Shown: positions 1-64,000 of the stretch, piece by piece
How positions within the stretch are numbered: the stretch's first letter is position 1
How the letters are laid out: each line of letters opens with the position of its first letter
Source: an uncultured Bacteroidales bacterium
GTDB taxonomy: Bacteria; Bacteroidota; Bacteroidia; Bacteroidales; UBA4417
Length of the DNA stretch: 64,000 nt
Direction of reading: 5' to 3'
Assembly (NCBI GenBank): GCA_937889945.1
Contig: CALBZC010000010.1
Location: 129,666 to 193,665 of the forward strand
Translations under genes and position numbers: made by a program
The notes under the pieces: generated by a model
What the model was told of the DNA's origin: nothing
The model's database searches: none
Seen by the model: the letters and a program-made list of their open reading frames with translations, nothing else

Positions 1-12
1 TATATAATATCG

Positions 13-1572
13 TTATTTACATTTTTTTTGTGCCAACATAATTGCATTATAAGCATTTATAATGCCTCCGCTCTTTGATAAACTTTCAAAAGGTACTTTT
101 TCCCTATTTTCTCTTTCTTCGGTATTGGGAATCAATACTTGCAAATCAGGAAGAAGGGTAACGCTTTGCATAAGTATATCTATCATTTCTGCCGGTTTTA
201 TTTGGGGGTAATAACTTAGTATTAATGCGGAAATTCCGCTTACAACAGGGCATGCATCGCTTGTGCCACTTGCAATATTATATGAGTTGGCTGTGTCTAA
301 AGAAATAATATCTACGCCGGGCGCAAATAAATCCACATGCTTTTTTCCATAATTTGAAAATATGGCGGCGGTTTTTTCGTTTTTATCTTTTGCCGAAGCT
401 CCAACGTTTATCCAGTTTGTTATTTCATTGCCATCTAAATATCTATCGCTGGGGTAACTTTCTTCCTTATCTATATTTGTGCCTTCATTTCCTGCAGCGT
501 GAATGAGTAAGACACCTTTTTTTTCTGCATATCTAACAGCTTGGTCAACGAAATCTTTATGCGGAGATAGAGGTTTCCCGAAACTCATGTTAATGATGTC
601 AGCCCCATTATCCACAGCATACATAATTGCCAACGCTATATCCTTGTCGTTCTCATCTCCGTTAGGCACTACACGCAGCGACATAATTTTAACATTGTCG
701 GCAATCCCGTTTATGCCTATGTTATTATCGCGAACGGCGGCAATGATTCCCGCAACAGAAGTTCCGTGGTCGGCACGCTCTCCTTTCACATCATTGTTTC
801 CGTAGTTGCGATCATTTAAATCATCCGGATTATCGCCAATAATCTGTGGACGGGGGTTAAAATCCTTATTTAAAAGGTAATTCATATTTTCTTCGCTGTG
901 GGTTTTAAAATTTTTTAAATCTTCTTCTGTCATACCCATTTCGTAGCGTTCCATCAGGAAGGCTTTTGCGGCAATAACATCTTCATTTTTACTGTTTACC
1001 TTTTCTAAATCTTTTTTATTTTCAATGGTTATGCCTGTTTTTTGGAAAATAATAAATTTAGCCTGATAATAAACATCTTCAAATTGTTTTAGCATTTGTG
1101 CTTCTTCACGTTTTTGCTTCAGGTTTTTTTCGTAAAGTTTTTTGGCTTTGTTGTAATTAGGGTCATTAGGATTTTTCAGAATGCGGGTATATTCATAACT
1201 TTCATAAATTAAATTTTCCCCGTTTCTGTTGCCTATAAAATTCCACCCGTGAATATCATCCACATAGCCGTTTTTGTCATCATCAATATTATTATTGGGA
1301 ATTTCTTTGGTGTTTGTCCATATTTTTCCTGCAAAATCTTCATGTGTAATGTCCACTCCACCATCAATAACAGCCACGATTACCGTTTTTTTAGGTTTTA
1401 GGTTTTTTAATGCTTCATAAGCTTTATCTACGCTTGCTCCTAATACATTATCGTTAGCGTAATCTTTGTTAAACCAATTAATATATTCTGGTTTGAAATC
1501 TGCTAATGATTTTTTTTGCCCCATGGAAAATAAAGGCAATAGTGAAATCAATATAATAATTATACGTTTCAT
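13..1572 (-). CDS. S8 family (subtilisin-like) secreted serine peptidase
   Basis: Catalytic triad contexts are present: VAVIDGGVD (Asp), HGTSVAGIIAA (His) and SGTSDACPVVSG (Ser). A signal peptide (MKRIIIILISLLPLFSMG) starts at the internal ATG at 1572. I prefer that start over 1608, which overlaps the upstream gene. Confidence 0.85.
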   Translation of the reverse strand: MKRIIIILISLLPLFSMGQKKSLADFKPEYINWFNKDYANDNVLGASVDKAYEALKNLKPKKTVIVAVIDGGVDITHEDFAGKIWTNTKEIPNNNIDDDKNGYVDDIHGWNFIGNRNGENLIYESYEYTRILKNPNDPNYNKAKKLYEKNLKQKREEAQMLKQFEDVYYQAKFIIFQKTGITIENKKDLEKVNSKNEDVIAAKAFLMERYEMGMTEEDLKNFKTHSEENMNYLLNKDFNPRPQIIGDNPDDLNDRNYGNNDVKGERADHGTSVAGIIAAVRDNNIGINGIADNVKIMSLRVVPNGDENDKDIALAIMYAVDNGADIINMSFGKPLSPHKDFVDQAVRYAEKKGVLLIHAAGNEGTNIDKEESYPSDRYLDGNEITNWINVGASAKDKNEKTAAIFSNYGKKHVDLFAPGVDIISLDTANSYNIASGTSDACPVVSGISALILSYYPQIKPAEMIDILMQSVTLLPDLQVLIPNTEERENREKVPFESLSKSGGIINAYNAIMLAQKKCK

Positions 1573-1600
1573 ATATAAATTTAAATTAATTGAATTGTTT

Positions 1601-2323
1601 TTATTCAAAAGTAATGCTTAGCTGAAATACTTTTGAGGATAATTTTTTGAGAGGTGCTGCATATGGACCCTCCTCATGTTTAAGGATGTCCAGAAATCCG
1701 TAAGACATGGAGGCTTCTACAGCAAATTTGAAATAAGGTGTGTAAAAATCAAAGCCTACACCGCCTAAAGCAGCCAAATCATTAGGTTTAAGCGTAATTT
1801 TTATTTCGTCTTTTTTTTGCTTGCGCAAGATGCCGCTTAAGTCGTATGAGTATTTTCCACCTGTAAAAATATAGGGTCGTAAATTATGAAGTCTGTCGCC
1901 TTTAAACTTTACCAATAATGGAAATTCTACCAATGTTGAAATTACATTTTTTGTTTCGCTTTCGGTATCAAAATTATATTGGATATTTTTGCTTGCAAAT
2001 GTAAGAGTAGGGGTGAGGCGCAAGTCAAAATGTTCCGCCAAACGTAGGTTCCCCACAAATCCTATATTAAAACCCAACGAAGGTATAGCTTCTACGCTTC
2101 TTAGCGGTAATCCGTTTATGGTTGTATTATCAAGTACGTCAGGTTGTAGTTTAATGGTAAAAAAACTTTGGTTAATGCCAAGCAAATATCCGTAATGAAA
2201 CCATTCATCATCAAAATATGTGAGGTTAGGGGATGATTTGTATTGTTGACCAAAGCTATGGACATTAAACAACAAAATGCCGGTGAGAATATAAAGAAAG
2301 AGTTTTTGTTTGTGGTTTTTCAT
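1601..2323 (-). CDS. porT: PorT-like outer membrane beta-barrel protein
   Basis: 240 aa with a signal peptide, alternating hydrophobic beta-strand pattern and a C-terminal aromatic residue (ITFE). Its size and position directly downstream of ubiE match the PorT/SprT arrangement I recall in Bacteroidota. The symbol is tentative. Confidence 0.55.
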   Translation of the reverse strand: MKNHKQKLFLYILTGILLFNVHSFGQQYKSSPNLTYFDDEWFHYGYLLGINQSFFTIKLQPDVLDNTTINGLPLRSVEAIPSLGFNIGFVGNLRLAEHFDLRLTPTLTFASKNIQYNFDTESETKNVISTLVEFPLLVKFKGDRLHNLRPYIFTGGKYSYDLSGILRKQKKDEIKITLKPNDLAALGGVGFDFYTPYFKFAVEASMSYGFLDILKHEEGPYAAPLKKLSSKVFQLSITFE

Positions 2324-2375
2324 GTGTAAATGCTTGTTAATTTACGTTTTACACCGTTAAATTTTTGTAAAGATA

Positions 2376-3098
2376 TTATTTTTTCCCCACATATAGGTTT
2401 GTAATACCAAAACTTAACTTTTTAAATGAGGATTCAGCGAAACCGGCTTCTTTTAAAATTTTTGTAAATTCTTCATTTTGAGGGAATACGGCAACAGATT
2501 CGGGTAAATAAGTATATGCCGAATTATCTTTGGATATAAGCTTTCCTATAACGGGCAATATGGATTTAAAATAAAATTTATACAATTGTTTTACCGGAAA
2601 TGTGGTAGGTTGAGAGAACTCAAGGATATAAGCTTTGCATCCGGGTTTTAGTACACGGTGCATTTCGGTTATTCCTTTTTTCAGGTTTTCATAGTTGCGC
2701 ACGCCATAAGCTACCATTGCCGCGTCAAATGTATTTTCGTCAAAGGGTAGGTTTTCAGAGTCTGCTTGTTGTAGCGTTATGATAGCGGATAAATTTTCTT
2801 TTTGTATTTTTTCTTTTCCAATTTCAAGCATTTCCTGGGCAATATCTACGCCCATAATATGTTGAGGATGAAGTTTCTTAGCTGCCATAATGGCTAAATC
2901 TCCGGTTCCTGTGGCTATGTCAAGGATATTTTTCGGATTTCCCTTTCCCATTTGTTTAACAAGCTCTTTGCGCCACAACTTGTCGATGCCAAAGGACAAG
3001 AAATGATTAAGAAAATCATAATGTCCTGCGATATTATTGAACATTTGCTGCACTTGTTGTTTGCGTCCGGGTACTTGTGTAATGGGCGGTTTTGTCAT
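2376..3098 (-). CDS. ubiE: demethylmenaquinone / ubiquinone C-methyltransferase UbiE/MenG
   Basis: 240 aa. It has the SAM-binding motif ILDIATGTGDLA and an N-terminal FNNIAGHYDFLNHFLSFGIDKLWR block typical of the UbiE family. Confidence 0.9.
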   Translation of the reverse strand: MTKPPITQVPGRKQQVQQMFNNIAGHYDFLNHFLSFGIDKLWRKELVKQMGKGNPKNILDIATGTGDLAIMAAKKLHPQHIMGVDIAQEMLEIGKEKIQKENLSAIITLQQADSENLPFDENTFDAAMVAYGVRNYENLKKGITEMHRVLKPGCKAYILEFSQPTTFPVKQLYKFYFKSILPVIGKLISKDNSAYTYLPESVAVFPQNEEFTKILKEAGFAESSFKKLSFGITNLYVGKK

Positions 3099-3121
3099 AT
3101 ATATTAATAATTAAAGTGTGT

Positions 3122-4138
3122 TTATTTGCATAGGATATTTTTAGCTTCGCAAAGCAGTTGTGTTTTATTAACGGCAACCACACCCGATTGTTCACATACA
3201 ATGCCTCCTGCAAGATTAGCCAGTGATGCGGTAAGTATCAGATCGGTGGTGGATGCAAGACAGAGCGCCGTTACACCTATAACCGTATCGCCTGCTCCGG
3301 AAACATCGGATATGTTTCTTACTACAGCCGGAATAAGAGCCACAAGCTTATGTCCGTTTTCGTTATTACTTATAAAAACCCCATTTTCTGAAAGTGTAAT
3401 CATAGCCGTTTTGATGTTATATTCGTTGTGCAAAATATCTGCGGCAGACTGGAGGCTTTTCTCCGATAATGGATTGACAGTAATACCTAAGCCTTCATTA
3501 ATTTCTTTCAGGTTAGGTTTGAAAAGGCTTATATTTTTAAAATTCTTGAAATTTTTCTTTTTAGGGTCAACGGCAACAGCAATGTTGTTATGCGTTGCCA
3601 TGTCAATTACCTCGTTTATAATGGATGTTGTTAAAACACCTTTGTTATAATCCTGTAAAATAATAACTTTTGGTTTTTCGCTTTTTATAAGGGTTTCTAT
3701 TTTATTAAGAAGCTGTTGTGTTTCATCTGTATCAATATCCGTGTCAATTTCGTCATCAATGCGCAGCATCTGCATTTTATTTCCTATAACCCTGTATTTT
3801 GTAGTGGTTACACGGTTTTCGCTTTTTAAGATGCCATCTGTTGAAAGTCCCTGCTTTTTCATGAGCGCAAGATATTCTTCTCCTTGTCTGTCGGTGCCAA
3901 TTACGGAACATAAAATAGCTTTGCCTCCTAAAGACGCGATGTTTAGCGCTACGTTTGCCGCACCACCCAACATGCTTTCTCTTTTTTTGAGCGCTACAAT
4001 GGGTACAGGCGCTTCGGGCGAAATGCGTGTAACTTCGCCTCTCAGGTATGAATCAATCATTACATCGCCTATTATCATTACAGTTGCATCCTTAAATGAT
4101 TGAAAAAGGTTTTCTATTTCTATGCTCTTATAGCCCAT
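3122..4138 (-). CDS. PfkB-family carbohydrate kinase (RfaE domain I-like heptose-7-phosphate kinase)
   Basis: 338 aa. It has the ribokinase-family motifs GGAANVA near the N-terminus and DVSGAGDTV near the C-terminus. There is no adenylyltransferase domain. Confidence 0.75.
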   Translation of the reverse strand: MGYKSIEIENLFQSFKDATVMIIGDVMIDSYLRGEVTRISPEAPVPIVALKKRESMLGGAANVALNIASLGGKAILCSVIGTDRQGEEYLALMKKQGLSTDGILKSENRVTTTKYRVIGNKMQMLRIDDEIDTDIDTDETQQLLNKIETLIKSEKPKVIILQDYNKGVLTTSIINEVIDMATHNNIAVAVDPKKKNFKNFKNISLFKPNLKEINEGLGITVNPLSEKSLQSAADILHNEYNIKTAMITLSENGVFISNNENGHKLVALIPAVVRNISDVSGAGDTVIGVTALCLASTTDLILTASLANLAGGIVCEQSGVVAVNKTQLLCEAKNILCK

Positions 4139-4156
4139 TATTTTTTCTTTTTTTAA

Positions 4157-5359
4157 TTATTGTAAATTTTTAAGCGCTTTTTCTATTCTTTCCATAGCTT
4201 TTCTCAAAAGCTCTTCCGATGCTGCATACGAAAGCCTTATACATTGAGGCATTCCAAATGCCGACCCAGGCACTGTGGCAACATGGGCTTCATTTAAAAG
4301 ATAGTTGCACAAATCTTCTCCGTTATTGATTTTTTCTCCATTGAAAGATTTACCAAAATATGAAGATACTTCAGGGAATACATAAAACGCGCCTTGCGGT
4401 ACATTTAATTTCAATCCAGGAATTTTATTTAACAAATTTAGGAGTAAATCTCTACGATATAAAAAAGCATCAACCATTTGTTTGATGTCTTTATTGTTTT
4501 TTGGATCAGCTTTAAATGCTTCAATGGCTGCACGCTGTGCTACAGAACATGTGCCTGACGTAATTTGTCCTTGGTATTTTTCACATGCTTTGGCAATTTC
4601 CTTGTGTGCTGCAACATATCCTATGCGCCAGCCGGTCATTGCAAATCCTTTACTCAACCCGTTTATAACAATCACACGGTCGTAGATGTTTTCAAAAGAA
4701 GCCAGACTGCAATGTTTACCTTCAAAATTGATATATTCGTATATTTCGTCAGAAATTACAAATACATGTGGGTGCCGCTCCAGTACCTGCGCTATGGATT
4801 TCAATTCGCCAAAACTATAAACAGCACCCGATGGATTGGAGGGACTGTTAAGCAACAAGAGTTTAGTGTTTGCGGTAATGGCAGCCTCAATTTGAGCAGC
4901 AGTAACTTTAAAATTACTTTGCACAGAGCTTTCCACATATATTGGTTTTCCTTTGGCAAGTTTTACAATTTCTCTGTAAGAAACCCAATAAGGTGTGGGT
5001 ATTATAACTTCTTCACCGGGGTTTACCATACAGAGTATAACGTTAGCCAATGCTTGTTTGGCGCCTGTTGAAACAACAATTTGGTCAGAAGTATAAGTGA
5101 GTCCGTTATCGCGTTTTAGCTTTTCTGCTATGGCTTCTCGCAACTCAGGGTATCCGGCTACGGGCGAATAATGTGTGTAGTTTTCATCCAATGCTTTTTT
5201 TGCTTGGTCTTTTACAAATTCGGGCGTGTTAAAATCAGGCTCTCCAATGCTGAGATTTATAACATCAAACCCCTTGGCTTTTAGCTCACGACTGCGGCGC
5301 GACATGGAAAGAGTTTCGGACTCTGAAAGGGACTTAATTCTTTCTGATAAATACTTCAT
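4157..5359 (-). CDS. class I/II pyridoxal-phosphate aminotransferase (aspartate aminotransferase-like)
   Basis: PLP-lysine context SKGFAMTGWRIGY, with NSPSNPSG and DEIY motifs. I chose the ATG at 5359 (MKYLSERI) over the upstream TTG at 5386. Confidence 0.85.
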   Translation of the reverse strand: MKYLSERIKSLSESETLSMSRRSRELKAKGFDVINLSIGEPDFNTPEFVKDQAKKALDENYTHYSPVAGYPELREAIAEKLKRDNGLTYTSDQIVVSTGAKQALANVILCMVNPGEEVIIPTPYWVSYREIVKLAKGKPIYVESSVQSNFKVTAAQIEAAITANTKLLLLNSPSNPSGAVYSFGELKSIAQVLERHPHVFVISDEIYEYINFEGKHCSLASFENIYDRVIVINGLSKGFAMTGWRIGYVAAHKEIAKACEKYQGQITSGTCSVAQRAAIEAFKADPKNNKDIKQMVDAFLYRRDLLLNLLNKIPGLKLNVPQGAFYVFPEVSSYFGKSFNGEKINNGEDLCNYLLNEAHVATVPGSAFGMPQCIRLSYAASEELLRKAMERIEKALKNLQ

Positions 5360-6027
5360 AGCTAAATAAAAATCAATATTTATCAAGCAAAATTAAAAAA
5401 TAATTCATTTATACGTTATGTTTTATTAAGTAGCCAGATGAAAATTTAATTTTTTTCATGTTCGTGAATTTTGAAGTAATAACCTATGTAAAGCGCGTAG
5501 GTGAAGCAGTGCAAGCTATACTATATTCTCAAGCTCGAAGATAGAAAATAGGACAAAATAAGTTATAAGCCTTTTTTATTGCTTAATTGTAGCGTTTTTT
5601 AATTTTTTATCCATGTAAGTGAAAATGTTTTTCCCCTAAATGGCTAAAGTTATCGGTAATATTATTTTTAGTAGCATTTAAAAAGCCCTTTATCTAAATT
5701 TCCTACCATATTTAGCATTAAATCATGTAACTTATTTTTCAAGCTTTACTTAAGTTTTTTTTACATTTGGTAAGCTTTAGATATATCTAAAAAAACAAAT
5801 AAAATAAAGTTGTAAACTAATTGAAATTTATTTGCTATGATATTGATTAATATATGTTTGTGCGTAAGAAAACTTACAATAATCAAGATTATTATAAATA
5901 AAAAATGGTGTGTAATGCTGGCTGACTTGAAAATAAATAAATTTTAATTGTACATTTGAAACAAAAAGATTTTAATTCTTACGACTATACATACAAGGTT
6001 TTGATTTTACTGTTAAACACAAAAATT

Positions 6028-7617
6028 ATGAAAAAATCTTCAAGAGTATCGTTTTTATCGAAGGGGTTGTTATTTGCCTTTCTTCTTGTTTTTTATCAGT
6101 CAAAAGCGCAAAGTGTTGTAAACAAAGCTTTACAAAGCATTACGTCCGCACAAATAAAGGAATATATTGATTATTTGGCTTCAGATGAGATGAAGGGGAG
6201 AGCCACGCCAAGTGTTGAGCTTGATAAAGCGGCGCAATATATTGCCGATAAGTTTGCAGCTTTTGGTATTCAAAAGATAAATAATACATATTTTCAGGAA
6301 GTGCCTTTCTGTGCACCTGATTTAGTAAAGGAAAAATGTAGTTTCACGATAACCCGTAATGGACAAACAAAAGAGTTTACTCTTAAAAATCAGTATAATC
6401 CTTTATTTAATACGGCAAGTGGTAGTTTAAACGCTGCGGTAGTTTTTGTCGGGTATGGTATTACGGCACCGGAATATAACTATGATGATTATAAAAATAT
6501 AGATGTTAAAGGGAAAATAGTATTGGTAATGAAGCACGAACCGGGCGAAAATGATAAAAACAGTATATTTGACGGTGTGCGTAATACTAAGTATGCTTCA
6601 ATTGAAACTAAAATTGAAAACGCGGTTGCACATGGAGCTGCGGGTTTGTTGTTGGTTACCGATCCGCTTAATCATTACAGCCTTCACCCACAGGGATATA
6701 ACTGGAAGAGCCTTTCCTCTTTTGTTTATGAGGGTTTAAACTATGAACTGTGTGATGGCGAACGTAAAATACCTGCCGTGCAAGTAGGGGAGAATGTCAT
6801 TGAAATGCTGTTGGGAAATGTGGATGAGCTGAAAAAAATACAGCAAAATATAGATAAACTTATGCAACCCAATTCTTTTGAAATAAAAGGAGCAAAGGTT
6901 GAACTTGCCACAGAGATAAATTTAAACAGCATGAATTCTAAAAATGTTGTGGGTTATATAGAAGGTAGCGATGCGACGCTCAAAAAAGAATATATTGTGA
7001 TAGGCGCGCATTATGACCATATAGGTTACAAGAAAAAACACAAACAGGGTGAGGATTATATTTTCAATGGAGCTGATGACAATGCTTCGGGCACTGCGGG
7101 CGTTATAGCTATAGCCAACGCTTTGTCCCGCATGAAAGAAAAACCTAAAAGAAGTGTCATATTTATTTTATTTACAGCAGAAGAGGTAGGGTTGATAGGT
7201 TCTGAATATTATGTAAACCATCCGTTGTTTCCTTTGGAAAATACACGTGCCATGCTTAATTTAGATATGATTTCACGTAATCATATTGATTCTCTTGAGT
7301 TTGAAGGTGCAGAAATAAATCCTGATTTGGGCAAAATTGTGGAACAGGAAAACCAACATGAGGGCTTTGTTTTGTATAAACCAACGCGAGATTTATATGG
7401 TTTTAGCGACCATTATAACTTTTTTAAAAAGAATATAACGGCAATGAGTTTCTTTACCGGATTGCACGAAGATTATCATAAAGTAGGAGATAATCCTGAT
7501 AAAATAAATGCCGAAAAGGCTGCAAGGGTTTCCAAACTTGCTTTCCGCGTATTATGGAATGTGGCAAATGATAATAAGCATTACCAAACAAAAGAGTATA
7601 AAGCAAGATTTTTTTAA
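6028..7617 (+). CDS. M28 family metallopeptidase with PA domain
   Basis: Zinc-ligand contexts are present: GAHYDHIG, GADDNASG, EEVGLIGS and SDHYNF. A signal peptide starts at the ATG at 6028 (MKKSSRVSFLSKGLLFAFLLVFYQSKAQS). The ORF track start at 5956 is a TTG further upstream. Confidence 0.85.
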   Translation: MKKSSRVSFLSKGLLFAFLLVFYQSKAQSVVNKALQSITSAQIKEYIDYLASDEMKGRATPSVELDKAAQYIADKFAAFGIQKINNTYFQEVPFCAPDLVKEKCSFTITRNGQTKEFTLKNQYNPLFNTASGSLNAAVVFVGYGITAPEYNYDDYKNIDVKGKIVLVMKHEPGENDKNSIFDGVRNTKYASIETKIENAVAHGAAGLLLVTDPLNHYSLHPQGYNWKSLSSFVYEGLNYELCDGERKIPAVQVGENVIEMLLGNVDELKKIQQNIDKLMQPNSFEIKGAKVELATEINLNSMNSKNVVGYIEGSDATLKKEYIVIGAHYDHIGYKKKHKQGEDYIFNGADDNASGTAGVIAIANALSRMKEKPKRSVIFILFTAEEVGLIGSEYYVNHPLFPLENTRAMLNLDMISRNHIDSLEFEGAEINPDLGKIVEQENQHEGFVLYKPTRDLYGFSDHYNFFKKNITAMSFFTGLHEDYHKVGDNPDKINAEKAARVSKLAFRVLWNVANDNKHYQTKEYKARFF

Positions 7618-7656
7618 AAACAAACTATATTAATTTATTAAAAACAAATCAAAAAC

Positions 7657-8502
7657 ATGAAAAAACTGACCCGATTTTTAGGCGTTGCCTTGTTGCTGGC
7701 ATCAACGCACACATTTGCACAGGAGGCTTTTATGCTGAAATACAATTTGCAACCTAATAAAAAATATATCCAAGAGGTTACTACTACCCAAAATGTTGTA
7801 CAATCCATGATGGGACAAGAGATAAAAGCTGATGTGGATGTAAAAGGTGAAACGGAAATGATTGTAGAAAAGGTAGAAACATCAGGGAATGCCAATATTT
7901 TATATACCATCAGGAATTTTTCTGTTCGTTCGGCTGCTATGGGAAAAGATACCACTATGAATTTTAAAGATGTAAATAATAAAATTTCGGTAACGGTAAG
8001 TCCTTTAGGTAAAAATTTAGCCACTAAAGACGTTACAGAACCAAATGTGAAAAAAATTCCCGGCATTGATGAACTTTCCAAAAATCTTAAATTTATGATT
8101 CTACCCGGTAAAAATGTAAAAGTTGGCGAAGAATGGAAAGACACACAAATAGACAGCATAAAGCCTTCGGTTAGCAATCCGTTTCTCCTTATTTCCAAGC
8201 AGGATGTAGAGTATAAACTGGTTGGGAAAGAAGCAAAAGACGGAAAACAATATATTAAAATATTAAGCAAAGGACCGATAATGGTTTCAGGAAAAGGCGA
8301 ACAAATGGGTATGGAAATGATGCTCGAAGGAAGCGGTAAGTTTGAAGCTGTTACTTACTTAGATTCGCAAACAATGATGGCTATGTATTCGGAAGTAACT
8401 ATGGGTAATGATATGACTATTTCTATCGTTGGACAACAGAACATGACTATTCCGATGACGCAAAACGGGAAAACTATCGTGAAAATTACGGAGAAAAAAT
8501 AG
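7657..8502 (+). CDS. secreted hypothetical protein
   Basis: 281 aa with a clear signal peptide (MKKLTRFLGVALLLASTHTFAQE) and coherent beta-rich composition. No motif was recognised. Confidence 0.7.
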   Translation: MKKLTRFLGVALLLASTHTFAQEAFMLKYNLQPNKKYIQEVTTTQNVVQSMMGQEIKADVDVKGETEMIVEKVETSGNANILYTIRNFSVRSAAMGKDTTMNFKDVNNKISVTVSPLGKNLATKDVTEPNVKKIPGIDELSKNLKFMILPGKNVKVGEEWKDTQIDSIKPSVSNPFLLISKQDVEYKLVGKEAKDGKQYIKILSKGPIMVSGKGEQMGMEMMLEGSGKFEAVTYLDSQTMMAMYSEVTMGNDMTISIVGQQNMTIPMTQNGKTIVKITEKK

Positions 8503-8533
8503 TATATTTTTCTGGATACATCCTCTAAAGCAA

Positions 8534-8569
8534 CAAAGGTCTGATTATATTTTTGTAATCAGACCTTTG
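8534..8569. terminator. hairpin between convergent genes (possible bidirectional terminator)
   Basis: Perfect 14-bp stem caaaggtctgatta / taatcagacctttg with an 8-nt loop. There is no strong U-tract on either side. Confidence 0.4.
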
Positions 8570-8606
8570 CTGTTAGGGACAATTGATAGGATATTTCTGT
8601 AAATTA

Positions 8607-9770
8607 TTATTCAAAAACAATATCTTCGAGTTCTGTTTTAATGGTAAGTTTTTTAGTCGGGTGAGGTTCGCAATAACCTATAATGCGCGCATCTACTCCA
8701 AATGATTTTGAAATATTGATAATATCAGCAGCAATTTCTTTTGGTACATAAAGTTCCATGCGATGCCCCATGTTAAAAACCTGCATCATTTCTCGCAGCG
8801 ATGCTCCGGACTGTTCGTAAATCATGTTAAACAAGGGAGGCATGGGAAATAAGTTATCTTTTATAATATATATATTTTTAGTAAAATGCAGTACTTTGGT
8901 TTGTCCGCCGCCGCTGCAATGTATCATGCCATGTATTTGTTTTCTGTATCTTTCCAATATTTTTTTAATAATGGGGGCGTAGGTGCGTGTGGGAGAAAGA
9001 ACCAGTTTGCCGGCATCAATGCCTTCGATTTCTGTAGGCGAAGTAAGCTGCATTTTTCCTGAATATACAAGGTTCTTATCAATATCACTGTTATAACTTT
9101 CGGGATATTTCTCCGCGTATATTTTGTTAAACACATCATGGCGTGCAGAGGTGAGCCCGTTGCTTCCCATGCCTCCGTTGTATTCATTTTCGTATATGGC
9201 TTTACCAAAAGATGCTAAGCCTACAATTACATCTCCTGCCTGGATGTTGTTTTCAATAATTTCGTTGCGTTTTACTCTTGCCAATACTGTGCTATCCACA
9301 ATTATTGTTTTTACTAAGTCTCCAACATCGGCGGTTTCGCCTCCCGTAGAATGTATGCCTACGCCGTTTGCGCGAAGCATGCTCAGGCATTTTTCTGTTC
9401 CTTTTATAATGGAACTTATAACTTCGCCGGGTATTAAATTTTTGTTTCTTCCTATGGTAGAAGATAAAAGTATATTATCTGTAATACCTACGCAGAGTAA
9501 ATCGTCAGTATTCATAATTACCGCATCCTGCGCTATTCCTTCCCAAACAGAAATGTCTCCTGTCTCTTTCCAATAAATATATGCCAATGATGATTTAGTA
9601 CCTGCACCATCGGCATGCATCACGCAACAATATTCATCATCATTATTTAACAAATCAGGCACTACCTTGCAAAAGGCATTAGGGAAAAGACCTTTATCTA
9701 TATTTTTGATAGCATTATGAACATCTTCTTTTTGCGATGAAACGCCTCTTTGTGCATACCGATCTGTCAT
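8607..9770 (-). CDS. purM: AIR synthase-related protein (PurM-like phosphoribosylformylglycinamidine cyclo-ligase)
   Basis: 387 aa. It has PurM-superfamily blocks (HADGAGTKS, DDLLCVG, GGETAD) and a C-terminal AIRS_C-like region. This is the long Bacteroidota form. Confidence 0.7.
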   Translation of the reverse strand: MTDRYAQRGVSSQKEDVHNAIKNIDKGLFPNAFCKVVPDLLNNDDEYCCVMHADGAGTKSSLAYIYWKETGDISVWEGIAQDAVIMNTDDLLCVGITDNILLSSTIGRNKNLIPGEVISSIIKGTEKCLSMLRANGVGIHSTGGETADVGDLVKTIIVDSTVLARVKRNEIIENNIQAGDVIVGLASFGKAIYENEYNGGMGSNGLTSARHDVFNKIYAEKYPESYNSDIDKNLVYSGKMQLTSPTEIEGIDAGKLVLSPTRTYAPIIKKILERYRKQIHGMIHCSGGGQTKVLHFTKNIYIIKDNLFPMPPLFNMIYEQSGASLREMMQVFNMGHRMELYVPKEIAADIINISKSFGVDARIIGYCEPHPTKKLTIKTELEDIVFE

Positions 9771-9821
9771 GATAACGAAAATTAAAATGCAAATTTACAA
9801 AACCTATTTATCTTATAATAA

Positions 9822-9851
9822 TAAAAAAACCCCGTCGAATTAGGCGGGGTT
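9822..9851 (-). terminator. rho-independent terminator of secDF
   Basis: On the minus strand the stem is aaccccgcc...ggcggggtt-type (ccccg/cgggg core). It is followed by a T-run and lies 10 nt past the secDF stop. Confidence 0.7.
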
Positions 9852-9860
9852 GTTTATTTT

Positions 9861-12800
9861 TTATTTTGCTTCGGCAAGTTTTCCTTTAGGCGCTTCTTTT
9901 ATTTTAGCATCGCCGGCTATAGGCTCTTCCACACCTCGCTTTTTACTTTGTATTCTGATGAAATCGTAAGCTAAAGCGGCTGCATTGAAGATTGATGAAT
10001 AAGTACCTATTAATACACCTATTAACATCGCGAATATAAATCCGCGGATAGATTCGCCACCAAATATAAACATCATTAACAACACCATAAACGTAATACC
10101 TGAAGTGTTCAAAGTTCTGCTTAATGTGCTGTTGATAGCGTCATTCATTACAGAATGCAAGGTGCGTTTAGGATATAACCCGATATATTCACGAACCCTG
10201 TCGAAGATAATCACTGTATCCATAATAGAATAACCTATAATTGTCAGAATAGCAGCGATAAAGTGTTGGTCTATGTCAAGGTTAAAAGGAAGTATTCCGT
10301 AGAACAGCGAGAATATTGCCACAATAATGAATGTATCGTGGAAAAGCGAAATTACACCGCCAAGTCCCCATTGCCATTTGCGGAAACGTAAAGCTATGTA
10401 TGTGAATATAATAATGAGTGAGAAGAATACGGCATAGTAAGCTTTAACCAATAAGCTGTATGCAATCATTGGTTCTACTTTTTGTGAACTTAATTTGCCT
10501 AATGCTTTTCCTTCTTGATGTTCAGAAAATTCAGCTTTTGTAATAGGGGTTGTATATATGTTTTTTAAACCATCAAAAAGTTTTTGTTCAACAATTGAAT
10601 CCGCTTGCAACGTGTGGTCTTCAATCATGTATGAAGTAGTTATTTTAACTTGGTTACGAGGTCCAAATGTTTTTACTTCCGGTTCTTGTCCGTAAACTTT
10701 TGCTAATTGGCTACGCACATCCTGTGTTTTCACGTCTTTGTCAAAACGTACAACATAGCTTCTTCCTCCTTTAAAATCAATGCCATAGCTTAAACCTCTT
10801 ACGGATAGTGAAATTATACCAATTAATACCAATGCCAATGAGAAAATATAAAAATACTTACGTAAGCCAATGAAATCAATATGTGTATTGGTTAATATAT
10901 TTTTGGTTGTGTTGCTCCAAAGCGTGATTTTGTAGTTTTTGTCTAACATCCAGTAGAAGAGCAATTTGGTAATATAGATAGCACAGAATAAAGAGCTTAA
11001 AGTACCTATAATAAGTGTGGTAGCAAAACCTTGTACCGGACCTGAACCAAATACATATAATACGATACCGGTTAATAAAGTAGTTACGTTACTGTCTATA
11101 ATAGCAGATAAGGCATGTTTATATCCGTCCTGCACCGCGAGCCTTATGCCTTTGCCCGCTCGCAACTCTTCACGGATACGCTCATAAATAATAACGTTCT
11201 TGTCAACGTCCATACCTAAGGTAAGTACGATACCTGCAATACCGGGCAGTGTTAATACTGCACCCAAGGATGCAAGAATACCCATAACGAAGAACATATT
11301 TACGAATAATGCCACGTTAGCAACCAATCCGGCAGTATGGTAGTAGAAAATCATGTATAATAAGGTGAATGCAAAAGCAATCACAAACGACCATAATCCG
11401 GCATTGATAGCTTCTTGTCCTAATGTAGGACCAACAATTGCTTCTTCAACGATTTTGGCAGGTGCAGGCAATTTCCCTGCTTTTAACACGTTTGCTAAGT
11501 CAATAGCTTCTTCTACGGTGTACTGTCCGGTTATTTGCGAACTTCCGTTAGGAATTTCAACTTGAACACGTGGAGCTGTGTGTACATAATCATCAAGCAC
11601 TACAGCTACTTGCTTTCCAATGTTATCGTGGGTTATATTTTTCCATATTTTAGCACCACTGTTATTCATGCGCATGGTAACTTCCACACCTCCGTCTTGG
11701 CTGTAATCCTGACGCGAATCAACAATTACATCACCGAATAATGCAGCGGTATTTTCCCTGTTATTAGAACGCAAAGCAATAAGCTCAAGTGTGCCGGGAG
11801 CATTTTTTTCAGGTTTTAACGACCATGCTAATTTGAGGTTACGAGGGAACATGTGTTTTACTTGTTCCAGCATTTTATTTACGCGCGCTGTGTCTTTTAT
11901 AGCAGCAGAACCAACGGTTGCGCCTTGTCCGGCAACAATTTGTCCGCCTTGCTGGAAATATGCGGGGCGTAAATAAGTAAACAAGGGATTTTCTTTTTCA
12001 GCTTTTGCTCTTTCAGCAGCTTCGTTAGTTGTTAATCCTTTAGATGAATCTTTTGCTTTTAATTTATCGGCTAAACTTGTTTTTGCACTGTCGGGTTTGG
12101 CTTCTTTTTCCGTTACCGTTTTCTTGTTTGCTGCAACAACTTCTTGTTTTACCGCAGTAGTATCTTTTTTTGTAGTATCAGCTACAAGTATTCCACTTGC
12201 TAAGCGTTTGTTTGCCTCGTTGAATAAAGGCGCTAATTCGTTAAAGCGATATGTTTCCCAGAATTCAAGTTTTGCCGAACCTTGTAGCAGTTTACGAACA
12301 CGTTCGGGTTCTTTAATACCGGGCAATTCTATTAAGATGCGGTCGCTGGTAGCAAGTTTTTGTATATTGGGCTGCGTTACACCAAAACGGTCGATACGGG
12401 TTCTTAAAATATTAAAAGTGCGGTCGAATGCGCTGCTGGCTTCTTTGCGAATATATTTAAGTACTTCATCGTTAGTAGAACTTGGTTTTAACTGGTCGCG
12501 TGAGTTACTGTTTGCAAAAATAGCTGCCAGACTGGCATTGGGGTCTATCTGTTTAAAAGACTCTCCAAATAAAGTAACAAAGTCTTTCTGGCTGTTTTTT
12601 TGTTTGTCTTTTGCCATATCCATTGCTTTTCTGAAAGTAGCGTTGGTGCTATTTCCTGATAATGAATTGACAACATCAGCCACAGAAACTTCCATTGTAA
12701 CGTTCATCCCACCTTTGAGGTCAAGCCCAAGGTTAAGTTCACGTTCCTTACAGTCTTTATAAGTGTACTTTCCGAGCCAAACTTTTTTGTTGGCGATGGA

Positions 12801-13028
12801 ATCTAAATAATAGCGGGTACGAGCAGTTTCAACCGAATCTATAACGCTGCTTTCAATTTGTGTGTTCCCGTTGGCTATCTTTTTTGCTAAAGCTAATGCT
12901 TGCGGGTCTTTGGCATACTTTTCAGCCTTGTTTTCAATATGTCTTGTAACAAATGTGAACGACAACTGAAATAAACATACTACGGCAAAAGCAATAGCAA
13001 ATAAACGAATTGCGCCTTTATTCTGCAT
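9861..13028 (-). CDS. secDF: fused protein translocase subunit SecDF
   Basis: 1055 aa. It has an N-terminal TM helix, a large periplasmic domain and two 6-TM SecD/SecF blocks (GLDLKGG, GPTLG, IGYSIMDTVIIFDRVRE). Confidence 0.95.
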   Translation of the reverse strand: MQNKGAIRLFAIAFAVVCLFQLSFTFVTRHIENKAEKYAKDPQALALAKKIANGNTQIESSVIDSVETARTRYYLDSIANKKVWLGKYTYKDCKERELNLGLDLKGGMNVTMEVSVADVVNSLSGNSTNATFRKAMDMAKDKQKNSQKDFVTLFGESFKQIDPNASLAAIFANSNSRDQLKPSSTNDEVLKYIRKEASSAFDRTFNILRTRIDRFGVTQPNIQKLATSDRILIELPGIKEPERVRKLLQGSAKLEFWETYRFNELAPLFNEANKRLASGILVADTTKKDTTAVKQEVVAANKKTVTEKEAKPDSAKTSLADKLKAKDSSKGLTTNEAAERAKAEKENPLFTYLRPAYFQQGGQIVAGQGATVGSAAIKDTARVNKMLEQVKHMFPRNLKLAWSLKPEKNAPGTLELIALRSNNRENTAALFGDVIVDSRQDYSQDGGVEVTMRMNNSGAKIWKNITHDNIGKQVAVVLDDYVHTAPRVQVEIPNGSSQITGQYTVEEAIDLANVLKAGKLPAPAKIVEEAIVGPTLGQEAINAGLWSFVIAFAFTLLYMIFYYHTAGLVANVALFVNMFFVMGILASLGAVLTLPGIAGIVLTLGMDVDKNVIIYERIREELRAGKGIRLAVQDGYKHALSAIIDSNVTTLLTGIVLYVFGSGPVQGFATTLIIGTLSSLFCAIYITKLLFYWMLDKNYKITLWSNTTKNILTNTHIDFIGLRKYFYIFSLALVLIGIISLSVRGLSYGIDFKGGRSYVVRFDKDVKTQDVRSQLAKVYGQEPEVKTFGPRNQVKITTSYMIEDHTLQADSIVEQKLFDGLKNIYTTPITKAEFSEHQEGKALGKLSSQKVEPMIAYSLLVKAYYAVFFSLIIIFTYIALRFRKWQWGLGGVISLFHDTFIIVAIFSLFYGILPFNLDIDQHFIAAILTIIGYSIMDTVIIFDRVREYIGLYPKRTLHSVMNDAINSTLSRTLNTSGITFMVLLMMFIFGGESIRGFIFAMLIGVLIGTYSSIFNAAALAYDFIRIQSKKRGVEEPIAGDAKIKEAPKGKLAEAK

Positions 13029-13076
13029 GTGATTATAATTTAGGTAATTAGATAATCTTTAATTTTTTCAAGTTTG

Positions 13077-13084
13077 CAAAGATA
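13077..13084 (-). promoter_or_regulatory. Bacteroidota -7 promoter motif (TATCTTTG) for secDF
   Basis: The minus strand reads TATCTTTG, matching TAnnTTTG, about 50 nt upstream of the secDF ATG. Confidence 0.5.
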
Positions 13085-13330
13085 GAAATCTATTAACAAA
13101 TAACAAAAAAATACGAATAACAAAAAATATCAATTTCAACATATTGATGTTTATATCTTTGACCTTACATGTTGCAAATTAATAGATGATAAATAATACA
13201 GGATGGCTTGGCTTGCATAATTTTCTTATATCTGTTGTTTTTATGCTTTGCCCCGTTATACTCCTGTTGAGTTAAGTCTAAAATGTGGGGTTTGGTATTT
13301 CGTATGCATTTATTAATCAAAATACTACAT

Positions 13331-13372
13331 CTCTAAACTCCGAACTCATTACTCTTAACTAAACACTACATG
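13331..13372 (+). repeat. degenerate heptamer array (CTNNNNN x6: ctctaaa ctccgaa ctcatta ctcttaa ctaaaca ctacatg)
   Basis: Strict 7-nt phasing of a CT(C) start. One unit (ctccgaa) is identical to the unit repeated three times at 48077-48097. Confidence 0.65.
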
Positions 13373-13409
13373 TTGATAAAAATCATTTTTATAAATAAAT
13401 TACTTCAAT

Positions 13410-13417
13410 TAACTTTG
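13410..13417 (+). promoter_or_regulatory. Bacteroidota -7 promoter motif (TAACTTTG) for parC
   Basis: Matches TAnnTTTG, about 40 nt upstream of the parC ORF start. Confidence 0.5.
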
Positions 13418-13458
13418 CAAATAATATAAAAGATTATCAGATATTAAGTATAAGTTAA

Positions 13459-16182
13459 GTGACCAAACAAACAGACGATATTAACTCTTTGGAAGAAAAC
13501 GTTGAAAATGAACCGCTAAAAGATGAAACAGAGGTTCAGGGAAATCAGAAATCAGAAATGCCTGAAATGCATGCCATAACTCACTTGCCCGGCATGTATC
13601 AGAACTGGTTTCTGGATTATGCTTCCTACGTAATATTAGAACGTGCGGTACCCGAAGTGATTGATGGGCTTAAACCTGTGCAGCGTCGCATTTTGCATAG
13701 TATGTATGAGTTGGAGGATGGGCGTTATAATAAAGTTGCCAACATCATTGGTAATACCATGAAATATCACCCCCACGGCGATGCTTCCATTGGCGATGCA
13801 ATTACACAGATAGGGCAGAAGGAGCTATTGATAGATACGCAGGGTAACTGGGGTAATATTCTCACGGGTGATGGCGCTGCCGCGCCTCGTTATATAGAAG
13901 CGCGTTTGTCTAAGTTTGCATTGGATGTAGTATTTAATCCTAAAACTACAAAATGGAAACTTTCGTACGACGGTCGTAACAAGGAACCTGTAACGCTGCC
14001 TGTTAAATTTCCCATATTGCTGGCTTCAGGTGTTGAAGGTATTGCAGTAGGATTGGCTTCCAAGTTGTTGCCGCATAACTTTGTTGAGTTAATAGATGCA
14101 TCAATTGCAATATTAAAAGGAGAGGATTTTATTATTTTTCCTGATTTTCCTACGGGAGGACTTGCAGATGTATCCCGCTATAATGATGGTTTGAGAGGCG
14201 GAAGGGTTCGCATAAGAGCCAAAATAAGCCAATTGGATAAAAAAACGCTTGTTATTACTGAAATTCCATTTGGCACTACCACAAGCGGATTAATAGACAG
14301 TATAATTGCCGCTAATGAAAAAGGCAAGATAAAGATTCGGAAAATAGATGATAACACGGCACAGAATGTAGAAATATTGGTTCATTTGCAGCCTAATGTT
14401 TCTCCCGACCAAACTATTGATGCTCTTTATGCTTTCACGGATTGTGAGCGTTCCGAATCGCCTAACGCCTGCGTTATACACAACGGTAAACCCGTATTTA
14501 TAGGCGTTAGTGAAATACTAAAGATTTCAACTCAACAGACGTTGGAATTGCTTAAATTAGAGCAACTTATAAGACAGTCTGAACTGATGGAAGCTCTTTT
14601 GTTTTCTTCTTTGGAACGCATTTTTATTGAAAATCGCATATATCGAGATATAGAAGAATGCAAAACTTGGGAAGCCGTAATAAAAACAATACATAAAGGT
14701 TTAGAACCTTATAAACCTGAGTTTTACAGAGAAATAACCGATGATGACGTTATAAAACTTACAGAAATAAAAATTAAAAGAATTTCTAAGTTTAATGCGT
14801 TCAAAGCTGACGAGATATTCAAAAATCTGCAAAAAGAACTCAAAGTTGTTAAACATAATCTGGAACACATCGTTCCATTCACTATCGAGTTCTTTGAGTT
14901 AATTAAAAATAAATATGCTTTAGGACGTGAACGCAAAACAGAACTGAGAAGTTTTGAAAATATTGAGGCTGCGGCTGTTGCTGCCAATACGCAAAAACTA
15001 TACGTAAACAGGGAGGAAGGCTTTGCCGGTTATGGATTAAAAAAAGATGAATATGTTTGTGATTGCTCTGATATTGATGATATTATAGCATTTCGTGCAG
15101 ACGGCACTTATTCCGTTACTAAAATAGCAGAGAAAACATTTATCGGTAAAAATATCCTACACATAGATGTTTTTAAAAAGAATGATACACGCACCATATA
15201 CAATGTTGCTTATCAGGATGGCAAAGTGGGCGCGGCATACGTGAAACGTTTTTATGTTTCGGGTATTGTGCGTGATAAGGAATACACTGTAACCAAAGGT
15301 ACGCCAAACTCTCAAGTTTTATATTTTACCGCTAACCCCAATGGGGAATCGGAAATAGTGAAAGTAAGTTTGAAAGCCAAACCACGGTTAAAAAAACTTA
15401 ATTTTGATTTCGACTTTTCAGAATTGGCAGTTAAAGGAAGAGGTTCGCAAGGAAACGTGCTGACAAAGAACGCTGTGCGCAAAATAGTACTTGCAGAAAA
15501 AGGAAACTCCACCTTGGGGGCGCTCAGTATTTGGTACGACGATTCGGTTAAGCGACTGAATGCTGAAAGTCGGGGTGTTTTTCTAGGCAAGTTTAAAGAT
15601 GATAATAAAATTATATCCATCTCAACTACAGGTTATTATAAATTACAAGGTTTTGACCTATCCACACACTTTGATGAGGATGTCTCATGCATAGAAAAAT
15701 TTGATGATAAGAAACCTTTAACTGCCATATATTACAATAAACTAAAAGGTCAATATTTTATAAAACGCTTTTTGGTAGAAATGAGCGACAAAAAAACACC
15801 CATGTATCCCGAAGAAAAAGATATGGAGTTTGTTACCTTTTCAAATGATTACAAGCCTGTTGTTAACATTATATTTGCTGATAACAAAGGAGAAGAAACC
15901 ATAATAGTGGACGAGTTTGTGGAAGTGATGGGCATAAAAGCAAAAGGTAAAAAGCTGGGGAATAAAAAAATTGATAGTATTGTATGGGTAGAAAGCTTGC
16001 CTTATGATGGACACGAAGAGGAAACAGAAAATATGGAAGCAGAAGCAGAAACGGAGCAAATGCAAGATATTTTTCTTCCCAGTGAACAACCTGCAAATAA
16101 TGAACGTTTTGATACCAAAGATATGTTGAACACACATGATGATGAAAATGATAGTAGTGATGGTCAAATGTCTCTTTTTTAG
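13459..16182 (+). CDS. parC: DNA topoisomerase IV subunit A
   Basis: 907 aa. The GyrA/ParC N-terminal block is present (LDYASYVILERAVPEVIDGLKPVQRRIL, active-site Tyr context AAPRYIEARL). The long Bacteroidota-type C-terminal domain ends in an acidic tail. The annotated start is a GTG and the true start is uncertain. Confidence 0.9.
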   Translation: MTKQTDDINSLEENVENEPLKDETEVQGNQKSEMPEMHAITHLPGMYQNWFLDYASYVILERAVPEVIDGLKPVQRRILHSMYELEDGRYNKVANIIGNTMKYHPHGDASIGDAITQIGQKELLIDTQGNWGNILTGDGAAAPRYIEARLSKFALDVVFNPKTTKWKLSYDGRNKEPVTLPVKFPILLASGVEGIAVGLASKLLPHNFVELIDASIAILKGEDFIIFPDFPTGGLADVSRYNDGLRGGRVRIRAKISQLDKKTLVITEIPFGTTTSGLIDSIIAANEKGKIKIRKIDDNTAQNVEILVHLQPNVSPDQTIDALYAFTDCERSESPNACVIHNGKPVFIGVSEILKISTQQTLELLKLEQLIRQSELMEALLFSSLERIFIENRIYRDIEECKTWEAVIKTIHKGLEPYKPEFYREITDDDVIKLTEIKIKRISKFNAFKADEIFKNLQKELKVVKHNLEHIVPFTIEFFELIKNKYALGRERKTELRSFENIEAAAVAANTQKLYVNREEGFAGYGLKKDEYVCDCSDIDDIIAFRADGTYSVTKIAEKTFIGKNILHIDVFKKNDTRTIYNVAYQDGKVGAAYVKRFYVSGIVRDKEYTVTKGTPNSQVLYFTANPNGESEIVKVSLKAKPRLKKLNFDFDFSELAVKGRGSQGNVLTKNAVRKIVLAEKGNSTLGALSIWYDDSVKRLNAESRGVFLGKFKDDNKIISISTTGYYKLQGFDLSTHFDEDVSCIEKFDDKKPLTAIYYNKLKGQYFIKRFLVEMSDKKTPMYPEEKDMEFVTFSNDYKPVVNIIFADNKGEETIIVDEFVEVMGIKAKGKKLGNKKIDSIVWVESLPYDGHEEETENMEAEAETEQMQDIFLPSEQPANNERFDTKDMLNTHDDENDSSDGQMSLF

Positions 16183-16204
16183 TTAGTTAAACATTTATAA
16201 TAAT

Positions 16205-17419
16205 ATGACAGATAATAAAGTTTTGGAAATTACTCCGGATGTGCACTGGGTGGGTGTGTTGGATAAGGAATTGGTAACTTTTGATGTGGTGATGCAAACC
16301 CCCTATGGCACCACTTATAACTCTTATTTTATCAATGCCCACAAAAAAGCCTTGGTAGAAACGGTGAAAGTAAAATATTTTGATACTTTTCTTGAAAAGC
16401 TAAACCATTTCATCACCCCTCAAGAGTTGGATTACATCATAGTAAATCATACCGAACCGGATCATTCAGGAAGTTTGGTTAAACTGCTCGAAATGGCGCC
16501 CAATGCAACTGTTGTTGGCAGCGGAAATGCCATCAGGTATTTAAATGATTTATTAGGTCGCGATTTTAAACATCAAATAGTTAAAGATGGCGATGTTGTA
16601 GATTTAGGCAATAAAAAACTTAAAGTTATCGCGGCTCCCAATTTGCATTGGCCCGATTCTATTTATACGTATTTAGAAGAAGATAAAGTACTATTTACTT
16701 GCGATTCTTTTGGCGCGCATTTTTGTCATGAAGAAATGTATGACGATAAGGTTGGCAACTGGGATGACGCCTTCAAGTATTATTTTGATGTGATATTAAA
16801 GCCTTTTAGCAAGTTTATGTTAAAAGCCATTGAAAAAATACGTCCTTTGGATATCGAGGCTATTTGTACAGGTCATGGTCCTATATTACGTAGCCATTGG
16901 AAACGGTATGTGGATATGTCAGAGAAGTTGGCAAAAGAGGCTACCCAAGAAGGAAATGAACCTATGGTATTTATTCCTTATGTTTCCGCTTATCACAATA
17001 CGGGAGATGTTGCCAAAGCCATTGCCGAAGGAGTTAAATCTGTCAAAGATGTTAAGGTGGAATTGCATGACATAGAAACTATGCCCATAGAAGAAATAGA
17101 TAAATATCTATCGCATTGCACAGGGTTGATAATAGGAACGCCTACAATTAATCAGAATATATTGTTACCTATATATCAATTATTTGCACTGATAAATCCG
17201 ATACGTGATAAAGGTAAATTGGTTTCGGGATTCGGATCTTACGGTTGGAGCGGCGAATCGGCTAAAATATTACCTGCCGTTTTAACCAATTTAAAATTGA
17301 AATATTTTGAAGAAGGTTTTTTCTTTAAATTTACCCCTCATGATGAGCAAAAAGAAAAAGCTTTTGCCTTTGGCAAATTATTTGTGGAAAATATGATAAA
17401 AAATTCAGTAAAAGAATAA
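16205..17419 (+). CDS. FprA-family A-type flavodiiron protein
   Basis: 404 aa. It has a metallo-beta-lactamase-like diiron motif (NHTEPDHSG) followed by a flavodoxin-like C-terminal domain. Confidence 0.85.
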   Translation: MTDNKVLEITPDVHWVGVLDKELVTFDVVMQTPYGTTYNSYFINAHKKALVETVKVKYFDTFLEKLNHFITPQELDYIIVNHTEPDHSGSLVKLLEMAPNATVVGSGNAIRYLNDLLGRDFKHQIVKDGDVVDLGNKKLKVIAAPNLHWPDSIYTYLEEDKVLFTCDSFGAHFCHEEMYDDKVGNWDDAFKYYFDVILKPFSKFMLKAIEKIRPLDIEAICTGHGPILRSHWKRYVDMSEKLAKEATQEGNEPMVFIPYVSAYHNTGDVAKAIAEGVKSVKDVKVELHDIETMPIEEIDKYLSHCTGLIIGTPTINQNILLPIYQLFALINPIRDKGKLVSGFGSYGWSGESAKILPAVLTNLKLKYFEEGFFFKFTPHDEQKEKAFAFGKLFVENMIKNSVKE

Positions 17420-17434
17420 TTTAAATTTCTATAT

Positions 17435-18232
17435 ATGAGTCGGAAATATTTTCTTTTCTTGTGGATTGGCGTATTTATGCTCTCAGGCTGTAGCGCTGAA
17501 CGTAAACTTGCCAGGCAGTTTATAAATGAAAATAAAACCATAAATGTTTTAATTACTCCCACAAACAGATTGTATAAAGATAATCTTACAATTGAATATG
17601 ATACAACAAAGTATGATATATCCAAGCAGGATTCTATCGCATGGGCGCAATCTAAATATATAAAAAATATTTCCGACTCGTTATATTTAACAGCCTATAC
17701 AAACAGTATTATAAAAGAATTAACTAAAAATAATTGCAACGTTTTGTTAGGCGATACTTACACGCAATTACCCCAGTCGTTTACATCGCCCTGGTTTGTG
17801 GAAATAGCACAATTGCAGATACTCGAAAGATATTCTTATCTCGGATATTCTCAAACGTTGATTTTTGATGAAGGCATAAGAAACGTTCCCGTGCAGTTTT
17901 ATGAATTGTCATTTGAAACATGGTTTAATATAAAAAAAGATAAGTTAGCCAAAGCAGAAACTAATTATTATAAAAACGATATCACAGATGATTTAGATGT
18001 TTTTTCTTTTGGCAGAAATCAGAGAAATGCAATTTCAACTACAGATGTATATCGTTTTGCTACGATTGCCGGAATGCAGCATGCATCTCTTTTGTTTGAT
18101 TATTTTATGAATAAATATGTTCAGCAACACCTTCCTGATAAGCAAGGTATTCGTTGGTTTCATTATGATAGAAAAGGAAATGTGTTGAAACAGTCCCATA
18201 ATTATAGGTTGCAGAAAATAGCTGCAAACTAA
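17435..18232 (+). CDS. hypothetical lipoprotein
   Basis: 265 aa with a lipobox-type signal peptide (FLWIGVFMLSGCSAE). No catalytic motif was recognised. Confidence 0.65.
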   Translation: MSRKYFLFLWIGVFMLSGCSAERKLARQFINENKTINVLITPTNRLYKDNLTIEYDTTKYDISKQDSIAWAQSKYIKNISDSLYLTAYTNSIIKELTKNNCNVLLGDTYTQLPQSFTSPWFVEIAQLQILERYSYLGYSQTLIFDEGIRNVPVQFYELSFETWFNIKKDKLAKAETNYYKNDITDDLDVFSFGRNQRNAISTTDVYRFATIAGMQHASLLFDYFMNKYVQQHLPDKQGIRWFHYDRKGNVLKQSHNYRLQKIAAN

Positions 18233-18234
18233 CT

Positions 18235-19758
18235 TTATAATAGAGACAACTGATTAGGATCGTGATAGGGCTTTTGCTTTGCACGTGGTTTGCGCACTTC
18301 TTTTTCAGCTTCCAGTTGTATGTTTTTATATTGTAAATAACTGAGACCAATATAACCGAGTTTGAAAAATACAAAAGATTTGTTTTTATCAAGTTTGAGG
18401 TTTGATAGTATATTTTTATCTGTAGTTTTTCTGTATTTACTGATATATGCTGTTATTTCATTCAAATGTTTAGGTTCTCTTGCATTTTCTAAAAATTCCT
18501 TTACCAGCTCTTTAATAGTTCCTGTTTTTTCTACCTGCCATGAACGGAGCATATACGTGCTTGTTTTTCCAATAGCTTTCACTTGCTCAATATTTAAGAT
18601 AGTGGAACGCAAAGACTCTACCGAGGTGGGCGTTTTTTCGGTTCGCATCCTTAGAGATTTGCTTATTTCCATCAGGTTCATGGGAACTCCCTGTTCTTCT
18701 AAAATACTCAAGATATGTTCGGAAAGTGTAACAAGCGAGTTGCGCTTGAAAATGAAATAATTGGGTTTTTCGAATGATACGCCTAACCCGCTTGTGGCTA
18801 TTGATTTACAAACTTTTTTTAATCTTTGATTGAGTATTTGATTTTGTGTGAGGAAAGGCTGAAGATAAAAATCAATTTCGTAAGATTGTGATTCTACAAT
18901 CCTCTTGTTTAGGGTTTCTTGTGTATAGTTTATAAATTTATTGAAATCAAAAGAAGATGTATATTTTTTATTTACCAAATAATAATGTGTATAATTATCT
19001 TCAAAGTTTTGAATGGCGTCAAAAGTGGATGAGCTTAAATGCGAAAACACCACATAATACAATTTAGGCGAGTAATTTAGATTTTCTCTGGTGTTAATAT
19101 GTTTAACCACATCAGAGTTAAAGTCCACAAAGTCTTTTTTTAAATCAATATCGTAATCTAAAAAAGTAGTAAAATCGCTATAGCGTTTATTAATTTTCTG
19201 CAGTGCGTTTCCTATTTTTTCAGGCACTCGTTTTGATATTTGTCTTGCCCGTTCGCGTGTAATATTATATTTATTACCTATGGATTGGAGTGTTTTCTTT
19301 TTTGTGTCTTCTATAAACCCATAGTAATTGGTAAATATATATTGCTCCCGTTCGTTTAAAACGAAATCTAATATATGTTCAAGATAAGTGAAAAAAGGGA
19401 ACTTCCTTGATGTAAATTGAGCTTTATATTTTTCCGTAATATCGGCTGGGATTTTCAGTGCTTTATTACAAAAAACTTTAAAATCTTCGTAGGTTAACAA
19501 ATTCTGGTCATCTTTTATTTCGTAGAATTTGTTGTTTTTATCTTTACTATAATGATTACAAAAATTTAATAATTCGTTATTTGTTTTGACACCACAATTT
19601 TTTAACCCTAAAAAATTTTTATGGTTAAGATAATAACAAAGAATCTTGTACAGTGTGTCAAGGTTATTTTCTAAACATACATTCTTTGTTTTTTCCGAAA
19701 GTTTTCCATTCCCTTTTAAATCTTCAATATGGAAATTAACAACAGTTGAAAGATTCAT
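18235..19758 (-). CDS. multi-HTH DNA-binding protein (alpha-CTD-like + sigma-70 region 4-like + HARE-HTH-like segments)
   Basis: 507 aa. The N-terminal LSEKTKNVCLENNLDTLYKIL...LKNCGVKTNNELLNF resembles the RNAP alpha C-terminal helix-hairpin-helix. The central LNEREQYIFTNYYGF...KTLQSIGNKYNITRERARQISKRV is a sigma-70 region 4 signature. The C-terminal part has two winged-helix-like segments. Confidence 0.6.
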   Translation of the reverse strand: MNLSTVVNFHIEDLKGNGKLSEKTKNVCLENNLDTLYKILCYYLNHKNFLGLKNCGVKTNNELLNFCNHYSKDKNNKFYEIKDDQNLLTYEDFKVFCNKALKIPADITEKYKAQFTSRKFPFFTYLEHILDFVLNEREQYIFTNYYGFIEDTKKKTLQSIGNKYNITRERARQISKRVPEKIGNALQKINKRYSDFTTFLDYDIDLKKDFVDFNSDVVKHINTRENLNYSPKLYYVVFSHLSSSTFDAIQNFEDNYTHYYLVNKKYTSSFDFNKFINYTQETLNKRIVESQSYEIDFYLQPFLTQNQILNQRLKKVCKSIATSGLGVSFEKPNYFIFKRNSLVTLSEHILSILEEQGVPMNLMEISKSLRMRTEKTPTSVESLRSTILNIEQVKAIGKTSTYMLRSWQVEKTGTIKELVKEFLENAREPKHLNEITAYISKYRKTTDKNILSNLKLDKNKSFVFFKLGYIGLSYLQYKNIQLEAEKEVRKPRAKQKPYHDPNQLSLL

Positions 19759-19825
19759 ATTAAATGATATCTATTACTTTTAAATACAAAAGTATTAAAA
19801 CATATTTGTATTTACAAATATTAAT

Positions 19826-20608
19826 TTACTTAAATACTTTATTTTCATTTAGTTGCTTACAAATTTCATAACAAATAATGGCATTTGCAATTGAAGCATT
19901 TAGCGATTCTGCAAGGGTTTGCGATGAATTTGAGGTGAAGTGGGGTATGTGTATAGGAGTATTGACAAAATCTATTAAATTTCTTGAAATACCATGAGAC
20001 TCGCTCCCGATTAAAATTATGCCTGAGCGTAAAAATTTAGTGTTGGCAAGGCTTGGACCCTCCAATAAAGCGCCATATACAGGAATATCCTTATTTTTAG
20101 AGAAGAATTCGTCTAAGTTTGTATATTTTATATTTATGCGGCTGAATGAACCCATGGTAGCCTGTATGGTTTTTGGGTTGTAAAAATCTACACTGTTCTG
20201 GGAACATATTATTTGTGTAATGCCGAACCAATCGGCAGTGCGTGCCATAGTGCCTAAGTTACCGGGATCCTTAATATTGTCTAATGCAAGTATCATTTGG
20301 CTGGTGTCAATAGATAGTTGTTCATTTGGCATTTTTGCTACCGCAATCACTTGATTTGGAGTACTTAAATCACTTATTTTTTTGAGTTCGTTTTCGGTGA
20401 TTTCCTGTATTTCCGTTTTTTTATTGTGAATGGAGCTTGCATTACGTTCAATCCATTCTCCTATGGCATATACACAAATGGTTTCCATATTGCTGTTCAG
20501 TAGCTCAGTCACGCATTTTTCGCCTTCTACAATAAAAGCACCGTGCTGTTGCCTGTATTTTTTCAGCTTCAGGGAGTTTATATATTTTTGTCGGTTGTGT
20601 GAAAGCAT
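19826..20608 (-). CDS. TrmH/SpoU-family RNA 2'-O-methyltransferase
   Basis: 260 aa. SpoU methylase blocks are present (LDNIKDPGNLGTMARTA, IGSESHGIS, SLNASIANAI). Confidence 0.85.
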   Translation of the reverse strand: MLSHNRQKYINSLKLKKYRQQHGAFIVEGEKCVTELLNSNMETICVYAIGEWIERNASSIHNKKTEIQEITENELKKISDLSTPNQVIAVAKMPNEQLSIDTSQMILALDNIKDPGNLGTMARTADWFGITQIICSQNSVDFYNPKTIQATMGSFSRINIKYTNLDEFFSKNKDIPVYGALLEGPSLANTKFLRSGIILIGSESHGISRNLIDFVNTPIHIPHFTSNSSQTLAESLNASIANAIICYEICKQLNENKVFK

Positions 20609-20611
20609 AAA

Positions 20612-20641
20612 TAAAAAATCCCGATAAATGGTATCGGGATT
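20612..20641 (-). terminator. rho-independent terminator of the rpsF-rpsR-rplI operon
   Basis: 9-bp stem atcccgata / tatcgggat with a 5-nt loop. It is followed on the minus strand by a T-run and lies 22 nt past the rplI stop. Confidence 0.75.
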
Positions 20642-20662
20642 AAAGATATAATTTTTTTGAAC

Positions 20663-21112
20663 TTATTCGGCAAAAACTTCTAAACTAATAGCAGTTTTAA
20701 CATCTTTGTAAAGATTAACTTGCGCAGTATAGTTTCCAACTTCTTTGATAGCTTCGCCATCAACAACAATTTTTTTGCGGTCGATTTCTATATTGTGTTG
20801 TTCCTTTAAAGCATCAGCAACTTGAATATTGTTTACCGAGCCATAAATTTTACCTGTAGTTGCAGCTTTTGCGCCGATTTTTACAGTGAGGTTTTCGAGT
20901 TTTGAAACCATGGCTTCAGCATCTTTGCGTATTTTTTGCTCTTTAAAAGCTTTTTGTTTTTGGTTTTCGGCATTAATTTTTTTAGCTGATGCCGTAGCCA
21001 TAACAGCATATCCTTGTGGAATAAGATAGTTTTGGGCATAACCGTCTTTCACGGTTACCACATCATTGGCGTAACCTAAGTTTAATACGTCTTTCTTTAA
21101 AATAATTTCCAT
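20663..21112 (-). CDS. rplI: 50S ribosomal protein L9
   Basis: 149 aa. The MEIILKKDVLNLGYANDVVTVKDGYAQNYLIPQGYA N-terminus is typical of L9, and the gene follows rpsR. Confidence 0.95.
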   Translation of the reverse strand: MEIILKKDVLNLGYANDVVTVKDGYAQNYLIPQGYAVMATASAKKINAENQKQKAFKEQKIRKDAEAMVSKLENLTVKIGAKAATTGKIYGSVNNIQVADALKEQHNIEIDRKKIVVDGEAIKEVGNYTAQVNLYKDVKTAISLEVFAE

Positions 21113-21126
21113 AACAATCCTCCCTC

Positions 21127-21393
21127 TTATTTTAATAAATCTGCAACATAAGGTAATAACGATAAATGGCGGGCGCGTTTAACGGCTTGAGCCACTTTGC
21201 GTTGATATTTGGTGCTGGTTCCGGTTAAGCGACGAGGTAAAATTTTACCTTGCTCGTTGATAAATTTCAAAAGGAAATCAGCATCCTTGTAGTCAATATA
21301 TTTAATACCGCTCTTTTTAAAACGGCAGTATTTTTTCTTTTTGACGTCAACCGCTATGGGAGTCAAATATTTTATATCTGTGCCTTGTGTCAT
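21127..21393 (-). CDS. rpsR: 30S ribosomal protein S18
   Basis: 88 aa. It has the S18 block [32 protein letters not shown]. Confidence 0.95.
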
Positions 21394-21417
21394 TTTTTTA
21401 ATTTTAAAGGGTTACAA

Positions 21418-21777
21418 TTAAGCTTGCGTTTTTTCTGCAGCTTTTGCAGCTTTGTTAGCTTTGCGTTTTTCGCTGTATGCAACGGCATGTTTATCAAGAG
21501 AAATGGTTAAAAAACGCATGATACGCTCATCGCGTTTCAACGCAATTTCAAAATCTTTGATAATGTTACCTTCAGCTTTAAATTCAACCAAATGATAAAA
21601 TCCGGTCGATTTTTTCTGAATAGGGTAAGCTAATTTACGAAGTCCCCAATTGTCTTCGTGAATAATTGTAGCTCCTTTATCCGTGAGGATTTTTTGGAAT
21701 TTGTTTACCGTTTCCTTCATCTGTTCGTCAGATAAAACGGGAGTCATAATGAAAACGGCTTCATACTGTTTAATCAT
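21418..21777 (-). CDS. rpsF: 30S ribosomal protein S6
   Basis: 119 aa. It has the [14 protein letters not shown]-terminus and the [10 protein letters not shown] block, and is first in the S6-S18-L9 order. Confidence 0.95.
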
Positions 21778-21827
21778 CTGTTTTTGTTTAAATTAAAAAT
21801 TAATAATTCGATTTTTTAAACGGATTG

Positions 21828-21835
21828 CAAAAGTA
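21828..21835 (-). promoter_or_regulatory. Bacteroidota -7 promoter motif (TACTTTTG) for rpsF operon
   Basis: The minus strand reads TACTTTTG, about 50 nt upstream of the rpsF ATG. Confidence 0.5.
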
Positions 21836-21975
21836 CAAAATACTTTTTAAATTTTGATAAAAAACTTTCGTTCTCAATCAAAAAATAAATCATTTTCTTC
21901 AAGTTTATGATAGCGTATGGATTTTTAAATGTGTATTTTACCTCAAGAGCACATATATGTAATTGCATTACTTGC

Positions 21976-22371
21976 TTATTTTAAATGTTCAAGTATCTCC
22001 AAATTAATTTCTTCACTTTCTGCATTTTTAAGGATTTCATCCCAATCGCAATTATCTATAAAACCTATTTCTCCTGTTTCTTTATTGCGGATTACAAGGT
22101 CTTTATGTATAATATCGTATTTTGTAATACGTAACAGGACTGTAAATGATGCAATTATAATCAGTATTCCCCATAAAATATGGAGATGGAATGTATGGTG
22201 TACCATAAGCGCGGCTAAAAAGCTTACTAATAGCAGAAGTGCTCCCCACTCTTTACGTTTTCTGTTTTCTACCAGTAATTTTTTGCATTGGGGGCATCGT
22301 ATAATATCATCTCTGTTTCCGAATAAATTATAGGATATTTTGGTATGGCAATGGGGGCATGGTTTTTTCAT
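21976..22371 (-). CDS. zinc-ribbon membrane protein, hypothetical
   Basis: 131 aa. An N-terminal CPHC...CPQC zinc-ribbon pair is followed by two hydrophobic helices. I prefer it over the overlapping plus-strand ORF, which is S/I/L-rich and featureless. Confidence 0.6.
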   Translation of the reverse strand: MKKPCPHCHTKISYNLFGNRDDIIRCPQCKKLLVENRKRKEWGALLLLVSFLAALMVHHTFHLHILWGILIIIASFTVLLRITKYDIIHKDLVIRNKETGEIGFIDNCDWDEILKNAESEEINLEILEHLK

Positions 22372-22471
22372 GACAGTTATTTTTTACATTTTTTTAAGTC
22401 CGATTGAATATAGAAACTCATCGAAGCTTTGTAATATTTTGCATGTCTTTTCATATTTTTAGTATTTATTT

Positions 22472-23611
22472 TTATGCAATCATTTTATTGCATATAAATT
22501 CAGCGGCTTTCCCATTGCCAAATATAGGAGGAAACGCTGTTTGCGGATTATTTATAAAGTGTGTTATGGCTTTTATAATGCGGTTGGCGTCAGCATCTGC
22601 TATTATGCCGCATTGGTTTTCAACAATTTCAACCCATTCTGTTTCAGGCCTTGCTATAACCAACGGTTTTCTGAAGAAATAAGCTTCTTTTTGCACTCCT
22701 CCCGAATCTGTTAGTATCAAATGGGCATGTTTTTCAAGCATCATCATTTCTAAGTATGAAACAGGCGGGATAATCCTGATGTGGGGATTATGCATCAACG
22801 CATCATAAAGATTTGCAGATAATTGGGTATTGATAATATTTTTTGTGCGTGGATGCAGCGGCAATACCACATCAAGACCAAATTTTTCGGTAACCGCAAC
22901 CAATGCTTTTATAATTTCCGCGAAACGTTCAGGAATATCTGTGTTATTATCACGGTGAATGGTAGTCAGTATAAATCTGTTACTTTTAATATTTAAATCA
23001 TTGAGAATGTTTATCTTGTTTTCTATAATCTCACTGTAGTACACCAAGTTATCGAACATAATATCACCGCAGTGAAATACGCCTTGCTTATCGGCTGTAT
23101 AAGGAGCGGGGGCATTTATAGGGAAACCTTCACGCTTTAAATTTTCAATGCCAGCAAGGCTTGGCACAAACAGCAGGGTAGAAGCATGGTCGCACATGAT
23201 GCGGTTTATTTCTTCGGGCATGCTTTTGTTAAAAGAACGTAATCCGGCTTCTATATGGACAATAGGAATATGAATTTTGCTTGCCGCAATGGCGCCGGCA
23301 AGTGTGGAGTTTGTGTCGCCATATACCACAAGGTAATCAGGGGTCTCTTTTTGTAATATTTCTTCAATACCTTGCAGCATAAGGGCTGTTTGTTTTCCGT
23401 GTGGTGCAGATCCTATATTAAGGTTAATATGCGGAGCCGGTATTCCCAGTTCATCAAAAAAAACTTGCGACATGGATGCATCATAGTGTTGACCCGTATG
23501 TACAATATATTCTGTTATTTTATCTTTGAAATGATTTTTGATTGTACGGCTGAGGGCGGCTGCTTTTATAATTTGCGGTCGGGCGCCTATTACGGTTACT
23601 ATTTTTATCAT
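22472..23611 (-). CDS. wecB: UDP-N-acetylglucosamine 2-epimerase (non-hydrolysing)
   Basis: 379 aa. Family blocks are present: MIKIVTVIGARPQIIK, VHTGQHYD, GDTNSTLAGA, HIEAGLRSF and TDSGGVQKEA. Confidence 0.9.
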   Translation of the reverse strand: MIKIVTVIGARPQIIKAAALSRTIKNHFKDKITEYIVHTGQHYDASMSQVFFDELGIPAPHINLNIGSAPHGKQTALMLQGIEEILQKETPDYLVVYGDTNSTLAGAIAASKIHIPIVHIEAGLRSFNKSMPEEINRIMCDHASTLLFVPSLAGIENLKREGFPINAPAPYTADKQGVFHCGDIMFDNLVYYSEIIENKINILNDLNIKSNRFILTTIHRDNNTDIPERFAEIIKALVAVTEKFGLDVVLPLHPRTKNIINTQLSANLYDALMHNPHIRIIPPVSYLEMMMLEKHAHLILTDSGGVQKEAYFFRKPLVIARPETEWVEIVENQCGIIADADANRIIKAITHFINNPQTAFPPIFGNGKAAEFICNKMIA

Positions 23612-23659
23612 GGTAAAAAGTAATTAATATCTTTTTGTTGTTTATAGAATTTTTGTATT

Positions 23660-24355
23660 TCAGAGTAATCCTTCATCGGCAAAGCTAAAATATTTTCCAT
23701 CACCTACTATAATATGGTCTATGATGGATATATCTAAAAGTTTAGCTCCATTTTGCAGTTTTTTTGTTAGCGCAATATCATTTTCACTTGGTTTCAGTTG
23801 TCCTGAAGGATGGTTGTGTGCCAAAATAATTCCGGAAGCATATTTGTCAATAGCTTTTTTGAATATTTTTTTAGGATCCACAAGGGTTGATGTTATGCCG
23901 CCATCGCTTATGCGTTCTGTTTTTATAACTTTGTTGGCTTGGTTTAAAAGCATGATATAAAAACTTTCATAATTCAAGTCTGCCAAATCTTTTATTAATA
24001 TAGAATAAGCATCTTTACTATTCGTTATTGTAGGGTTTTCATTTTGTAAAGTTGCACTCCGTCGGCGTCCTATTTCAAGAGCGGCGGTAATGGTAACGGC
24101 TTTGGCTTCACCTATACCTCTATATTTTATTAAATCGGCAATGTCTAAACGTGCCAAATCGGAAAGGTTGTCTTTGCTGTCTTTCAAAATACGTTGCGAA
24201 AGCTCTACTGCAGACTCTTCTGTGTTGCCCGAACCTATGAGAATGGCGATAAGTTCTGCGTTGCTCAGCGCTGATGCTCCTTTTAGCAGGAGCTTTTCAC
24301 GCGGACGATCATCTTCAGCCCAATTTTTTATGGACTTATTTTTAGTCTTATCCAT
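23660..24355 (-). CDS. radC: RadC-family JAMM-motif protein
   Basis: 231 aa. It has an N-terminal helix-hairpin-helix region (LSNAELIAILIGSG) and the C-terminal HNHPSG motif. Confidence 0.9.
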   Translation of the reverse strand: MDKTKNKSIKNWAEDDRPREKLLLKGASALSNAELIAILIGSGNTEESAVELSQRILKDSKDNLSDLARLDIADLIKYRGIGEAKAVTITAALEIGRRRSATLQNENPTITNSKDAYSILIKDLADLNYESFYIMLLNQANKVIKTERISDGGITSTLVDPKKIFKKAIDKYASGIILAHNHPSGQLKPSENDIALTKKLQNGAKLLDISIIDHIIVGDGKYFSFADEGLL

Positions 24356-24416
24356 TGGCAGTATTTATATGTAACTGCAAAATAACTAAATATTTTTGTT
24401 AAGCCCTAAAAAGGCA

Positions 24417-24447
24417 TAAAAAAACCTCTGTAATATTACAGAGGTTT
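24417..24447 (-). terminator. rho-independent terminator of rpsT
   Basis: 11-bp stem aaacctctgta / tacagaggttt. It is followed on the minus strand by a T-run and lies 24 nt past the rpsT stop. Confidence 0.75.
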
Positions 24448-24470
24448 AACGCGTTTCTTTTATGTAAAAA

Positions 24471-24722
24471 CTAAAGTGCATTTACTTTTTTGGTAAGTTT
24501 TGACTTTAAGTTTGCAGCTTTATTTTTGTGAATAATGCTTCTTTTGGCAAGTTTATCGATTAAAGAAACTAAAGAAGGAAGTTTTTCGGTAGCCTCTTTT
24601 TTATCTTCTAATTCACGAAAACCTCTTACTGCGTTACGCATTGTTCTTGCATAGTACCTGTTACGAAGTCTTTTCTTTTCGTTAGCTCTGATTCTTTTAA
24701 TAGATGATTTGTGATTTGCCAT
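24471..24722 (-). CDS. rpsT: 30S ribosomal protein S20
   Basis: 83 aa. It has the [22 protein letters not shown]-terminus and is basic and helical. Confidence 0.95.
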
Positions 24723-24741
24723 TACTATTTTTTATTTTTTG

Positions 24742-24813
24742 TAGTCCGTAGGGGAATCGAACCCCTGTTACAAGGATGAAAACCTTGCGTCCTAACCCCT
24801 AGACGAACGGACC
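24742..24813 (-). tRNA. tRNA-Glu (anticodon UUC)
   Basis: The minus strand reads GGTCCGTTCGTCTAGGGGTTAGGACGCAAGGTTTTCATCCTTGTAACAGGGGTTCGATTCCCCTACGGACTA. It folds as a cloverleaf with anticodon stem CAAGG/CCTTG, loop TTTTCAT and a T-arm AGGGG TTCGATT CCCCT. No CCA is encoded. Confidence 0.95.
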
Positions 24814-24833
24814 ATTATTCATTTTTGAGGTTG

Positions 24834-24841
24834 CAAAGGTA
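24834..24841 (-). promoter_or_regulatory. Bacteroidota -7 promoter motif (TACCTTTG) for tRNA-Glu / rpsT
   Basis: The minus strand reads TACCTTTG, 21 nt upstream of the tRNA 5' end. Confidence 0.5.
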
Positions 24842-24915
24842 ATACTTTTTTTTAATCCTGCAAGAACAAAAAGAAAAAATATTAAAAAATATTTTTAAAA
24901 AATATTTTGAGTCAA

Positions 24916-25608
24916 TTATATTTCTTGTTGCATATCTGCCTGAAACCTGAATCCCAGCCTTTTACCTGTAACCATGCGTGTGTTTTCAACATTTGATTGT
25001 ATGTCATCTACGGTTACAATTTTTACCGCATCAAACGGCGGGGTTAGCAAATCAAAGTTTACAGTGTAGCGGATAGCTGATTCTACAAGCTCCCTCACTG
25101 ATTCCGGAGATATTATAGATGTTTCAAAATTGTTGTATAATTGACCTATTTCTTTTTTGCCTTCTATAAAATAATGTTTTTCATAATTAACAAACAACCG
25201 TCCAATCATATAACCTATATCATTTAAGCGATTATATTTTATGGAATCAGCTAAGAAGTTATGAATCATGATAACACCGCAGTATGAACGATCCTTATTT
25301 TCATTTATATAATGTGTTTTCATCACTTCATGGTCTCGCGAAAACTCAAAAACGTTGGTGTGTAAGGTAAAGAATAGCACATCGCTGCCAAACAGCAAAT
25401 CGATTTCCAATTCGCTGCGCTCATGGTATTCAAAGGGTATCCTTTCCGGATTGGAGCCAAACCGCTTATTATATTCTTTACATAGTTCTATTATTGTCTT
25501 TTTTATAAGCTTAAAAGTTTCAAGTGCGGCATTGTAAACTTGTTTCTTATAAAGATAATTATGCCTTAAGCCTTCAAATAAATCCTGATTGGGGACAATG
25601 TCTAACAT
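24916..25608 (-). CDS. hypothetical protein
   Basis: 230-aa ORF with balanced composition and no signal peptide. No motif was recognised. Confidence 0.6.
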   Translation of the reverse strand: MLDIVPNQDLFEGLRHNYLYKKQVYNAALETFKLIKKTIIELCKEYNKRFGSNPERIPFEYHERSELEIDLLFGSDVLFFTLHTNVFEFSRDHEVMKTHYINENKDRSYCGVIMIHNFLADSIKYNRLNDIGYMIGRLFVNYEKHYFIEGKKEIGQLYNNFETSIISPESVRELVESAIRYTVNFDLLTPPFDAVKIVTVDDIQSNVENTRMVTGKRLGFRFQADMQQEI

Positions 25609-25662
25609 GATAATTATATTTTAAAAAGTGGTAAAGATAAAAACCTTTACTTATAAAAACAC

Positions 25663-27222
25663 TTAAAAAATCTGATTTTTTTCTTTTATGGCATTTGCAC
25701 ATCTAACTCCGTCCATGGCAGAGGAAACTATTCCGCCGGCATAGCCCGCACCTTCGCCACAGGGATAAAGGTTTTCTATTTGCATATGGTGTAAGGTTTC
25801 ATTATTTCTTGGAATGCGCACAGGAGAGGAAGTGCGCGATTCTGTAGCTAAAATAACGGCATCGTTGGTGTAATATCCTCTCATTTTATTGTTAAAGAGT
25901 TTAAAGCCTTGTTGCAAGCGTGTTGCAATGGGAGCCGGCAGAATTTGTTGTATAGGTAGTGAAACAATACCCGGCTTATATGAACAATCAGGCAAGGATG
26001 TAGATACTTTATTTGCCGTGAAATCTACGATGCGTTGAGCCGGCGCTTGCTGGGTTTTTCCGGCAGCTTCCCAACATGCTTTTTCTATTTGTTTTTGATA
26101 CACAAGTCCGGCAAGCGCTCCGTGTTGTTGCAAATGAGCATAGTCCTGCGGCTCTATTTGCACCACGATGCCCGAATTGGCAAAAGGAGAGTTTCGTTTG
26201 CTGTTAGACATGCCGTTTACAACTACTTGTTCTGCTTCTGTTGCCGAAGGTACTATGGTTCCGCCCGGACACATGCAAAATGAGAAAACCCCTCTGTCTT
26301 CGGCGTGCGCCACCAAACTATATGATGCGGATGGCAGGTCGTTATGGTAGTTTCCGTGATATTGGATGCTATTAATAAGCGCTTGCGGATGCTCAGCCCG
26401 CACACCCATGGCAAAATTCTTTCCTTCTAATAGAATGCCTTTTTTGTGTAATAAAAAATAAATATCTGTTGCCGAATGACCTGTGGCTAAGATAACCGCT
26501 ATGCCCTCGAAGCGTTTTCCGGTGTGTGTTTCCACACTTTTAACTTTACTGTTTTGTATGTGTAAATCAATTACACGTTCGTTGAAATAAAACGCTCCAC
26601 CCGCGCTTTCAATTGTTTCATGGATAAGGGATATAATATGCGGCAGTTTGTCTGTGCCTATATGCGGATGGCTGTCTAATAAAATGTCTTTGTCCGCTCC
26701 ATGTTCTACAAGCGTTTCAAGAACATCCCTTATATTTCCCCTTTTGGAAGAACGTGTATATAATTTCCCATCGCTGTATGTTCCTGCACCTCCTTCCCCG
26801 AAACAGTAGTTAGAGTCAGGGTTGACAATATGAAAATTATTGAGCTTTGCAATATCCTGTTTACGGTTTTTTACATCTTTTCCTCTCTCAATAATAATGG
26901 GTTTGAAACCGTTATTAATCAGCCTTAACGCTGCAAACAACCCTGCCGGACCTGCACCTACAACTATTACAGGACTTTTTTTACTTACATCGGCGTAGGT
27001 TTTATTTCCAATGGGTTGTATTACCGGTGTTTCATCGATAAAAACTTCTGCTTTAAGCCGGTATTTTACTTTTTGCGCGCGTGCATCAAGGGAGCGTTGG
27101 AGCGGATTAACATGTTTAACACGCGAAACCGGAATATGCAGCGCTTGCGCATACATGCTTTTCCAAGTGCCGGGGTCATACGCTTGTTTAGGTGTAAGCG
27201 CTATTTCAATTTCTTTTCGCAT
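25663..27222 (-). CDS. NAD(P)/FAD-dependent oxidoreductase (uncharacterised FAD-dependent dehydrogenase family)
   Basis: 519 aa. It has a Rossmann dinucleotide motif (VIVVGAGPAGLFAAL) after a ~85-aa N-terminal extension, and a C-terminal CGEGAGYAGGI block. Confidence 0.8.
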   Translation of the reverse strand: MRKEIEIALTPKQAYDPGTWKSMYAQALHIPVSRVKHVNPLQRSLDARAQKVKYRLKAEVFIDETPVIQPIGNKTYADVSKKSPVIVVGAGPAGLFAALRLINNGFKPIIIERGKDVKNRKQDIAKLNNFHIVNPDSNYCFGEGGAGTYSDGKLYTRSSKRGNIRDVLETLVEHGADKDILLDSHPHIGTDKLPHIISLIHETIESAGGAFYFNERVIDLHIQNSKVKSVETHTGKRFEGIAVILATGHSATDIYFLLHKKGILLEGKNFAMGVRAEHPQALINSIQYHGNYHNDLPSASYSLVAHAEDRGVFSFCMCPGGTIVPSATEAEQVVVNGMSNSKRNSPFANSGIVVQIEPQDYAHLQQHGALAGLVYQKQIEKACWEAAGKTQQAPAQRIVDFTANKVSTSLPDCSYKPGIVSLPIQQILPAPIATRLQQGFKLFNNKMRGYYTNDAVILATESRTSSPVRIPRNNETLHHMQIENLYPCGEGAGYAGGIVSSAMDGVRCANAIKEKNQIF

Positions 27223-27239
27223 CTAACGCCTTATTATTC

Positions 27240-27953
27240 TTATAATATTTCGAATCTAACTTTCATCTCGTATCTCAGCTTTATTTTTCTTCCGTTTGAA
27301 AAGTCGTTACTTCCTCCGGCATCCATGGAAGCATTGCTTGCTACGGCTTGTGCGCGCCACCAAATATTATTGTCGTTATTTACTTCTTCAATGGAAATAA
27401 CATCTGTAATTTTCTTTTTAAGCGTTTGGCAAAGGTATTCGGCCTTTTCTTTGGCAACTTGTAAAGCTTCTATCTTTAGTTTTTTGCGTACTTCGGCAAG
27501 TTTACTGCTTTTAAGCTCTCCTATGTTCATGTATGAAATGCCTTTTATATCAATATTCTTGATAATATCATCTACTTTCTTGAAATCGGGCAACGATAGC
27601 ACAATTTGTTTACTTATTAAAAACTCTTCCCCTTTATTTCTATAGTAATTACCTATTTCGTTTACGGTAATTTTATCTTGTGTAATTCCTATTTTGTTTA
27701 AGTCGGCTATAAGATTTTGTTGAATTTCGATGATTGAAACTTTATTCTTATATTTTTCCGGCTTCATATTTTTAAACTCTTCTTTCCAATATTCTTCAAT
27801 ACCGATGATAAATTTAATTTCATCCGGTTCAAGTTCAGACTCCACGCTGCCTGTAACTTCAATAAACCGGTAGCAGTTATTGGTCGTGTTTTGAGATTGT
27901 ACAAATCCGAATAAAAATAAGGAAATAGCCAATGTTAGAATAATACGCTTCAT
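27240..27953 (-). CDS. SIMPL domain-containing periplasmic protein
   Basis: 237 aa with a signal peptide. The layout (VTGSVESELEPDE...; C-terminal IKLRYEMKVRFEIL) is as recalled for the SIMPL/DUF541 family. Confidence 0.65.
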   Translation of the reverse strand: MKRIILTLAISLFLFGFVQSQNTTNNCYRFIEVTGSVESELEPDEIKFIIGIEEYWKEEFKNMKPEKYKNKVSIIEIQQNLIADLNKIGITQDKITVNEIGNYYRNKGEEFLISKQIVLSLPDFKKVDDIIKNIDIKGISYMNIGELKSSKLAEVRKKLKIEALQVAKEKAEYLCQTLKKKITDVISIEEVNNDNNIWWRAQAVASNASMDAGGSNDFSNGRKIKLRYEMKVRFEIL

Positions 27954-28104
27954 CTTTTTATGAGTTTATATTTTATTGAAAATACTATGTTTAATATTTA
28001 ACTTTTAATTCTTAGAATAACAAATGTTTATATATATGTTTTAATTAACATTATTTAATAATTGCTTATTCTTTTGATAAAAATAATCAAAAACAGTACC
28101 TTTT

Positions 28105-30714
28105 TTACCTTATAAATTTTTTTGCATCGTTTATCACCTCATCTATTCCTTTTGTGTTTTTGCCTCCGGCAGTAGCAAAACAGGGTTGTCCGCCACCGCC
28201 GCCTTGTATATGTTTGGCAAGCTCTCTTACAATATTTCCGGCATGCAATGATTTTGTTTTTATTAAATCATCAGAAATAATAATACTTATGGATGGCTTA
28301 TTTTCGTATTCTCCTGCAATTAAAGCAAATAAATTAGTAGTTGATTCCTTTAAAGCGAATAGTATGGTTTTTGCGGTAGTTGCATCTGTATCTATGCGTG
28401 TGGCAAGGAAGTTTATACCGTCAATGTTCTCAATCTCTTTTAGCAAGTTACCTTTTAACGCAATAGCCTTTTCGTGGTTTAACGCTTCAATGTTTTTCTT
28501 CATTTCGGCATTTTGTTCCAATAATTGTTGTACAGCTTTTAGGGGTTCCATAGGGTTTTTAACCAATTGTTTCAGGGTTTCTATGGTTTCTTCTTGTTGG
28601 CGGATATACTCTTCAACCCTTCTTCCCGTAATAGCCTCTATACGTCTTACACCTGAAGCAATGGCGCTTTCACTTGTAACTTTTATCAACCCTATTTGTC
28701 CGGTAGCGGGAACATGCGTTCCGCCACAAAGCTCTACTGAGTTACCAAATTTAATAACGCGCACTTTATCACCATATTTTTCGCCAAAGAAAGCCAATGC
28801 TCCCATGCTTTTTGCCTCTTCCATCGAAACTGCACGCTTCTCGTGGAGTGGTGCATTTTCTCTGATCATACTATTGGCAAGTTCTTCTATTTTTTGTAAT
28901 TCCTCAGGAGTAACTTTTTGAAAGTGTGAAAAGTCGAATCTCAAATAATCGGGACATACATAAGATCCTTTCTGTTCCACATGCGAGCCTAATATGTGGC
29001 GCAAGGCATAGTGCAAAATATGCGTTGCGGAGTGGTTATTTGCCGTTGCCGTACGCTTTTCCGTATCAACAGTTGCATGAAATGCTGCCTGCGGGTTTTC
29101 GGGCAGTGTTTCTGCAATATGCACAATCAAATTGTTTTCTTTCTTAGTGTCAACAATCTCTATTGTTTCGTTTGCGCTGGTAATTGTGCCCGTGTCGCCT
29201 ACTTGTCCTCCGCTTTCGGCGTAGAATGGCGTTTTGTCAAACACTAATTGGTAAATATCCTTTCCTTTTGCGTTTACTTTGCGGTAACGTGTGATTTTTA
29301 TATCTGTTTCAGTTGTATCATAAGCTAAAAATTCAGTGGTTTCAGCAGCAGCAAGTTCCACCCAGTCATCTGTGATTACAGAAGCGTCTTTACGCGAACG
29401 GCTTTTTTGCTCTTCCAATTTTATCTGAAAGTTTTCCATGTCCACATCCCACCCGAGTTCTTTACTCATCAATTGTGTTAAGTCAATAGGAAAACCGTAT
29501 GTGTCGTACATTTCAAAGGCAAAAGTGCCGTCAATCTTTTTGGTTTCCTTATGATTTTCAACATAATTTTGAAATTTGTGAATACCTATTTCAAGCGTGC
29601 GTAAGAAAGAATTTTCCTCTTCCATTATTACCTTTTTGATAAGTTCTTCGTTTTTAACAAGCTCAGGGAAAAATTCACCCATTTGCTTTTTGAGGGTTTC
29701 AAAAAGCTTATAAATAAAAGGTTCGCGCACGTTAAGAAACGAGTATCCATAGCGTACAGCCCTGCGCAAAATGCGCCTGATAACATATCCGGCTTTCACG
29801 TTTGAAGGTAGTTGACCATCAGCAATAGCAAAGGCAACCGCTCTTAGGTGGTCGGCAATTACACGCATGGCAACATCACTTTGCTTGTTTTCGCCGTATT
29901 TTATACTTGTTTGATTTGAAATTTCCGCAATGAAAGGCGTGAAAACATCGGTATCATAATTACTTTGCTTGCCTTGCAAAACCATACAAAGACGTTCAAA
30001 TCCCATGCCGGTATCCACGTGTTTTGCCGGAAGCTCAACCAAGCTTCCGCTCGCTAAGCGATTGAATTGGATAAAGACATTGTTCCAAATTTCTATCACT
30101 TGCGGATGGTCATTATTTACTAAAGTTTTACCGTCAGTTTTAGCCCTATCTTCATTGTTTCTTATATCCACGTGAATTTCAGAACAAGGTCCGCAAGGTC
30201 CCGTATCGCCCATTTCCCAAAAATTGTCTTTTTTTGATCCCCTCAAAATTCTATCTTCACTGATATGTTTTTTCCATATTTCCAAAGCTTCGGTATCTTC
30301 GGGCATGTTGTCAGAAGCATCTCCTCCGAAAATGGTAACATACAGTCTATCTTTATCTATTTTATATACCTCCGTGAGCAGTTCCCATGCCCAAGCAATA
30401 GCTTCTTCTTTAAAATAATCGCCAAACGACCAATTGCCCAACATCTCAAACATAGTATGATGGTAAGTATCATGACCTACTTCTTCTAAGTCGTTGTGTT
30501 TACCCGAAACACGGAGACATTTTTGGCTGTCAGCCACACGGCTCCATTTGGCAGGTTCGTTTCCCAAAAACCAATCTTTAAACTGGTTCATGCCGGCATT
30601 GGTAAACATAAGCGTAGGGTCGTTTTTTACAACCATAGGCGCTGAAGGTACTATATGATGTTGTTTGGATTCGAAAAAGTTTAAAAATGTTTTGCGAACG
30701 TCTGCACTTCTCAT
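28105..30714 (-). CDS. alaS: alanine--tRNA ligase
   Basis: 869 aa. It has class II AlaRS core blocks (FTNAGMNQFK, GNWSFGDYFK), the editing-domain HSATHIL...CGGTH motifs and a C-terminal DHHA1-like GGGG region. Confidence 0.97.
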   Translation of the reverse strand: MRSADVRKTFLNFFESKQHHIVPSAPMVVKNDPTLMFTNAGMNQFKDWFLGNEPAKWSRVADSQKCLRVSGKHNDLEEVGHDTYHHTMFEMLGNWSFGDYFKEEAIAWAWELLTEVYKIDKDRLYVTIFGGDASDNMPEDTEALEIWKKHISEDRILRGSKKDNFWEMGDTGPCGPCSEIHVDIRNNEDRAKTDGKTLVNNDHPQVIEIWNNVFIQFNRLASGSLVELPAKHVDTGMGFERLCMVLQGKQSNYDTDVFTPFIAEISNQTSIKYGENKQSDVAMRVIADHLRAVAFAIADGQLPSNVKAGYVIRRILRRAVRYGYSFLNVREPFIYKLFETLKKQMGEFFPELVKNEELIKKVIMEEENSFLRTLEIGIHKFQNYVENHKETKKIDGTFAFEMYDTYGFPIDLTQLMSKELGWDVDMENFQIKLEEQKSRSRKDASVITDDWVELAAAETTEFLAYDTTETDIKITRYRKVNAKGKDIYQLVFDKTPFYAESGGQVGDTGTITSANETIEIVDTKKENNLIVHIAETLPENPQAAFHATVDTEKRTATANNHSATHILHYALRHILGSHVEQKGSYVCPDYLRFDFSHFQKVTPEELQKIEELANSMIRENAPLHEKRAVSMEEAKSMGALAFFGEKYGDKVRVIKFGNSVELCGGTHVPATGQIGLIKVTSESAIASGVRRIEAITGRRVEEYIRQQEETIETLKQLVKNPMEPLKAVQQLLEQNAEMKKNIEALNHEKAIALKGNLLKEIENIDGINFLATRIDTDATTAKTILFALKESTTNLFALIAGEYENKPSISIIISDDLIKTKSLHAGNIVRELAKHIQGGGGGQPCFATAGGKNTKGIDEVINDAKKFIR

Positions 30715-30800
30715 AGGTATGTTTATTTTTAATTTTATTAAATAATCGGGTTAAGTTTAAATATTAATTAAGCAGCAAGCAAAAAATAGTTTATTTTTTA

Positions 30801-30996
30801 TTTTAACCACATAGTAAAATAGAATTTCTCTCAGCATAGTTTTTCTGCAACAAAACGCGGCCGTTAAGTAAAAACAGATTTTTTATCAGGTTTGATTAGT
30901 GCTATATAGTTTTGAAGCAAAGCCCTGATTTTTTCTGTTTATTATCTTATCTCTTCCCATTCGGTTTTATTAAGTCTGATATTTATGTGGTTAAAA
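30801..30996. mobile_element. MITE-like element, copy A (196 bp) with 13-bp perfect terminal inverted repeats
   Basis: The ends are TTTTAACCACATA (30801-30813) and TATGTGGTTAAAA (30984-30996). The interior aligns in reverse orientation with 39214-39381, with shared blocks agagataag.taata, atcaggg, gcttcaaa.ctat and aaacctgataaa..aaatctgt. It has no ORF. Confidence 0.6.
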
Positions 30997-31249
30997 AATA
31001 ATATAATTATTGATCAATTAATGTTTATTGCATATCCATACTGTTATTTTGTTATATAGATATGTAAGTAACTCGCAATTGTATTTTTTTGTTAACGTTA
31101 ATGTAATTGTATGTTTTTTAATAAAAACGATATATAACTATGCAAAAATCGGGGCAAATCCCCTTCATGTATGCTTAGAACAGTAAGCTTTTTAACAAAA
31201 AATTAACAATTCTTAAGTTTTTTGAAACTGCAAATTTAAGCTAAATATT

Positions 31250-31257
31250 TATTTTTG
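31250..31257 (+). promoter_or_regulatory. Bacteroidota -7 promoter motif (TATTTTTG) for the M23 peptidase-MerR pair
   Basis: Matches TAnnTTTG, about 65 nt upstream of the ATG at 31321. Confidence 0.45.
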
Positions 31258-31320
31258 TAAACGACAAAAAATAGAATCTGTCCCCTAACACTTAATTTTT
31301 TTCACACTAAAATTATTTTA

Positions 31321-32292
31321 ATGGAAAGAGTAACTTACCAATTTGATACGAAAAAATTTAAAATTGAAAAAGCAAAAGTTCCTTTTAAAGTAAAGTTAAA
31401 ACGTCTTCTATTTTCCATTTCAGTAGGCTTTGTTTTTGCAATTTTTTTCGTTATTTTTACTTATAAATATTTTCCTATGCCTCGGGAAAAAGCTTTGTTA
31501 GATGAGTTGGATACTTATAAATTGCAATATAAAATTTTGAACGATAAATTGGGTAGGGTAGAAGATGTGTTAAACGAAATTCAGGATAGGGACGACAATA
31601 TTTATCGTGTTATTTTTGAGGCTGAACCCATTCCTTCATCTGTAAGAAAAGCGGGCTTTGGCGGAACAAACAGATATGAAGAGCTTGAACGTAAAAGTAA
31701 TTCTGCGATAATTGTAAATACTGCCAAGCGTTTGGATCAGATAAGCAGTCAGCTTGTGGTGCAAAGCAAATCGTATGACGAAGTGTTTAAAATGGCTAAA
31801 GCCAAAGAAAAAATGATTGCAAGTATTCCTGCTATACAGCCCGTGGGCATGCACGATTTGCGTCGTATAGGTTCCATGTTTGGATACCGTACCGATCCTT
31901 TTTATAAAGTTACCAAATTTCATGAGGGAATGGATTTTACGGCTCCGGTGGGTACGCCTATATATGCTACGGGAGACGGAACGGTAGTTGAAGCCGAATT
32001 TAACACCGGAGGCTATGGCAATAAAATTGTAGTAAACCATGGGTTTTCATATACTACCGTGTATGCGCATCTTTCAAAAATAAATGTTAAGATAGGACAA
32101 AAAGTGAAGCGAGGAGAAACAATAGGATTAATGGGTAATACGGGAAAATCGACAGCGCCGCATTTACATTATGAGGTGCGAAAATCGGGGGTGCCTATGA
32201 ATCCTATATACTTCTTTTTTAGCGATATTACACCTAAGGAATATCAGGATATGATAGAGCTTTCCGCTAAGCCTTCTCAAACATTAGATTAG
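31321..32292 (+). CDS. M23 family peptidoglycan metalloendopeptidase
   Basis: 323 aa. It has an N-terminal TM helix, a coiled-coil region and the LytM motifs HEGMDF and TAPHLHYEV. Confidence 0.9.
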   Translation: MERVTYQFDTKKFKIEKAKVPFKVKLKRLLFSISVGFVFAIFFVIFTYKYFPMPREKALLDELDTYKLQYKILNDKLGRVEDVLNEIQDRDDNIYRVIFEAEPIPSSVRKAGFGGTNRYEELERKSNSAIIVNTAKRLDQISSQLVVQSKSYDEVFKMAKAKEKMIASIPAIQPVGMHDLRRIGSMFGYRTDPFYKVTKFHEGMDFTAPVGTPIYATGDGTVVEAEFNTGGYGNKIVVNHGFSYTTVYAHLSKINVKIGQKVKRGETIGLMGNTGKSTAPHLHYEVRKSGVPMNPIYFFFSDITPKEYQDMIELSAKPSQTLD

Positions 32293-32302
32293 TATTTTTT
32301 AT

Positions 32303-32656
32303 ATGCCCGCCTCATCCAACAAAACAACAAAATTATATTACCGCATAGGGGAAGTAGCTCAAATGTTTGATGTAAACGTTTCGTTGATCCGATTTTATGA
32401 AAATGAATTTACTATTATAAAACCTTTTCGTAATAAGAAAGGTAACCGGTTATTTACCCAAGCAGACATTGATACCTTTCATAAAATTTTTTATTATATT
32501 AAAGAAAAAGGCTACACGCTTGAGGGGGTAAAACAAAAATTGAAAGAGGAAAAAAGTCTTATAAACATTTCGGATGGTGATGTTATGCAAGCACTCATGC
32601 ACATGAAAAGATTTCTGTTAGATTTGCGTAAGCAGCTTGATGTAAATGAAAATTAA
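32303..32656 (+). CDS. MerR family transcriptional regulator
   Basis: 117 aa with the MerR-type HTH YRIGEVAQMFDVNVSLIRFYENEF. Confidence 0.85.
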   Translation: MPASSNKTTKLYYRIGEVAQMFDVNVSLIRFYENEFTIIKPFRNKKGNRLFTQADIDTFHKIFYYIKEKGYTLEGVKQKLKEEKSLINISDGDVMQALMHMKRFLLDLRKQLDVNEN

Positions 32657-32710
32657 GCTTTGAAATGGCAAAATTTAATCTCACGTGTGTTGTAAAATAA
32701 AATACTTTTG

Positions 32711-32718
32711 TATATTTG
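32711..32718 (+). promoter_or_regulatory. Bacteroidota -7 promoter motif (TATATTTG, preceded by TACTTTTG) for tRNA-Arg
   Basis: Two adjacent TAnnTTTG matches at 32703-32718, ending 11 nt before the tRNA 5' end. Confidence 0.55.
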
Positions 32719-32728
32719 CAGCCGTTTT

Positions 32729-32802
32729 GGTTCCGTAGCTCAGCTGGATAGAGCAACAGCCTTCTAAGCTGTGGGTCGCGCGTTCGAATCGCGCCGGAAT
32801 CA
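32729..32802 (+). tRNA. tRNA-Arg (anticodon UCU)
   Basis: GGTTCCGTAGCTCAGCTGGATAGAGCAACAGCCTTCTAAGCTGTGGGTCGCGCGTTCGAATCGCGCCGGAATCA. It folds as a cloverleaf with anticodon stem ACAGC/GCTGT, loop CTTCTAA and T-arm GCGCG TTCGAAT CGCGC. No CCA is encoded. Confidence 0.95.
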
Positions 32803-32806
32803 CAAC

Positions 32807-32833
32807 AAAAAGCAGCCAAAGGCTGCTTTTTTT
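32807..32833. terminator. bidirectional rho-independent terminator
   Basis: Stem aagcagcc / ggctgctt with loop aaa, flanked by an A-run and a T-run. It lies between tRNA-Arg (+) and the convergent YbaK-like gene (-). Confidence 0.8.
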
Positions 32834-33326
32834 ATGCATACATGTCAATAAACTCGTATGTATTGCCCTGATAATTGAGAAATTTGATGAAATCTTGCCA
32901 TTTTACAACTATTGATGCCGTATTAATACAAGGATGAAAACTTATATATTGTGATTGTTGAAGGTTTTTATCCAAAAAAACATGGATGTCGTGCGCTTGG
33001 TTGTTAATAAGTCCATAAGGTGTTACAGAACCTGGTGTTACGCCCAGATGTTTCATCATCCGTTCAGCGCTGGCAAAAGAAAGTTTACCTTGGTTTAACA
33101 TTTTTTCCAATGCGTGAATACCTAATTGTTTAGAGCATTCTATCAATACAAGATAATGCTTATTGCCTTTATGATTACGGAAAAATAAATTTTTACAATG
33201 TGTAGCTTCAATATCTTTCCAGTATTTCATGGCTTCATCAATAGTGGGAGCAGGCGGATGCTCATAATATTGATAACTAATCTGTAACTCCTCTAAAAGT
33301 CTATATAATTCAGGATTCCCATTCAT
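32832..33326 (-). CDS. YbaK/ProX-type aminoacyl-tRNA deacylase domain protein (prolyl-tRNA synthetase-associated domain)
   Basis: 164 aa. Its length and blocks (HPPAPTIDEA, CKNLFFRN, GVTPGSVTPYG) are as recalled for this family. Confidence 0.7.
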   Translation of the reverse strand: MNGNPELYRLLEELQISYQYYEHPPAPTIDEAMKYWKDIEATHCKNLFFRNHKGNKHYLVLIECSKQLGIHALEKMLNQGKLSFASAERMMKHLGVTPGSVTPYGLINNQAHDIHVFLDKNLQQSQYISFHPCINTASIVVKWQDFIKFLNYQGNTYEFIDMYA

Positions 33327-34051
33327 ATTTTAAAAGATAATAAATCGCGTATAACTACTGAAGCACAAAAACATCCCATTATGATGGGCATATATGATAT
33401 AGTGCCCACAGTTGTACGTTTATTAGGGGTTTTGTCAGTATCGAAAATTACGGCATCTTTGGCTACTTCTTCGGGCGAAAATACAACCTTAATGCCTGAA
33501 TGGACGCCCAATTTATGTAGCCGTTTTCTTACATACTTTGCCAATGTGCAATTATATGATTCCGATAAATCGGAAATTTGAATTTGTGTGGGATCAAATT
33601 TGCCGCCTGCTCCCATTGAACTCACTACATTAAAGCCTGCTTTATGTGCATAATATAAGAAGAAAACTTTGGGTGAAAGCGTGTCAATGGCATCTATAAT
33701 ATAGTCATATGTATTGTCAAGGATTTGAAAAATAGTTTCATCTTTCAGATAAATAGCATGCGCTATAACATTCACATCGGGGTTAATGTCCTTGAGGCGT
33801 TTTTCCATTAGAGCGGTCTTTGAAAAACCTTCGGTACTTTTTAATGCCAATATTTGCCTGTTGCGGTTGGTAGGATGTATGGAATCAGCATCTACTATAC
33901 TTATGTTGCCCACTCCGGCGCGGCATAGCTGTTCTGCTGCAGGCGCGCCCACGCCCCCCAAGCCTGCCACTAATACATGCTTCGATTTCAACAAACTTAA
34001 ATTTTCAGCGCCAATAAGTATTTCCGTGCGCTTTTGCCATTCAGGAACCAT
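33323..34051 (-). CDS. tcdA: tRNA threonylcarbamoyladenosine dehydratase (ThiF/E1-like)
   Basis: ThiF-family nucleotide-binding motif VLVAGLGGVGAPAAEQLCRAGVG. I chose the ATG at 34051 (MVPEWQKRTE) over the upstream TTG at 34084. Confidence 0.8.
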   Translation of the reverse strand: MVPEWQKRTEILIGAENLSLLKSKHVLVAGLGGVGAPAAEQLCRAGVGNISIVDADSIHPTNRNRQILALKSTEGFSKTALMEKRLKDINPDVNVIAHAIYLKDETIFQILDNTYDYIIDAIDTLSPKVFFLYYAHKAGFNVVSSMGAGGKFDPTQIQISDLSESYNCTLAKYVRKRLHKLGVHSGIKVVFSPEEVAKDAVIFDTDKTPNKRTTVGTISYMPIIMGCFCASVVIRDLLSFKI

Positions 34052-34124
34052 TCGCAAAAATTTTTGCAAAAATAGATAAATCAAATTTATGAAAGCTTAT
34101 TTTTAAAAATACGTTGTATTTCAT

Positions 34125-34132
34125 TAATTTTG
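34125..34132 (+). promoter_or_regulatory. Bacteroidota -7 promoter motif (TAATTTTG) for valS
   Basis: Matches TAnnTTTG. It overlaps the TTG ORF-track start at 34130, which supports the ATG at 34169 as the real start. Confidence 0.5.
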
Positions 34133-34168
34133 CGGTTTCATAATATTAATCGAAATCCGAATTTATAC

Positions 34169-36799
34169 ATGAATATTCCCAGTAAGTACAATCCCGTTGA
34201 AATTGAAAACAAATGGTACCAGTTTTGGCTTGATAAACAATACTTTCATTCTGTCCCCGACCATCGGGAACCTTATACAATTGTAATTCCGCCGCCAAAT
34301 GTTACGGGAGTGCTTCACATGGGGCACATGCTTAATAACACCATTCAGGATGTTTTAATTCGCAGGGCGCGCATGCTGGGTAAAAATGCATGTTGGGTTC
34401 CGGGCACGGATCATGCCTCTATTGCTACCGAAGCAAAAGTGGTTGCCAAGCTTAAGGAACAAGGCATTGAAAAGTCAGATCTTACACGAGAAGACTTTTT
34501 GAAACATGCCTGGGAATGGAAAGAAAAACATGGCGGTATTATTTTGGAGCAATTAAAAAAGTTAGGCGCTTCATGTGATTGGGACAGGACTTGCTTCACC
34601 ATGGATGAACCTCGATACGAATCGGTAATAAAAGTATTTGTTGATTTGTATGATAAAGGTCTCATATATCGTGGTGTGCGTATGGTGAACTGGGATCCTA
34701 AGGCGCTTACCGCTTTATCTGATGAGGAGGTTATATATCAAGAGGTGCAAAGTAAATTATATTATTTACGCTATAAAATAGAGGGTACTGAAAATGAATA
34801 TGTAACCATAGCTACTACCCGTCCTGAAACCATATTGGGCGATACAGCGGTATGTTTTCACCCTGAAGATGAAAGATTTACACATCTAAAAGGTAAAAAG
34901 GTGATTGTGCCATTGATAAACCGTGTTATTCCTTTAATTCAGGATGAATATGTTGACAGGGAGTTTGGCACGGGATGCTTGAAAATTACTCCTGCACATG
35001 ATGTGAACGACTACATGCTGGGACAAAAATATAATCTTGAAAGCATTGATATATTTAATCCGGATGGTACATTAAGCGAAAAAGCACAATTATATGTGGG
35101 ACAAGATCGATTTGATGTGCGCAAAGCAATTGTAAAAGATTTGGAAGCTGCCGGAAATTTGGTAAAAGTAGAGGATTATACCAATAAAGTAGGATTTAGC
35201 GAACGCACTAATGTGGTGATTGAGCCTAAACTGTCGATGCAGTGGTTTTTACAAATGCCCGACTTGGCAAAGCCCGCTTTGGATGTGGTAATGAATAATA
35301 CCGTTAAGTTTCATCCGGAGAAGTTTAAAAATACCTATCGCCATTGGATGGAAAATGTGCGTGATTGGTGCATTAGCCGACAACTATGGTGGGGACAACG
35401 CATTCCGGCTTATTATTTACCCGACAATACCTTTATAGTTGCCGAAACCCCTGAGAAAGCATTAGAAAAAGCTAAACAACAAGGTAAAAATATTGAATTG
35501 AAAGATTTACGTCAGGATGAAGATGTGTTGGATACATGGTTTTCTTCATGGTTGTGGCCCATCTCTGTGTTTGACGGCATTCGTAATCCTGATAATGAGG
35601 AGATTAAATATTATTACCCCACTAACGATTTGATTACTGCGCCGGAAATCCTTTTCTTTTGGGTTGCCCGTATGATTATTGCAGGATTAGAATATAGAAA
35701 TGATATACCGTTTAAAAATGTATATTTAACAGGCATTGTACGAGATAAATTGGGACGTAAAATGTCTAAATCATTGGGAAATTCGCCCGACCCCTTAGAC
35801 CTTATAGCAAAATACGGCGCTGATGGAGTGCGGGTAGGTATGTTGCTTACATCACCCGCGGGCAACGATTTGCCTTTTGACGATTCGTTGTGTGAGCAAG
35901 GACGCAATTTTAACAATAAGGTGTGGAATGCTTTACGGTTGATAAAAGGGTGGGAGGTAAGTGAAACACTTTCTCAGCCTCAGTATGCGAAAATTTCTGT
36001 AGATTGGTTTAAAGCGCGTTTCAATGAAAGTTTACAGATAATTAATGATCATTTTGAAAAGTATCGCTTGAGCGATGCATTAATGACCGCCTATAAGTTG
36101 GTGTGGGACGATTTTTGCTCATGGTATTTGGAAATGATTAAACCGGCATATCAGCAACCTATTGATAAGGTAACATATAATGAAACTATCGCATTTTTTG
36201 CCGATTTAATGAAGGTGTTGCATCCTTTTATGCCTTTTATTACGGAAGAGATATGGCATATACTTGAAATGAATACACGTTCGGAAAGTATTATGGTTGC
36301 AGAAATGCCTGTTTCTTGTTCATTTAACGAAAAGATACTGCAACAATTCACCGATGTGATGGAGATTGTGATGGGAGTAAGAAATATACGCACACAAAAA
36401 AACATTCCGAATAAAGATGCCCTTACATTGTTTGTAAAATCGTCAGGACAAAAAGCATTTGAAGGTTTTGAAGAATTAATTTCAAAACTTTGTAATTTGC
36501 AAGCATTTGAAAATGTGAATGAAACCATATCCAACGCAACTTCTTTTATTGTTAAAACAGACGAGTTTTATGTGCCTTTAGAAGATAAGATTGATATGGA
36601 AGCAGAAAAAGAAGCCCTTCGTAAAGAGTTGGAATATACCAAAGGATTTTTGCGTAGCGTGATGGGTAAACTCTCTAATGAAAAGTTTGTAAACAATGCC
36701 AAACCCGAAGTGGTGGAAATAGAGCGTAAAAAGCAAGCTGATGCAGAGGCTAAAATAAAAGTATTGGAACAACAACTTTTTGGGATGGGTGATAAGTGA
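34169..36799 (+). CDS. valS: valine--tRNA ligase
   Basis: Class I motifs are present: [13 protein letters not shown] (HIGH) and [10 protein letters not shown] (KMSKS). It also has a CP1 editing domain and a C-terminal coiled coil. Confidence 0.97.
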
Positions 36800-36844
36800 T
36801 TAGTGATTAGTGATTAGTGATTAGTGATAAGTGATTAGTGATAT
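36789..36844 (+). repeat. tandem heptamer array (GTGATTA/GTGATAA) x8
   Basis: gtgataa gtgatta gtgatta gtgatta gtgatta gtgataa gtgatta gtgata. The array starts inside the last codons of valS (Gly-Asp-Lys-stop) and runs 45 nt beyond the stop. Confidence 0.9.
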
Positions 36845-36863
36845 GGTATTGAGGAGCTAATAT

Positions 36864-37583
36864 TTATTTCTCGTTAATTAAATTTATGGTGTGGCATGCC
36901 ACTATGGCAGCTGTTTCGGTGCGTAGGCGCGAGGAGCCTAAACTCACAAGTTTATACCCTTTATGTTGGGCTAATTCAATTTCATTTTTACTGAAATCTC
37001 CTTCAGGTCCAATAAGTATAATGCAATCGGATGCAGGAGTATAAACATTTTTTAAATGTAAGGGTTGTGCTTCTTCTACATAAGCCAAAAACTTATTTTC
37101 ACAAGTGTTATTTTTCAATAAATCGTTGAATTTAACAGCTTCGTTAATTTTAGGAAAGGTTGGCTTGAAAGATTGTTTGCAGGCTGCTATAATTATCTTT
37201 TCCAAACGGTCTGTGCGCAAGTTTATTCTTTCGGAATGCTCACATAATAAAGGTGTAATTTCATCAATACCTATTTCTGTGGCTTTTTCTAAAAACCATT
37301 CATAACGTGCTATGTTTTTGGTAGGAGCTACTGCCATATGAAGTTTGAATGATTTTTCATTTTCATTTTTTACAATACCAAGTAAAAGAACGCCGCATTT
37401 TTTGGGATTTTCTTCTGTTATCACACTTTCATACATATTCCCTTTGCCGTCCGTAACCCATATTTTATCATTTATCTTTTTTCGCATTACTTTTATGCAA
37501 TGAAAGGCTTCATCTTCTTTTAAAAATGCGTGCATGCCTTCATATAAATTATTTATGCTATTGTCTAATATATATAGGTCCAT
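36864..37583 (-). CDS. rsmE: 16S rRNA (uracil1498-N3)-methyltransferase
   Basis: 239 aa. It has an N-terminal PUA-like region (HCIKVMRKKINDKIWVTDG) and the C-terminal SPOUT block IGPEGDFSKNEI...LGSSRLRTETAA. Confidence 0.85.
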   Translation of the reverse strand: MDLYILDNSINNLYEGMHAFLKEDEAFHCIKVMRKKINDKIWVTDGKGNMYESVITEENPKKCGVLLLGIVKNENEKSFKLHMAVAPTKNIARYEWFLEKATEIGIDEITPLLCEHSERINLRTDRLEKIIIAACKQSFKPTFPKINEAVKFNDLLKNNTCENKFLAYVEEAQPLHLKNVYTPASDCIILIGPEGDFSKNEIELAQHKGYKLVSLGSSRLRTETAAIVACHTINLINEK

Positions 37584-37843
37584 GTTAAAATTGTGTTAAA
37601 TATCGGCAAATTTAATTCTAAAAAGAACATAATATACATTGGCTGGTTATAGATAGTGTAAAAAGAAAAATTAATTATTGTATGCTCTTTTATGTTGATC
37701 AGGGTATTAATATGAGGGAAGCATAACTTTAAAATGTTTTTGGCATGCTCTTTGTTTAAGAGCAGGAAAATACGTATATAAAAAATAATAGCATTAGAAT
37801 TAAATTTTATCAAATATTATAGTAATTATTAAATTTTAAAAAA

Positions 37844-38515
37844 ATGAAAAAAGTTCTTATTTATAGTTTAGCAGCCTTAATGCTTGTGTTTGCAAGCTGT
37901 TCTTCTATGACAAAAACGCAAAAAGGTGCTGCAATAGGCGTAGGAAGTGGTGCCGTGTTAGGTGGCATTATCGGCGCAGCTACAGGTAACACCGCTATGG
38001 GCGCTGTTGTTGGTGGTGCTGTTGGTGGTGCTGCAGGCGCTATTATAGGCAAACAAATGGATAAACAAGCTGCCGAAATCAAAAAAGAAGTTCCCAATGC
38101 AGAAGTTATTCACAAACCCGGTGAAGAAGGAATTATCGTGAATTTTAAATCTAACGTATTGTTTGGTTTTGATAAATCAGACCTCACAGTCCAATCAAAA
38201 AACACACTGGGAGATTTGGCAACTATTTTAAATAAGTATCCTGATACTGATCTTAAAGTGGAAGGTCATACAGATGCAAAAGGTAGTGATAGTTATAACC
38301 AAACATTATCAGAAAAAAGAGCTTCAAGTGTATCTTCTTATTTAAAATCCATAGGAATAGCATCTTCACGCATTAGTACATATGGTTACGGTAAAACTCA
38401 ACCTATTGCTACCAACGATACTGAAGAAGGACGTGCACAAAACCGCAGGGTAACTTTCGTTATTTTGCCTAATGAAAAAATGAAAACAGAAGCTCAACAA
38501 CAAGCCGGCAAATAA
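37844..38515 (+). CDS. OmpA family lipoprotein with glycine-zipper N-terminal region
   Basis: It has a lipobox (VFASCSS), a Gly-zipper (GAAIGVGSGAVLGGIIGAATGNTAMGAVVGGAVGGAAGAIIG) and an OmpA C-terminal domain (GHTDAKGSDSYNQTLSEKRA, NRRVTF). Confidence 0.9.
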   Translation: MKKVLIYSLAALMLVFASCSSMTKTQKGAAIGVGSGAVLGGIIGAATGNTAMGAVVGGAVGGAAGAIIGKQMDKQAAEIKKEVPNAEVIHKPGEEGIIVNFKSNVLFGFDKSDLTVQSKNTLGDLATILNKYPDTDLKVEGHTDAKGSDSYNQTLSEKRASSVSSYLKSIGIASSRISTYGYGKTQPIATNDTEEGRAQNRRVTFVILPNEKMKTEAQQQAGK

Positions 38516-38562
38516 AATAAATTTTTCATTTTATCTAAGGTTCTTTCTCTCATTCATTTATA

Positions 38563-39198
38563 ATGAAATTTAAATTTTTAAGTTTACTGATAGTTCTTTA
38601 TTTATTGGGGACACATGCTTTGTATGCCCAAAACTTAGGCGTAAAACTTACCGGTTCTTTATCTAAAATAACAATTGATTATGTTGATAAAGCTACTTTT
38701 ACTCCTACTTTTTCCGTAGGTGCATATAGCGATATTATACTCTCCGAAAATTTGTTTTTTCGTCCGGAGTTATCCTATGCGATGAAAGGAATGAATTATA
38801 AAGGTGATATAACGCGTTTGCACTACATACAATTGCCTGCAAGTTTTTTTTATAAAACCTCTTTTAATAGTATAAATACAATGGAGGTGGGTATTGGACC
38901 CTACATAGGCATTGCAGTAGGAGGCAAAACAACTAATAACCAAGTGGATAAAGAAATAAAATTTAAAAATAAAATATCCGCTACTGACGATTTATCTAAA
39001 TATGATTATTATAAAAAATATGATGTAGGTGGTTTGTTGATATTAGGATATGAATATAAAAACCGTGTAGGAGCCGGCGTAGAAATGGCAATAAGCTTTA
39101 TGAATATAGCGGCTGAAAACCATCCACAACGCATTAATTATAAAAACGTCAATTTTGGATTTTTTATAACCTACAATATATTAAGTACTAACCAATAA
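38563..39198 (+). CDS. porin-family outer membrane beta-barrel protein (paralog 1)
   Basis: 211 aa with a signal peptide, the shared blocks FRPELSYAMKG and HYIQLP, and a C-terminal aromatic-rich strand. Confidence 0.75.
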   Translation: MKFKFLSLLIVLYLLGTHALYAQNLGVKLTGSLSKITIDYVDKATFTPTFSVGAYSDIILSENLFFRPELSYAMKGMNYKGDITRLHYIQLPASFFYKTSFNSINTMEVGIGPYIGIAVGGKTTNNQVDKEIKFKNKISATDDLSKYDYYKKYDVGGLLILGYEYKNRVGAGVEMAISFMNIAAENHPQRINYKNVNFGFFITYNILSTNQ

Positions 39199-39213
39199 TT
39201 ACCTTATATTATT

Positions 39214-39381
39214 TTTTAAACCACATAGATATATAGATAAGATTTGATGAAGCTGAAAATAAATGTTCAGAGATAAGGTAATACAGACAACATCAGGGAG
39301 AATCTTTGAAGCTGTGCTTCAAAGCTATGTGAACCTTATTAAACCTGATAAACAAAAATCTGTATCCCTATGTGGTTAAAA
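39214..39381. mobile_element. MITE-like element, copy B (168 bp), inverted relative to copy A
   Basis: The ends are TTTTAAACCACATAG (39214-39228) and CTATGTGGTTAAAA (39368-39381). The interior is homologous to the reverse complement of 30801-30996, and it contains a perfect 9-bp hairpin ctttgaagc tgt gcttcaaag. Confidence 0.6.
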
Positions 39382-39468
39382 TAAGTTAAACTATTTTTTG
39401 CTACCTACTTACAAGAAAAAAATAGAAAATAAAATTAAATCAATTATTAATATTAAATTTTAAAAATC

Positions 39469-40116
39469 ATGAAAAAATCAATTTTTGCTTTATTTATCGT
39501 TTCTGTATTAAGTATCGGAAGCGCGTTTGCACAAATGTCGTTTGGCGTTAAAGGTGCTTTTAATATGAATAAATTTTACGGTTCTAGCTTCTATGATGAT
39601 GCAAAGTTAATTCCTGCCGGAAATGTAGGTGTTTTCGCCGATTTCCAAATTGCGGATGGTTTCTATATTCGTCCTGAATTAAACTATGCTAACAAAGGAA
39701 GTAAATTTGAAAAAAGTGTTAGTCTTTTAGGTGTAACAACCAAAACTACCACAACTTCAAGAATCCATTATTTAGAAATCCCAGTAACATTCCAATATAA
39801 AGCCATGCTAGGAGAAGGTAATCTAATTCTAGGAGGAGGTCCTTATATGGGCATTGGCTTAGGTGGTAAAAATAAATTTACCGCTGATGTAAATGGAAAT
39901 TCTACTGACAAATCTGAAGATATTGAATTTGGCAATGAACAAGGTAAATTAAAAAGAATGGATTTCGGTGGTAAATTTTATGCAGGTTATGAACTACCTA
40001 TGGGTTTAGGCTTTGGTCTTGAAACAAATTTAGGCTTATCAAACTTATCAAATGATAATGATCCTAAAACTAAAAATATAGGTTTTGGTTTATTCCTATC
40101 TTATAGAATAAGATAA
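39469..40116 (+). CDS. porin-family outer membrane beta-barrel protein (paralog 2)
   Basis: 215 aa with a signal peptide (SAFAQ) and the blocks FGVKGAFNM, YIRPELNYANKGSK, HYLEIPVTFQYKA and KRMDFGGKFYAGYELPMGLGFGLETNLGL. It ends LSYRIR. Confidence 0.8.
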   Translation: MKKSIFALFIVSVLSIGSAFAQMSFGVKGAFNMNKFYGSSFYDDAKLIPAGNVGVFADFQIADGFYIRPELNYANKGSKFEKSVSLLGVTTKTTTTSRIHYLEIPVTFQYKAMLGEGNLILGGGPYMGIGLGGKNKFTADVNGNSTDKSEDIEFGNEQGKLKRMDFGGKFYAGYELPMGLGFGLETNLGLSNLSNDNDPKTKNIGFGLFLSYRIR

Positions 40117-40141
40117 TATAAACATATTTCTAAATTTAGGA

Positions 40142-40176
40142 AAAACGGAAATCTTGCAAAGGTTTCCGTTTTTCTT
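40142..40176 (+). terminator. rho-independent terminator after porin paralog 2
   Basis: Stem aaaacggaaa / tttccgtttt followed by a T-rich tail. Confidence 0.7.
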
Positions 40177-40253
40177 AATTATATGTAAAAAATATGTTAA
40201 TAAAATGTTACTAACATATTACTTCTTTAGTAGCATAGTATAATTGAAAATTA

Positions 40254-40261
40254 TACTTTTG
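40254..40261 (+). promoter_or_regulatory. Bacteroidota -7 promoter motif (TACTTTTG) for porin paralog 3
   Basis: Matches TAnnTTTG, 43 nt upstream of the ATG at 40304. Confidence 0.5.
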
Positions 40262-40303
40262 CCTCTAATTCAATTAAATATTAACAAATAAATTATTAAA
40301 ATT

Positions 40304-40894
40304 ATGAAAAAACAATTATTTACTTTATTTATCGTTTCTTTATTATTTGTAGGAAGCGCCTTCGCTCAGTCCTTTGGTGTTAAAGGTGCTTTTAACATGG
40401 TTAAAATTTATGGAAGTGATGCGGATGGTGCTAAATTAATGCCGGCTTTTAATATAGGGGCTTATGGTGATTTCGCTATTGCAGAAAGTTTCTATATTCG
40501 TCCTGAGTTAAATTATGCAATGAAAGGTTCAAAAGGAGAAGAGGATACAAAGTTAACAATTCATTATTTAGAAATTCCTGTAACTTTCCAATATAAAGCT
40601 GCTTTAAGCGATGGTAGCTTTATTTTAGGCGCTGGCCCGTATATGGGAATAGGATTAGGTGGAAAAGCAAAAGCTAAAGATGCTGGAGTTGAAATTTCAA
40701 AAGATATTGAATTCGGGAATGAAGAAGGTAAAGTAAAAAGAATGGATTTTGGCGGAAAGTTCTATGCTGGTTATGAATTGCCTATGGGTTTAGGCTTTGG
40801 TCTTGAAACAAATTTAGGCTTAACTGAATTAATGAAAGATAATAAAGTTAAAAATATAGGTTTTGGTTTATTCCTATCTTATAGAATAAAATAA
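40304..40894 (+). CDS. porin-family outer membrane beta-barrel protein (paralog 3)
   Basis: 196 aa. It is near-identical to paralog 2 in the predicted strands and differs mainly by indels in two loop regions. Confidence 0.8.
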   Translation: MKKQLFTLFIVSLLFVGSAFAQSFGVKGAFNMVKIYGSDADGAKLMPAFNIGAYGDFAIAESFYIRPELNYAMKGSKGEEDTKLTIHYLEIPVTFQYKAALSDGSFILGAGPYMGIGLGGKAKAKDAGVEISKDIEFGNEEGKVKRMDFGGKFYAGYELPMGLGFGLETNLGLTELMKDNKVKNIGFGLFLSYRIK

Positions 40895-40915
40895 TCACCT
40901 ATTTATCCGAAAATA

Positions 40916-40948
40916 AAAAGCAGTTTCTTAATGAAACTGCTTTTTTAT
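40916..40948 (+). terminator. rho-independent terminator after porin paralog 3
   Basis: Stem aaaagcagtttc / gaaactgctttt with loop ttaat, followed by a T-run. Confidence 0.8.
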
Positions 40949-40951
40949 TTT

Positions 40952-40959
40952 TATATTTG
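40952..40959 (+). promoter_or_regulatory. Bacteroidota -7 promoter motif (TATATTTG) for porin paralog 4
   Basis: Matches TAnnTTTG, 27 nt upstream of the ATG at 40986. Confidence 0.45.
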
Positions 40960-40985
40960 TAAGCAATAAATTAAAACTTTTATCC

Positions 40986-41678
40986 ATGAAACGTTCTGTC
41001 ATTATCTTATTACTATCCCTTTTTATCACAACATCTGCAAGTTATGCGCAAGTTCTAAATTTCGGACTGAGGGGAGCGTTTAATATGTCTAAATTTATCA
41101 GCAACCGTTCTGATAGTACCTATAATTTTATCCCTTCAGCAGATGCGGGCATTTTTGGTGATATTAAAATACTTGAAGGTATTTATCTTCGTCCGGAAGT
41201 GAACTATTCTATGAAAGGTACTAAATATGGCAAAAACGATATAAAAGTAACACTCCATTATTTAGAAGTACCGGTTTCACTGCTGTACAAATATGAGTTA
41301 AATCAGGGTTTTGTGGTTGTAGGCGCGGGTATGTACTGGGGCATGTTGATAGGAGGCAAACATAACGGCAATGATATAACCATGACTGATAATGTGCAGG
41401 ATAAGGGAGGACAGGAGTTTGTTCCTCATAATTATATTCGTAAAATGGATTTTGGCGGTAAATTTTACGCCGGCTATGAGTTTGATAGCGGATTAGGATT
41501 AGGTCTTCAGTCGAATGTAGGCTTTAAGGAGTTAGCGCCATCTTATGAAAAAATAGATCCTTTAAATACTCACGATTTGGGAAGTTATAAAAATTTTAAC
41601 ATAGGAATTTATATAACCTATAAATTAAATACGTTCGATTTCAAGAAAAGAAAATATGATTGTGGTTGTCCTAACTAA
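40986..41678 (+). CDS. porin-family outer membrane beta-barrel protein (paralog 4, with Cys-containing C-terminal tail)
   Basis: 230 aa. It shares blocks with paralogs 2 and 3 (FGLRGAFNM, YLRPEVNYSMKGTK, HYLEVPV, RKMDFGGKFYAGYEF). It also has an extra tail, FDFKKRKYDCGCPN. Confidence 0.75.
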   Translation: MKRSVIILLLSLFITTSASYAQVLNFGLRGAFNMSKFISNRSDSTYNFIPSADAGIFGDIKILEGIYLRPEVNYSMKGTKYGKNDIKVTLHYLEVPVSLLYKYELNQGFVVVGAGMYWGMLIGGKHNGNDITMTDNVQDKGGQEFVPHNYIRKMDFGGKFYAGYEFDSGLGLGLQSNVGFKELAPSYEKIDPLNTHDLGSYKNFNIGIYITYKLNTFDFKKRKYDCGCPN

Positions 41679-41685
41679 ATAAGAT

Positions 41686-42873
41686 CTATATTCTCTTGTT
41701 TTCTGTTGTAAGTTGATGAATAGTTTTAAAAATTCGTTCGTCAACATCATTAAAAGTAAGTTTGCGGCGGGCATATACTATTTTGGCGGTTTCCAATACT
41801 TCCTCCAGCTTATGGGGCTTATGATTTGAAGCGCCTCCCCATGTAAAAGAGGGAATAAAATTAGGTTGATACCCTGCTCCGAAAATATTACAGCATACCC
41901 CTGTGGTAGTACCTGAGTTAAACATAGTATGAATGCCGGCTTTGCAATGATCACCCATAATCAGTCCGCAAAATTGTAATCCTGTTGTTTCAAAGCCGTC
42001 TTTGGCATAACTCCATTGTTTTATAATGCCGTAATTGTTTTTTAAGTTACTCGTAATGCTGCCGGCACCTATGTTACACCATTCTGCAATTACCGAATCG
42101 CCCATGTATCCGTCATGAGCTTTACTTGAATAAGCAAAAAAAGTAGTATTGCTTATTTCTCCTGCAATTTTGCACCATGGTCCGGCATTGGTACCCGCGT
42201 ATAAGTGCGATCCCATTTTTGCCAGCGCATGTTCGCCTAAAGCTACCGGACCCTCTAATATACATCCCGGCATTATTTCGGCATCCTTACCTATGTAAAC
42301 AGGTCCTTTTAATGTATCAATAATGGCATGTTCTACATTAGCGCCTTTTTCTAAAAATATAGTATTACCAACAACATGATTAGTAGGAGATATAGACTCC
42401 GAAACTCTATTTTTTGTAATAAGTTCGTAGTCTGTGTGCATTTCACTGATATTGTTAGCAACTATATCCCAGGGACGATTAAGTTGTGTATAGGTGGAGT
42501 TTACTTTTACCGAGGGTAAATCAGGTGCATTGCCTTCCTGAAATAATTCTACATTTTTATAAGTTAGCCTTATGGCAATTACATCATCATCTGTGCATAG
42601 CATGGAGTCGGGTTGCAGAGAGGCTATTTCTTTAAGAAGTTCAGCATTAGGGCATACCGATCCGTTAATTAAAAAATTATCATTTGATATTTTCAGGGGA
42701 AATTTTTCTTGCAGATAAGGTTCTGTGAGATGCGAGAAATCAGTTTGCAGAAAGAGCTTCCATTTTTCGCGAATGGTTAATATTCCGAAACGTATTTCGC
42801 TTGCCGGACGAAAAAAAGTTAAGGGTTTTAACGCAGTGTGCCTCGCATCGTCGAAAAAAATATAATTGCTCAT
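41686..42873 (-). CDS. GlmU-family putative sugar-nucleotidyl/acyl transferase with left-handed beta-helix
   Basis: 395 aa. An N-terminal nucleotidyltransferase-like region is followed by hexapeptide-repeat-like segments (IGKDAEIMPGCILEGPVALGEHALAKMGSHLYAG...). Confidence 0.65.
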   Translation of the reverse strand: MSNYIFFDDARHTALKPLTFFRPASEIRFGILTIREKWKLFLQTDFSHLTEPYLQEKFPLKISNDNFLINGSVCPNAELLKEIASLQPDSMLCTDDDVIAIRLTYKNVELFQEGNAPDLPSVKVNSTYTQLNRPWDIVANNISEMHTDYELITKNRVSESISPTNHVVGNTIFLEKGANVEHAIIDTLKGPVYIGKDAEIMPGCILEGPVALGEHALAKMGSHLYAGTNAGPWCKIAGEISNTTFFAYSSKAHDGYMGDSVIAEWCNIGAGSITSNLKNNYGIIKQWSYAKDGFETTGLQFCGLIMGDHCKAGIHTMFNSGTTTGVCCNIFGAGYQPNFIPSFTWGGASNHKPHKLEEVLETAKIVYARRKLTFNDVDERIFKTIHQLTTENKRI

Positions 42874-42966
42874 AATTGCTTTTTATTTAATAAACCGTAA
42901 AGTTGCAAAAATAGAACTATTGAAAATAAATAAATTCACTTTTTAAAAATACAATAGTTTTATAAA

Positions 42967-42995
42967 ATAAAAAAGCTATTCATAAAGAATAGCTT
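42967..42995 (-). terminator. rho-independent terminator of rpmE
   Basis: Stem aagctattc / gaatagctt with loop ataaa. It is followed on the minus strand by a T-run. Confidence 0.7.
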
Positions 42996-43021
42996 CAAAA
43001 ATTCATAAAATGAAAACAAAA

Positions 43022-43297
43022 CTATTTTGTCGATTTGCTTCTCATTTGTTGTGTCTTTTCCATTTTCTGACGGAATTTATCCACACGACCCGTGCTGTCC
43101 ACAAGTTTAATTTTGCCTGTATAGAAAGGGTGCGAAGTATTTGAAATTTCCAACTTTACAAGGGGATATTCCTTGCCGTCTTCCCAAGTTATGGTGTCTT
43201 TTGTGGCCACGGTAGAACGGGTTATAAAAGCAAAGTCGTTTGAGATATCTTTAAATACAACTAATCTGTAATCTTTAGGATGAATGTCTTTTTTCAT
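43022..43297 (-). CDS. rpmE: 50S ribosomal protein L31, type B
   Basis: 91 aa. It has [10 protein letters not shown] and [10 protein letters not shown] blocks and no CxxC zinc motif. Confidence 0.9.
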
Positions 43298-43388
43298 GTC
43301 TGCTTAATCGCTTAATAATTCAAGGGTGCAAAATTACATTTTTTTTTATTACAAGCAAATATTAATCCACTTATTTTTATATTGTTTT

Positions 43389-44456
43389 TCAAAAATTATT
43401 TAAAAAGTCAAGTGTATCAACTCCGTCTGCATAGTTTTGTAGCTGTGGGAATTGTGTTTCTCCCAGTTTTACTGTTTTTTTATCTGCATATATATTGGTT
43501 GCTACACATTGTATCTGTTCATCATTTTCTTCAATATATTTTTTTAATTCATTTAAATCGGCATACGTTTCATAAAATAAAACAGATATAGGAGAGGCTA
43601 TTTGCGAGGATTGTTGCATAAGTGCCACCGCATTTTCGTAATGAAAAGTTTGGTTTACCAGCATAATTGATTTGTTATAAATATAATTATTCATATACTT
43701 TGAATGGTTTACCAATTCTTGGGTGTATGGATCTATGCCTTTAAAAACATTGATTATATCATAGTTTTGCGGAACATATACTTTGGAAACGTTTCTACAC
43801 CCAAGCCCAAAGTAGGCACAAATATCTGTTCCCAACAATTTCAATTCCTCATCTGTTTCATTACCATCCAAAATGGCTATTCCATTACGATTTTTGCGGA
43901 TAATATGTGGATAGTCAGAAAAATATTGTTCAAAATAGCGAGCCGAATTATTACTACCCGTGGCGATAATAGCCTCAAAAGCAGGTAATTTTTCGGTTGT
44001 GAAAAGAATTTTGGTTTTTAGTTCAGGGTTCCATTTGCAGAGTTCTTCGGCAAAAGCGGGCAATAAATATTTGTCGTGCGAGGAGAGCTTGCCAATAAAA
44101 ACATGACCTGAAATCAGTACGCACAAAAAATCGTGAAACCCTACCAAAGGTATGTTTCCTGCCATAATTACGGCAACTTTTTTTTGCTTAGCCTCATTTT
44201 TATCGATATTGTAGTTCTCTATCCAATGTATGATGTTATCTTTTGTTAAAAGAGGTATCCATGCCTGTAAGGCAAAAGCTATGTTAGGCTTTGTAAACCA
44301 CAAATTTTCTATACATGTCTTCTCTATGGCATCAGATATATTTGCATAAGTATTCTCAAAAGTTGTATTTTTGTTATGCAGATACAAGGTAGTCTCTTTA
44401 AAAAGATTACCCAGCCGCACAAAGGCTTCTATTCGTTTTTCTAACGCAGTTGTCAT
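43389..44456 (-). CDS. acyl-CoA reductase (LuxC-like) family protein
   Basis: 355 aa. Its length and its placement next to serC-serA match what I recall for Bacteroidota proteins annotated this way. A minus-strand TATCTTTG promoter motif lies at about 44481-44492. Confidence 0.55.
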   Translation of the reverse strand: MTTALEKRIEAFVRLGNLFKETTLYLHNKNTTFENTYANISDAIEKTCIENLWFTKPNIAFALQAWIPLLTKDNIIHWIENYNIDKNEAKQKKVAVIMAGNIPLVGFHDFLCVLISGHVFIGKLSSHDKYLLPAFAEELCKWNPELKTKILFTTEKLPAFEAIIATGSNNSARYFEQYFSDYPHIIRKNRNGIAILDGNETDEELKLLGTDICAYFGLGCRNVSKVYVPQNYDIINVFKGIDPYTQELVNHSKYMNNYIYNKSIMLVNQTFHYENAVALMQQSSQIASPISVLFYETYADLNELKKYIEENDEQIQCVATNIYADKKTVKLGETQFPQLQNYADGVDTLDFLNNF

Positions 44457-44511
44457 AATAAATATATTGGCTATATTATTTGCAAAGATATTTTAATTTA
44501 AAAAGAGTTGT

Positions 44512-45381
44512 ATGCATACTATTTTAAAAATAAATTTTTATAAATTTTCCTTGCTTGTTTTTGCTTTTTTGTTTTTTCATATTGGGATTAAGGCACAGTC
44601 ATTTAAGGAAAAGGATTCACTTCAAAAGTTGTGCTTGGAAATATGGAACCAAGAAACTGATTCGGCAAAAGTGGAAGTAAGCAACCGCTTCTCATCCTAT
44701 TTTTATTCCTTTTTATCGGATAAAAATTTACCTGCAAATGCATTAGATTCCATAAAAGGCATTGTGCACGTGAAAAGTAGCGATGAACAACTGCAAATTT
44801 TTACATGGAACCTTCCTTTGCATGATGGCAGCTTTTTATATAAAGGATTTATTCGCGCCAATGGTAATATTTTTGCAATGGATTCAAAGGAAAGTTCAAA
44901 TAGAAATATAGCTGAAAATATTATAGATATCAGCAAATGGTATGGCGCATTATATTATAAGCTTATTGAGTCTGAACTCAGAGGCAAAAAGATTTATACT
45001 CTGCTGGGATGGGACGGTTATAATGCACGTCAGGACAGGAAAATAATAGACATTATTAATATACACGATAAAAAAATAACCTTCGGGGCTCCTTTGTTTA
45101 AAACAAAAGAAGGATTAAAAAACCGTGTAGTTATTGATTATGCCGATAGGGGAAATATGGTTATGCGTTACGACCGGCAATTTCTGAAAGTGGAAAAAGG
45201 AAAAAACATAAGCAAAGAAAAGCGCAACTTTATTGTAATGGACAGGTTGCACCCCATTATACCTGAGTATGAAAACAATAGAAGTTTTTACGTGCCCTCC
45301 GGCGATTTTTACGATGCTTTTATGATGCTTGACGGATATTGGGTTTTTGTAGAAGATATAGAAGTGGCAAATCCGAGATAA
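44512..45381 (+). CDS. secreted hypothetical protein
   Basis: 289 aa with a signal peptide (LLVFAFLFFHIGIKAQS). No motif was recognised. Confidence 0.6.
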   Translation: MHTILKINFYKFSLLVFAFLFFHIGIKAQSFKEKDSLQKLCLEIWNQETDSAKVEVSNRFSSYFYSFLSDKNLPANALDSIKGIVHVKSSDEQLQIFTWNLPLHDGSFLYKGFIRANGNIFAMDSKESSNRNIAENIIDISKWYGALYYKLIESELRGKKIYTLLGWDGYNARQDRKIIDIINIHDKKITFGAPLFKTKEGLKNRVVIDYADRGNMVMRYDRQFLKVEKGKNISKEKRNFIVMDRLHPIIPEYENNRSFYVPSGDFYDAFMMLDGYWVFVEDIEVANPR

Positions 45382-45466
45382 CATACTATTTTCAGCACCG
45401 CATCACTAAATTTATAAAATATTTAAATAAAATATCCTTTTTATTTTTTTATCGCATAAACATTTA

Positions 45467-45474
45467 TAGCTTTG
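45467..45474 (+). promoter_or_regulatory. Bacteroidota -7 promoter motif (TAGCTTTG) for serC-serA
   Basis: Matches TAnnTTTG, 95 nt upstream of the serC ATG. Confidence 0.4.
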
Positions 45475-45568
45475 TACAAAATTTTACGCCAATATTATAT
45501 GTGTTGGTGCAATTTGTTTTTATAGGTATAAAATTAATTATCAAATATTAACAAACTAAATTAAAATC

Positions 45569-46648
45569 ATGAAACATAATTTTAATGCAGGTCCATGTGT
45601 ATTGCCTAAATCGGCAATTGAAGCAACTATCGAAGCAATTCGTAACTTTGACAATACCGGAATAGGTTTATTAGAAATTTCTCACCGTACACCGGGTTGG
45701 GAAAGAATTATGGCTGAAACTGAACAATTATGGAGAGATTTATTGAATATACCGAATGATTATGCCGTATTATTCTTAGGTGGTGGAGCTTCAACTCAAT
45801 TCTTCACAGTAGCTGCAAACATGCTAAGCAAAAAAGCTGCATATTTACAAACAGGTGTTTGGGCTAAAAAAGCAATTAAAGAAGCTAAATTTTATGGCGA
45901 AGTTAAAGTAGTTGCTTCTTCTGAAGATAAAAACTACACATACATCCCTAAAGGCTATGAAATACCTAAGGATGCCGATTATTTCCATATTACTACAAAC
46001 AATACCATTTATGGTACTGAAATAAAAGAAGATATGGATTGTCCTATCAATTTGATAGCAGATATGTCTTCTGATATTATGAGCCGTCCGGTAGATGTTA
46101 AAAAATATGCTTTAATCTACGGTGGAGCTCAAAAGAACGTTGGACCTGCAGGGGTTACATTTGTTATTGTTCGCAAGGATTTATTGGGTAAAATGGAGCG
46201 TCCGCTTCAAACTATGGTTGACTACAGGACCCATATTGGCGCCGAAGCAAAGGACAACTCAATGTTTAACACGCCTCCTGTACTCTCTATTTTTGTAATG
46301 CACGAAACATTGCAATGGGTTAAAAACCTTGGAGGTCTTGAAGCGATGAACAAAATCAACACTGAAAAAGCCAACCTTTTGTATAACGAAATTGATCGTA
46401 ACGAAATGTTTGTGGGTACAGCTGCTAAAGAAGACCGCTCAATTATGAACGTATGTTTTGTAATGGCTGATAAATATAAAGATAAAGAAGCTGATTTTAT
46501 GGCATTTGCAAAAGAAAGAGGCATGGTAGGTATTAAAGGACACCGTTCTGTTGGCGGTTTCCGTGCTTCTATTTACAACGCTTGCCCTGTTGAAAGCGTT
46601 AAAGCTTTGGTAGCATGTATGCAAGAATTTGAAAAATTAAATAAATAA
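45569..46648 (+). CDS. serC: phosphoserine aminotransferase
   Basis: 359 aa. It has [13 protein letters not shown] and ISHRT blocks and the PLP-lysine context [11 protein letters not shown]. Confidence 0.93.
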
Positions 46649-46753
46649 GATTATGAAATAGCCATAAGTAAAATTTCACACCCAAAGCGCAAATCTTTAT
46701 TTATGGCATTCATACAATCTTAGCATTTTAACAAAAAATAAAAAAATAAACAG

Positions 46754-47674
46754 ATGAAAGTACTTGTTGCAACAGATAAACCGTTTGCAAAAGCAGCGGT
46801 TGACGGAATTCGTTCTATTGTAGAAGGCGCAGGACATCAATTGGCGCTTTTGGAAAAATATACAACCCCTCAGGAATTATTAAATGCAGTAGCTGATGCA
46901 GATGCGCTTATTGTTCGTTCTGATAAAGTTACCAAAGAGGTTGTAGATGCTGCCAAAAATCTTAAAATTGTTGTACGTGCCGGCGCAGGCTACGACAACC
47001 TTGACTTAGCTGCATGTACGGCAAAAAACATCGTAGCCATGAACACTCCCGGTCAAAACTCTAATGCAGTAGCAGAATTGGCTTTGGGCATGATGATTTT
47101 TATGGCAAGAAATGCTTTTAATCCAGGCACCGGTAGTGAGCTATCAGGAAAAACTGTTGGTATTCATGCTTACGGTAATGTAGGAAAATTGGTTGCTAAA
47201 CATGCAAAAGCTTTAGGAATGAATGTTATTGCTTTTGACCCCTTCGTAAAAGCTGAAAACATTAAAGCTGATGGCGTGGAAGTAGCTTCTTCTATAGAGG
47301 ATTTGTATAGCAAATCAAACTTTTTATCATTACATATTCCGGCTACTGCCGAAACTAAAGGCTCTGTAGGATATGAATTATTGATGAAAATGCCTAAAGG
47401 CGGATGTTTGGTGAACACGGCTCGCAAAGAAGTTATTAATGAAGCTGGTGTGGAAAAAGCATTGGCTGAAAGAGCTGATTTGAAATATATTACTGATATA
47501 GCAACTGAAGGTCATGCTGCATTAGCCGAAAAATTTGGTACCCGAGTATTCGGAACACCTAAAAAAATGGGAGCCGAAACTGCAGAAGCAAATGTTAACG
47601 CCGGTTTGGCTGCTGCTAACCAAATTGTTAAATTCTTTGCTACCGGAGATAAAACATTTCAAGTGAATAAATAG
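46754..47674 (+). CDS. serA: D-3-phosphoglycerate dehydrogenase (short, no ACT domain)
   Basis: 306 aa. It is a D-2-hydroxyacid dehydrogenase with the NAD motif GIHAYGNVG, and it lies directly downstream of serC. Confidence 0.8.
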   Translation: MKVLVATDKPFAKAAVDGIRSIVEGAGHQLALLEKYTTPQELLNAVADADALIVRSDKVTKEVVDAAKNLKIVVRAGAGYDNLDLAACTAKNIVAMNTPGQNSNAVAELALGMMIFMARNAFNPGTGSELSGKTVGIHAYGNVGKLVAKHAKALGMNVIAFDPFVKAENIKADGVEVASSIEDLYSKSNFLSLHIPATAETKGSVGYELLMKMPKGGCLVNTARKEVINEAGVEKALAERADLKYITDIATEGHAALAEKFGTRVFGTPKKMGAETAEANVNAGLAAANQIVKFFATGDKTFQVNK

Positions 47675-47695
47675 AATTGAGTTAGGAGTTGGGAG
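47675..47695 (+). repeat. left heptamer array (aattgag ttaggag ttgggag) flanking the four-helix-bundle gene
   Basis: Three phased units ending in GAG. The array is an approximate reverse complement of the CTCCGAA array at 48077-48111 (17 of 21 positions). Confidence 0.7.
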
Positions 47696-47696
47696 G

Positions 47697-48068
47697 ATGG
47701 AGAATAAAAAATTACGATTTAATTTTGAAGATCTTTTACTCTATCAAAAATCTCTTGATTTTATTCAAATGGTTTATTCTCTATCATCCGAATTTCCTAA
47801 AACTGAAATCTATGCACTTACTAACCAGTTTAGAAGGGCTTCGAATTCCATAGCATTAAATATTGCTGAAGGTTCCGGCGCTTCTAAATTGCAATTTATA
47901 AGATATTTGAATATTGCAAAAGGTTCTATTCATGAATGTGTGGTTTGTGTGACGTTAGCAAGCAAATTAAAATATATAAATCAATCTCAGGACGAAGAGT
48001 TAAGAGTAAAATTAGTAGAGCTGTCTAAAATGTGCAGCGGACTAATATCTAAGCTAAAAGAGACTTAA
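47697..48068 (+). CDS. four-helix-bundle protein (23S rRNA intervening-sequence protein / Avd-like family)
   Basis: 123 aa. Family-typical blocks are present: FEDLLLYQKSLDF, LTNQFRRASNSIALNIAEGSG and YLNIAKGSIHECV. Confidence 0.85.
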   Translation: MENKKLRFNFEDLLLYQKSLDFIQMVYSLSSEFPKTEIYALTNQFRRASNSIALNIAEGSGASKLQFIRYLNIAKGSIHECVVCVTLASKLKYINQSQDEELRVKLVELSKMCSGLISKLKET

Positions 48069-48076
48069 TATATAGG

Positions 48077-48111
48077 CTCCGAACTCCGAACTCCGAACTC
48101 AAAACTAAAAA
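48077..48111 (+). repeat. right heptamer array (CTCCGAA x3, CTCAAAA, CTAAAAA)
   Basis: Perfect 7-nt phasing. It ends 2 nt before the ATG of the DUF1015 gene. Confidence 0.85.
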
Positions 48112-48113
48112 CC

Positions 48114-49364
48114 ATGTCTATATTAAAACCATTTAAAGGACTACGTCCTCCACAAGAAATAGTTAAAAATTTAGCTTCTCGTCCTTATGACGTATTAAAT
48201 TCTGCTGAAGCCAGAATTGAGGCAAAAGGAAATCCACAATCTTTACTTAGAGTTACCAAAGCTGAAATTGATTTACCCGAAGGCATTGATGAACACAGTC
48301 AGGCTGTTTACGATAAAGTAGTAGAAAATTTTAAAGAATTTCAAGATAAAGGTTGGTTAAAACAAGATGCGGAAGAAAAGCTATACATTTACGCACAAAC
48401 AATGGATGGTCGTACACAATACGGTATTGTAGCATGTACGCATATTGATGATTATTTTAACAATAACATCAAAAAACATGAATTAACGCGTAAAGACAAA
48501 GAAGAAGACCGTATGATTCACGTGCGTATTACCAATGCAAATGTGGAACCCGTATTTTTTTCATATCCTGCAAATGCTAAAGTTGACGCCATCGTTAATA
48601 AAATTGTTGCCGAGCAAAAACCGGTATATGATTTTGTGGCAGATGAAGGCTTTGGGCATAAATTCTGGACAATTGACGATAGAAAAACCATTGATGAACT
48701 TGTAAATATTTTCGATAAAGAAATTCCGAGTTTATATGTGGCTGACGGTCATCATCGCACCGCTGCTGCGGCTTTGGTAGGCGCTGAAAAAAAGAAAAAT
48801 AACCCTAATCATACAGGCAAAGAAGAATATAACTATTTCATGTCGGTAATTTTCCCCGACAATCAATTAAAAATTATTGATTATAACCGCGTGGTAAAAG
48901 ATTTGAACGGGTTGTCGAGCGAGGATTTCCTGAAAAAATTAGGCGAAAGTTTTGATGTAAAAAAAGAAGGAGCCGAAATATACAAACCATCATCATTACA
49001 CGAATTTAGCATGTATTTGGATGGCGCTTGGTATTCTTTAAAAGCAAAACAAGGAACTTATAATGACAATGACCCTATTGGTGTGCTTGATGTAACCATT
49101 TTGTCAAATCTTGTATTAGATAAAATATTAGGCATTAAAGATTTACGCACCGATAAACGCATTGATTTTGTAGGCGGTATCCGCGGATTAGGCGAGTTGA
49201 AAAAACGCGTTGACTCAGGCGAAATGAAAGTTGCTTTTGCACTTTATGCTGTTTCAATGAAACAATTGATCGATATTGCAGATACAGGTAATATTATGCC
49301 TCCTAAAACTACATGGTTTGAACCTAAATTGCGTAGTGGGCTGGTAATACACAAACTGGACTAA
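48114..49364 (+). CDS. DUF1015 domain-containing protein
   Basis: 416 aa. It has the N-terminal ILKPFKGLRP and central ADGHHR blocks recalled for DUF1015, and the usual serA neighbourhood. Confidence 0.8.
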   Translation: MSILKPFKGLRPPQEIVKNLASRPYDVLNSAEARIEAKGNPQSLLRVTKAEIDLPEGIDEHSQAVYDKVVENFKEFQDKGWLKQDAEEKLYIYAQTMDGRTQYGIVACTHIDDYFNNNIKKHELTRKDKEEDRMIHVRITNANVEPVFFSYPANAKVDAIVNKIVAEQKPVYDFVADEGFGHKFWTIDDRKTIDELVNIFDKEIPSLYVADGHHRTAAAALVGAEKKKNNPNHTGKEEYNYFMSVIFPDNQLKIIDYNRVVKDLNGLSSEDFLKKLGESFDVKKEGAEIYKPSSLHEFSMYLDGAWYSLKAKQGTYNDNDPIGVLDVTILSNLVLDKILGIKDLRTDKRIDFVGGIRGLGELKKRVDSGEMKVAFALYAVSMKQLIDIADTGNIMPPKTTWFEPKLRSGLVIHKLD

Positions 49365-49383
49365 GCTTTGTGATTAAATATGT

Positions 49384-49420
49384 AAAATCCCGTTTTTAGC
49401 AATAGAAACGGGATTTTTTG
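49384..49420 (+). terminator. rho-independent terminator after DUF1015 gene
   Basis: Stem aaatcccgttt / aaacgggattt followed by ttttgttttt. Confidence 0.75.
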
Positions 49421-49435
49421 TTTTTAAGTAAGGAA

Positions 49436-50131
49436 TTATCCTTTTTGACTTATAAGCTCTAATTGCTTTTCCTCAAGAATTACAATATCTTTATCATGAA
49501 GCAAGATAATGTTTTCCTTTTCAAAAGATTTTAATATCTTAACAGCACTTTCTGTGGTTATTCCTGCAAATTCCGCAATATCTTTACGAGATAAAAGTTG
49601 AAATATTTCGGTATGCTCTTTTTTTAATTCATTCATATATAGCAATACTTCCGCTATTCTACCATTCATCTGTTTGTTTTGGAAAGTATGTAGTTTTTCA
49701 AACAAGGTAGTATTTTGTTCACAATATTTTTTAATAATATCTATACCAAAATTTCCATTATTCCTTATTACCTTTATTATTGCCTCCTTTTCTATTAAAA
49801 ATGCCGTGCATTCGCTAATAGCAATGGTGGAGTATTTAAAAACGTTATCTAAAAATATTGCTGATAATCCAACAAACTCGCCAGGGCGTGTAATTCTCAA
49901 ATTTAAATTCTTATATCCGTCTGATTCTAAATATTGCTTTGCTAAACCCTCCGTAACAAATAGCACATAAGAAGAAAATGCTCCTTGTTTGGTGAGATTG
50001 TCTCCTTTGCGGAAAAGTAACTGCGTACGGCTTGATTTTATTAACTCTAACTCTATAGGTTTAAGCTGCTGAAAGCACGGTGCCGGTATGTTGCATAAAA
50101 AATCAGCATTCGAATGGACAATAGTTTTCAT
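49436..50131 (-). CDS. Crp/Fnr family transcriptional regulator
   Basis: It has a cNMP-binding-like beta-roll and a C-terminal HTH (LSRKDIAEFAGITTESAVKILKSFEKENII). The ATG at 50131 is preferred over the TTG at 50134. Confidence 0.85.
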   Translation of the reverse strand: MKTIVHSNADFLCNIPAPCFQQLKPIELELIKSSRTQLLFRKGDNLTKQGAFSSYVLFVTEGLAKQYLESDGYKNLNLRITRPGEFVGLSAIFLDNVFKYSTIAISECTAFLIEKEAIIKVIRNNGNFGIDIIKKYCEQNTTLFEKLHTFQNKQMNGRIAEVLLYMNELKKEHTEIFQLLSRKDIAEFAGITTESAVKILKSFEKENIILLHDKDIVILEEKQLELISQKG

Positions 50132-50260
50132 CAAAAAAATAAAGGTAACAATTGGATATGCAAAAATAAATAATTTACATCAATAAAAATATTGTTCTAT
50201 TTCAATTAAAGCATTAACAATGTTCAACCCGTCTTTTTTCCTTATTTATTGGAGTGAATA

Positions 50261-50268
50261 TAATTTTG
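50261..50268 (+). promoter_or_regulatory. Bacteroidota -7 promoter motif (TAATTTTG) for the thioredoxin module
   Basis: Matches TAnnTTTG, 30 nt upstream of the ATG at 50298. Confidence 0.5.
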
Positions 50269-50297
50269 CACTGTCAAAAATTTAAAAAAAAATAATT

Positions 50298-50642
50298 ATG
50301 TTATTCACAAACTTAAAACACATTTTAACAGCGCAAGAACACGCTAATATACTAAATGAAAATGAAAACGTGATGGTGATATGCGGACGCATGGGACCCA
50401 TGTGTATTCCGGTATACGGGATAGCCGAAGAGCTTGAAAAACAATATCCTCATGTAAAATTTTACGATATGGAATTTGATAATCCTGAGTCGCATGTAAT
50501 ACGTAATTTGCCTGAAGTTCGCAGCTTTATGGGCATCCCATTTGTGATTTATTATAAAAACGGTAAGGTTGTGCATGCCACATCAAGCATACAAACAAAA
50601 GAACAAATTACGTCTATTTTAGACAATGTATTTGGAAAATAA
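50298..50642 (+). CDS. thioredoxin-fold protein with atypical active site (C-GRMGPM-C)
   Basis: 114 aa with thioredoxin-like topology. Where WCGPC is expected the sequence reads VICGRMGPMCIP. Confidence 0.65.
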   Translation: MLFTNLKHILTAQEHANILNENENVMVICGRMGPMCIPVYGIAEELEKQYPHVKFYDMEFDNPESHVIRNLPEVRSFMGIPFVIYYKNGKVVHATSSIQTKEQITSILDNVFGK

Positions 50643-50649
50643 GAATGCC

Positions 50650-51591
50650 ATGGATAAATCAACAGATTATGATGTAATTGTGGTGGGTGCCGGTCCTGCC
50701 GGTCTTACCGCTGCATTATATCTATCAAGAGCTAAAGTTAAAACGCTTGTTATTGATAGTGGTATAGCAGGCGGACAAACCATACTTACCCATGAAATAG
50801 CTAATTATCCCGGCATAGAGCGTATTTCCGGTTATCAATTGGCACATATCATGAAAAAACAAGCTGAAAGTTTTGGAACTGAAATTAAAATCAATGCTGA
50901 AATTGAACGGATAGTTTTAGATCGTCGCATAAAAGAAATAAAGCTTAAAAAGAACGAAAATATATATACCGCTAAAGCGGTAATTTTTTCTTTGGGAGGT
51001 AGGTCGCGTACAATAGGGGCTACAAAAGAGGAATATTTTAAGGGGAAAGGGATTTCGTACTGTGCTACATGTGATGGGGATTTTTTTACAGATAAGGAAA
51101 TTGTGGTAGTGGGTGGAGGAAATTCAGCTTTAGAAGAAGCTGTTTCCCTTACAAAATATGCTTCAAAAGTGACCATAGTACATCAGTTTGACTATTTTCA
51201 GGCTTTTCCTCATGCAATTGAAGAAGCTAAAAAAAATACGAAGATAAATTTTATGTTAAATTCACGTATAACGGCATTTAATGGCGATGAAAAAATTGAA
51301 AGTGTTGACATTGAGAATATTAAAACAAAAGAAATTACACCTTTTAAAACGGACGGTGTATTTATATTTATAGGTTATTTGCCTAATACGGAATTAGTTG
51401 AGCATGCTTTAATGTTAAACGAGTGGAAAGAGATAATCGTAAAGTCGGATATGTCAACCAATGTAGAGGGGGTGTATGCTGCGGGTGATTGTATTAATAA
51501 AAAAATCAGACAGGTAACCACCGCCGTAGCTGATGGAACTGTTGCGGCGTTATCAGCCATTGAATATGTTATGAATTTTAAAAGTAAGTAA
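50650..51591 (+). CDS. thioredoxin reductase-like flavoprotein lacking the NADPH-binding HRRxxxR motif
   Basis: It has the FAD motif VIVVGAGPAGLTAA, the redox-active CATCDG and a second Rossmann VVVGGGNSALEEA. The latter is followed by VHQFDYFQA where HRRDxxRA is expected. The ATG at 50650 (MDKSTDYD) is preferred over the overlapping start at 50626. Confidence 0.8.
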   Translation: MDKSTDYDVIVVGAGPAGLTAALYLSRAKVKTLVIDSGIAGGQTILTHEIANYPGIERISGYQLAHIMKKQAESFGTEIKINAEIERIVLDRRIKEIKLKKNENIYTAKAVIFSLGGRSRTIGATKEEYFKGKGISYCATCDGDFFTDKEIVVVGGGNSALEEAVSLTKYASKVTIVHQFDYFQAFPHAIEEAKKNTKINFMLNSRITAFNGDEKIESVDIENIKTKEITPFKTDGVFIFIGYLPNTELVEHALMLNEWKEIIVKSDMSTNVEGVYAAGDCINKKIRQVTTAVADGTVAALSAIEYVMNFKSK

Positions 51592-51593
51592 AA

Positions 51594-52013
51594 ATGAAAA
51601 TCACATTTATTATAATAGGGGTTATACTCCTTTCTTTTTTATTGCTAAGCTATATTGCCAAAGCACGTTTAAAAAAACTCCCATTGGTAGAGAATCATAA
51701 GAAAATAATTACTTTAACAGCCGCCAATTTTCAAAATCAAGTTAAAAATAAAGTTGTATTAGTAGATTTTTGGGCTAGCTGGTGTGCTCCATGCCGTATG
51801 ATTGCACCCATACTCAACGATTTAGCAGAAGAATCAAAAGGTGATTTTTATGTGGGAAAGGTAAATATTGAAGAGCATCAGGCATTGGCACAGAAGTATA
51901 AGGTAAGAAGTATTCCTACTCTTATTATTTTTAAAAATGGAAAAGAAGCTAAACGTCTAGTGGGAGTGAAGAATAAAGAAGCCTTGCTCAAAGAGTTGCA
52001 AAATATCAAGTAA
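51594..52013 (+). CDS. trxA: membrane-anchored thioredoxin
   Basis: 139 aa. An N-terminal TM helix (ITFIIIGVILLSFLLLSYI) is followed by a canonical Trx domain with WASWCAPCRMIAP. Confidence 0.85.
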   Translation: MKITFIIIGVILLSFLLLSYIAKARLKKLPLVENHKKIITLTAANFQNQVKNKVVLVDFWASWCAPCRMIAPILNDLAEESKGDFYVGKVNIEEHQALAQKYKVRSIPTLIIFKNGKEAKRLVGVKNKEALLKELQNIK

Positions 52014-52129
52014 TTTCCTATGAGCTTGTTTGTATCGTGTGTTTTTTTTAATAAGCTCTTTTAAATACAGTAAATACTTAAAATAGTTAATATAAATTTT
52101 TATAACCAATATTTTAAACCAACATATCT

Positions 52130-52318
52130 ATGAGTTATTCAATTAGTGCATTAGCTTGTCCTCAGGATCATTACTGTCCTTTAATTCGTGTATGTCCTGT
52201 AGATGCTATTTCGCAAAATCGTTCGGGATTGCCTGTTATAGATGATGAAAAATGTATATCCTGCGGTAAATGTCAAAAATATTGCCCGATGCAGGCTGTA
52301 GAAATTAAAAACTATTAA
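52130..52318 (+). CDS. small 4Fe-4S ferredoxin
   Basis: 62 aa. It has one canonical CISCGKCQKYCP motif plus an N-terminal Cys set, C-x6-C-x5-CP. Confidence 0.75.
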   Translation: MSYSISALACPQDHYCPLIRVCPVDAISQNRSGLPVIDDEKCISCGKCQKYCPMQAVEIKNY

Positions 52319-52352
52319 TTTTATTTTTAAATATATAAGTGGGTTTTATATT

Positions 52353-52392
52353 AAGAGGGCAAGTATTTTAAATACTTGCCCTCTTTGTTTTA
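52353..52392 (+). terminator. rho-independent terminator after ferredoxin gene
   Basis: 16-bp near-perfect palindrome aagagggcaagtattt / aaatacttgccctctt followed by tgttttattt. Confidence 0.7.
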
Positions 52393-52475
52393 TTTATAAA
52401 TTTTAAATGCATTACGTTTGTGCATATTACATGTTTGTTCAACATTTGTAAATTGGATTAACGTAAAGTTTCTCT

Positions 52476-53540
52476 TTATTTTATACTTTTTATTTCCGGT
52501 TCTCTTAACTTTATAAAATACATGGCAAACGAGCGGTATAGGAAATGTGTCCATTTACCGAAAGGAACAATAATTAATGCCCATTGAGCCAATACGGTTA
52601 AATGAAATATATACATCCATTTGTTGCTTTCTAAGATATTTAAATCTATGAAAAGTCGTACGCCCAAAGCTGTAAATCCCATTAACAGCAACCAAATTAC
52701 AAAAAACCAATCGGATGGTTTGGACTTCTTAGCTAAGGCTTTCTTTTTTTGCATGCGGTCTTTTACAAAGTCAACTGTAATAACAAATATAAAAGCGCTT
52801 TCAATGTATCCAAGTACGATAATAAATAAGTTTTGGGTATGAAACCAATTTAAAAATACCGTAGTAAAAAGCAATGAAAGGTATGCAATAACGAGGATAA
52901 AGTGTTCTAACCACCGAAAGTGGTTGTCTGTACAATCTTTAGCACGTTTTTGTGTAAACATGTGTATGAACAGTTCATTTAATGCTGTGAAGTAGTTTTT
53001 TAACGGTACGTTTGAGTGTGTTTTAACAACCATAAAATACCACATTCTCATGAGGTTTGGGATAAATATTATTACAAAAACAGCAGCAATAGCAATCATT
53101 TCAAAAAAGTGACCAAATTGCAGCATTTTTTCCACTTCCCACTTTACCGCATTAGCAAAAATTAGTACACCTGCTAATACCATCAACATTGCAGTCAAAA
53201 AAGCCGGTAAATATTTATAAAATAACCCCGAAAGTCCTGTCCAATCATATTGGGCAGTAAGCCACCGGCGTAAAGACATCATCATTTCACCCGGGTCGGC
53301 TTCTCGCGGACATTTTTCAGAGCAGTCGCCACAGTAATAACATTCCCATGGTTCTTTGCTTGTTAAAATTTCTTCTTTTAATCCCAGCATGGAATACCGA
53401 ACAAACATGCGCGGGAAATTAGAATTTTTATTGGTTAAATTGCATACTGCAGTACAGTTGCCACAATTATAGCATGCTTTAAAGTCAAAAGTGCCGTATT
53501 TTTCTATATCTTTCGTTAATTCAGGCTTTATAAGTGCCAT
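52476..53540 (-). CDS. QmoC-like fusion: HdrC-type 2x[4Fe-4S] domain + NarI/DsrM/HdrE-type membrane domain
   Basis: 354 aa. The N-terminal part carries CYNCGNCTAVC and CYYCGDCSEKCP. It is followed by about 6 hydrophobic helices with conserved His residues and ends with PFGKWTHFLYR, like the PF(S/T)K..H end of nitrate-reductase-gamma-like proteins. Confidence 0.7.
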   Translation of the reverse strand: MALIKPELTKDIEKYGTFDFKACYNCGNCTAVCNLTNKNSNFPRMFVRYSMLGLKEEILTSKEPWECYYCGDCSEKCPREADPGEMMMSLRRWLTAQYDWTGLSGLFYKYLPAFLTAMLMVLAGVLIFANAVKWEVEKMLQFGHFFEMIAIAAVFVIIFIPNLMRMWYFMVVKTHSNVPLKNYFTALNELFIHMFTQKRAKDCTDNHFRWLEHFILVIAYLSLLFTTVFLNWFHTQNLFIIVLGYIESAFIFVITVDFVKDRMQKKKALAKKSKPSDWFFVIWLLLMGFTALGVRLFIDLNILESNKWMYIFHLTVLAQWALIIVPFGKWTHFLYRSFAMYFIKLREPEIKSIK

Positions 53541-53546
53541 AACGCG

Positions 53547-53819
53547 TTATTTTTTTAGTTGGTAAATATAATATTCGTCCATATCGTCAATTCCTTCAAC
53601 GCTAACTTCGCCAAATTTTTGGAGCGCCATCAAGTAATAAGTAACTTGGTCAATAGGTAACTGTGTAGCTGCTGAAAGTTGAGGAATTGTTTTTCCTTCA
53701 TTTTTGAGCGCTTCCAGTAATGTTTTGCGCATTTGTACATATTTCTTGCGCTCTTCATTAACATGGGGTAATACAGTACGTTCCTGTTTTATTACATGTA
53801 TAGTCTTAATTTTTTCCAT
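53547..53819 (-). CDS. small winged-helix-like protein, no Cys (operon-internal)
   Basis: 90 aa. The segment RKTLLEALKNEGKTIPQLSAATQLPIDQVTYYLMALQKFGEVS resembles an ArsR/MarR-type wHTH. It lies 6 nt upstream of the QmoC-like gene. Confidence 0.55.
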   Translation of the reverse strand: MEKIKTIHVIKQERTVLPHVNEERKKYVQMRKTLLEALKNEGKTIPQLSAATQLPIDQVTYYLMALQKFGEVSVEGIDDMDEYYIYQLKK

Positions 53820-53915
53820 GAGTTTTTTAATGTGATAATTTAGCTTTGCAACTCTATTAAAAATTTAATTATCTTGTTATTTAATATATTATTTTTTTTA
53901 TTGCCAATCAAGAAA

Positions 53916-55622
53916 TTAGTTTACGAGCGCATCTATCATCCCTTCAATTTGCGGATTAGTAAAGCCGGCTAAATCTATTGCATCTGTAGGGCATACAGGA
54001 GTACACATTCCACATCCTTTACAATTCGAAACATTAACCTTTGCTACTTGCCTATCTTCGTAGTTTACTGTCATTATTGCATCAAACGGACAAGCATTTC
54101 GGCAATTTTCGCATAGTATGCAAGATGCTGGATTTATTTGTGCCAATGTAGGTTCAAGTGTCATTTCTCCTTTTGTTAAAACCGAGTTGGCTTTGGCTGC
54201 AGCCGCTTGCGATGAGTTAAGAGTTTCCAATATATTTTTAGGTGATTGACAAGTGCCGGCAATAAAAACTCCATCAATAACAGTTTCTACAGGACGGAGT
54301 TTCATGTGTATCTCGTTATAAAAATTGTCGCGCCCCACGGGAATTTTTAGCGTATTGATTAACGTGTCATCTTTACGCGAAATCATACCTGTTACAAGTA
54401 CTATTAAATCTACTTCTGCTGTTATTTCTTTTCCGGCAGTGAGTATATCTTTGACTTTTATTAAAGTTTTTCCCTTTACAACTTCTATCTGGGGTTTGTT
54501 TTCGAGGTTAAACTGTATATAGATATCTCCATTTTTACAAGACTCTTCGTATAACAACTCTTGTTTTCCATAGGTGCGAATGCCTCTATTGTAGTGGAAG
54601 TTTATGATATTTCTATATTTTTGTTTAGCTTCGATTGCAACATGTATAGCAGCGGTACAGCAATAGCGCGAGCAATATTTATTTTCTCCTTCATCATCTT
54701 GCCGACTTCCCACGCAATAGATATAAGCTACTTTTTTTATTATTTTCCCATTGTGAATTAGTTCTTTATCGGATTTTTCTATTAAGTTTTTGAAATCCGG
54801 TAAAGTAATTACATTTTCGAGCACATTATATCCATATTCGCTTTGCAGGGGTTGGTATGATTCAAAACCGGTGTTAACTATAACAGCTCCAACATGAAGC
54901 GGCAAAATTTCTTTATCTATCTTTACCTTAATATTAAAATTTCCGATGCTACCTGTTTTTTCTATAACTTCGGCATTTGTGAAAATTTTAATATTGGTGT
55001 GTTTTAATATTTGAGAGTATAAAGAGTTAATAATATCAGAGCCTTTATCGTTGCTGGTAAATAATTTATCCCATTGTGCAATATGACCTCCAATTTTAGA
55101 TTCTTTTTCAATTAAATATACTTCTGTTCCCATTTCAGCTAAAGATATAGCAGAACGTAAACCTCCGATTCCGCCCCCTATGACTGCAGCAACATTTACA
55201 GCAGGTATTTTAACAGGTGTCAAAGCTTCTGATTCTCGTGCTTTGGCAATAGCTGCTTTTACCAGTTGAATGGCTTTTTCTGTGGCTCCTACAGGATTAT
55301 CCGAATGAGCCCACGAGCTTTGTTCGCGAATGTTAGCTTGTACATAATTGTAAGGATTTAAACCGGCTCTTTGTGCAACACCTCTAAATGTAGGCACATG
55401 GAGCTTTGGAGAACAAGAGGCAACAACAATAGCGTCAAGTTCGCTTTCTTGTATATCATGTTCTATTTCTTTTTGAGATGAATCAGAGCATGCAAAAAGA
55501 GTATTTTTTACCAGATATACGTCGGCTTCTTCTTTTACGGCTTCTTTTACTTTCTCTATATCCACATAATCGGAAATATTGCCCCCACAATGGCAAACAT
55601 ATACGCCTATTTTTTTCTTCAT
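53916..55622 (-). CDS. HdrA/QmoB-like FAD and Fe-S oxidoreductase
   Basis: 568 aa. It has the N-terminal IGVYVCHCGGNISDYVD block, the FAD motif AAVIGGGIGGLRSA and the HdrA signature CVGSRQ...YCSRYCC. The C-terminal ferredoxin motifs are CILCENCRNACP and CKGCGMCTPVCP. Confidence 0.8.
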   Translation of the reverse strand: MKKKIGVYVCHCGGNISDYVDIEKVKEAVKEEADVYLVKNTLFACSDSSQKEIEHDIQESELDAIVVASCSPKLHVPTFRGVAQRAGLNPYNYVQANIREQSSWAHSDNPVGATEKAIQLVKAAIAKARESEALTPVKIPAVNVAAVIGGGIGGLRSAISLAEMGTEVYLIEKESKIGGHIAQWDKLFTSNDKGSDIINSLYSQILKHTNIKIFTNAEVIEKTGSIGNFNIKVKIDKEILPLHVGAVIVNTGFESYQPLQSEYGYNVLENVITLPDFKNLIEKSDKELIHNGKIIKKVAYIYCVGSRQDDEGENKYCSRYCCTAAIHVAIEAKQKYRNIINFHYNRGIRTYGKQELLYEESCKNGDIYIQFNLENKPQIEVVKGKTLIKVKDILTAGKEITAEVDLIVLVTGMISRKDDTLINTLKIPVGRDNFYNEIHMKLRPVETVIDGVFIAGTCQSPKNILETLNSSQAAAAKANSVLTKGEMTLEPTLAQINPASCILCENCRNACPFDAIMTVNYEDRQVAKVNVSNCKGCGMCTPVCPTDAIDLAGFTNPQIEGMIDALVN

Positions 55623-56935
55623 GATAATTGATTTAAATAACCTGAAACTTCAGCAGCAGCAGCGCCTGCCGACATAATGGTATCTGGTATATCCATAGGA
55701 GCGGTGGCGGTTCCGGCAGCAAAAACACCTTCAATAGATGTTATAGCCGGACTTTGTAGCAAGTTTGTTTGTTTTACGTAGTTAATTTCGTCTGTTTTCA
55801 GGATCTTGTTTTTGAAAGCCTTTGTAACGGAAGAGTTAGCTAATAAACCTACGGATAAGACAACTAAGTCGTGCTCGCTTTCTGAAACTTCTCCTGTTTC
55901 AATATTTTCATAGCGTAATATAAGGTTTCCATTTTCCTTTTCGGAAATAGAAGCTATTTTACCTTTTACGAAGTTGGCGCCCATATCCTTTGCTTGCATA
56001 TAAAATTCATTAAACCCTTTTCCAAAAGCCCTGATATTGATATAGTACATGCTTATGTCTGCCATAGGTAAAGCCCCCATCAGCAATTGCGATTGTTTTA
56101 TGGAGTACATACAACAAACTTGCGAACAAATAGGGTTTCCGATGGTATGATCACGGGAACCCGTACAAAATACATACGCTATTTTATCTGGAACTTTTCC
56201 GTCCGATGGGCGCAATATATTGTTAAACGGGCGCGTTGGGGCTAACTGGCGTTCCATTTGCATGGAGGTAATTACATTTTTGTATTTTCCATAACCATAG
56301 CGCTCAATATGAATAGGATCAAATAATTTAAATCCTGTAGCCACTATAACTGATTTTACCTTTACACTAATGATTTGTTCTTTTTGGGTAAAATCAATAG
56401 CATTGGATGGACACTTTTGTTCGCAGGCGCCACATAACATGCAGTTATCAATATCAATAAGCGCAATGCGTGGATTGGCTATATTAAAAGGGATATAAAC
56501 TGCTTTTCGGGCTACCAAATTCATTTGAAATTGGTCGTGAACTACTGACGGACACACGGTTTCGCATTCCTGACAGCCGGTGCAATCTTGTTCTACTACG
56601 TATCTGGGGCGTTTTTTTAGGGTAATGGAAAAAGTATTATCAACTTCTTTGATAATGCTTTCGGGTTCTGTAAGTGTAAATAGAGTGATATTAGGGTGCC
56701 TTGCCGTTTCGGATACTTTGGGTGTTGTTATACAGGCAGCGCAATCCAATGTAGGGAAAACCTTACTTAAAAGTATCATTTTTCCTCCTATAGAAGGCTC
56801 TTTTTCCACCAACAGAACCTTAAAGCCCATGTCGGCAAGCTTCAATGCAGATTCTTCTCCGGCAATGCCGGCGCCTATTATCAAAACATCGTAATCGGCA
56901 CTCATGGAGTTTAGGTTTTTACTAACTGTTTGCAT
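55619..56935 (-). CDS. HdrA/QmoA-like FAD and Fe-S oxidoreductase
   Basis: 438 aa. It has the FAD motif VLIIGAGIAGEESA, CAACITTPK, inserted ferredoxin motifs CTGCQECETVCP and CMLCGACEQKCP, and the HdrA signature CTGSRD...ICSQVCC. It overlaps the next gene by 4 nt. An alternative start is at 56905. Confidence 0.8.
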   Translation of the reverse strand: MQTVSKNLNSMSADYDVLIIGAGIAGEESALKLADMGFKVLLVEKEPSIGGKMILLSKVFPTLDCAACITTPKVSETARHPNITLFTLTEPESIIKEVDNTFSITLKKRPRYVVEQDCTGCQECETVCPSVVHDQFQMNLVARKAVYIPFNIANPRIALIDIDNCMLCGACEQKCPSNAIDFTQKEQIISVKVKSVIVATGFKLFDPIHIERYGYGKYKNVITSMQMERQLAPTRPFNNILRPSDGKVPDKIAYVFCTGSRDHTIGNPICSQVCCMYSIKQSQLLMGALPMADISMYYINIRAFGKGFNEFYMQAKDMGANFVKGKIASISEKENGNLILRYENIETGEVSESEHDLVVLSVGLLANSSVTKAFKNKILKTDEINYVKQTNLLQSPAITSIEGVFAAGTATAPMDIPDTIMSAGAAAAEVSGYLNQLS

Positions 56936-57329
56936 GCGTTTCTATAATCTTTTCTAAATCTTTAACAAAGCTTTGCATATGTTTTACAAAAGGCTCGGCA
57001 CAAACAGAGCAAATGGCAGCCATTTTCAATTGTGAAGGCTGTAAACCTTTTTCACGCATAAGCTTTTGTGTGTTCATCACTATTTGCGAGGTTTTTTCTC
57101 CGCAGGATTCTCCGTATGAGCAATCTGTACCATCAGCAGCTATAAATACTCCATCAAATCCTTTTTCATAAGCCCGCATAATCCAACGGGGCTTGATGCA
57201 ACTTGAGCAAGGCACACTAATGGTATATACGCTTGCAGGATAATGCTTTTTTAGCAATCCTGCAAGGTCAATGGCGGGGTCTGATATTTTTTCGGTCGAA
57301 AAAACCAGTATTTTAGGCTGTGTAGCCAT
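56922..57329 (-). CDS. MvhD/FlpD-like hydrogenase iron-sulfur (delta) subunit family protein
   Basis: 135 aa. The Cys pattern VPCSSC...GFDGVFIAADGTDCSYGESC...ICSVC is as in methyl-viologen-reducing hydrogenase delta subunit-like proteins. Confidence 0.7.
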   Translation of the reverse strand: MATQPKILVFSTEKISDPAIDLAGLLKKHYPASVYTISVPCSSCIKPRWIMRAYEKGFDGVFIAADGTDCSYGESCGEKTSQIVMNTQKLMREKGLQPSQLKMAAICSVCAEPFVKHMQSFVKDLEKIIETHANS

Positions 57330-57333
57330 ATCT

Positions 57334-57585
57334 TTATTGTTTTTTTAGGAATAGTCTATAAATGCCGTCTTCGTCTATAGAACCAAAATATTCATAGTTC
57401 ATTTTATTGCACCATTTTGGAATATCACTTTTTGTTCCTTCGTCAGAAGAAAGTATTTCCATAATTTGTCCTGCTTGGATATCAGCAACACCTTTTTTTG
57501 CAGCCAAAAGTGGTCCCGGACATGCTGTTCCACGTGCGTCAATAGTTTTGTCAACTTTTAAAGCTTTTAATTCTTCTGTTGTCAT
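57334..57585 (-). CDS. tusA: TusA-like sulfurtransferase (sulfur carrier)
   Basis: 83 aa. It has the hallmark DARGTACPGPLL motif (CPxP). Confidence 0.85.
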   Translation of the reverse strand: MTTEELKALKVDKTIDARGTACPGPLLAAKKGVADIQAGQIMEILSSDEGTKSDIPKWCNKMNYEYFGSIDEDGIYRLFLKKQ

Positions 57586-57714
57586 ACGTTTATTCTCCTA
57601 TTTTTAGTTATTAAATTAATTTTTAGTCGTAGTTGGGAATGATAGGGGGCAGGAGCAAAATTGTAAAATAGAATTTTTAATTTCGGACTCAAGACTCCTT
57701 TCTCCCTGTTTTTT

Positions 57715-58263
57715 TTAAATAAATAATTGGATTCGGCTTTCGCTCGCATCTGAAAGATAAGTGCCTACACCTACATAACTTAGATGGGAGTAGTTAATCA
57801 TTTCTTCTTTTTTGAAACCCATTAAATCCATTGACATTTGGCAAATATTAATTTCAACACCCAGTTCGTCTGCTGTTTTAATAAGTTCTTCGAGCGAAGC
57901 TACATTTTTCTTTTTCATCAAACCTTTCATCATAGATGTTCCCATTCCAGCCATATTCATTTTGGAAAGTTTTAGTTTGGTACTCCCTTTGGGGAGCATA
58001 ACACCAAACATTTTGGACATGAAATCTTTTCCAGAAACGTTTTTCTTTTTGTCGCGTAACATGGCTGTACCCCAAAAGGTGAAAAACATTCTCACTTCCA
58101 TATCCATTGCCCTAGCTCCGGTGGCTATTATCATGGATGCCAATACTTTATCCAAATCGCCCGAAAAAACGATAATGGAAAGTTGGTCTTTTTGTTGATT
58201 CCCTTGCAGCGCTTTTATCTGTTGCTCCAGTATTTTTACTTGATTTTCTAACTCTGTTGACAT
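57715..58263 (-). CDS. DsrE/DsrF/DrsH-like family protein (DsrE2-type, soluble)
   Basis: 182 aa. It has the blocks LSIIVFSGDLDKVLASMIIATGA, MFFTFWG and ICQMSMDLMG, the last with a conserved Cys, as recalled for this family. Confidence 0.7.
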   Translation of the reverse strand: MSTELENQVKILEQQIKALQGNQQKDQLSIIVFSGDLDKVLASMIIATGARAMDMEVRMFFTFWGTAMLRDKKKNVSGKDFMSKMFGVMLPKGSTKLKLSKMNMAGMGTSMMKGLMKKKNVASLEELIKTADELGVEINICQMSMDLMGFKKEEMINYSHLSYVGVGTYLSDASESRIQLFI

Positions 58264-58275
58264 GATATTTTTTTA

Positions 58276-58647
58276 TTAGTAGGTTATAACCGATTTTGCC
58301 GATAAAGATTCTGTTACAATAGTTCCGGCAGCAATAATTTCACAACCTTCAATAAGATCTTCTTTAGCAATGCTACGTTCTTTTAAGCAAGGCGAACAAA
58401 GTTTTAATGTTCCCCCCATTTCTATATAGCTATTAATTAACTCATGTAAAGGCAAGAATCCGGGAGCTTGTATTTTTTCCGCTTCTCCTTTTTTTGCCAA
58501 TACAACTGCCGAGGATTGCAAGAAAATAACTACTTCAACATCACTTGCTTGTGCTGCTGTTGCTAAGACAAAAGGCAAGGTGGCTTTTTCGGGATTTTCT
58601 TGACCAATAGTATCAATAATTACGATTTTTTCTTTTTGAGTTTCCAT
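58276..58647 (-). CDS. DsrE family sulfur-relay protein
   Basis: 123 aa with a YchN/DsrE-like fold pattern (IVIIDT..., VVIFLQSSAV) and the Cys pair LKLCSPC. Confidence 0.7.
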   Translation of the reverse strand: METQKEKIVIIDTIGQENPEKATLPFVLATAAQASDVEVVIFLQSSAVVLAKKGEAEKIQAPGFLPLHELINSYIEMGGTLKLCSPCLKERSIAKEDLIEGCEIIAAGTIVTESLSAKSVITY

Positions 58648-58723
58648 GGCTTATTTTTTCAGCAAAATTATATTTCAATTAAAAGGAAAATTCTTTTTTG
58701 ATGTGTTTAATAATAAAAGATTT

Positions 58724-58739
58724 TGTGATATTAATCACA
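58724..58739. promoter_or_regulatory. perfect CRP-type palindrome TGTGA-N6-TCACA
   Basis: The sequence TGTGATATTAATCACA lies in the 126-bp divergent region between the dsrE-tusA-hdrA operon and the Crp/Fnr gene at 58774. Confidence 0.65.
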
Positions 58740-58773
58740 TTTTTGTATCTTTACATTATTAAAGTGAGCGAAA

Positions 58774-59451
58774 ATGGAACATGCTTGTATTATGTGCAGC
58801 ATTAAGTCTAATGCTATCGAAAAATTAAATGAAGATGAATTAAAGATGTTGGCTCATAATTGTGCTTCGTTACAATTTAAAGCGGGAGATCTTATTATCA
58901 AACAAGATTCATTTTCTACCAATGTGGCTTTTATAAAAAAAGGATTGGTGAAAATACATACCCGTGGACCAGCTAAAGAAAAAATTTTAAATATTAAAAA
59001 ATCTCCGGCTTATATATGCTTGCCCAGTTCGCTAGGAGATAAGGTTAATCATTTTTCCGTGACAGCTTTAGAAGATACGGAAATATGTTTTATAGATTTA
59101 TTGACGTTTAAAAAATTTATTTATGAGAATGGCGATTTTGCCTATCAAATTATTATGGATTTAAGTAAGGCTAATCTTTCTAATTCGCATAATTGTTTAA
59201 ATAATGCGCAGAAACAAAACGTAGGAAGGGTGGCTGATGCTATTTTATTTTTTGCAAAAGAAATATATAATTCAGATAATTTTATTTTGCCGCTATCTCG
59301 TCAAGATTTGGCTGATTTAACTGGAATTACAAGAGAGAGTGTAAGTCGCATTTTGTCGGATTTTCACGATAACAGAATTATAAATATTAATATGCGTAAT
59401 ATTACAATTCTTAATGAAGCCTTACTTTATCAAATTAGTGAAAAAGGTTAG
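58774..59451 (+). CDS. Crp/Fnr family transcriptional regulator with N-terminal Cys pair
   Basis: 225 aa. It has a cNMP-binding-like domain, a C-terminal HTH (LSRQDLADLTGITRESVSRILSDFHDNRII) and an N-terminal MEHACIMC. Confidence 0.85.
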   Translation: MEHACIMCSIKSNAIEKLNEDELKMLAHNCASLQFKAGDLIIKQDSFSTNVAFIKKGLVKIHTRGPAKEKILNIKKSPAYICLPSSLGDKVNHFSVTALEDTEICFIDLLTFKKFIYENGDFAYQIIMDLSKANLSNSHNCLNNAQKQNVGRVADAILFFAKEIYNSDNFILPLSRQDLADLTGITRESVSRILSDFHDNRIININMRNITILNEALLYQISEKG

Positions 59452-59978
59452 AGATAAAGCAGTAAAAAGGTGGCTGCCACTCCAATAGCTGTGATAATTA
59501 TACCTCTTTTAAAATTTCTGTTCTTGGGTTTATACATCCAAAATGAAGAAATGGCAAGAAATGAAAGAGATATAGCATAGATTATCACAAACGTATATTT
59601 TTTACTTCCTTCTCTTGTAAAATGGAGGTTTATCATTTTTCTGGCAAATGCATAATTTGTAAGTTTTTTATACGTTGCATCACCCGTTTTTTCGTTGTAG
59701 GTTCCCTTTTTAAAATACAAAATATTATTTTCCGTTTTATAGGGGATGGTGTCAGTAAATTCGTAGTAATCGGCAATTTGTGCTGCTGTTAGTCCCGGCT
59801 CAAACTTATCGTTATATTCTTTTTCATAGCTCCATAAGGGTGATTTTCCTTCAATCAGCATAATTCCGCTCAACGCATAAACTAAAGTGAGTCCTATTGC
59901 CAGGAAACCAATATCGCGGTGTAGCACGCGCATCCAGTATTGAATGGATTTTTTCGAGGGTTTGCAGTTGTCTTCCAT
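59448..59978 (-). CDS. hypothetical membrane protein (PepSY-associated TM-like N-terminus)
   Basis: 176 aa. It has three predicted TM helices and WMRVLHRDIGFLAIG near the N-terminus. The function call is weak. Confidence 0.45.
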   Translation of the reverse strand: MEDNCKPSKKSIQYWMRVLHRDIGFLAIGLTLVYALSGIMLIEGKSPLWSYEKEYNDKFEPGLTAAQIADYYEFTDTIPYKTENNILYFKKGTYNEKTGDATYKKLTNYAFARKMINLHFTREGSKKYTFVIIYAISLSFLAISSFWMYKPKNRNFKRGIIITAIGVAATFLLLYL

Positions 59979-60013
59979 GTGTTTTTACCTATGAATAAAT
60001 AAATTACACAAAC

Positions 60014-60658
60014 TTACAAATTTATTTTGGGTAAAATAATAAATTCACATTCAGGATATGTTTTTATCAGATAATTTTTGAGAAAATAAATGGTGTCATT
60101 TGTTATGAAAGTATCTTCAATACCATTCATATTAAATATAAGCGAATGTAGTTTTATATTGCGCTTTTGTAGTGCCTCGAGGCTTAAGAGGGTATGGTTT
60201 ATGCTGCCTAATCTGCCTGAGGTTACAAGAATTACAGGATAATGGTGTTGGGCAATATAGTCAATCGTCAGGAAATCCTCAGTAAGTGGAACCATTAATC
60301 CGCCGGCACCTTCTAATATGACGATGTCATATTTTTTACTTAATGTTTTCGTTGCAGACTCTATCTTTTCAAAATTAATTTTCCTGTTATCCAACTTTGA
60401 CGCTAAATGCGGCGATGCGGGAAATGAAAATATCTCCGGCATGGTAAGTTTGGTATGGTCGTCTTCCGTAAAGCCAATGCCCATAATTTTCCTGTGCAAT
60501 TCTATATCTTCTGAAATTTCCGCATTCCCTGTTTGTATCAGCTTTTGCGTAATTACTTTTTTACCTTCATTGATGTATTTTTTTGCCAAAAAACCTGTCG
60601 CGTAGCTTTTGCCGATGTTTGTGTCTATGCCGCTGACAAACAAAATATTATTATTCAT
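60014..60658 (-). CDS. bioD: dethiobiotin synthase
   Basis: 214 aa. It has a P-loop-like FVSGIDTNIGKSYATG and an EGAGGLMVP block. Confidence 0.88.
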   Translation of the reverse strand: MNNNILFVSGIDTNIGKSYATGFLAKKYINEGKKVITQKLIQTGNAEISEDIELHRKIMGIGFTEDDHTKLTMPEIFSFPASPHLASKLDNRKINFEKIESATKTLSKKYDIVILEGAGGLMVPLTEDFLTIDYIAQHHYPVILVTSGRLGSINHTLLSLEALQKRNIKLHSLIFNMNGIEDTFITNDTIYFLKNYLIKTYPECEFIILPKINL

Positions 60659-60787
60659 AATGCTTTTCTTTATATGTTATATATGCCCTCTGTGTTCTTC
60701 GCGCCTCTGTAGTGAATAATTTTAAACCAAGTAATATTTAAAAAATAAAGTATCACATTTTGGTTATTTTTAATGTTCGATTTATGC

Positions 60788-61558
60788 TTATTTCAATTTT
60801 GCAATGATATAAATAGGATGATAGGTTAATGAAACTTGGTTCTGTTGTGCAAATTTTGATTGGTATTGTTCGCAAAAACTTTTTATATCTTTTTTTGTCC
60901 ATGCTGTTTCACGCAAACCGTTAACTCCCGTGTGTTTCAAGTGGTATAAAACATCCATGGGGGCGTTAAAATACATAGGCGAGAGTTCTTCTCCAGAATA
61001 TATGATTTCATAGTGAGGTGCTAATAAGCACAATAGCTCATCCTTTGATTTATAAGGTAACGCAACATGCGCTAATTCTTTTATCTCATGCAAATTTTGT
61101 TCGCCAAAAGTGGAAAATGCTAAAATCCCATTCTTATCCAGTAAATGGGTACATTTTTTAAAAAACAGTTCTATATGTTGAAACCATTGAAAAGTGGAAC
61201 AGGAAGTAAGTAAATCGAATTTTTTCGTAAAATCAATATTTTCAGCATCGCCCGCTACAAAAGTTGTGGTGTCGTTGAGTATTCCCGCTATATATATTTT
61301 CAATTCTTCGCAAATATCGTTTAATACCAATGAGTTGAAATGTAACCTACTTGCTAACATCCTTGAGTACAAGCCTGTGCCGCTTCCTATTTCTAATATA
61401 TCCGAAAAATGAGTAGGAACATGGTGCGTTAATAAATCAATCATTCTATTAGCAATCGCTTTTTGCTGCCAAGCCTCTTTTTCATAGGTGGATGCAGCTT
61501 TGGCGAATTGCTGTTTCATCAATTCCTTGTTAATCCTGTTCGGCTGATATATCGGCAT
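60788..61558 (-). CDS. bioC: malonyl-[acyl-carrier protein] O-methyltransferase
   Basis: It has the N-terminal FAKAASTYEKEAWQQ block typical of BioC and the SAM motif ILEIGSGTGLYS. The start could be 61558 or 61519; I chose the ATG at 61558. Confidence 0.8.
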   Translation of the reverse strand: MPIYQPNRINKELMKQQFAKAASTYEKEAWQQKAIANRMIDLLTHHVPTHFSDILEIGSGTGLYSRMLASRLHFNSLVLNDICEELKIYIAGILNDTTTFVAGDAENIDFTKKFDLLTSCSTFQWFQHIELFFKKCTHLLDKNGILAFSTFGEQNLHEIKELAHVALPYKSKDELLCLLAPHYEIIYSGEELSPMYFNAPMDVLYHLKHTGVNGLRETAWTKKDIKSFCEQYQSKFAQQNQVSLTYHPIYIIAKLK

Positions 61559-62192
61559 CTTCAATCAAAAATTTAAATAACTCATAATCATAATGATGTA
61601 CATCGTAATATACGTTTAGCACGCTTTTCCAAGCATTTAGCTGATTTTGCGAGGGGAATATGTTGTCATTTTTACCCACAACGGCTACATTCCAAGGAAA
61701 TCTTTTTTGTGTATATTCTTCATAATTGGCTTGTATGGCTTTGAGTTCCTCGTGCAAATCTTCTACACTCCTTTTGGGTTGCACGTATTGAAAAAGCTGA
61801 TAATTTTCTTGGTTTCCGCACATGCGTTTTTGAAACTTTTGCAATGTTGCCACAGAGAAATTATCCAATGTACCTTGAAATATCTTATCCGGAATGCCCA
61901 TTATATCATCTATGGGGAAAAGCGTGCCATTGATGGCGGTAGCTTCTGTGCATGCCACACCTTCTAACACTTGTGCCGCATTCCATACGCCCATTGACCA
62001 TGCTAAAACCCTGATATGTTGATATTTTTCGATTAATGATTTATCAAAGTCAAGGGTTTTATAGTCATAGCAAATCATAAAGTCTGCATGGTGCACTTCG
62101 TAATTTTTAACGATATTTTCATCCATTCCCCATCCTGCAAAAAACAGAAGAAGGCTTTTTTTATCTTGTTTTTTTATAAATATTTGTTTCAT
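61530..62192 (-). CDS. bioG: pimeloyl-ACP methyl ester esterase BioG (DUF452 family)
   Basis: 220 aa. It has LLLFFAGWGMD and the nucleophile context VLAWSMGVW, and lies between bioF and bioC. Confidence 0.75.
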   Translation of the reverse strand: MKQIFIKKQDKKSLLLFFAGWGMDENIVKNYEVHHADFMICYDYKTLDFDKSLIEKYQHIRVLAWSMGVWNAAQVLEGVACTEATAINGTLFPIDDIMGIPDKIFQGTLDNFSVATLQKFQKRMCGNQENYQLFQYVQPKRSVEDLHEELKAIQANYEEYTQKRFPWNVAVVGKNDNIFPSQNQLNAWKSVLNVYYDVHHYDYELFKFLIEDADISAEQD

Positions 62193-62257
62193 TCTACTTA
62201 GTAAATTTCTTGAAATAATTTATCACATTTTTATTATTCTTAAGCTTTTTTATTCAT

Positions 62258-62623
62258 CTACTTTTGTCTTGATACAAAAGTAGCAAAAGATCAAGGCTGT
62301 ATAAAAAAATATTGTTTTTTACGGATTGGTTCTGCCACGCAATACAAGTTGCCCTGCACACCCGCCTGCCTAATGCGTCTGTATTGCTTGGTAATGCTTA
62401 CTCCACGAACCATCCCTCAAAAACTACTATTTTTTTATAATGCCCTCAAGCGCGGCGCAATAGGCGTGGGCGGAAGGACAAAACGGCGAGGCAGGGCGGG
62501 TTTTCGTGGGAGGGGCATCGTTTTGTCTTGATTTATTCACGCATGGTTTGTTTTAAATGTGTTCATGAAAACGCTCCGCTATGTTTCTTTGCATCCTTTC
62601 TTGTATCAAGACAAGAAAGGATG
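62258..62623. repeat. hairpin-bounded GC-rich insertion (candidate MITE or structured RNA) between bioF and bioG
   Basis: The left hairpin is ctacttttgt-cttgat-acaaaagtag (62258-62283). The right hairpin is catcctttcttgt-atcaag-acaagaaaggatg (62592-62623). Their cores TTGTCTTGATACAA and TTGTATCAAGACAA are exact reverse complements. ttttgtcttgat recurs at 62521. The core at about 62330-62520 is conspicuously GC-rich compared with the surrounding DNA. Confidence 0.6.
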
Positions 62624-62734
62624 TAGGGTTTGGGGCAAAGCCCCATTAGTTAAACAGAATGAATAAAGAAAAAGAACGTTTTTATGCAATACATGACATG
62701 GACTTTAATTATTTATTTTTAAAATTATACTTAA

Positions 62735-63892
62735 TTATAAACTATTTATCAACTCTCTAATATCTAAATCCGTAATTCCTGCCGTTAAGGAAAAACGCAA
62801 GCGCGAAGTTCCGTGCGGCACGGTAGGCGGACGGATGGGTAGTACATAAAATCCTTTTTCGCGTAGCTCTTGCGATTTCAACATTGTTTGGTGTGTTTCG
62901 CCTACTACCATAGGTATAATATGGCTTGCACTGTTTGACAGATACCCTTGGTTTGCCAATGCCTCTTTTAATAACTTACTTATATTGCAGAGTTTTGCAC
63001 GTTTGGTATTAAAAATATCGAGTTTTTGCAGGATAAAATGTGTCCACATTAAGTTTATAGCTGGCAATGCAGTAGTAAAAATTAAGGTACGCATTTTGTT
63101 AATCAAGTATTCACGCGTTATGGTGTTACATATCACGTAAGCGCCCACTGAGTTTAACGCTTTACCGAATGTGCCTACTAAAAAGTCAATATCTTGAATG
63201 CAATTCTGCTCTTCCGCAATTCCCAAACCCTTGTTACCTCTAACACCTATCGCGTGTGCTTCATCCACATACAACATAACGGAAGGATACATCTTTTTTA
63301 ATTCTACCAAGCGAGTTAAATCGGTAACATCGCCATCCATGCTGAAAATGCTCTCCGTTACCACAATAATTTTTTCATATTGCGTATGATTTTTAGCAAT
63401 TAAATTTTCCAATTGTGCCAAATCATTATGTTTATAACGGTTAAACTTAGCAGATGACAAGCGTATGCCGTCAATCAAGCTGGCATGTATGAGTTTGTCT
63501 ACCAATATCAAGGTTTTATCGTTTGCTATGGCAGGCAATATGCCTGTATTGGCATGGTATCCGCTATTAAAAACCAATGCCGCTTGTGAACGGAACAACT
63601 GGCTTAGGGTGGTTTCTACTTCCTCGTAAAATTGGTTATTCCCTGTTAATAAGCGCGAGGAAGAAGCTGAAAACAAAGCTTTTTCGATATCGTATCGCGT
63701 TAAAAACTCTTTTTTTAAAGGCTTGTCGCCTGCTAACCCCAAATAATCGTTAGAAGAAAGGTTTAACATGCGATTGCCGTTTGCAACTATATATTTTCCT
63801 TCATGCGCCACATCAGGAATTTTCCTCAGGCTTCCGGTTTTTTCAAGAGAGATAAGTTCTTGTTGCATCTGATGATAGAGATTTACAGCCAT
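62735..63892 (-). CDS. bioF: 8-amino-7-oxononanoate synthase
   Basis: 385 aa. It has alpha-oxoamine synthase blocks: SNDYLGL, SMDGD, DEAHAIG and the PLP-lysine context GTFGKAL. Confidence 0.9.
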   Translation of the reverse strand: MAVNLYHQMQQELISLEKTGSLRKIPDVAHEGKYIVANGNRMLNLSSNDYLGLAGDKPLKKEFLTRYDIEKALFSASSSRLLTGNNQFYEEVETTLSQLFRSQAALVFNSGYHANTGILPAIANDKTLILVDKLIHASLIDGIRLSSAKFNRYKHNDLAQLENLIAKNHTQYEKIIVVTESIFSMDGDVTDLTRLVELKKMYPSVMLYVDEAHAIGVRGNKGLGIAEEQNCIQDIDFLVGTFGKALNSVGAYVICNTITREYLINKMRTLIFTTALPAINLMWTHFILQKLDIFNTKRAKLCNISKLLKEALANQGYLSNSASHIIPMVVGETHQTMLKSQELREKGFYVLPIRPPTVPHGTSRLRFSLTAGITDLDIRELINSL

Positions 63893-64000
63893 GCATTAAA
63901 AAGTTTTATTCGGAAAGCAAAACATATATTCATTAGCATTATTTTTTCTCTTCTATTGTTTATCATTTTTTACTTTTTGAGATTTAAAAATTGTGTAAAT

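Follow-up and report, generated by a model that had tools for sequence, protein, structure and literature searches.

An accessory thioredoxin system of anaerobic Bacteroidales whose reductase lacks the NADPH 2′-phosphate arginines and may run on NADH

Here we describe a second thioredoxin system of anaerobic Bacteroidales, which is real and widely conserved, and whose low-Mr FAD thioredoxin reductase (TrxR) most likely runs, to judge from its sequence, on NADH rather than on the ferredoxin encoded beside it. The system lies in a window of 64,000 nucleotides, the whole stretch of DNA that was analysed, from an uncultured Bacteroidales bacterium. A first-pass annotation of this DNA had read it as a non-canonical thioredoxin system with a Crp/Fnr regulator encoded divergently from it, and our analysis bears out that the system is genuine. 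Its overall reading stands in part: the 2′-phosphate site is gone and the system is an accessory, non-canonical one, but the ferredoxin linkage, which had been drawn from the loss of the HRR motif, is not supported.

All four open reading frames of the operon, with their motifs, lie where they had been placed at first pass. The gene trxL (50298..50642, + strand) encodes a 114-aa thioredoxin-fold protein in which C29-GRMGPM-C36 replaces WCGPC; trxR (50626..51591, +) a 321-aa low-Mr FAD thioredoxin reductase paralogue with a CATC disulfide and HQFDYFQA in place of HRRDxxRA; trx139 (51594..52013, +) a 139-aa thioredoxin with WCAPC and an N-terminal hydrophobic segment as membrane anchor; and fd62 (52130..52318, +) a 62-aa ferredoxin with seven cysteines that matches Pfam Fer4 and LdpA_Fe-S-bd. 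The end of trxL overlaps the start of trxR by 17 nt, and the two genes form a translationally coupled pair that is the core of the system. There is no hairpin in the gap between trx139 and fd62, and the latter is probably co-transcribed with the operon in the source genome. A strong bidirectional terminator hairpin (52353..52385; a 15-bp stem with 6 GC pairs, then a T run) closes both this operon and a convergent Qmo-like operon (52476-58647, − strand) that encodes a QmoC-like protein, two HdrA/Qmo-like proteins, an FlpD/MvhD-like protein, TusA and two DsrE proteins. On the other side, a gene for a Crp/Fnr-family regulator (49436..50134, −; Pfam cNMP_binding and HTH_Crp_2) is divergent from the operon; profile matches confirm both neighbours as first described. 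The source organism is an anaerobe of sludge and wastewater. In two wastewater runs of a single study, which carry the label RNA-Seq but may be DNA, short contigs cover the regulator gene, trxL, trxR in its 5′ part, and trx139 as far as position 52063; fd62 is not covered. None of the runs listed as holding the sequence is recorded as RNA, and these contigs are no guide to expression or co-transcription.

Looking for a second, canonical trxB in the genome had been suggested as a check, and one is present: a reductase that reads VRRDELRA and scores 400 bits against TIGR01292 is encoded on a separate contig (C9). The window's TrxR is an accessory paralogue alongside it. It scores 344.9 bits against the same profile (cut-off 343.45) and carries the landmarks of a low-Mr TrxB, namely G21-G26, C146/C149, K139-G140-x-G142 and F153/F154, all of them invariant. 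Three of its motifs read CATCDG, GGGNSALEEA and VTIVHQFDYFQAF, and the GKG and FF residues that dock thioredoxin are invariant in the family alignment. The second of these motifs agrees with the GGGxxAxE pyrophosphate (PP) loop of NTRs, and where NTRs have VxxxHRRDx[F/L]R, the motif for the 2′-phosphate, TrxR reads VTIVHQFDYFQA. Alignment with Escherichia coli TrxB places R176, R177 and R181 opposite Q187, F188 and Q192, which bears out the initial observation that the FAD motif and CATC are retained and the NADPH 2′-phosphate arginines are all replaced. Compensating basic residues that rebuild the NADPH site had been named as what would overturn the pyridine-nucleotide-independent reading; in the same alignment, none lies within the motif.

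The same replacement recurs across the family. Among 120 homologue clusters with 62-70% identity, CATCDG is present in every one, GGGNSALEEA in 118, and most read HQFD[HY]FQAF; all three phosphate-binding arginines have given way to uncharged residues in more than 100 clusters. The replacement is not one-off decay. GGGN[SA]A is kept throughout the HQFD clade, even below 50% identity. Across 25 diverse members, with a mean column identity of 78%, H186, Q187, F188, F191, Q192, A193 and F194 do not vary; the remodelled pocket is therefore being kept by selection and has not been abandoned. Relative to the HRRD type, the net charge of the motif shifts from positive to negative, with a histidine and an aspartate retained. 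An acidic residue at the end of β2, as in the NADH-specific AhpF, is absent (LLEFAPEMKA in E. coli AhpF compared to IVHQFDYFQA in TrxR), and no aromatic tail of the DTR type is conserved at the C-terminus, where the orthologues vary in length and sequence after the last helix.

The first-pass annotation had taken loss of the HRR motif as the mark of a pyridine-nucleotide-independent, ferredoxin-linked thioredoxin reductase. Sequence and structure place TrxR among the NTRs. Its best sequence matches in the PDB are NTRs (237 bits), compared to 176 bits for the Gloeobacter DTR/FFTR (5j60), 112 for the Clostridium acetobutylicum FFTR (CaFFTR, 6gna) and 98.6 for DvTRi (5nii); NTRs also rank first in Foldseek, where 6xtf comes at rank 38 with a TM score of 0.52 and CaFFTR is not among the top 50 matches. 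With the canonical NADPH enzymes of Deinococcus radiodurans (2q7v), Bacillus cereus (7aaw), Staphylococcus aureus (4gcm) and E. coli (1tde), the alignment is full-length and gap-free, with 37-40% identity in Foldseek alignments to the best structures. These enzymes and TrxR share the FAD motif, CATC, the GKG/FF docking residues and the GGGNSA..EE loop; TrxR differs in its HQFD[HY]FQA motif, its TrxL partner and its accessory status. In a tree built without FFTR or DTR sequences and without DvTR3, TmTR and TaTR, nine of ten HQFD-type sequences fall into one clade (SH-like support of 99) nested within the NTR radiation. Source annotations, which are automatic, label the homologues ‘thioredoxin reductase (NADPH)’, and our literature search found no paper on the HQFD clade. 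Cluster members are named as little more than ‘Bacteroidales/Bacteroidetes bacterium’, apart from one Clostridium sp., and a search of genome contigs with the single protein gave one hit, an unrelated actinobacterial one.

Whereas FFTRs are defined by losing both GxGxxA and HRRxxxR (PMC10880999, PMC9025218), TrxR has lost only the latter, and its GxGxxA is invariant. The clostridial FFTRs (6gna/6gnd) and the Gloeobacter enzymes (5j60/6xtf) are, like TrxR, TrxR-derived flavoenzymes without HRRxxxR that occur in anaerobes or as additional copies of TrxB. Both, however, are also without GxGxxA; the clostridial enzyme is shorter (288 aa), and the cyanobacterial one depends on a C-terminal Trp tail for ferredoxin binding (PMC8154056), whereas the tail of TrxR is unconserved. 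DvTRi is likewise an accessory paralogue of an anaerobe, reported to be up-regulated on O2 exposure and to act on canonical thioredoxin (PMC5627308), but it is monocistronic and both its nucleotide motifs are degenerate, with GEGxxAxN and TQ/NGK where TrxR has GGGNSALEEA and HQFD. NADPH-dependent TR1 and NADH-preferring TR3 are reported to have a highly conserved PP loop, whereas TRi, which is independent of NAD(P)H, has a degenerate one; conservation of the loop is lower in the F420 reductase and in the clostridial ferredoxin reductase (PMC5627308).

The HRR motif is also absent from reductases listed as NADH enzymes. DvTR3 and the Thermotoga maritima enzyme, both without HRR, are listed as such in PMC5627308, and the Thermoplasma acidophilum enzyme, likewise without HRR, initially passed for nucleotide-independent before its use of NADH was demonstrated (PMC6262447). 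An intact PP loop is reported for the TR3 group. Together with the invariant GGGNSA, the NTR-like scores and the missing DTR tail, such enzymes speak against reading HRR loss as ferredoxin dependence. Valette et al. (2017) describe the TR3/dcTR1 group as having a conserved PP loop, no HRR, a Ser-to-His change in VSY and altered thioredoxin docking (CxQ and P in TR3, M in dcTR1). Compared by description only, TrxR shares the first two features and retains ISY, GKG and FF. The HQFD clade also holds thioredoxin-fused forms and a Clostridium type (GNG-IHY-CELC-DGAMY) whose IHY and AMY fit the dcTR1/TR3 description, again by description only. The group placed as sister to this clade, with weak support, has the motif [E/Q]xLPxxTA, as does the Thermosipho TrxR 7jyp. 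The likeness to proven NADH enzymes is a putative one, drawn from text descriptions and from this one Thermotogae structure. A further parallel lies in the partners: the gene for DvTR3 goes together with one for a dedicated non-canonical thioredoxin (PMC5627308, PMC6262447), and TrxR has an odd thioredoxin-fold protein of its own, although this is the CGRMGPMC protein and not Trx3 or Grx-like.

That protein, TrxL, is the invariant partner of the HQFD TrxR, lying immediately upstream of it in 45 of 46 related loci. It scores below the cut-offs of Pfam Thioredoxin PF00085 (17.4 bits; cut-off 23.5) and TIGR01068 (23.7 against 96.8), and its active site reads CGRMGPMC in place of WCxPC. Its AF2 model (pLDDT of 90) has a classic thioredoxin fold, with TM scores of 0.78-0.86 to real thioredoxins. 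The motif NENVMV[IC]CGRMGPMC[IVL]PVY is nearly invariant in the family, with the first cysteine shifted by one position in some members, and there are only two cysteines per chain. TrxL is also present in a record from a Proteiniphilum sp., a culturable carrier. The register of the motif is ambiguous: hhalign, at 44% probability, puts C29 on the nucleophilic cysteine, and the secondary structure of the AF2 model disagrees. A complex of TrxR and TrxL, predicted with both as alignments, scored 0.08 against a mark of 0.32, which counts neither for nor against binding. Because the thioredoxin domain fused to a 422-aa paralogue is nearer to ordinary thioredoxin than to TrxL, it lends no Rosetta-stone support to TrxL as the reductase's substrate. 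Trx139, by comparison with the same profiles, scores well (Pfam Thioredoxin 110.9 bits; TIGR01068 124 bits), and orthologues with the same N-terminal helix are encoded downstream of TrxR in about 25 of the 46 loci. Basic residues after the helix and the positive-inside rule predict a cytoplasmic thioredoxin domain.

The conserved neighbour of Fd62 is a thioredoxin gene. The family alignment shows seven conserved cysteines (CPQ[ND]H[RY]CP-x4-CP ... CxxCGKCxxxC[PG]), and in 20 loci without TrxR, 15 of the orthologues have a thioredoxin gene of some kind as a neighbour. The idea that this ferredoxin is the reductase's partner finds no such backing, as Fd62 lies within 6.5 kb of TrxR in only 3 of the 46 related loci. 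Neither do the genes co-occur at the genome level: 63 of 292 sampled high-quality Bacteroidales genomes (about a fifth) encode TrxR and 24 an Fd62 orthologue, and four of these 24 have both, compared to about five expected if the two were independent. In three of the four, as in the source genome, the genes lie within 4.2 kb of each other. To our knowledge, clostridial FFTRs are not encoded next to their ferredoxins either, and the rarity of this arrangement therefore says little against donation by ferredoxin. Some functional link between this ferredoxin and the thiol system is real at some level, and elsewhere Fd62 appears to share the regulator and its candidate operator.

About 30 of the 46 loci have a Crp/Fnr orthologue (44-61% identity) that is divergent from trxL and upstream of it, and such a gene also precedes trx-fd62 pairs in four genomes without TrxR. 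The pattern CAAY-N6-RTTG, suggested by inspecting these spacers by eye, occurs in seven of the 11 short spacers between Crp and trxL, in most cases some 115-125 nt ahead of trxL, and in two of four Crp-trx-fd62 spacers, against a background of 0.127 per kb in the source genome. In the window it reads CAATAAAAATATTG (50181..50194), 117 nt upstream of trxL. From these sequences we infer that the regulator may bind at this candidate operator. A generic search found no exact 5-mer inverted repeats common to the Crp-trxL spacers, and a CRP-type TGTGA-N6-TCACA operator is absent from the trxL and fd62 promoters. The further link to the Hdr/TusA/DsrE cluster, proposed from its adjacency, has weak support: among some 66 loci examined, the arrangement recurs clearly in two genomes (G294 and G276) and partly in a third (G301).

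Taken as a whole, we would give an even chance to the explanation that this is an accessory thioredoxin system which is controlled by the Crp/Fnr regulator and runs on NADH, and whose regulon may or may not include the ferredoxin. The NADH reading follows from the loss of the arginines while the rest of the nucleotide pocket is kept: TrxR would still accept hydride from a pyridine dinucleotide, which would be NADH and not NADPH, as the arginines are gone and the aspartate of the motif is now uncompensated. From FAD, electrons would reach C146/C149, which would hand them to the membrane-tethered thioredoxin, the C29/C36 pair of TrxL, or both, and the reduced proteins would then reduce disulfides at the inner membrane face during redox stress. 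The regulator would act through the CAAY-N6-RTTG site, and Fd62, with its conserved link to a thioredoxin gene, would belong to that regulon in some genomes only and would not be an obligate donor to TrxR.

We consider it unlikely that TrxR is instead independent of pyridine nucleotides and reduced by a low-potential one-electron carrier (Fd62, another ferredoxin or a flavodoxin), which would make it a third independently evolved FFTR-like lineage. The lost arginine triad, the position of fd62 after trx139 with no hairpin between them, the proximity of the two genes in most genomes that have both, a sludge and wastewater habitat where reduced ferredoxin is plentiful, and the precedent of DvTRi, an NTR-derived paralogue that lost NAD(P)H use (PMC5627308), would all fit such an enzyme. 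It would, however, be the odd one out among described FFTRs, DTRs, DDORs, TRis and DFTRs, none of which has an intact GxGxxA/PP loop (PMC9025218, PMC10880999, PMC5627308); TrxR has little similarity to FFTRs and no conserved aromatic tail, 59 of the 63 TrxR genomes are without Fd62, and 20 of the 24 Fd62 genomes are without TrxR. A roughly charge-neutral Fd62 and a pocket stripped of three basic residues would also be unexpected for the docking of an acidic ferredoxin. We think it very unlikely that TrxR has dual specificity or still works with NADPH to some extent, as a redundant TrxB, induced by stress, in which the altered motif only weakens the affinity for NADPH. The retained PP loop, histidine and aspartate, a TIGR01292 score just above the cut-off and the automatic annotation labels are compatible with it, but 2′-phosphate binding has been described as needing seven salt bridges from the three arginines (PMC5627308), and these are replaced by uncharged residues in more than 100 clusters, with the net charge of the motif turned negative.

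The role of TrxL bears on a different alternative, for which the chance seems slight: TrxL might not be a dithiol substrate but a metal- or Fe-S-binding subunit whose Cys/Met loop (C-GR-M-GP-M-C) feeds or gates electrons into TrxR. Its strict coupling to TrxR, a first cysteine that shifts position in some members, the possibility that both canonical catalytic positions are methionines flanked by two invariant cysteines, and the separate gene for a normal thioredoxin substrate lend it some appeal. Each chain offers only two cysteines, though, the hhalign register, itself uncertain, would leave C29 as the nucleophile, and the modelled fold and cis-Pro loop resemble those of an ordinary redox-active thioredoxin. 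Broader, and in our judgement quite improbable, is the proposal that the HQFD TrxR and its obligate TrxL make up a thioredoxin reductase system of a new kind, one that works without pyridine nucleotides, either because the TrxL loop binds a metal or Fe-S centre or because the ferredoxin-thioredoxin pair relays low-potential electrons to the flavin; either route, if true, would be a third independent path from a ferredoxin-level reductant to thioredoxin, in Bacteroidota.

The common view is that thiol homeostasis in Bacteroidales depends on one NADPH-dependent TrxB. A Bacteroides fragilis trxB mutant does not grow without cysteine or dithiothreitol, according to PMC5627308, which cites Rocha et al. 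(2007). For annotation, the lesson from the HQFD clade is that loss of HRRxxxR alone is insufficient to call a reductase ferredoxin-dependent, and that the pyrophosphate loop needs to be checked too. For the biology of the order, about a fifth of the sampled genomes encode a second, separately regulated system with a reductase that, as its motifs suggest, has a different coenzyme chemistry. If this system is driven by NADH, it would couple the catabolic pool of NADH to the repair of disulfides at the membrane and would help to explain the air tolerance of obligate anaerobes.

The four plus-strand genes read by the first-pass annotation were reproduced by ORF calling: trxL, for a 114-aa thioredoxin (Trx)-fold protein (50298–50642); trxR, for a 321-aa reductase, whose start overlaps trxL by 17 nt (50626–51591); trx139, for a membrane-anchored Trx (51594–52013); and fd62, for a 62-aa ferredoxin (52130–52318). 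A search for a hairpin in the trx139–fd62 gap found none. A Crp/Fnr-family gene (49436–50134) is divergent from these genes, and a bidirectional terminator with a 15-bp stem (52353–52385) closes both the trx operon and a convergent minus-strand operon (52476–58647) that encodes a QmoC-like membrane Fe–S protein, two HdrA/Qmo-like flavoproteins, an FlpD/MvhD-like protein, TusA and two DsrE-family proteins. Between its HdrA-like and QmoC-like genes lies a 90-aa ORF (53547–53819, minus strand) with no significant family match. This Qmo/Hdr-like TusA/DsrE cluster also adjoins the trx cassette (trxL–trxR, usually with trx139 and the divergent Crp/Fnr gene) in genome G294, G301 has a QmoC-like gene 6.3 kb from the cassette, and G276 carries Qmo-like genes followed by a same-strand Trx gene and Fd62 orthologue (loci L040, L041 and L077). 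Near-identical DNA is present in bioreactor-sludge and wastewater metagenomes.

TrxR is a full-length low-Mr thioredoxin reductase (TIGR01292, 344.9 bits, barely over the cut-off). Aligned with E. coli TrxB and the canonical TrxB of its own genome, it retains the FAD motif, CATCDG, the GKG and FF elements of Trx docking and the pyrophosphate (PP) loop GGGNSALEEA. The loss of the NADPH motif noticed at first reading is confirmed: HQFDYFQA stands where E. coli has HRRDGFRA and the genome's own TrxB VRRDELRA, with R176, R177 and R181 replaced by Q187, F188 and Q192. The same columns read LLEFAPEMKA in the NADH-specific E. coli AhpF, and the AhpF-type glutamate is absent there from the window reductase. 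CATCDG is kept in all 120 homologue clusters (62–70% identity), GGGNSALEEA in 118 and HQFD[HY]FQAF in most; in a 25-sequence alignment (mean column identity 78%), H186, Q187, F188, F191, Q192, A193 and F194 are invariant. Judged from these alignments, the motif replacement is fixed and selected. The genome (2.7 Mb, 97% complete) does encode a second, canonical TrxB on another contig, C9 (TIGR01292, 400 bits; 33–34% identity to the window protein), and the window trxR is therefore an accessory paralogue.

Published motif comparisons bear on the electron donor. Valette et al. (PMC5627308) report that HRR is missing in every non-NADPH enzyme, including DvTR3 and T. maritima TR, which use NADH. 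Of the PP loop GGGxxAxE they report strong conservation in NADPH TR1 and NADH-preferring TR3, degeneration in TRi, which does not depend on NAD(P)H, and weaker conservation in clostridial ferredoxin TR and F420 TR. Ferredoxin-dependent FFTRs are defined by the lack of both GxGxxA and HRRxxxR together with clustering with clostridial FFTRs (PMC10880999); GxGxxA/G is missing in all cyanobacterial FFTRs and DDORs (PMC9025218), and ferredoxin binding by the Gloeobacter enzyme depends on a Trp tail at its C terminus (PMC8154056). T. acidophilum TR, without HRRxxxR, was initially described as nucleotide-independent but proved in later work to use NADH (PMC6262447). By these criteria the window reductase, with its PP loop intact and invariant and HRR lost, has the motif pattern of an enzyme that uses a dinucleotide other than NADPH, and not that of an FFTR. 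The earlier proposal of a ferredoxin-linked, pyridine-nucleotide-independent reductase thus stands as regards the lost HRR, but not as regards the FFTR signature.

Its placement among known reductases points the same way. A PDB sequence search ranked the NADPH-dependent enzymes (NTRs) of D. radiodurans, B. cereus and S. aureus highest (237 bits), followed by Thermosipho africanus TrxR (7jyp, 227 bits), T. acidophilum TR (3cty, 186 bits), Gloeobacter DTR/FFTR (5j60, 176 bits), C. acetobutylicum FFTR (6gna, 112 bits) and DvTRi (5nii, 98.6 bits). Foldseek with the AF2 model of TrxR (pLDDT 74.5) also placed NTRs on top, with 6xtf at rank 38 (TM 0.52) and no clostridial FFTR among the top 50. Residual or dual NADPH use, against which the three replaced arginines speak, we regard as improbable. 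From a HMMER search of 1.84 billion cluster representatives, 147 near-full-length matches and four added references entered a FastTree phylogeny, in which supports are local only and FFTR, DTR, TR3, TmTR and TaTR references are not included; nine of ten sequences with HQFD for HRRD group there in a single clade (11 representatives; SH-like support 99) that is nested within the HRR-bearing radiation. Among its members are standalone enzymes, 422–435-aa forms that carry a Trx domain at the N terminus, and a Clostridium type (GNG-IHY-CELC-DGAMY); every member keeps GGGN[SA]A. Compared by description only, the Clostridium member fits published dcTR1 in its Ser-to-His change before CxxC and the Met at a Trx-docking Phe position. 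A weakly supported sister group (89) carries [E/Q]xLPxxTA, resembling VQNLPYLTA in 7jyp. That structure also lacks HRRxxxR and keeps GGGDSA; no paper on which cofactor it prefers turned up. A further TrxR-like clade of 398–417 aa among the nearest 150 cluster representatives (P0253, P0254, P0267, P0283, P0297, P0310 and P0391) reads G[AS]GNxA and, where HRRDxxRA would be expected, shows a motif of the VVIHEEGxxDC type.

Of 292 high-quality genomes of the order, 63 carry a trxR orthologue (E ≤ 1e-95); counted over the full sample of 301 genomes, 50 of 199 genera do. Across 46 loci from different genomes, TrxL is the immediate upstream neighbour of the reductase in 45; the Crp/Fnr gene is divergent in about 30, a membrane-anchored Trx follows in about 25, and three have an Fd62 orthologue no farther than 6.5 kb away. 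Outside the order, TrxL is found in families f161, f166 and f175 (63–75% identity), and none turned up in the largest of the other families sampled in the phylum (0/86, 0/61, 0/28 and 0/21 genomes). Many relatives have a second HQFD-type reductase 3–6 kb from the cassette, a 422–428-aa fusion protein in which a TrxR domain (CATCDA, HQFDAF) follows an N-terminal thioredoxin domain (ECPPC), both confirmed by Pfam (Thioredoxin and Pyr_redox_2), as at L018:8160–9428 (minus strand), L019:11745–13013, L020:6049–7317, L023:6923–8191 and L035:2583–3869; the window's own genome lacks it.

Fd62 follows a different partner. Its family (60–62 aa) keeps seven cysteines, CPQ[ND]H[RY]CP-x4-CP ... CxxCGKCxxxC[PG], and clear orthologues (E ≤ 1e-16) occur in 24 sampled genomes, four of which have the HQFD reductase, where independence would predict about five; in three of the four they lie close together. 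We inspected 20 Fd62-centred Bacteroidales loci (L069–L088), 19 from genomes without the reductase and one with it on another contig. In 15 of them a Trx gene sits on the same strand no more than about 1.1 kb away, and its type varies (membrane-anchored, soluble 99-aa, lipoprotein-like or 120-aa). The Crp/Fnr regulator is often near these genes as well; in four loci its orthologue (53–59% identity) is divergent. The conserved associate of Fd62 is therefore thioredoxin plus the Crp/Fnr regulator, not the reductase. Direct electron supply from ferredoxin or flavodoxin, compatible with the lost HRR and with fd62 following trx139 in the window, seems unlikely given the PP loop and these counts.

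TrxL fails the Trx family models, and its structural model is a classic thioredoxin fold (pLDDT 90; TM 0.78–0.86 to real thioredoxins at about 20% identity). NENVMV[IC]CGRMGPMC[IVL]PVY, the cis-Pro loop and an ATSSIQ motif are near-invariant, the first Cys lying one position earlier in three sequences. Counted back from the end of helix 2, its GP pair matches that of WCxPC and both catalytic cysteines become Met; hhalign (44% probability) puts C29 on the nucleophilic Cys, and the AF2 model puts C36 at the helix 2 N terminus. The register against WCxPC is uncertain. TrxL may work as a dithiol (C-x6-C), through a single thiol or as a metal site. A cofactor-bearing TrxL, which the last of these would allow and the thioredoxin-like fold does not call for, is a slightly remoter prospect than NADPH use.

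The mechanism we favour, to which we give even credence as a whole, is NADH-driven; the composition and conservation of the cassette are observed, and its steps are what we infer from them. Hydride from NADH would pass to FAD at the retained dinucleotide cleft and from the flavin to C146/C149; thioredoxin would dock through GKG and FF of the reductase, which would reduce membrane-tethered Trx139, TrxL or both. The Trx139 domain is predicted to be cytoplasmic because basic residues come after the anchor helix. Under redox stress, the Crp/Fnr regulator would turn the operon on.

A candidate operator, CAAY-N6-RTTG with an A-rich spacer, lies upstream of trxL (50181–50194). The pattern recurs in 7 of 11 short Crp–trxL spacers, mostly about 115–125 nt upstream of trxL, and in two of four Crp–trx–fd62 spacers, a strong enrichment over the genome background of 0.127 per kb. 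Its occurrence at both trxL and trx–fd62 fits a candidate single regulon with modular content.

Follow-up and report, generated by a model that had tools for sequence, protein, structure and literature searches.

A 64-kb stretch of DNA from an uncultured Bacteroidales bacterium (the window, meaning the whole stretch analyzed) encodes sulfur carriers of the TusA and DsrE families in one operon with Qmo/Hdr-type electron-transfer proteins, which raises the question of what reaction could bring the two together. As we argue below, the operon suggests that protein-bound sulfur is linked to the quinone pool and to cytoplasmic electron carriers in a way not yet described. A preliminary description, made from the sequence, knew of no characterized system of this composition; full-text literature searches likewise returned no published description, and the operon is apparently unstudied.

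Organization of the gene cluster

Eight co-directional genes occupy positions 52476-58647 of the minus strand (Table 1). The open reading frames (ORFs) were confirmed at these coordinates, and the families assigned in the preliminary description held in Pfam and NCBIfam searches. The tight packing was also as described, with a 12-nt gap, a 4-nt gap (from the tusA stop to the mvhD start), a 4-nt overlap, and a 6-nt gap within blocks, but the blocks number three rather than two, with 129 nt between DsrE2 and TusA and 96 nt between HdrA2 and the 90-aa gene, and a 14-nt overlap of MvhD and HdrA1 arises only if the longest ORF is taken. The start chosen by gene callers for HdrA1 lies ten codons further in, at 56905, giving a protein of 428 aa and a 16-nt gap after MvhD, and this is probably the true start. 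No terminator fold was found in the 129-nt or 96-nt gap. The operon probably ends at a hairpin in the interval where the QmoC-like gene and the ferredoxin gene converge.

Table 1. Features of the gene cluster and its surroundings (positions within the window)
Feature	Position	Strand	Basis
DsrE-family sulfur carrier, 123 aa, C84/C87 in LKLCSPC	58276..58647	-	PF02635, 60 bits
DsrE2-type sulfur carrier, 182 aa, active-site Cys141 (ICQMS)	57715..58263	-	PF13686 DrsE_2, 188 bits, full length
TusA sulfur carrier, 83 aa, Cys22 in CPGP motif	57334..57585	-	PF01206, 78 bits
MvhD/FlpD-type [2Fe-2S] adaptor, 135 aa	56922..57329	-	PF02662 FlpD, 92 bits
HdrA1 (HdrA-like 1), 438 aa	55619..56935	-	NF040770 (HdrA2 model), 478 bits
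HdrA2 (HdrA-like 2), 568 aa	53916..55622	-	HdrA2 model, 497 bits
Cys-free winged-helix protein, 90 aa, ArsR/SmtB-like fold	53547..53819	-	AF2 model and Foldseek
QmoC-like membrane subunit, 354 aa	52476..53540	-	NF038018 qmoC, 145 bits, full length (cutoff 300)
Probable bidirectional terminator, 15-bp GC-rich hairpin	52353..52385		Terminator scan; fold -33.4 kcal/mol, z = -6.6
Divergent Crp/Fnr-family regulator, 225 aa	58774..59451	+	Pfam cNMP_binding, HTH_Crp_2 and Crp
Perfect CRP-type palindrome TGTGA-N6-TCACA, divergent promoter region	58724..58739		Sequence read
Candidate -7 promoter element TAATTTTG	58663..58670	-	16 nt upstream of dsrE ATG
Thiol-redox operon	50298..52318	+	Pfam
Crp/Fnr gene of thiol-redox operon, divergent	49436-50134	-	Pfam

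Conservation and distribution

The cluster anchor is present in at least 569 species genomes, and the best 80 loci all belong to Bacteroidota. The order DsrE2-TusA-MvhD-HdrA-HdrA-winged helix-QmoC is kept in these 80 loci wherever the flank suffices, and ligand and active-site residues of the core genes, the Cys of the HdrA clusters among them, are 95-100% conserved, mostly 100% (48-80 orthologs). Because the order recurs in nearly all related loci with enough flank and in other phyla, the arrangement is, as judged from synteny, far beyond chance. Loss of the carrier cysteines and lack of synteny in relatives had been named beforehand as possible refutations; the cysteines are kept in orthologs, and the gene order recurs across related loci. 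On this comparative evidence the operon is real and conserved in anaerobic Bacteroidota, and it is also seen in Anaerolineae. The host itself is an anaerobic member of the Bacteroidota, as the preliminary description had proposed.

Orthologous clusters were identified in Anaerolineae and unbinned contigs, comprising four sulfur-linked outgroup loci in which a DsrE-family gene is always present. TusA is 45-51% identical to the TusA of these Anaerolineae-type clusters and occupies the same position in all four, and orthologs of the 90-aa winged-helix protein (36-38% identical) hold the same position in three. In the fourth (L088), a tblastn search with the 90-aa protein gave no match in the equivalent small ORF; all other components have orthologs. 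Beside one outgroup cluster lie genes for a thiosulfate importer of the TsuA/YeeE type (314 bits) and for a YeeD/YedF-like TusA. ArsR regulators adjoin two outgroup clusters; their second-best family is BigR, and each has a pair of Cys separated by about 70 residues, the spacing in SqrR/BigR being 66 residues. Neither YeeE/TsuA nor ArsR/BigR-like genes were found in the 80 Bacteroidota loci. In other clusters with QmoC-like, HdrA, and MvhD proteins, the place of TusA/DsrE is taken by a NiFe hydrogenase or by HdrB with formate dehydrogenase.

Components of the predicted complex

The preliminary description proposed a relay of TusA and two DsrE proteins. TusA and DsrE2 stand as conserved carriers: Cys22 of TusA (n = 56 orthologs) and Cys141 of DsrE2 (n = 48) are 100% conserved, and DsrE2, which scores 83 bits against the DsrE2 equivalog NF047629 (cutoff 210), was found in 51 of the 80 loci, with absences mostly where contigs end. 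The leading 123-aa DsrE has orthologs in only about 4-6 of the 80 loci and in Williamwhitmania taraxaci, with C84 and C87 invariant among these, and by its distribution is accessory, not core. In MvhD, H29 and C41, C70, C76, C107, and C110 are 100% conserved (n = 59).

The two HdrA-like proteins are, by domain content, complementary HdrA-type flavo-FeS proteins. HdrA1 has an HdrA core consisting of an FAD/TrxR-like domain with an inserted 2x[4Fe-4S] ferredoxin domain, aligns with residues 141-562 of methanogen HdrA (E 8e-116), and keeps both the flavin-proximal D-C65-A-A-C68 and the CxGSRD...CSxxCC cluster motif. HdrA2 has a Cys-rich domain at its N terminus (C10, C12, C45, C70), an FAD domain bearing the CSxxCC cluster, and a 2x[4Fe-4S] ferredoxin domain at its C terminus. 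Two of its segments, residues 3-234 and 239-568, align with residues 12-243 and 316-651 of methanogen HdrA, respectively (E 3e-114). Ferredoxin inserts had been ascribed to both paralogs; that of HdrA1 is confirmed, but the domain of HdrA2 is C-terminal and the inserted domain is absent. The flavin-proximal CxxC is lacking in HdrA2 of both the window and the outgroups, whereas every outgroup HdrA1 has D-C-x-x-C. HdrA1 gives way in at least 22 loci to an HdrL-type protein of 916-972 aa with an NADPH-GltD-like insert.

The 90-aa protein matched no Pfam or NCBIfam family. Its AF2 model (pLDDT 85.5) has an H-H-H-wing topology, and the top Foldseek matches are SmtB, NolR, and MarR (E 5e-4, TM 0.6). 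It was found in 76 of the 80 loci and, because it is fused onto the HdrA2 C-terminus in at least 22 relatives (the long-variant loci), it is probably a structural or adaptor subunit of the complex.

The QmoC-like protein combines an HdrC-type 2x[4Fe-4S] domain (residues 1-110; the protein scores 60 bits against HdrC TIGR03290 and E 7e-15 against PDB HdrC 7bkb_C) with six TM helices. Its eight Cys are 99-100% conserved, and H144, H213, H313, and H332 are 95-100% conserved. Topology prediction places these four His as one pair on each membrane face, a pattern consistent with di-haem b.

Relationship to known systems

With two HdrA paralogs, MvhD, and an HdrC/NarI-type fusion, the cluster has the Qmo-like composition previously proposed. 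Identity with canonical QmoABC was nevertheless rejected, as had been anticipated: the curated QmoC model gives 145 bits against its 300-bit cutoff, MvhD is an unfused, separate gene, and no aprAB or sat lies near the 80 Bacteroidota loci or the four sulfur-linked outgroup loci. Genes for dsr, hdrB (CCG), and lipoate-binding proteins are likewise absent, as are apr and sat, from the 64-kb window and from the 80 Bacteroidota loci. The distinction from sHdr also holds, and that identity was rejected, as HdrB (CCG) and LbpA are missing from the window and these loci and the HdrAs match methanogen HdrA (E about 1e-116) far better than sHdrA 6tjr (E about 1e-33).

Proposed function

HdrA1, HdrA2, MvhD, the winged-helix subunit, and the QmoC-like di-haem/FeS anchor would form a membrane-anchored Qmo-type electron-transfer complex, whose dedicated partners would be the cytoplasmic carriers TusA and DsrE2, plus DsrE in the present genome. 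In methanogens the HdrC-like branch feeds the disulfide-reducing HdrB; here, in contrast, it is fused to a NarI/HdrE-type membrane domain, and so its most plausible connection is with the menaquinone pool. The NADPH-GltD/NfnB-like module inside HdrA1 in at least 22 relatives makes NAD(P)H a likely redox partner. We give an even chance to the reading that the complex is linked to quinone and to NAD(P)H/ferredoxin and interconverts TusA/DsrE-bound sulfane sulfur and sulfide.

TusA/DsrE2 would bring sulfane sulfur, as a Cys persulfide or possibly a thiosulfonate, to the soluble module. The tusA gene always lies directly upstream of mvhD, and the MvhD adaptor of other HdrA complexes sits beside the hydrogenase or formate dehydrogenase that acts as substrate module. 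The complex would carry out a two-electron reaction that interconverts carrier-bound S(0) and sulfide, coupling this step both to menaquinone/menaquinol and to a cytoplasmic carrier of low potential. That carrier may be ferredoxin, reached via the ferredoxin domains of the HdrA proteins, or, in the long variant, NAD(P)H. Coupling would probably occur at the HdrA1 flavin, as only HdrA1 keeps a CxxC like that beside the bifurcating FAD of methanogen HdrA. Since methanogen HdrA has this motif too, it is ancestral and not a specific adaptation. By analogy, the complex possibly performs flavin-based bifurcation; analogy and thermodynamic reasoning are also the basis for the stoichiometry and direction of electron flow, for which we somewhat favor reduction. 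In that case sulfane sulfur, polysulfide, or thiosulfate-derived sulfur would be disposed of as H2S, giving a fermentative anaerobe an electron sink or a means of detoxification.

The operon encodes no recognizable S-S/persulfide-reducing catalytic site (no CCG/HdrB domain, rhodanese, or molybdopterin subunit), so placing the sulfur chemistry at MvhD, the HdrA1 CxxC, or an FeS cluster is a guess. The TusA and DsrE proteins could instead regulate a purely NAD(P)H/ferredoxin:menaquinone enzyme, or could serve cofactor biosynthesis. It is also possible that a catalytic partner (Apr, Asr, Psr, or Dsr) is encoded distantly in the genome. Unbiased clustering of all neighboring ORFs in the 80 Bacteroidota loci recovered only the cluster genes and Crp, with no other recurring catalytic partner. 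Interconversion of carrier-bound sulfur and sulfide by the complex, our preferred reading, is testable in Williamwhitmania taraxaci, a cultured carrier of the operon.

Regulation and neighboring genes

Expression would be under a dedicated Crp/Fnr regulator with conserved Cys, acting at a conserved TGTGA-N6-TCACA operator. The regulator gene adjoins the cluster divergently in 46-47 of the 80 loci, and its product matches the NCBIfam models FtrB, FnrL, and Fnr weakly. Cys5-x2-Cys8 and Cys105 are 98-100% conserved and Cys141 85%, a pattern that resembles an FNR-type cluster or thiol sensor. The palindrome is the sole match with at most one mismatch within the window; 27 of 43 relatives carry it exactly and 31 of 43 with one mismatch, some 100 bp ahead of the first gene. 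It is probably the operator of the neighboring regulator. The sequence TAATTTTG matches TAnnTTTG, the Bacteroidota -7 element of Bacteroides promoters, and may act as a promoter element.

The nearby thiol-redox operon encodes a Trx-like protein (114 aa), a thioredoxin reductase (321 aa), a TM-anchored thioredoxin (139 aa), and a 2x[4Fe-4S] ferredoxin (62 aa). The Trx-like/TrxR pair adjoins the cluster in 6-8 of the 80 relatives, in varying relative position, and this operon is possibly associated with the cluster, not core. A minority of loci have thiol-stress neighbors (TrxR, Trx, peroxiredoxin). The element ATAATTTTGC, as found ahead of dsrE, also precedes the Trx operon.

Gene content and organization of the cluster

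The eight minus-strand ORFs lie exactly where the preliminary description had placed them, and its family assignments were borne out by profile searches against Pfam and NCBIfam. DsrE matched PF02635 (60 bits), the DsrE2-type protein matched PF13686 over its full length (188 bits) and keeps the active-site Cys, and TusA has the PF01206 fold (78 bits versus a 28.6-bit cutoff) with the conserved Cys in its CPxP motif. Two narrower models were missed: TusA fell below the equivalog for E. coli-type TusA (NF001423; 56 vs 78 bits) and DsrE2 below that for the DsrE2 of sulfur oxidizers (NF047629; 83 bits, with a cutoff of 210 bits). MvhD/FlpD (PF02662, 92 bits) is encoded by a separate gene, with a product of 135 amino acids, upstream of both hdrA genes, and the two HdrA-type proteins matched NF040770 with 478 and 497 bits. 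The best NCBIfam match of the membrane subunit was QmoC (NF038018, 145.1 bits), covering model positions 5–360 and thus the full length, and this protein also matched HdrC (TIGR03290, 60 bits). The profile searches assigned no family to the 90-aa protein. DsrE2 was also considered as a membrane protein; this was rejected, as a hydropathy scan showed no evident transmembrane (TM) anchor, the single weak segment at residues 28–46 being part of the DsrE fold.

The genes are tightly packed, as had been described, and form three blocks rather than two, with gaps of 129 nt and 96 nt between them. The 14-nt overlap reported between the MvhD and HdrA1 genes disappears if HdrA1 starts ten codons later (428 aa), which is the start preferred by gene callers. 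No terminator or riboswitch-like structure was found in either gap (fold z = 0.0 and +0.9), and folding identified a 15-bp hairpin downstream of the last gene (z = -6.6). The lack of an internal terminator together with this hairpin is consistent with a single transcription unit.

Coordinates of the cluster, its flanking features, and selected features of related loci
Sequence	Positions	Strand	Feature
Window	43389-45381		LuxC-like acyl-CoA reductase homolog and divergent 289-aa ORF
Window	47697-48068		bAvd-like four-helix-bundle gene
Window	49436-52318		Thiol-redox operon
Window	52353-52385		Hairpin
Window	52476-58647	-	Eight-gene cluster
Window	52476-53540	-	QmoC-like protein, 354 aa
Window	53547-53819	-	Winged-helix protein, 90 aa
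Window	53916-55622	-	HdrA2, 568 aa
Window	55619-56935	-	HdrA1, 438 aa
Window	58724-58739		TGTGA-N6-TCACA palindrome
Window	58774-59451	+	Crp/Fnr regulator, 225 aa
Window	59448-59978		PepSY_TM-like membrane protein, 176 aa
L018	4898-9886		Long variant of the cluster
L087	4227-4511		ArsR/SmtB regulator
L088	4199-4540		ArsR/SmtB regulator
L090	10329-11132		Metallo-beta-lactamase-fold protein, 267 aa

Anatomy of the encoded proteins

Comparison with solved structures showed that HdrA1 aligns continuously with residues 141–562 of methanogen HdrA (E 8e-116), a match that spans the FAD/thioredoxin-reductase-like core and the inserted 2x[4Fe-4S] domain. HdrA2 aligns in two pieces (residues 3–234 to 12–243 and 239–568 to 316–651), which take in the core together with the Cys-rich domain at the N-terminus and the 2x[4Fe-4S] domain at the C-terminus and skip the insert. 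Ferredoxin inserts had been claimed for both paralogs; the inserted domain is present in HdrA1 only. As judged from these alignments, HdrA1 and HdrA2 are complementary pieces of methanogen HdrA. In the alignment, a D-C65-A-A-C68 motif of HdrA1 takes the place of the Cys/Sec-containing motif in methanogen HdrA; HdrA2 has lost this motif. The sHdrA structure 6tjr_A is distant from both paralogs (E 5e-28 and 7e-33, versus approximately 1e-114 to 1e-116 for methanogen HdrA).

The QmoC-like protein consists of a 110-residue HdrC-type domain (PDB 7bkb_C, E 7e-15) and six predicted TM helices. In the predicted topology, its invariant His residues are paired near the outer face (H144/H313) and near the inner face (H213/H332), from which we infer a NarI/HdrE-type di-heme b arrangement with predicted heme binding. 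Residues predicted as ligands or active sites that are essentially invariant among orthologs include all four of these His and eight Cys of the QmoC-like protein, C22 of TusA (100%), C141 of DsrE2 (100%), C84 and C87 of DsrE, C41, C70, C76, C107, and C110 of MvhD, and the cluster Cys of the HdrA proteins. The 90-aa protein has no Cys, and its predicted structure is a winged helix (pLDDT 85.5) that matched ArsR/SmtB, NolR, and MarR proteins (Foldseek E 5e-4, TM ~0.6). Given this ArsR-like fold in the model, the 90-aa protein may bind DNA.

Distribution and synteny in Bacteroidota

At least 569 species-representative genomes gave a match to a profile built on the QmoC-like protein. The best 80 of these matches are all from Bacteroidota metagenome-assembled genomes, including Paludibacter, Proteiniphilum, Dysgonomonadaceae, Microbacter, Lentimicrobiaceae, and Rikenellaceae. 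The proteins of the window were searched by tblastn against these 80 loci. QmoC was detected in 80/80, the 90-aa protein in 76, HdrA2 in 73, HdrA1 in 72, MvhD in 60, TusA in 56, DsrE2 in 51, and the divergent Crp/Fnr regulator in 46, with most absences due to contig ends. The leading 123-aa DsrE was found in only about six of the 80. In an unbiased clustering of all ORFs within ~10 kb of the QmoC-like anchor, the cluster genes and the divergent Crp/Fnr gene alone recur commonly; minor recurring neighbors are ThiF (8 of 80 loci), thioredoxin reductase (8), thioredoxin-like proteins (6), and peroxiredoxin (6). Apr, Dsr, Psr, Asr, rhodanese, YeeE, HdrB, and LbpA were not found among these neighbors.

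The preliminary description had noted no Apr, Dsr, HdrB, or LbpA partner and had stated that its claim would fail if the eight genes were not syntenic in relatives. The genes are syntenic in relatives, and Apr, Dsr, HdrB, and LbpA were missing from the window, the 80 Bacteroidota loci, and four sulfur-linked outgroup clusters; sat was likewise missing from the window and these 84 related loci. The cultured type strain of Williamwhitmania taraxaci (GCA_900096565.1; locus L090) has the identical eight-gene arrangement and divergent Crp gene, making the functional proposal below directly testable.

Additional genes were seen at some loci. In W. taraxaci, the QmoC-like gene is followed after a 4-nt gap by a gene for a metallo-beta-lactamase (MBL)-fold protein with weak, generic MBL matches in NCBIfam; persulfide dioxygenases with an MBL fold exist. 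At L013, L035, L037, and L066, an extra gene between hdrA1 and hdrA2 encodes a DsrE-like protein of ~165 aa (PF02635, 28 bits) with a hydrophobic, lipoprotein-like N-terminal leader.

Two architectures of the cluster

The cluster occurs in a short and a long form. The short form is that of the window, in which HdrA1 carries no GltD/NfnB-like NAD(P)H module. In the long form, found at 22 or more loci, HdrA1 is replaced by a protein of 916–972 aa with a module like the small subunit of NADPH-glutamate synthase or NfnB inside the ferredoxin insert (Fer4_20 and Pyr_redox_2; NCBIfam 403–494 bits). At the same loci, HdrA2 is ~733 aa long and has the winged-helix protein fused to its C-terminus. Loci with the long form include L018 (HdrA1 ~940 aa), L002, L007, L009-L011, L022-L025, L027, L030, L032, L036, L038, L050, L067, and L078-L080. 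By its published definition (PMC2702500), HdrL of Desulfobacterium autotrophicum is an HdrA in which a GltD-like module that binds NAD(P)H is embedded, and on that basis the domain composition makes the long-form HdrA1 an HdrL-type protein.

The embedded module suggests that NAD(P)H is a likely redox partner in many members of the family, and the natural variants with and without it provide a built-in comparison. The fusion to HdrA2 indicates that the winged helix is probably an enzyme subunit or domain rather than a free regulator. That the 90-aa protein acts as a transcription factor for the operon is therefore unlikely, all the more as its gene is always located between hdrA2 and qmoC and a dedicated Crp/Fnr regulator (ArsR in outgroups) is present.

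Relatives outside Bacteroidota

In an exhaustive search of 1.84 billion cluster representatives with the QmoC-like protein, the Bacteroidota family collapsed into one 50%-identity cluster (469 bits). All other full-length relatives, of which the named ones include Desulfofundulus and Desulfoplanes, were at most 40% identical and scored no higher than 278 bits. One protein from Desulfoplanes sp. (764 aa) has a QmoC-like N-terminal region followed by a region annotated as 'heterodisulfide reductase-related iron-sulfur binding cluster' and may be a QmoC-HdrD-type fusion.

A profile of the outgroup QmoC-like proteins then recovered proteins from Anaerolineales, Aminicenantes, and Zixibacteria, and six neighborhoods were examined. 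Four are sulfur-linked and orthologous to the window cluster, with the gene order [DsrE]-TusA-MvhD-HdrA(~440)-HdrA(~680)-small ORF(90-104 aa)-QmoC-[DsrE-like]. Identities to the window proteins are 45–51% for TusA, 50–53% for HdrA1, 38–46% for HdrA2, 35–37% for QmoC, and 31–35% for MvhD; the winged helix is 36–38% identical in the three of the four clusters where tblastn detected it. An Anaerolineales cluster (L085) is directly followed by genes for a DsrE-like protein, a YeeD/YedF-like TusA, and a TsuA/YeeE thiosulfate transporter (314 bits), the only PF04143 (YedE/YeeE) gene found, with none in the window or the 80 Bacteroidota loci. Its YedF/YedE-like matches suggested a possible role in selenium handling; neither selD nor YedE genes were found in the Bacteroidota loci. 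At two outgroup loci, L087 and L088, an ArsR/SmtB regulator is encoded immediately upstream of tusA. The second-best family of both regulators is BigR, and their two Cys residues are ~70 residues apart, so that in sequence they resemble the persulfide-sensing SqrR/BigR repressors.

The remaining two neighborhoods have QmoC-like clusters without TusA and DsrE, in which the anchor is accompanied by MvhD and by fused HdrA1-HdrA2 proteins of ~1050–1090 aa. One, from Aminicenantes (L084), adjoins a NiFe hydrogenase; the other (L086) adjoins HdrB (CCG), FrhB/FdhB, and formate dehydrogenase. These are putative H2- or formate-linked quinone/HdrA complexes, apparently undescribed as well. The hydrogenase, or HdrB with formate dehydrogenase, in these sister clusters suggests that QmoC-like/HdrA/MvhD constitutes a modular chassis, with TusA/DsrE as one alternative 'substrate module'.

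Proposed function and alternatives

The cofactor inventory (by motif), the presence of ferredoxin-type domains and, in many members, of an NAD(P)H module, and the invariant linkage to Cys-active carriers are established. The fusion of the HdrC branch to a di-heme membrane domain points to a quinone port. TusA is always encoded directly before MvhD, which in the sister clusters is the adaptor neighboring the substrate module, and this position suggests that the soluble module would be where TusA/DsrE2 hand over or take up sulfane sulfur. The complex would then tie the two-electron interconversion of persulfide (or thiosulfonate) and sulfide to menaquinone and to either ferredoxin or NAD(P)H, possibly by bifurcation or confurcation at the HdrA1 flavin. 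No persulfide- or disulfide-reducing catalytic domain was recognizable in the encoded proteins, so where the sulfur chemistry would take place, and in which direction, is conjecture. We lean slightly toward the reductive direction because the hosts are fermenters, because the TsuA importer and BigR-like repressors of the outgroups point to imported oxidized or zero-valent sulfur, and because thioredoxin reductase, thioredoxin, and peroxiredoxin occur at a minority of loci. With less than even confidence, we tentatively propose that the cluster is the first member of an HdrA complex class, so far undescribed, with protein-bound sulfur as substrate: a bifurcating or confurcating carrier-persulfide (or thiosulfonate):menaquinone/ferredoxin/NAD(P)H oxidoreductase in which TusA/DsrE2 replace the catalytic partner (AprAB, HdrB, or hydrogenase) of all known HdrA/Qmo systems.

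If this proposal is correct, the fermentative Bacteroidota and Anaerolineae that abound in digesters, sediments, and wetlands have a cryptic, energy-coupled metabolism of zero-valent sulfur or thiosulfate that has been missed by surveys of the marker genes dsr, apr, psr, sqr, and sox. HdrA-based complexes serve as the model case for flavin-based electron bifurcation, and sulfate respiration cannot proceed without Qmo, yet which electron partners Qmo-type complexes have, and how they couple energy, is still unsettled in the field. A Qmo-like complex with small sulfur carriers as its only conserved partners, found in hundreds of species from at least two phyla and in organisms that are not sulfate reducers, would offer a minimal system in which to study the coupling of quinone, pyridine-nucleotide/ferredoxin, and sulfur redox chemistry by HdrA/Qmo modules.

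An oxidative or assimilatory role is the most likely of the alternatives, and we consider it rather unlikely. Here the complex would be a cytoplasmic sulfide:menaquinone (plus NAD(P)+/ferredoxin) oxidoreductase that converts sulfide to persulfide on TusA/DsrE2, either for thio-cofactor synthesis and tRNA thiolation in sulfide-rich, cysteine-poor habitats or to use sulfide as a donor for fumarate respiration. Sulfide/S0 (about -270 mV) can pass electrons exergonically to menaquinone (about -75 mV), and TusA is the entry to biosynthetic sulfur relays in E. coli. The module beside MvhD in related clusters is an electron donor (NiFe hydrogenase or formate dehydrogenase), a place held here by TusA, and the ThiF-family genes near eight of the 80 loci also fit such a role. 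However, a complex of about ten cofactors is costly for a small biosynthetic flux, and no acceptor for bulk sulfane sulfur is encoded at the 80 loci, where an export system, globule proteins, Dsr, and sHdr are all absent. The TsuA/YeeE importer and BigR-like repressors of the outgroups also better fit an imported oxidized or zero-valent form of sulfur.

It is also improbable that the complex serves energy coupling only, as an HdrA-based bifurcating or confurcating NAD(P)H/ferredoxin:menaquinone oxidoreductase analogous to FixABCX/EtfABCX, with TusA and the DsrE proteins not as substrates but for its maturation, repair, or redox regulation. The long variant has all the required ports, namely the GltD-like NAD(P)H module, the bifurcation-type HdrA flavin, ferredoxin domains, and the quinone-linked QmoC; no sulfur-chemistry catalytic domain was found, and reduction of menaquinone and ferredoxin by NADH is thermodynamically feasible. 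Yet TusA and a DsrE-family gene have been kept with the complex across phyla, whereas the H2- and formate-linked sister clusters have neither; the carrier Cys residues are invariant; and the short variant of the window lacks any NAD(P)H module.

Comparison with known systems

Like QmoABC, the cluster combines two HdrA-related flavo-FeS proteins with an MvhD module, lacks HdrB, and has a membrane subunit composed of an HdrC-type 2x[4Fe-4S] domain and a six-TM di-heme b domain (heme predicted). By analogy, both would be quinone-linked electron modules serving sulfur chemistry, and confurcation has also been proposed for QmoABC (PMC3333476). QmoB carries MvhD as a C-terminal domain (PMC3333476), whereas here MvhD has its own gene before those of the HdrAs. 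The cluster further differs in its extra winged-helix subunit, its genetic partner (TusA/DsrE2, not AprAB/Sat), and its hosts, which are fermentative Bacteroidota and Anaerolineae. That it is nevertheless a canonical QmoABC, feeding an APS reductase or other known sulfur oxidoreductase encoded elsewhere in a cryptic respirer of sulfate, sulfite, or thiosulfate, is highly improbable. Its overall composition is Qmo-like, some database pipelines label homologs 'QmoC', and qmo is not always beside apr in sulfate reducers (PMC3333476). Against these points, the QmoC-like protein scores 145 bits where the curated cutoff is 300, its Bacteroidota family forms a single 50%-identity cluster with at most 40% identity to any non-Bacteroidota QmoC-like protein, MvhD is unfused, and the 84 related loci and the window are without apr, sat, and dsr. 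Moreover, Paludibacter, Petrimonas, Proteiniphilum, and Williamwhitmania are described as fermenters, not sulfate reducers. The curated cutoff, the separate MvhD gene, and the lack of apr and sat at these 84 loci led us to reject canonical Qmo.

Methanogen HdrA of the HdrABC-MvhAGD complex is the closest solved structure to both paralogs (~50% identity in the core). The cluster here shares with it the FAD, the CxGSRD...CSxxCC cluster, and the ferredoxin domains, with the domains split over two paralogs, as well as an MvhD adaptor, and the CxxC of HdrA1 aligns with the Cys/Sec beside the methanogen FAD. In place of the HdrA homodimer, however, there are two complementary paralogs, the HdrC domain is fused to a membrane di-heme domain, and there is no hydrogenase. 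HdrB and the MvhAG hydrogenase are absent from the operon and the related Bacteroidota loci, and without HdrB the cluster has no CCG disulfide-reducing site.

Two further systems share parts of the cluster. The long variant is like the HdrL/MvhD system of D. autotrophicum in having an HdrA with an embedded GltD-like module beside mvhD (PMC2702500); the window HdrA1 lacks the insert, and HdrL loci, as described, are not linked to QmoC-like anchors, TusA, or DsrE2. In YTD clusters (yedE-tusA-dsrE plus conserved hypotheticals) of sulfur disproportionators and in TsuA/YeeE-YeeD systems, TusA and DsrE-family carriers are encoded together, as they are here. The described YTD clusters have no HdrA, MvhD, or QmoC genes (PMC12998232), and the Bacteroidota loci differ in having no YedE/YeeE.

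The sHdr-LbpA system likewise links an Hdr-type complex genetically with TusA and DsrE2-family carriers whose active-site Cys is conserved. The cluster lacks HdrB1/B2, HdrC1/C2, and LbpA and has a different type of HdrA: sHdrA contains one FAD and one [4Fe-4S] in ~350 aa, whereas the paralogs here carry extra FeS domains. A PF02754 (CCG) protein was found neither in the window operon nor among recurring neighbors, and no LbpA or maturation genes occur in the window region or related loci. The cluster also has an MvhD and a quinone-linked membrane anchor, and we know of no sHdr system with MvhD or a QmoC-type anchor as a component. Although shdr clusters are typically accompanied by genes for TusA and DsrE2 (PMC11094781), an sHdr sulfur-oxidation variant that has lost some subunits deserves almost no credence and is contradicted by the missing CCG/HdrB and LbpA in the 80 Bacteroidota and four outgroup loci and by HdrAs far from 6tjr. 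The canonical-Qmo and degenerate-sHdr readings are both contradicted by the defining features that were tested.

In its likely mode of action the cluster comes closest to QmoABC, and its HdrA parts are of the methanogen type. Full-text searches found no description of it in the literature they covered. It is a widespread cluster that is conserved across phyla and appears to be uncharacterized.

Regulation and flanking genes

The divergent intergenic region between the cluster and the Crp/Fnr gene is 126 bp long and contains a perfect TGTGA-N6-TCACA palindrome, the sole copy in the window and, as one match alone, no more than expected by chance. However, of 43 relatives, 27 have an exact palindrome ~100 bp ahead of the first gene, and 31 have one if at most one mismatch is allowed. 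In the regulator, Cys5-x2-Cys8 and Cys105 are 98–100% conserved and Cys141 is 85% conserved, a pattern that resembles an FNR-type cluster or a thiol sensor.

A thiol-redox operon with its own divergent Crp/Fnr gene is convergent with the cluster. It encodes a thioredoxin-like protein of 114 aa, thioredoxin reductase, an N-terminally TM-anchored thioredoxin, and a 62-aa 2x[4Fe-4S] ferredoxin. The 114-aa protein has no Pfam match, a weak thioredoxin match, and CGRMGPMC instead of WCGPC. Neither a second palindrome in the window nor a common operator upstream of this operon was found. The thioredoxin-like/thioredoxin reductase pair adjoins the cluster in 6–8 of the 80 relatives, although on the other side, suggesting a loose functional link.

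On the opposite flank, the gene for the PepSY_TM-like protein is convergent with the Crp/Fnr gene, their 3' ends overlapping by 4 nt; its adjacency to the cluster is not conserved in relatives. Farther away, the window encodes a LuxC-like acyl-CoA reductase homolog (355 aa, weak PF05893), divergent from an ORF of 289 codons without a Pfam match in the precomputed annotation. No reverse transcriptase or other part of a diversity-generating retroelement was seen near the bAvd-like gene, which encodes a 123-aa '23S rRNA intervening sequence protein' (PF05635, 106 bits; PF22296) and is located between serA and a DUF1015 gene.
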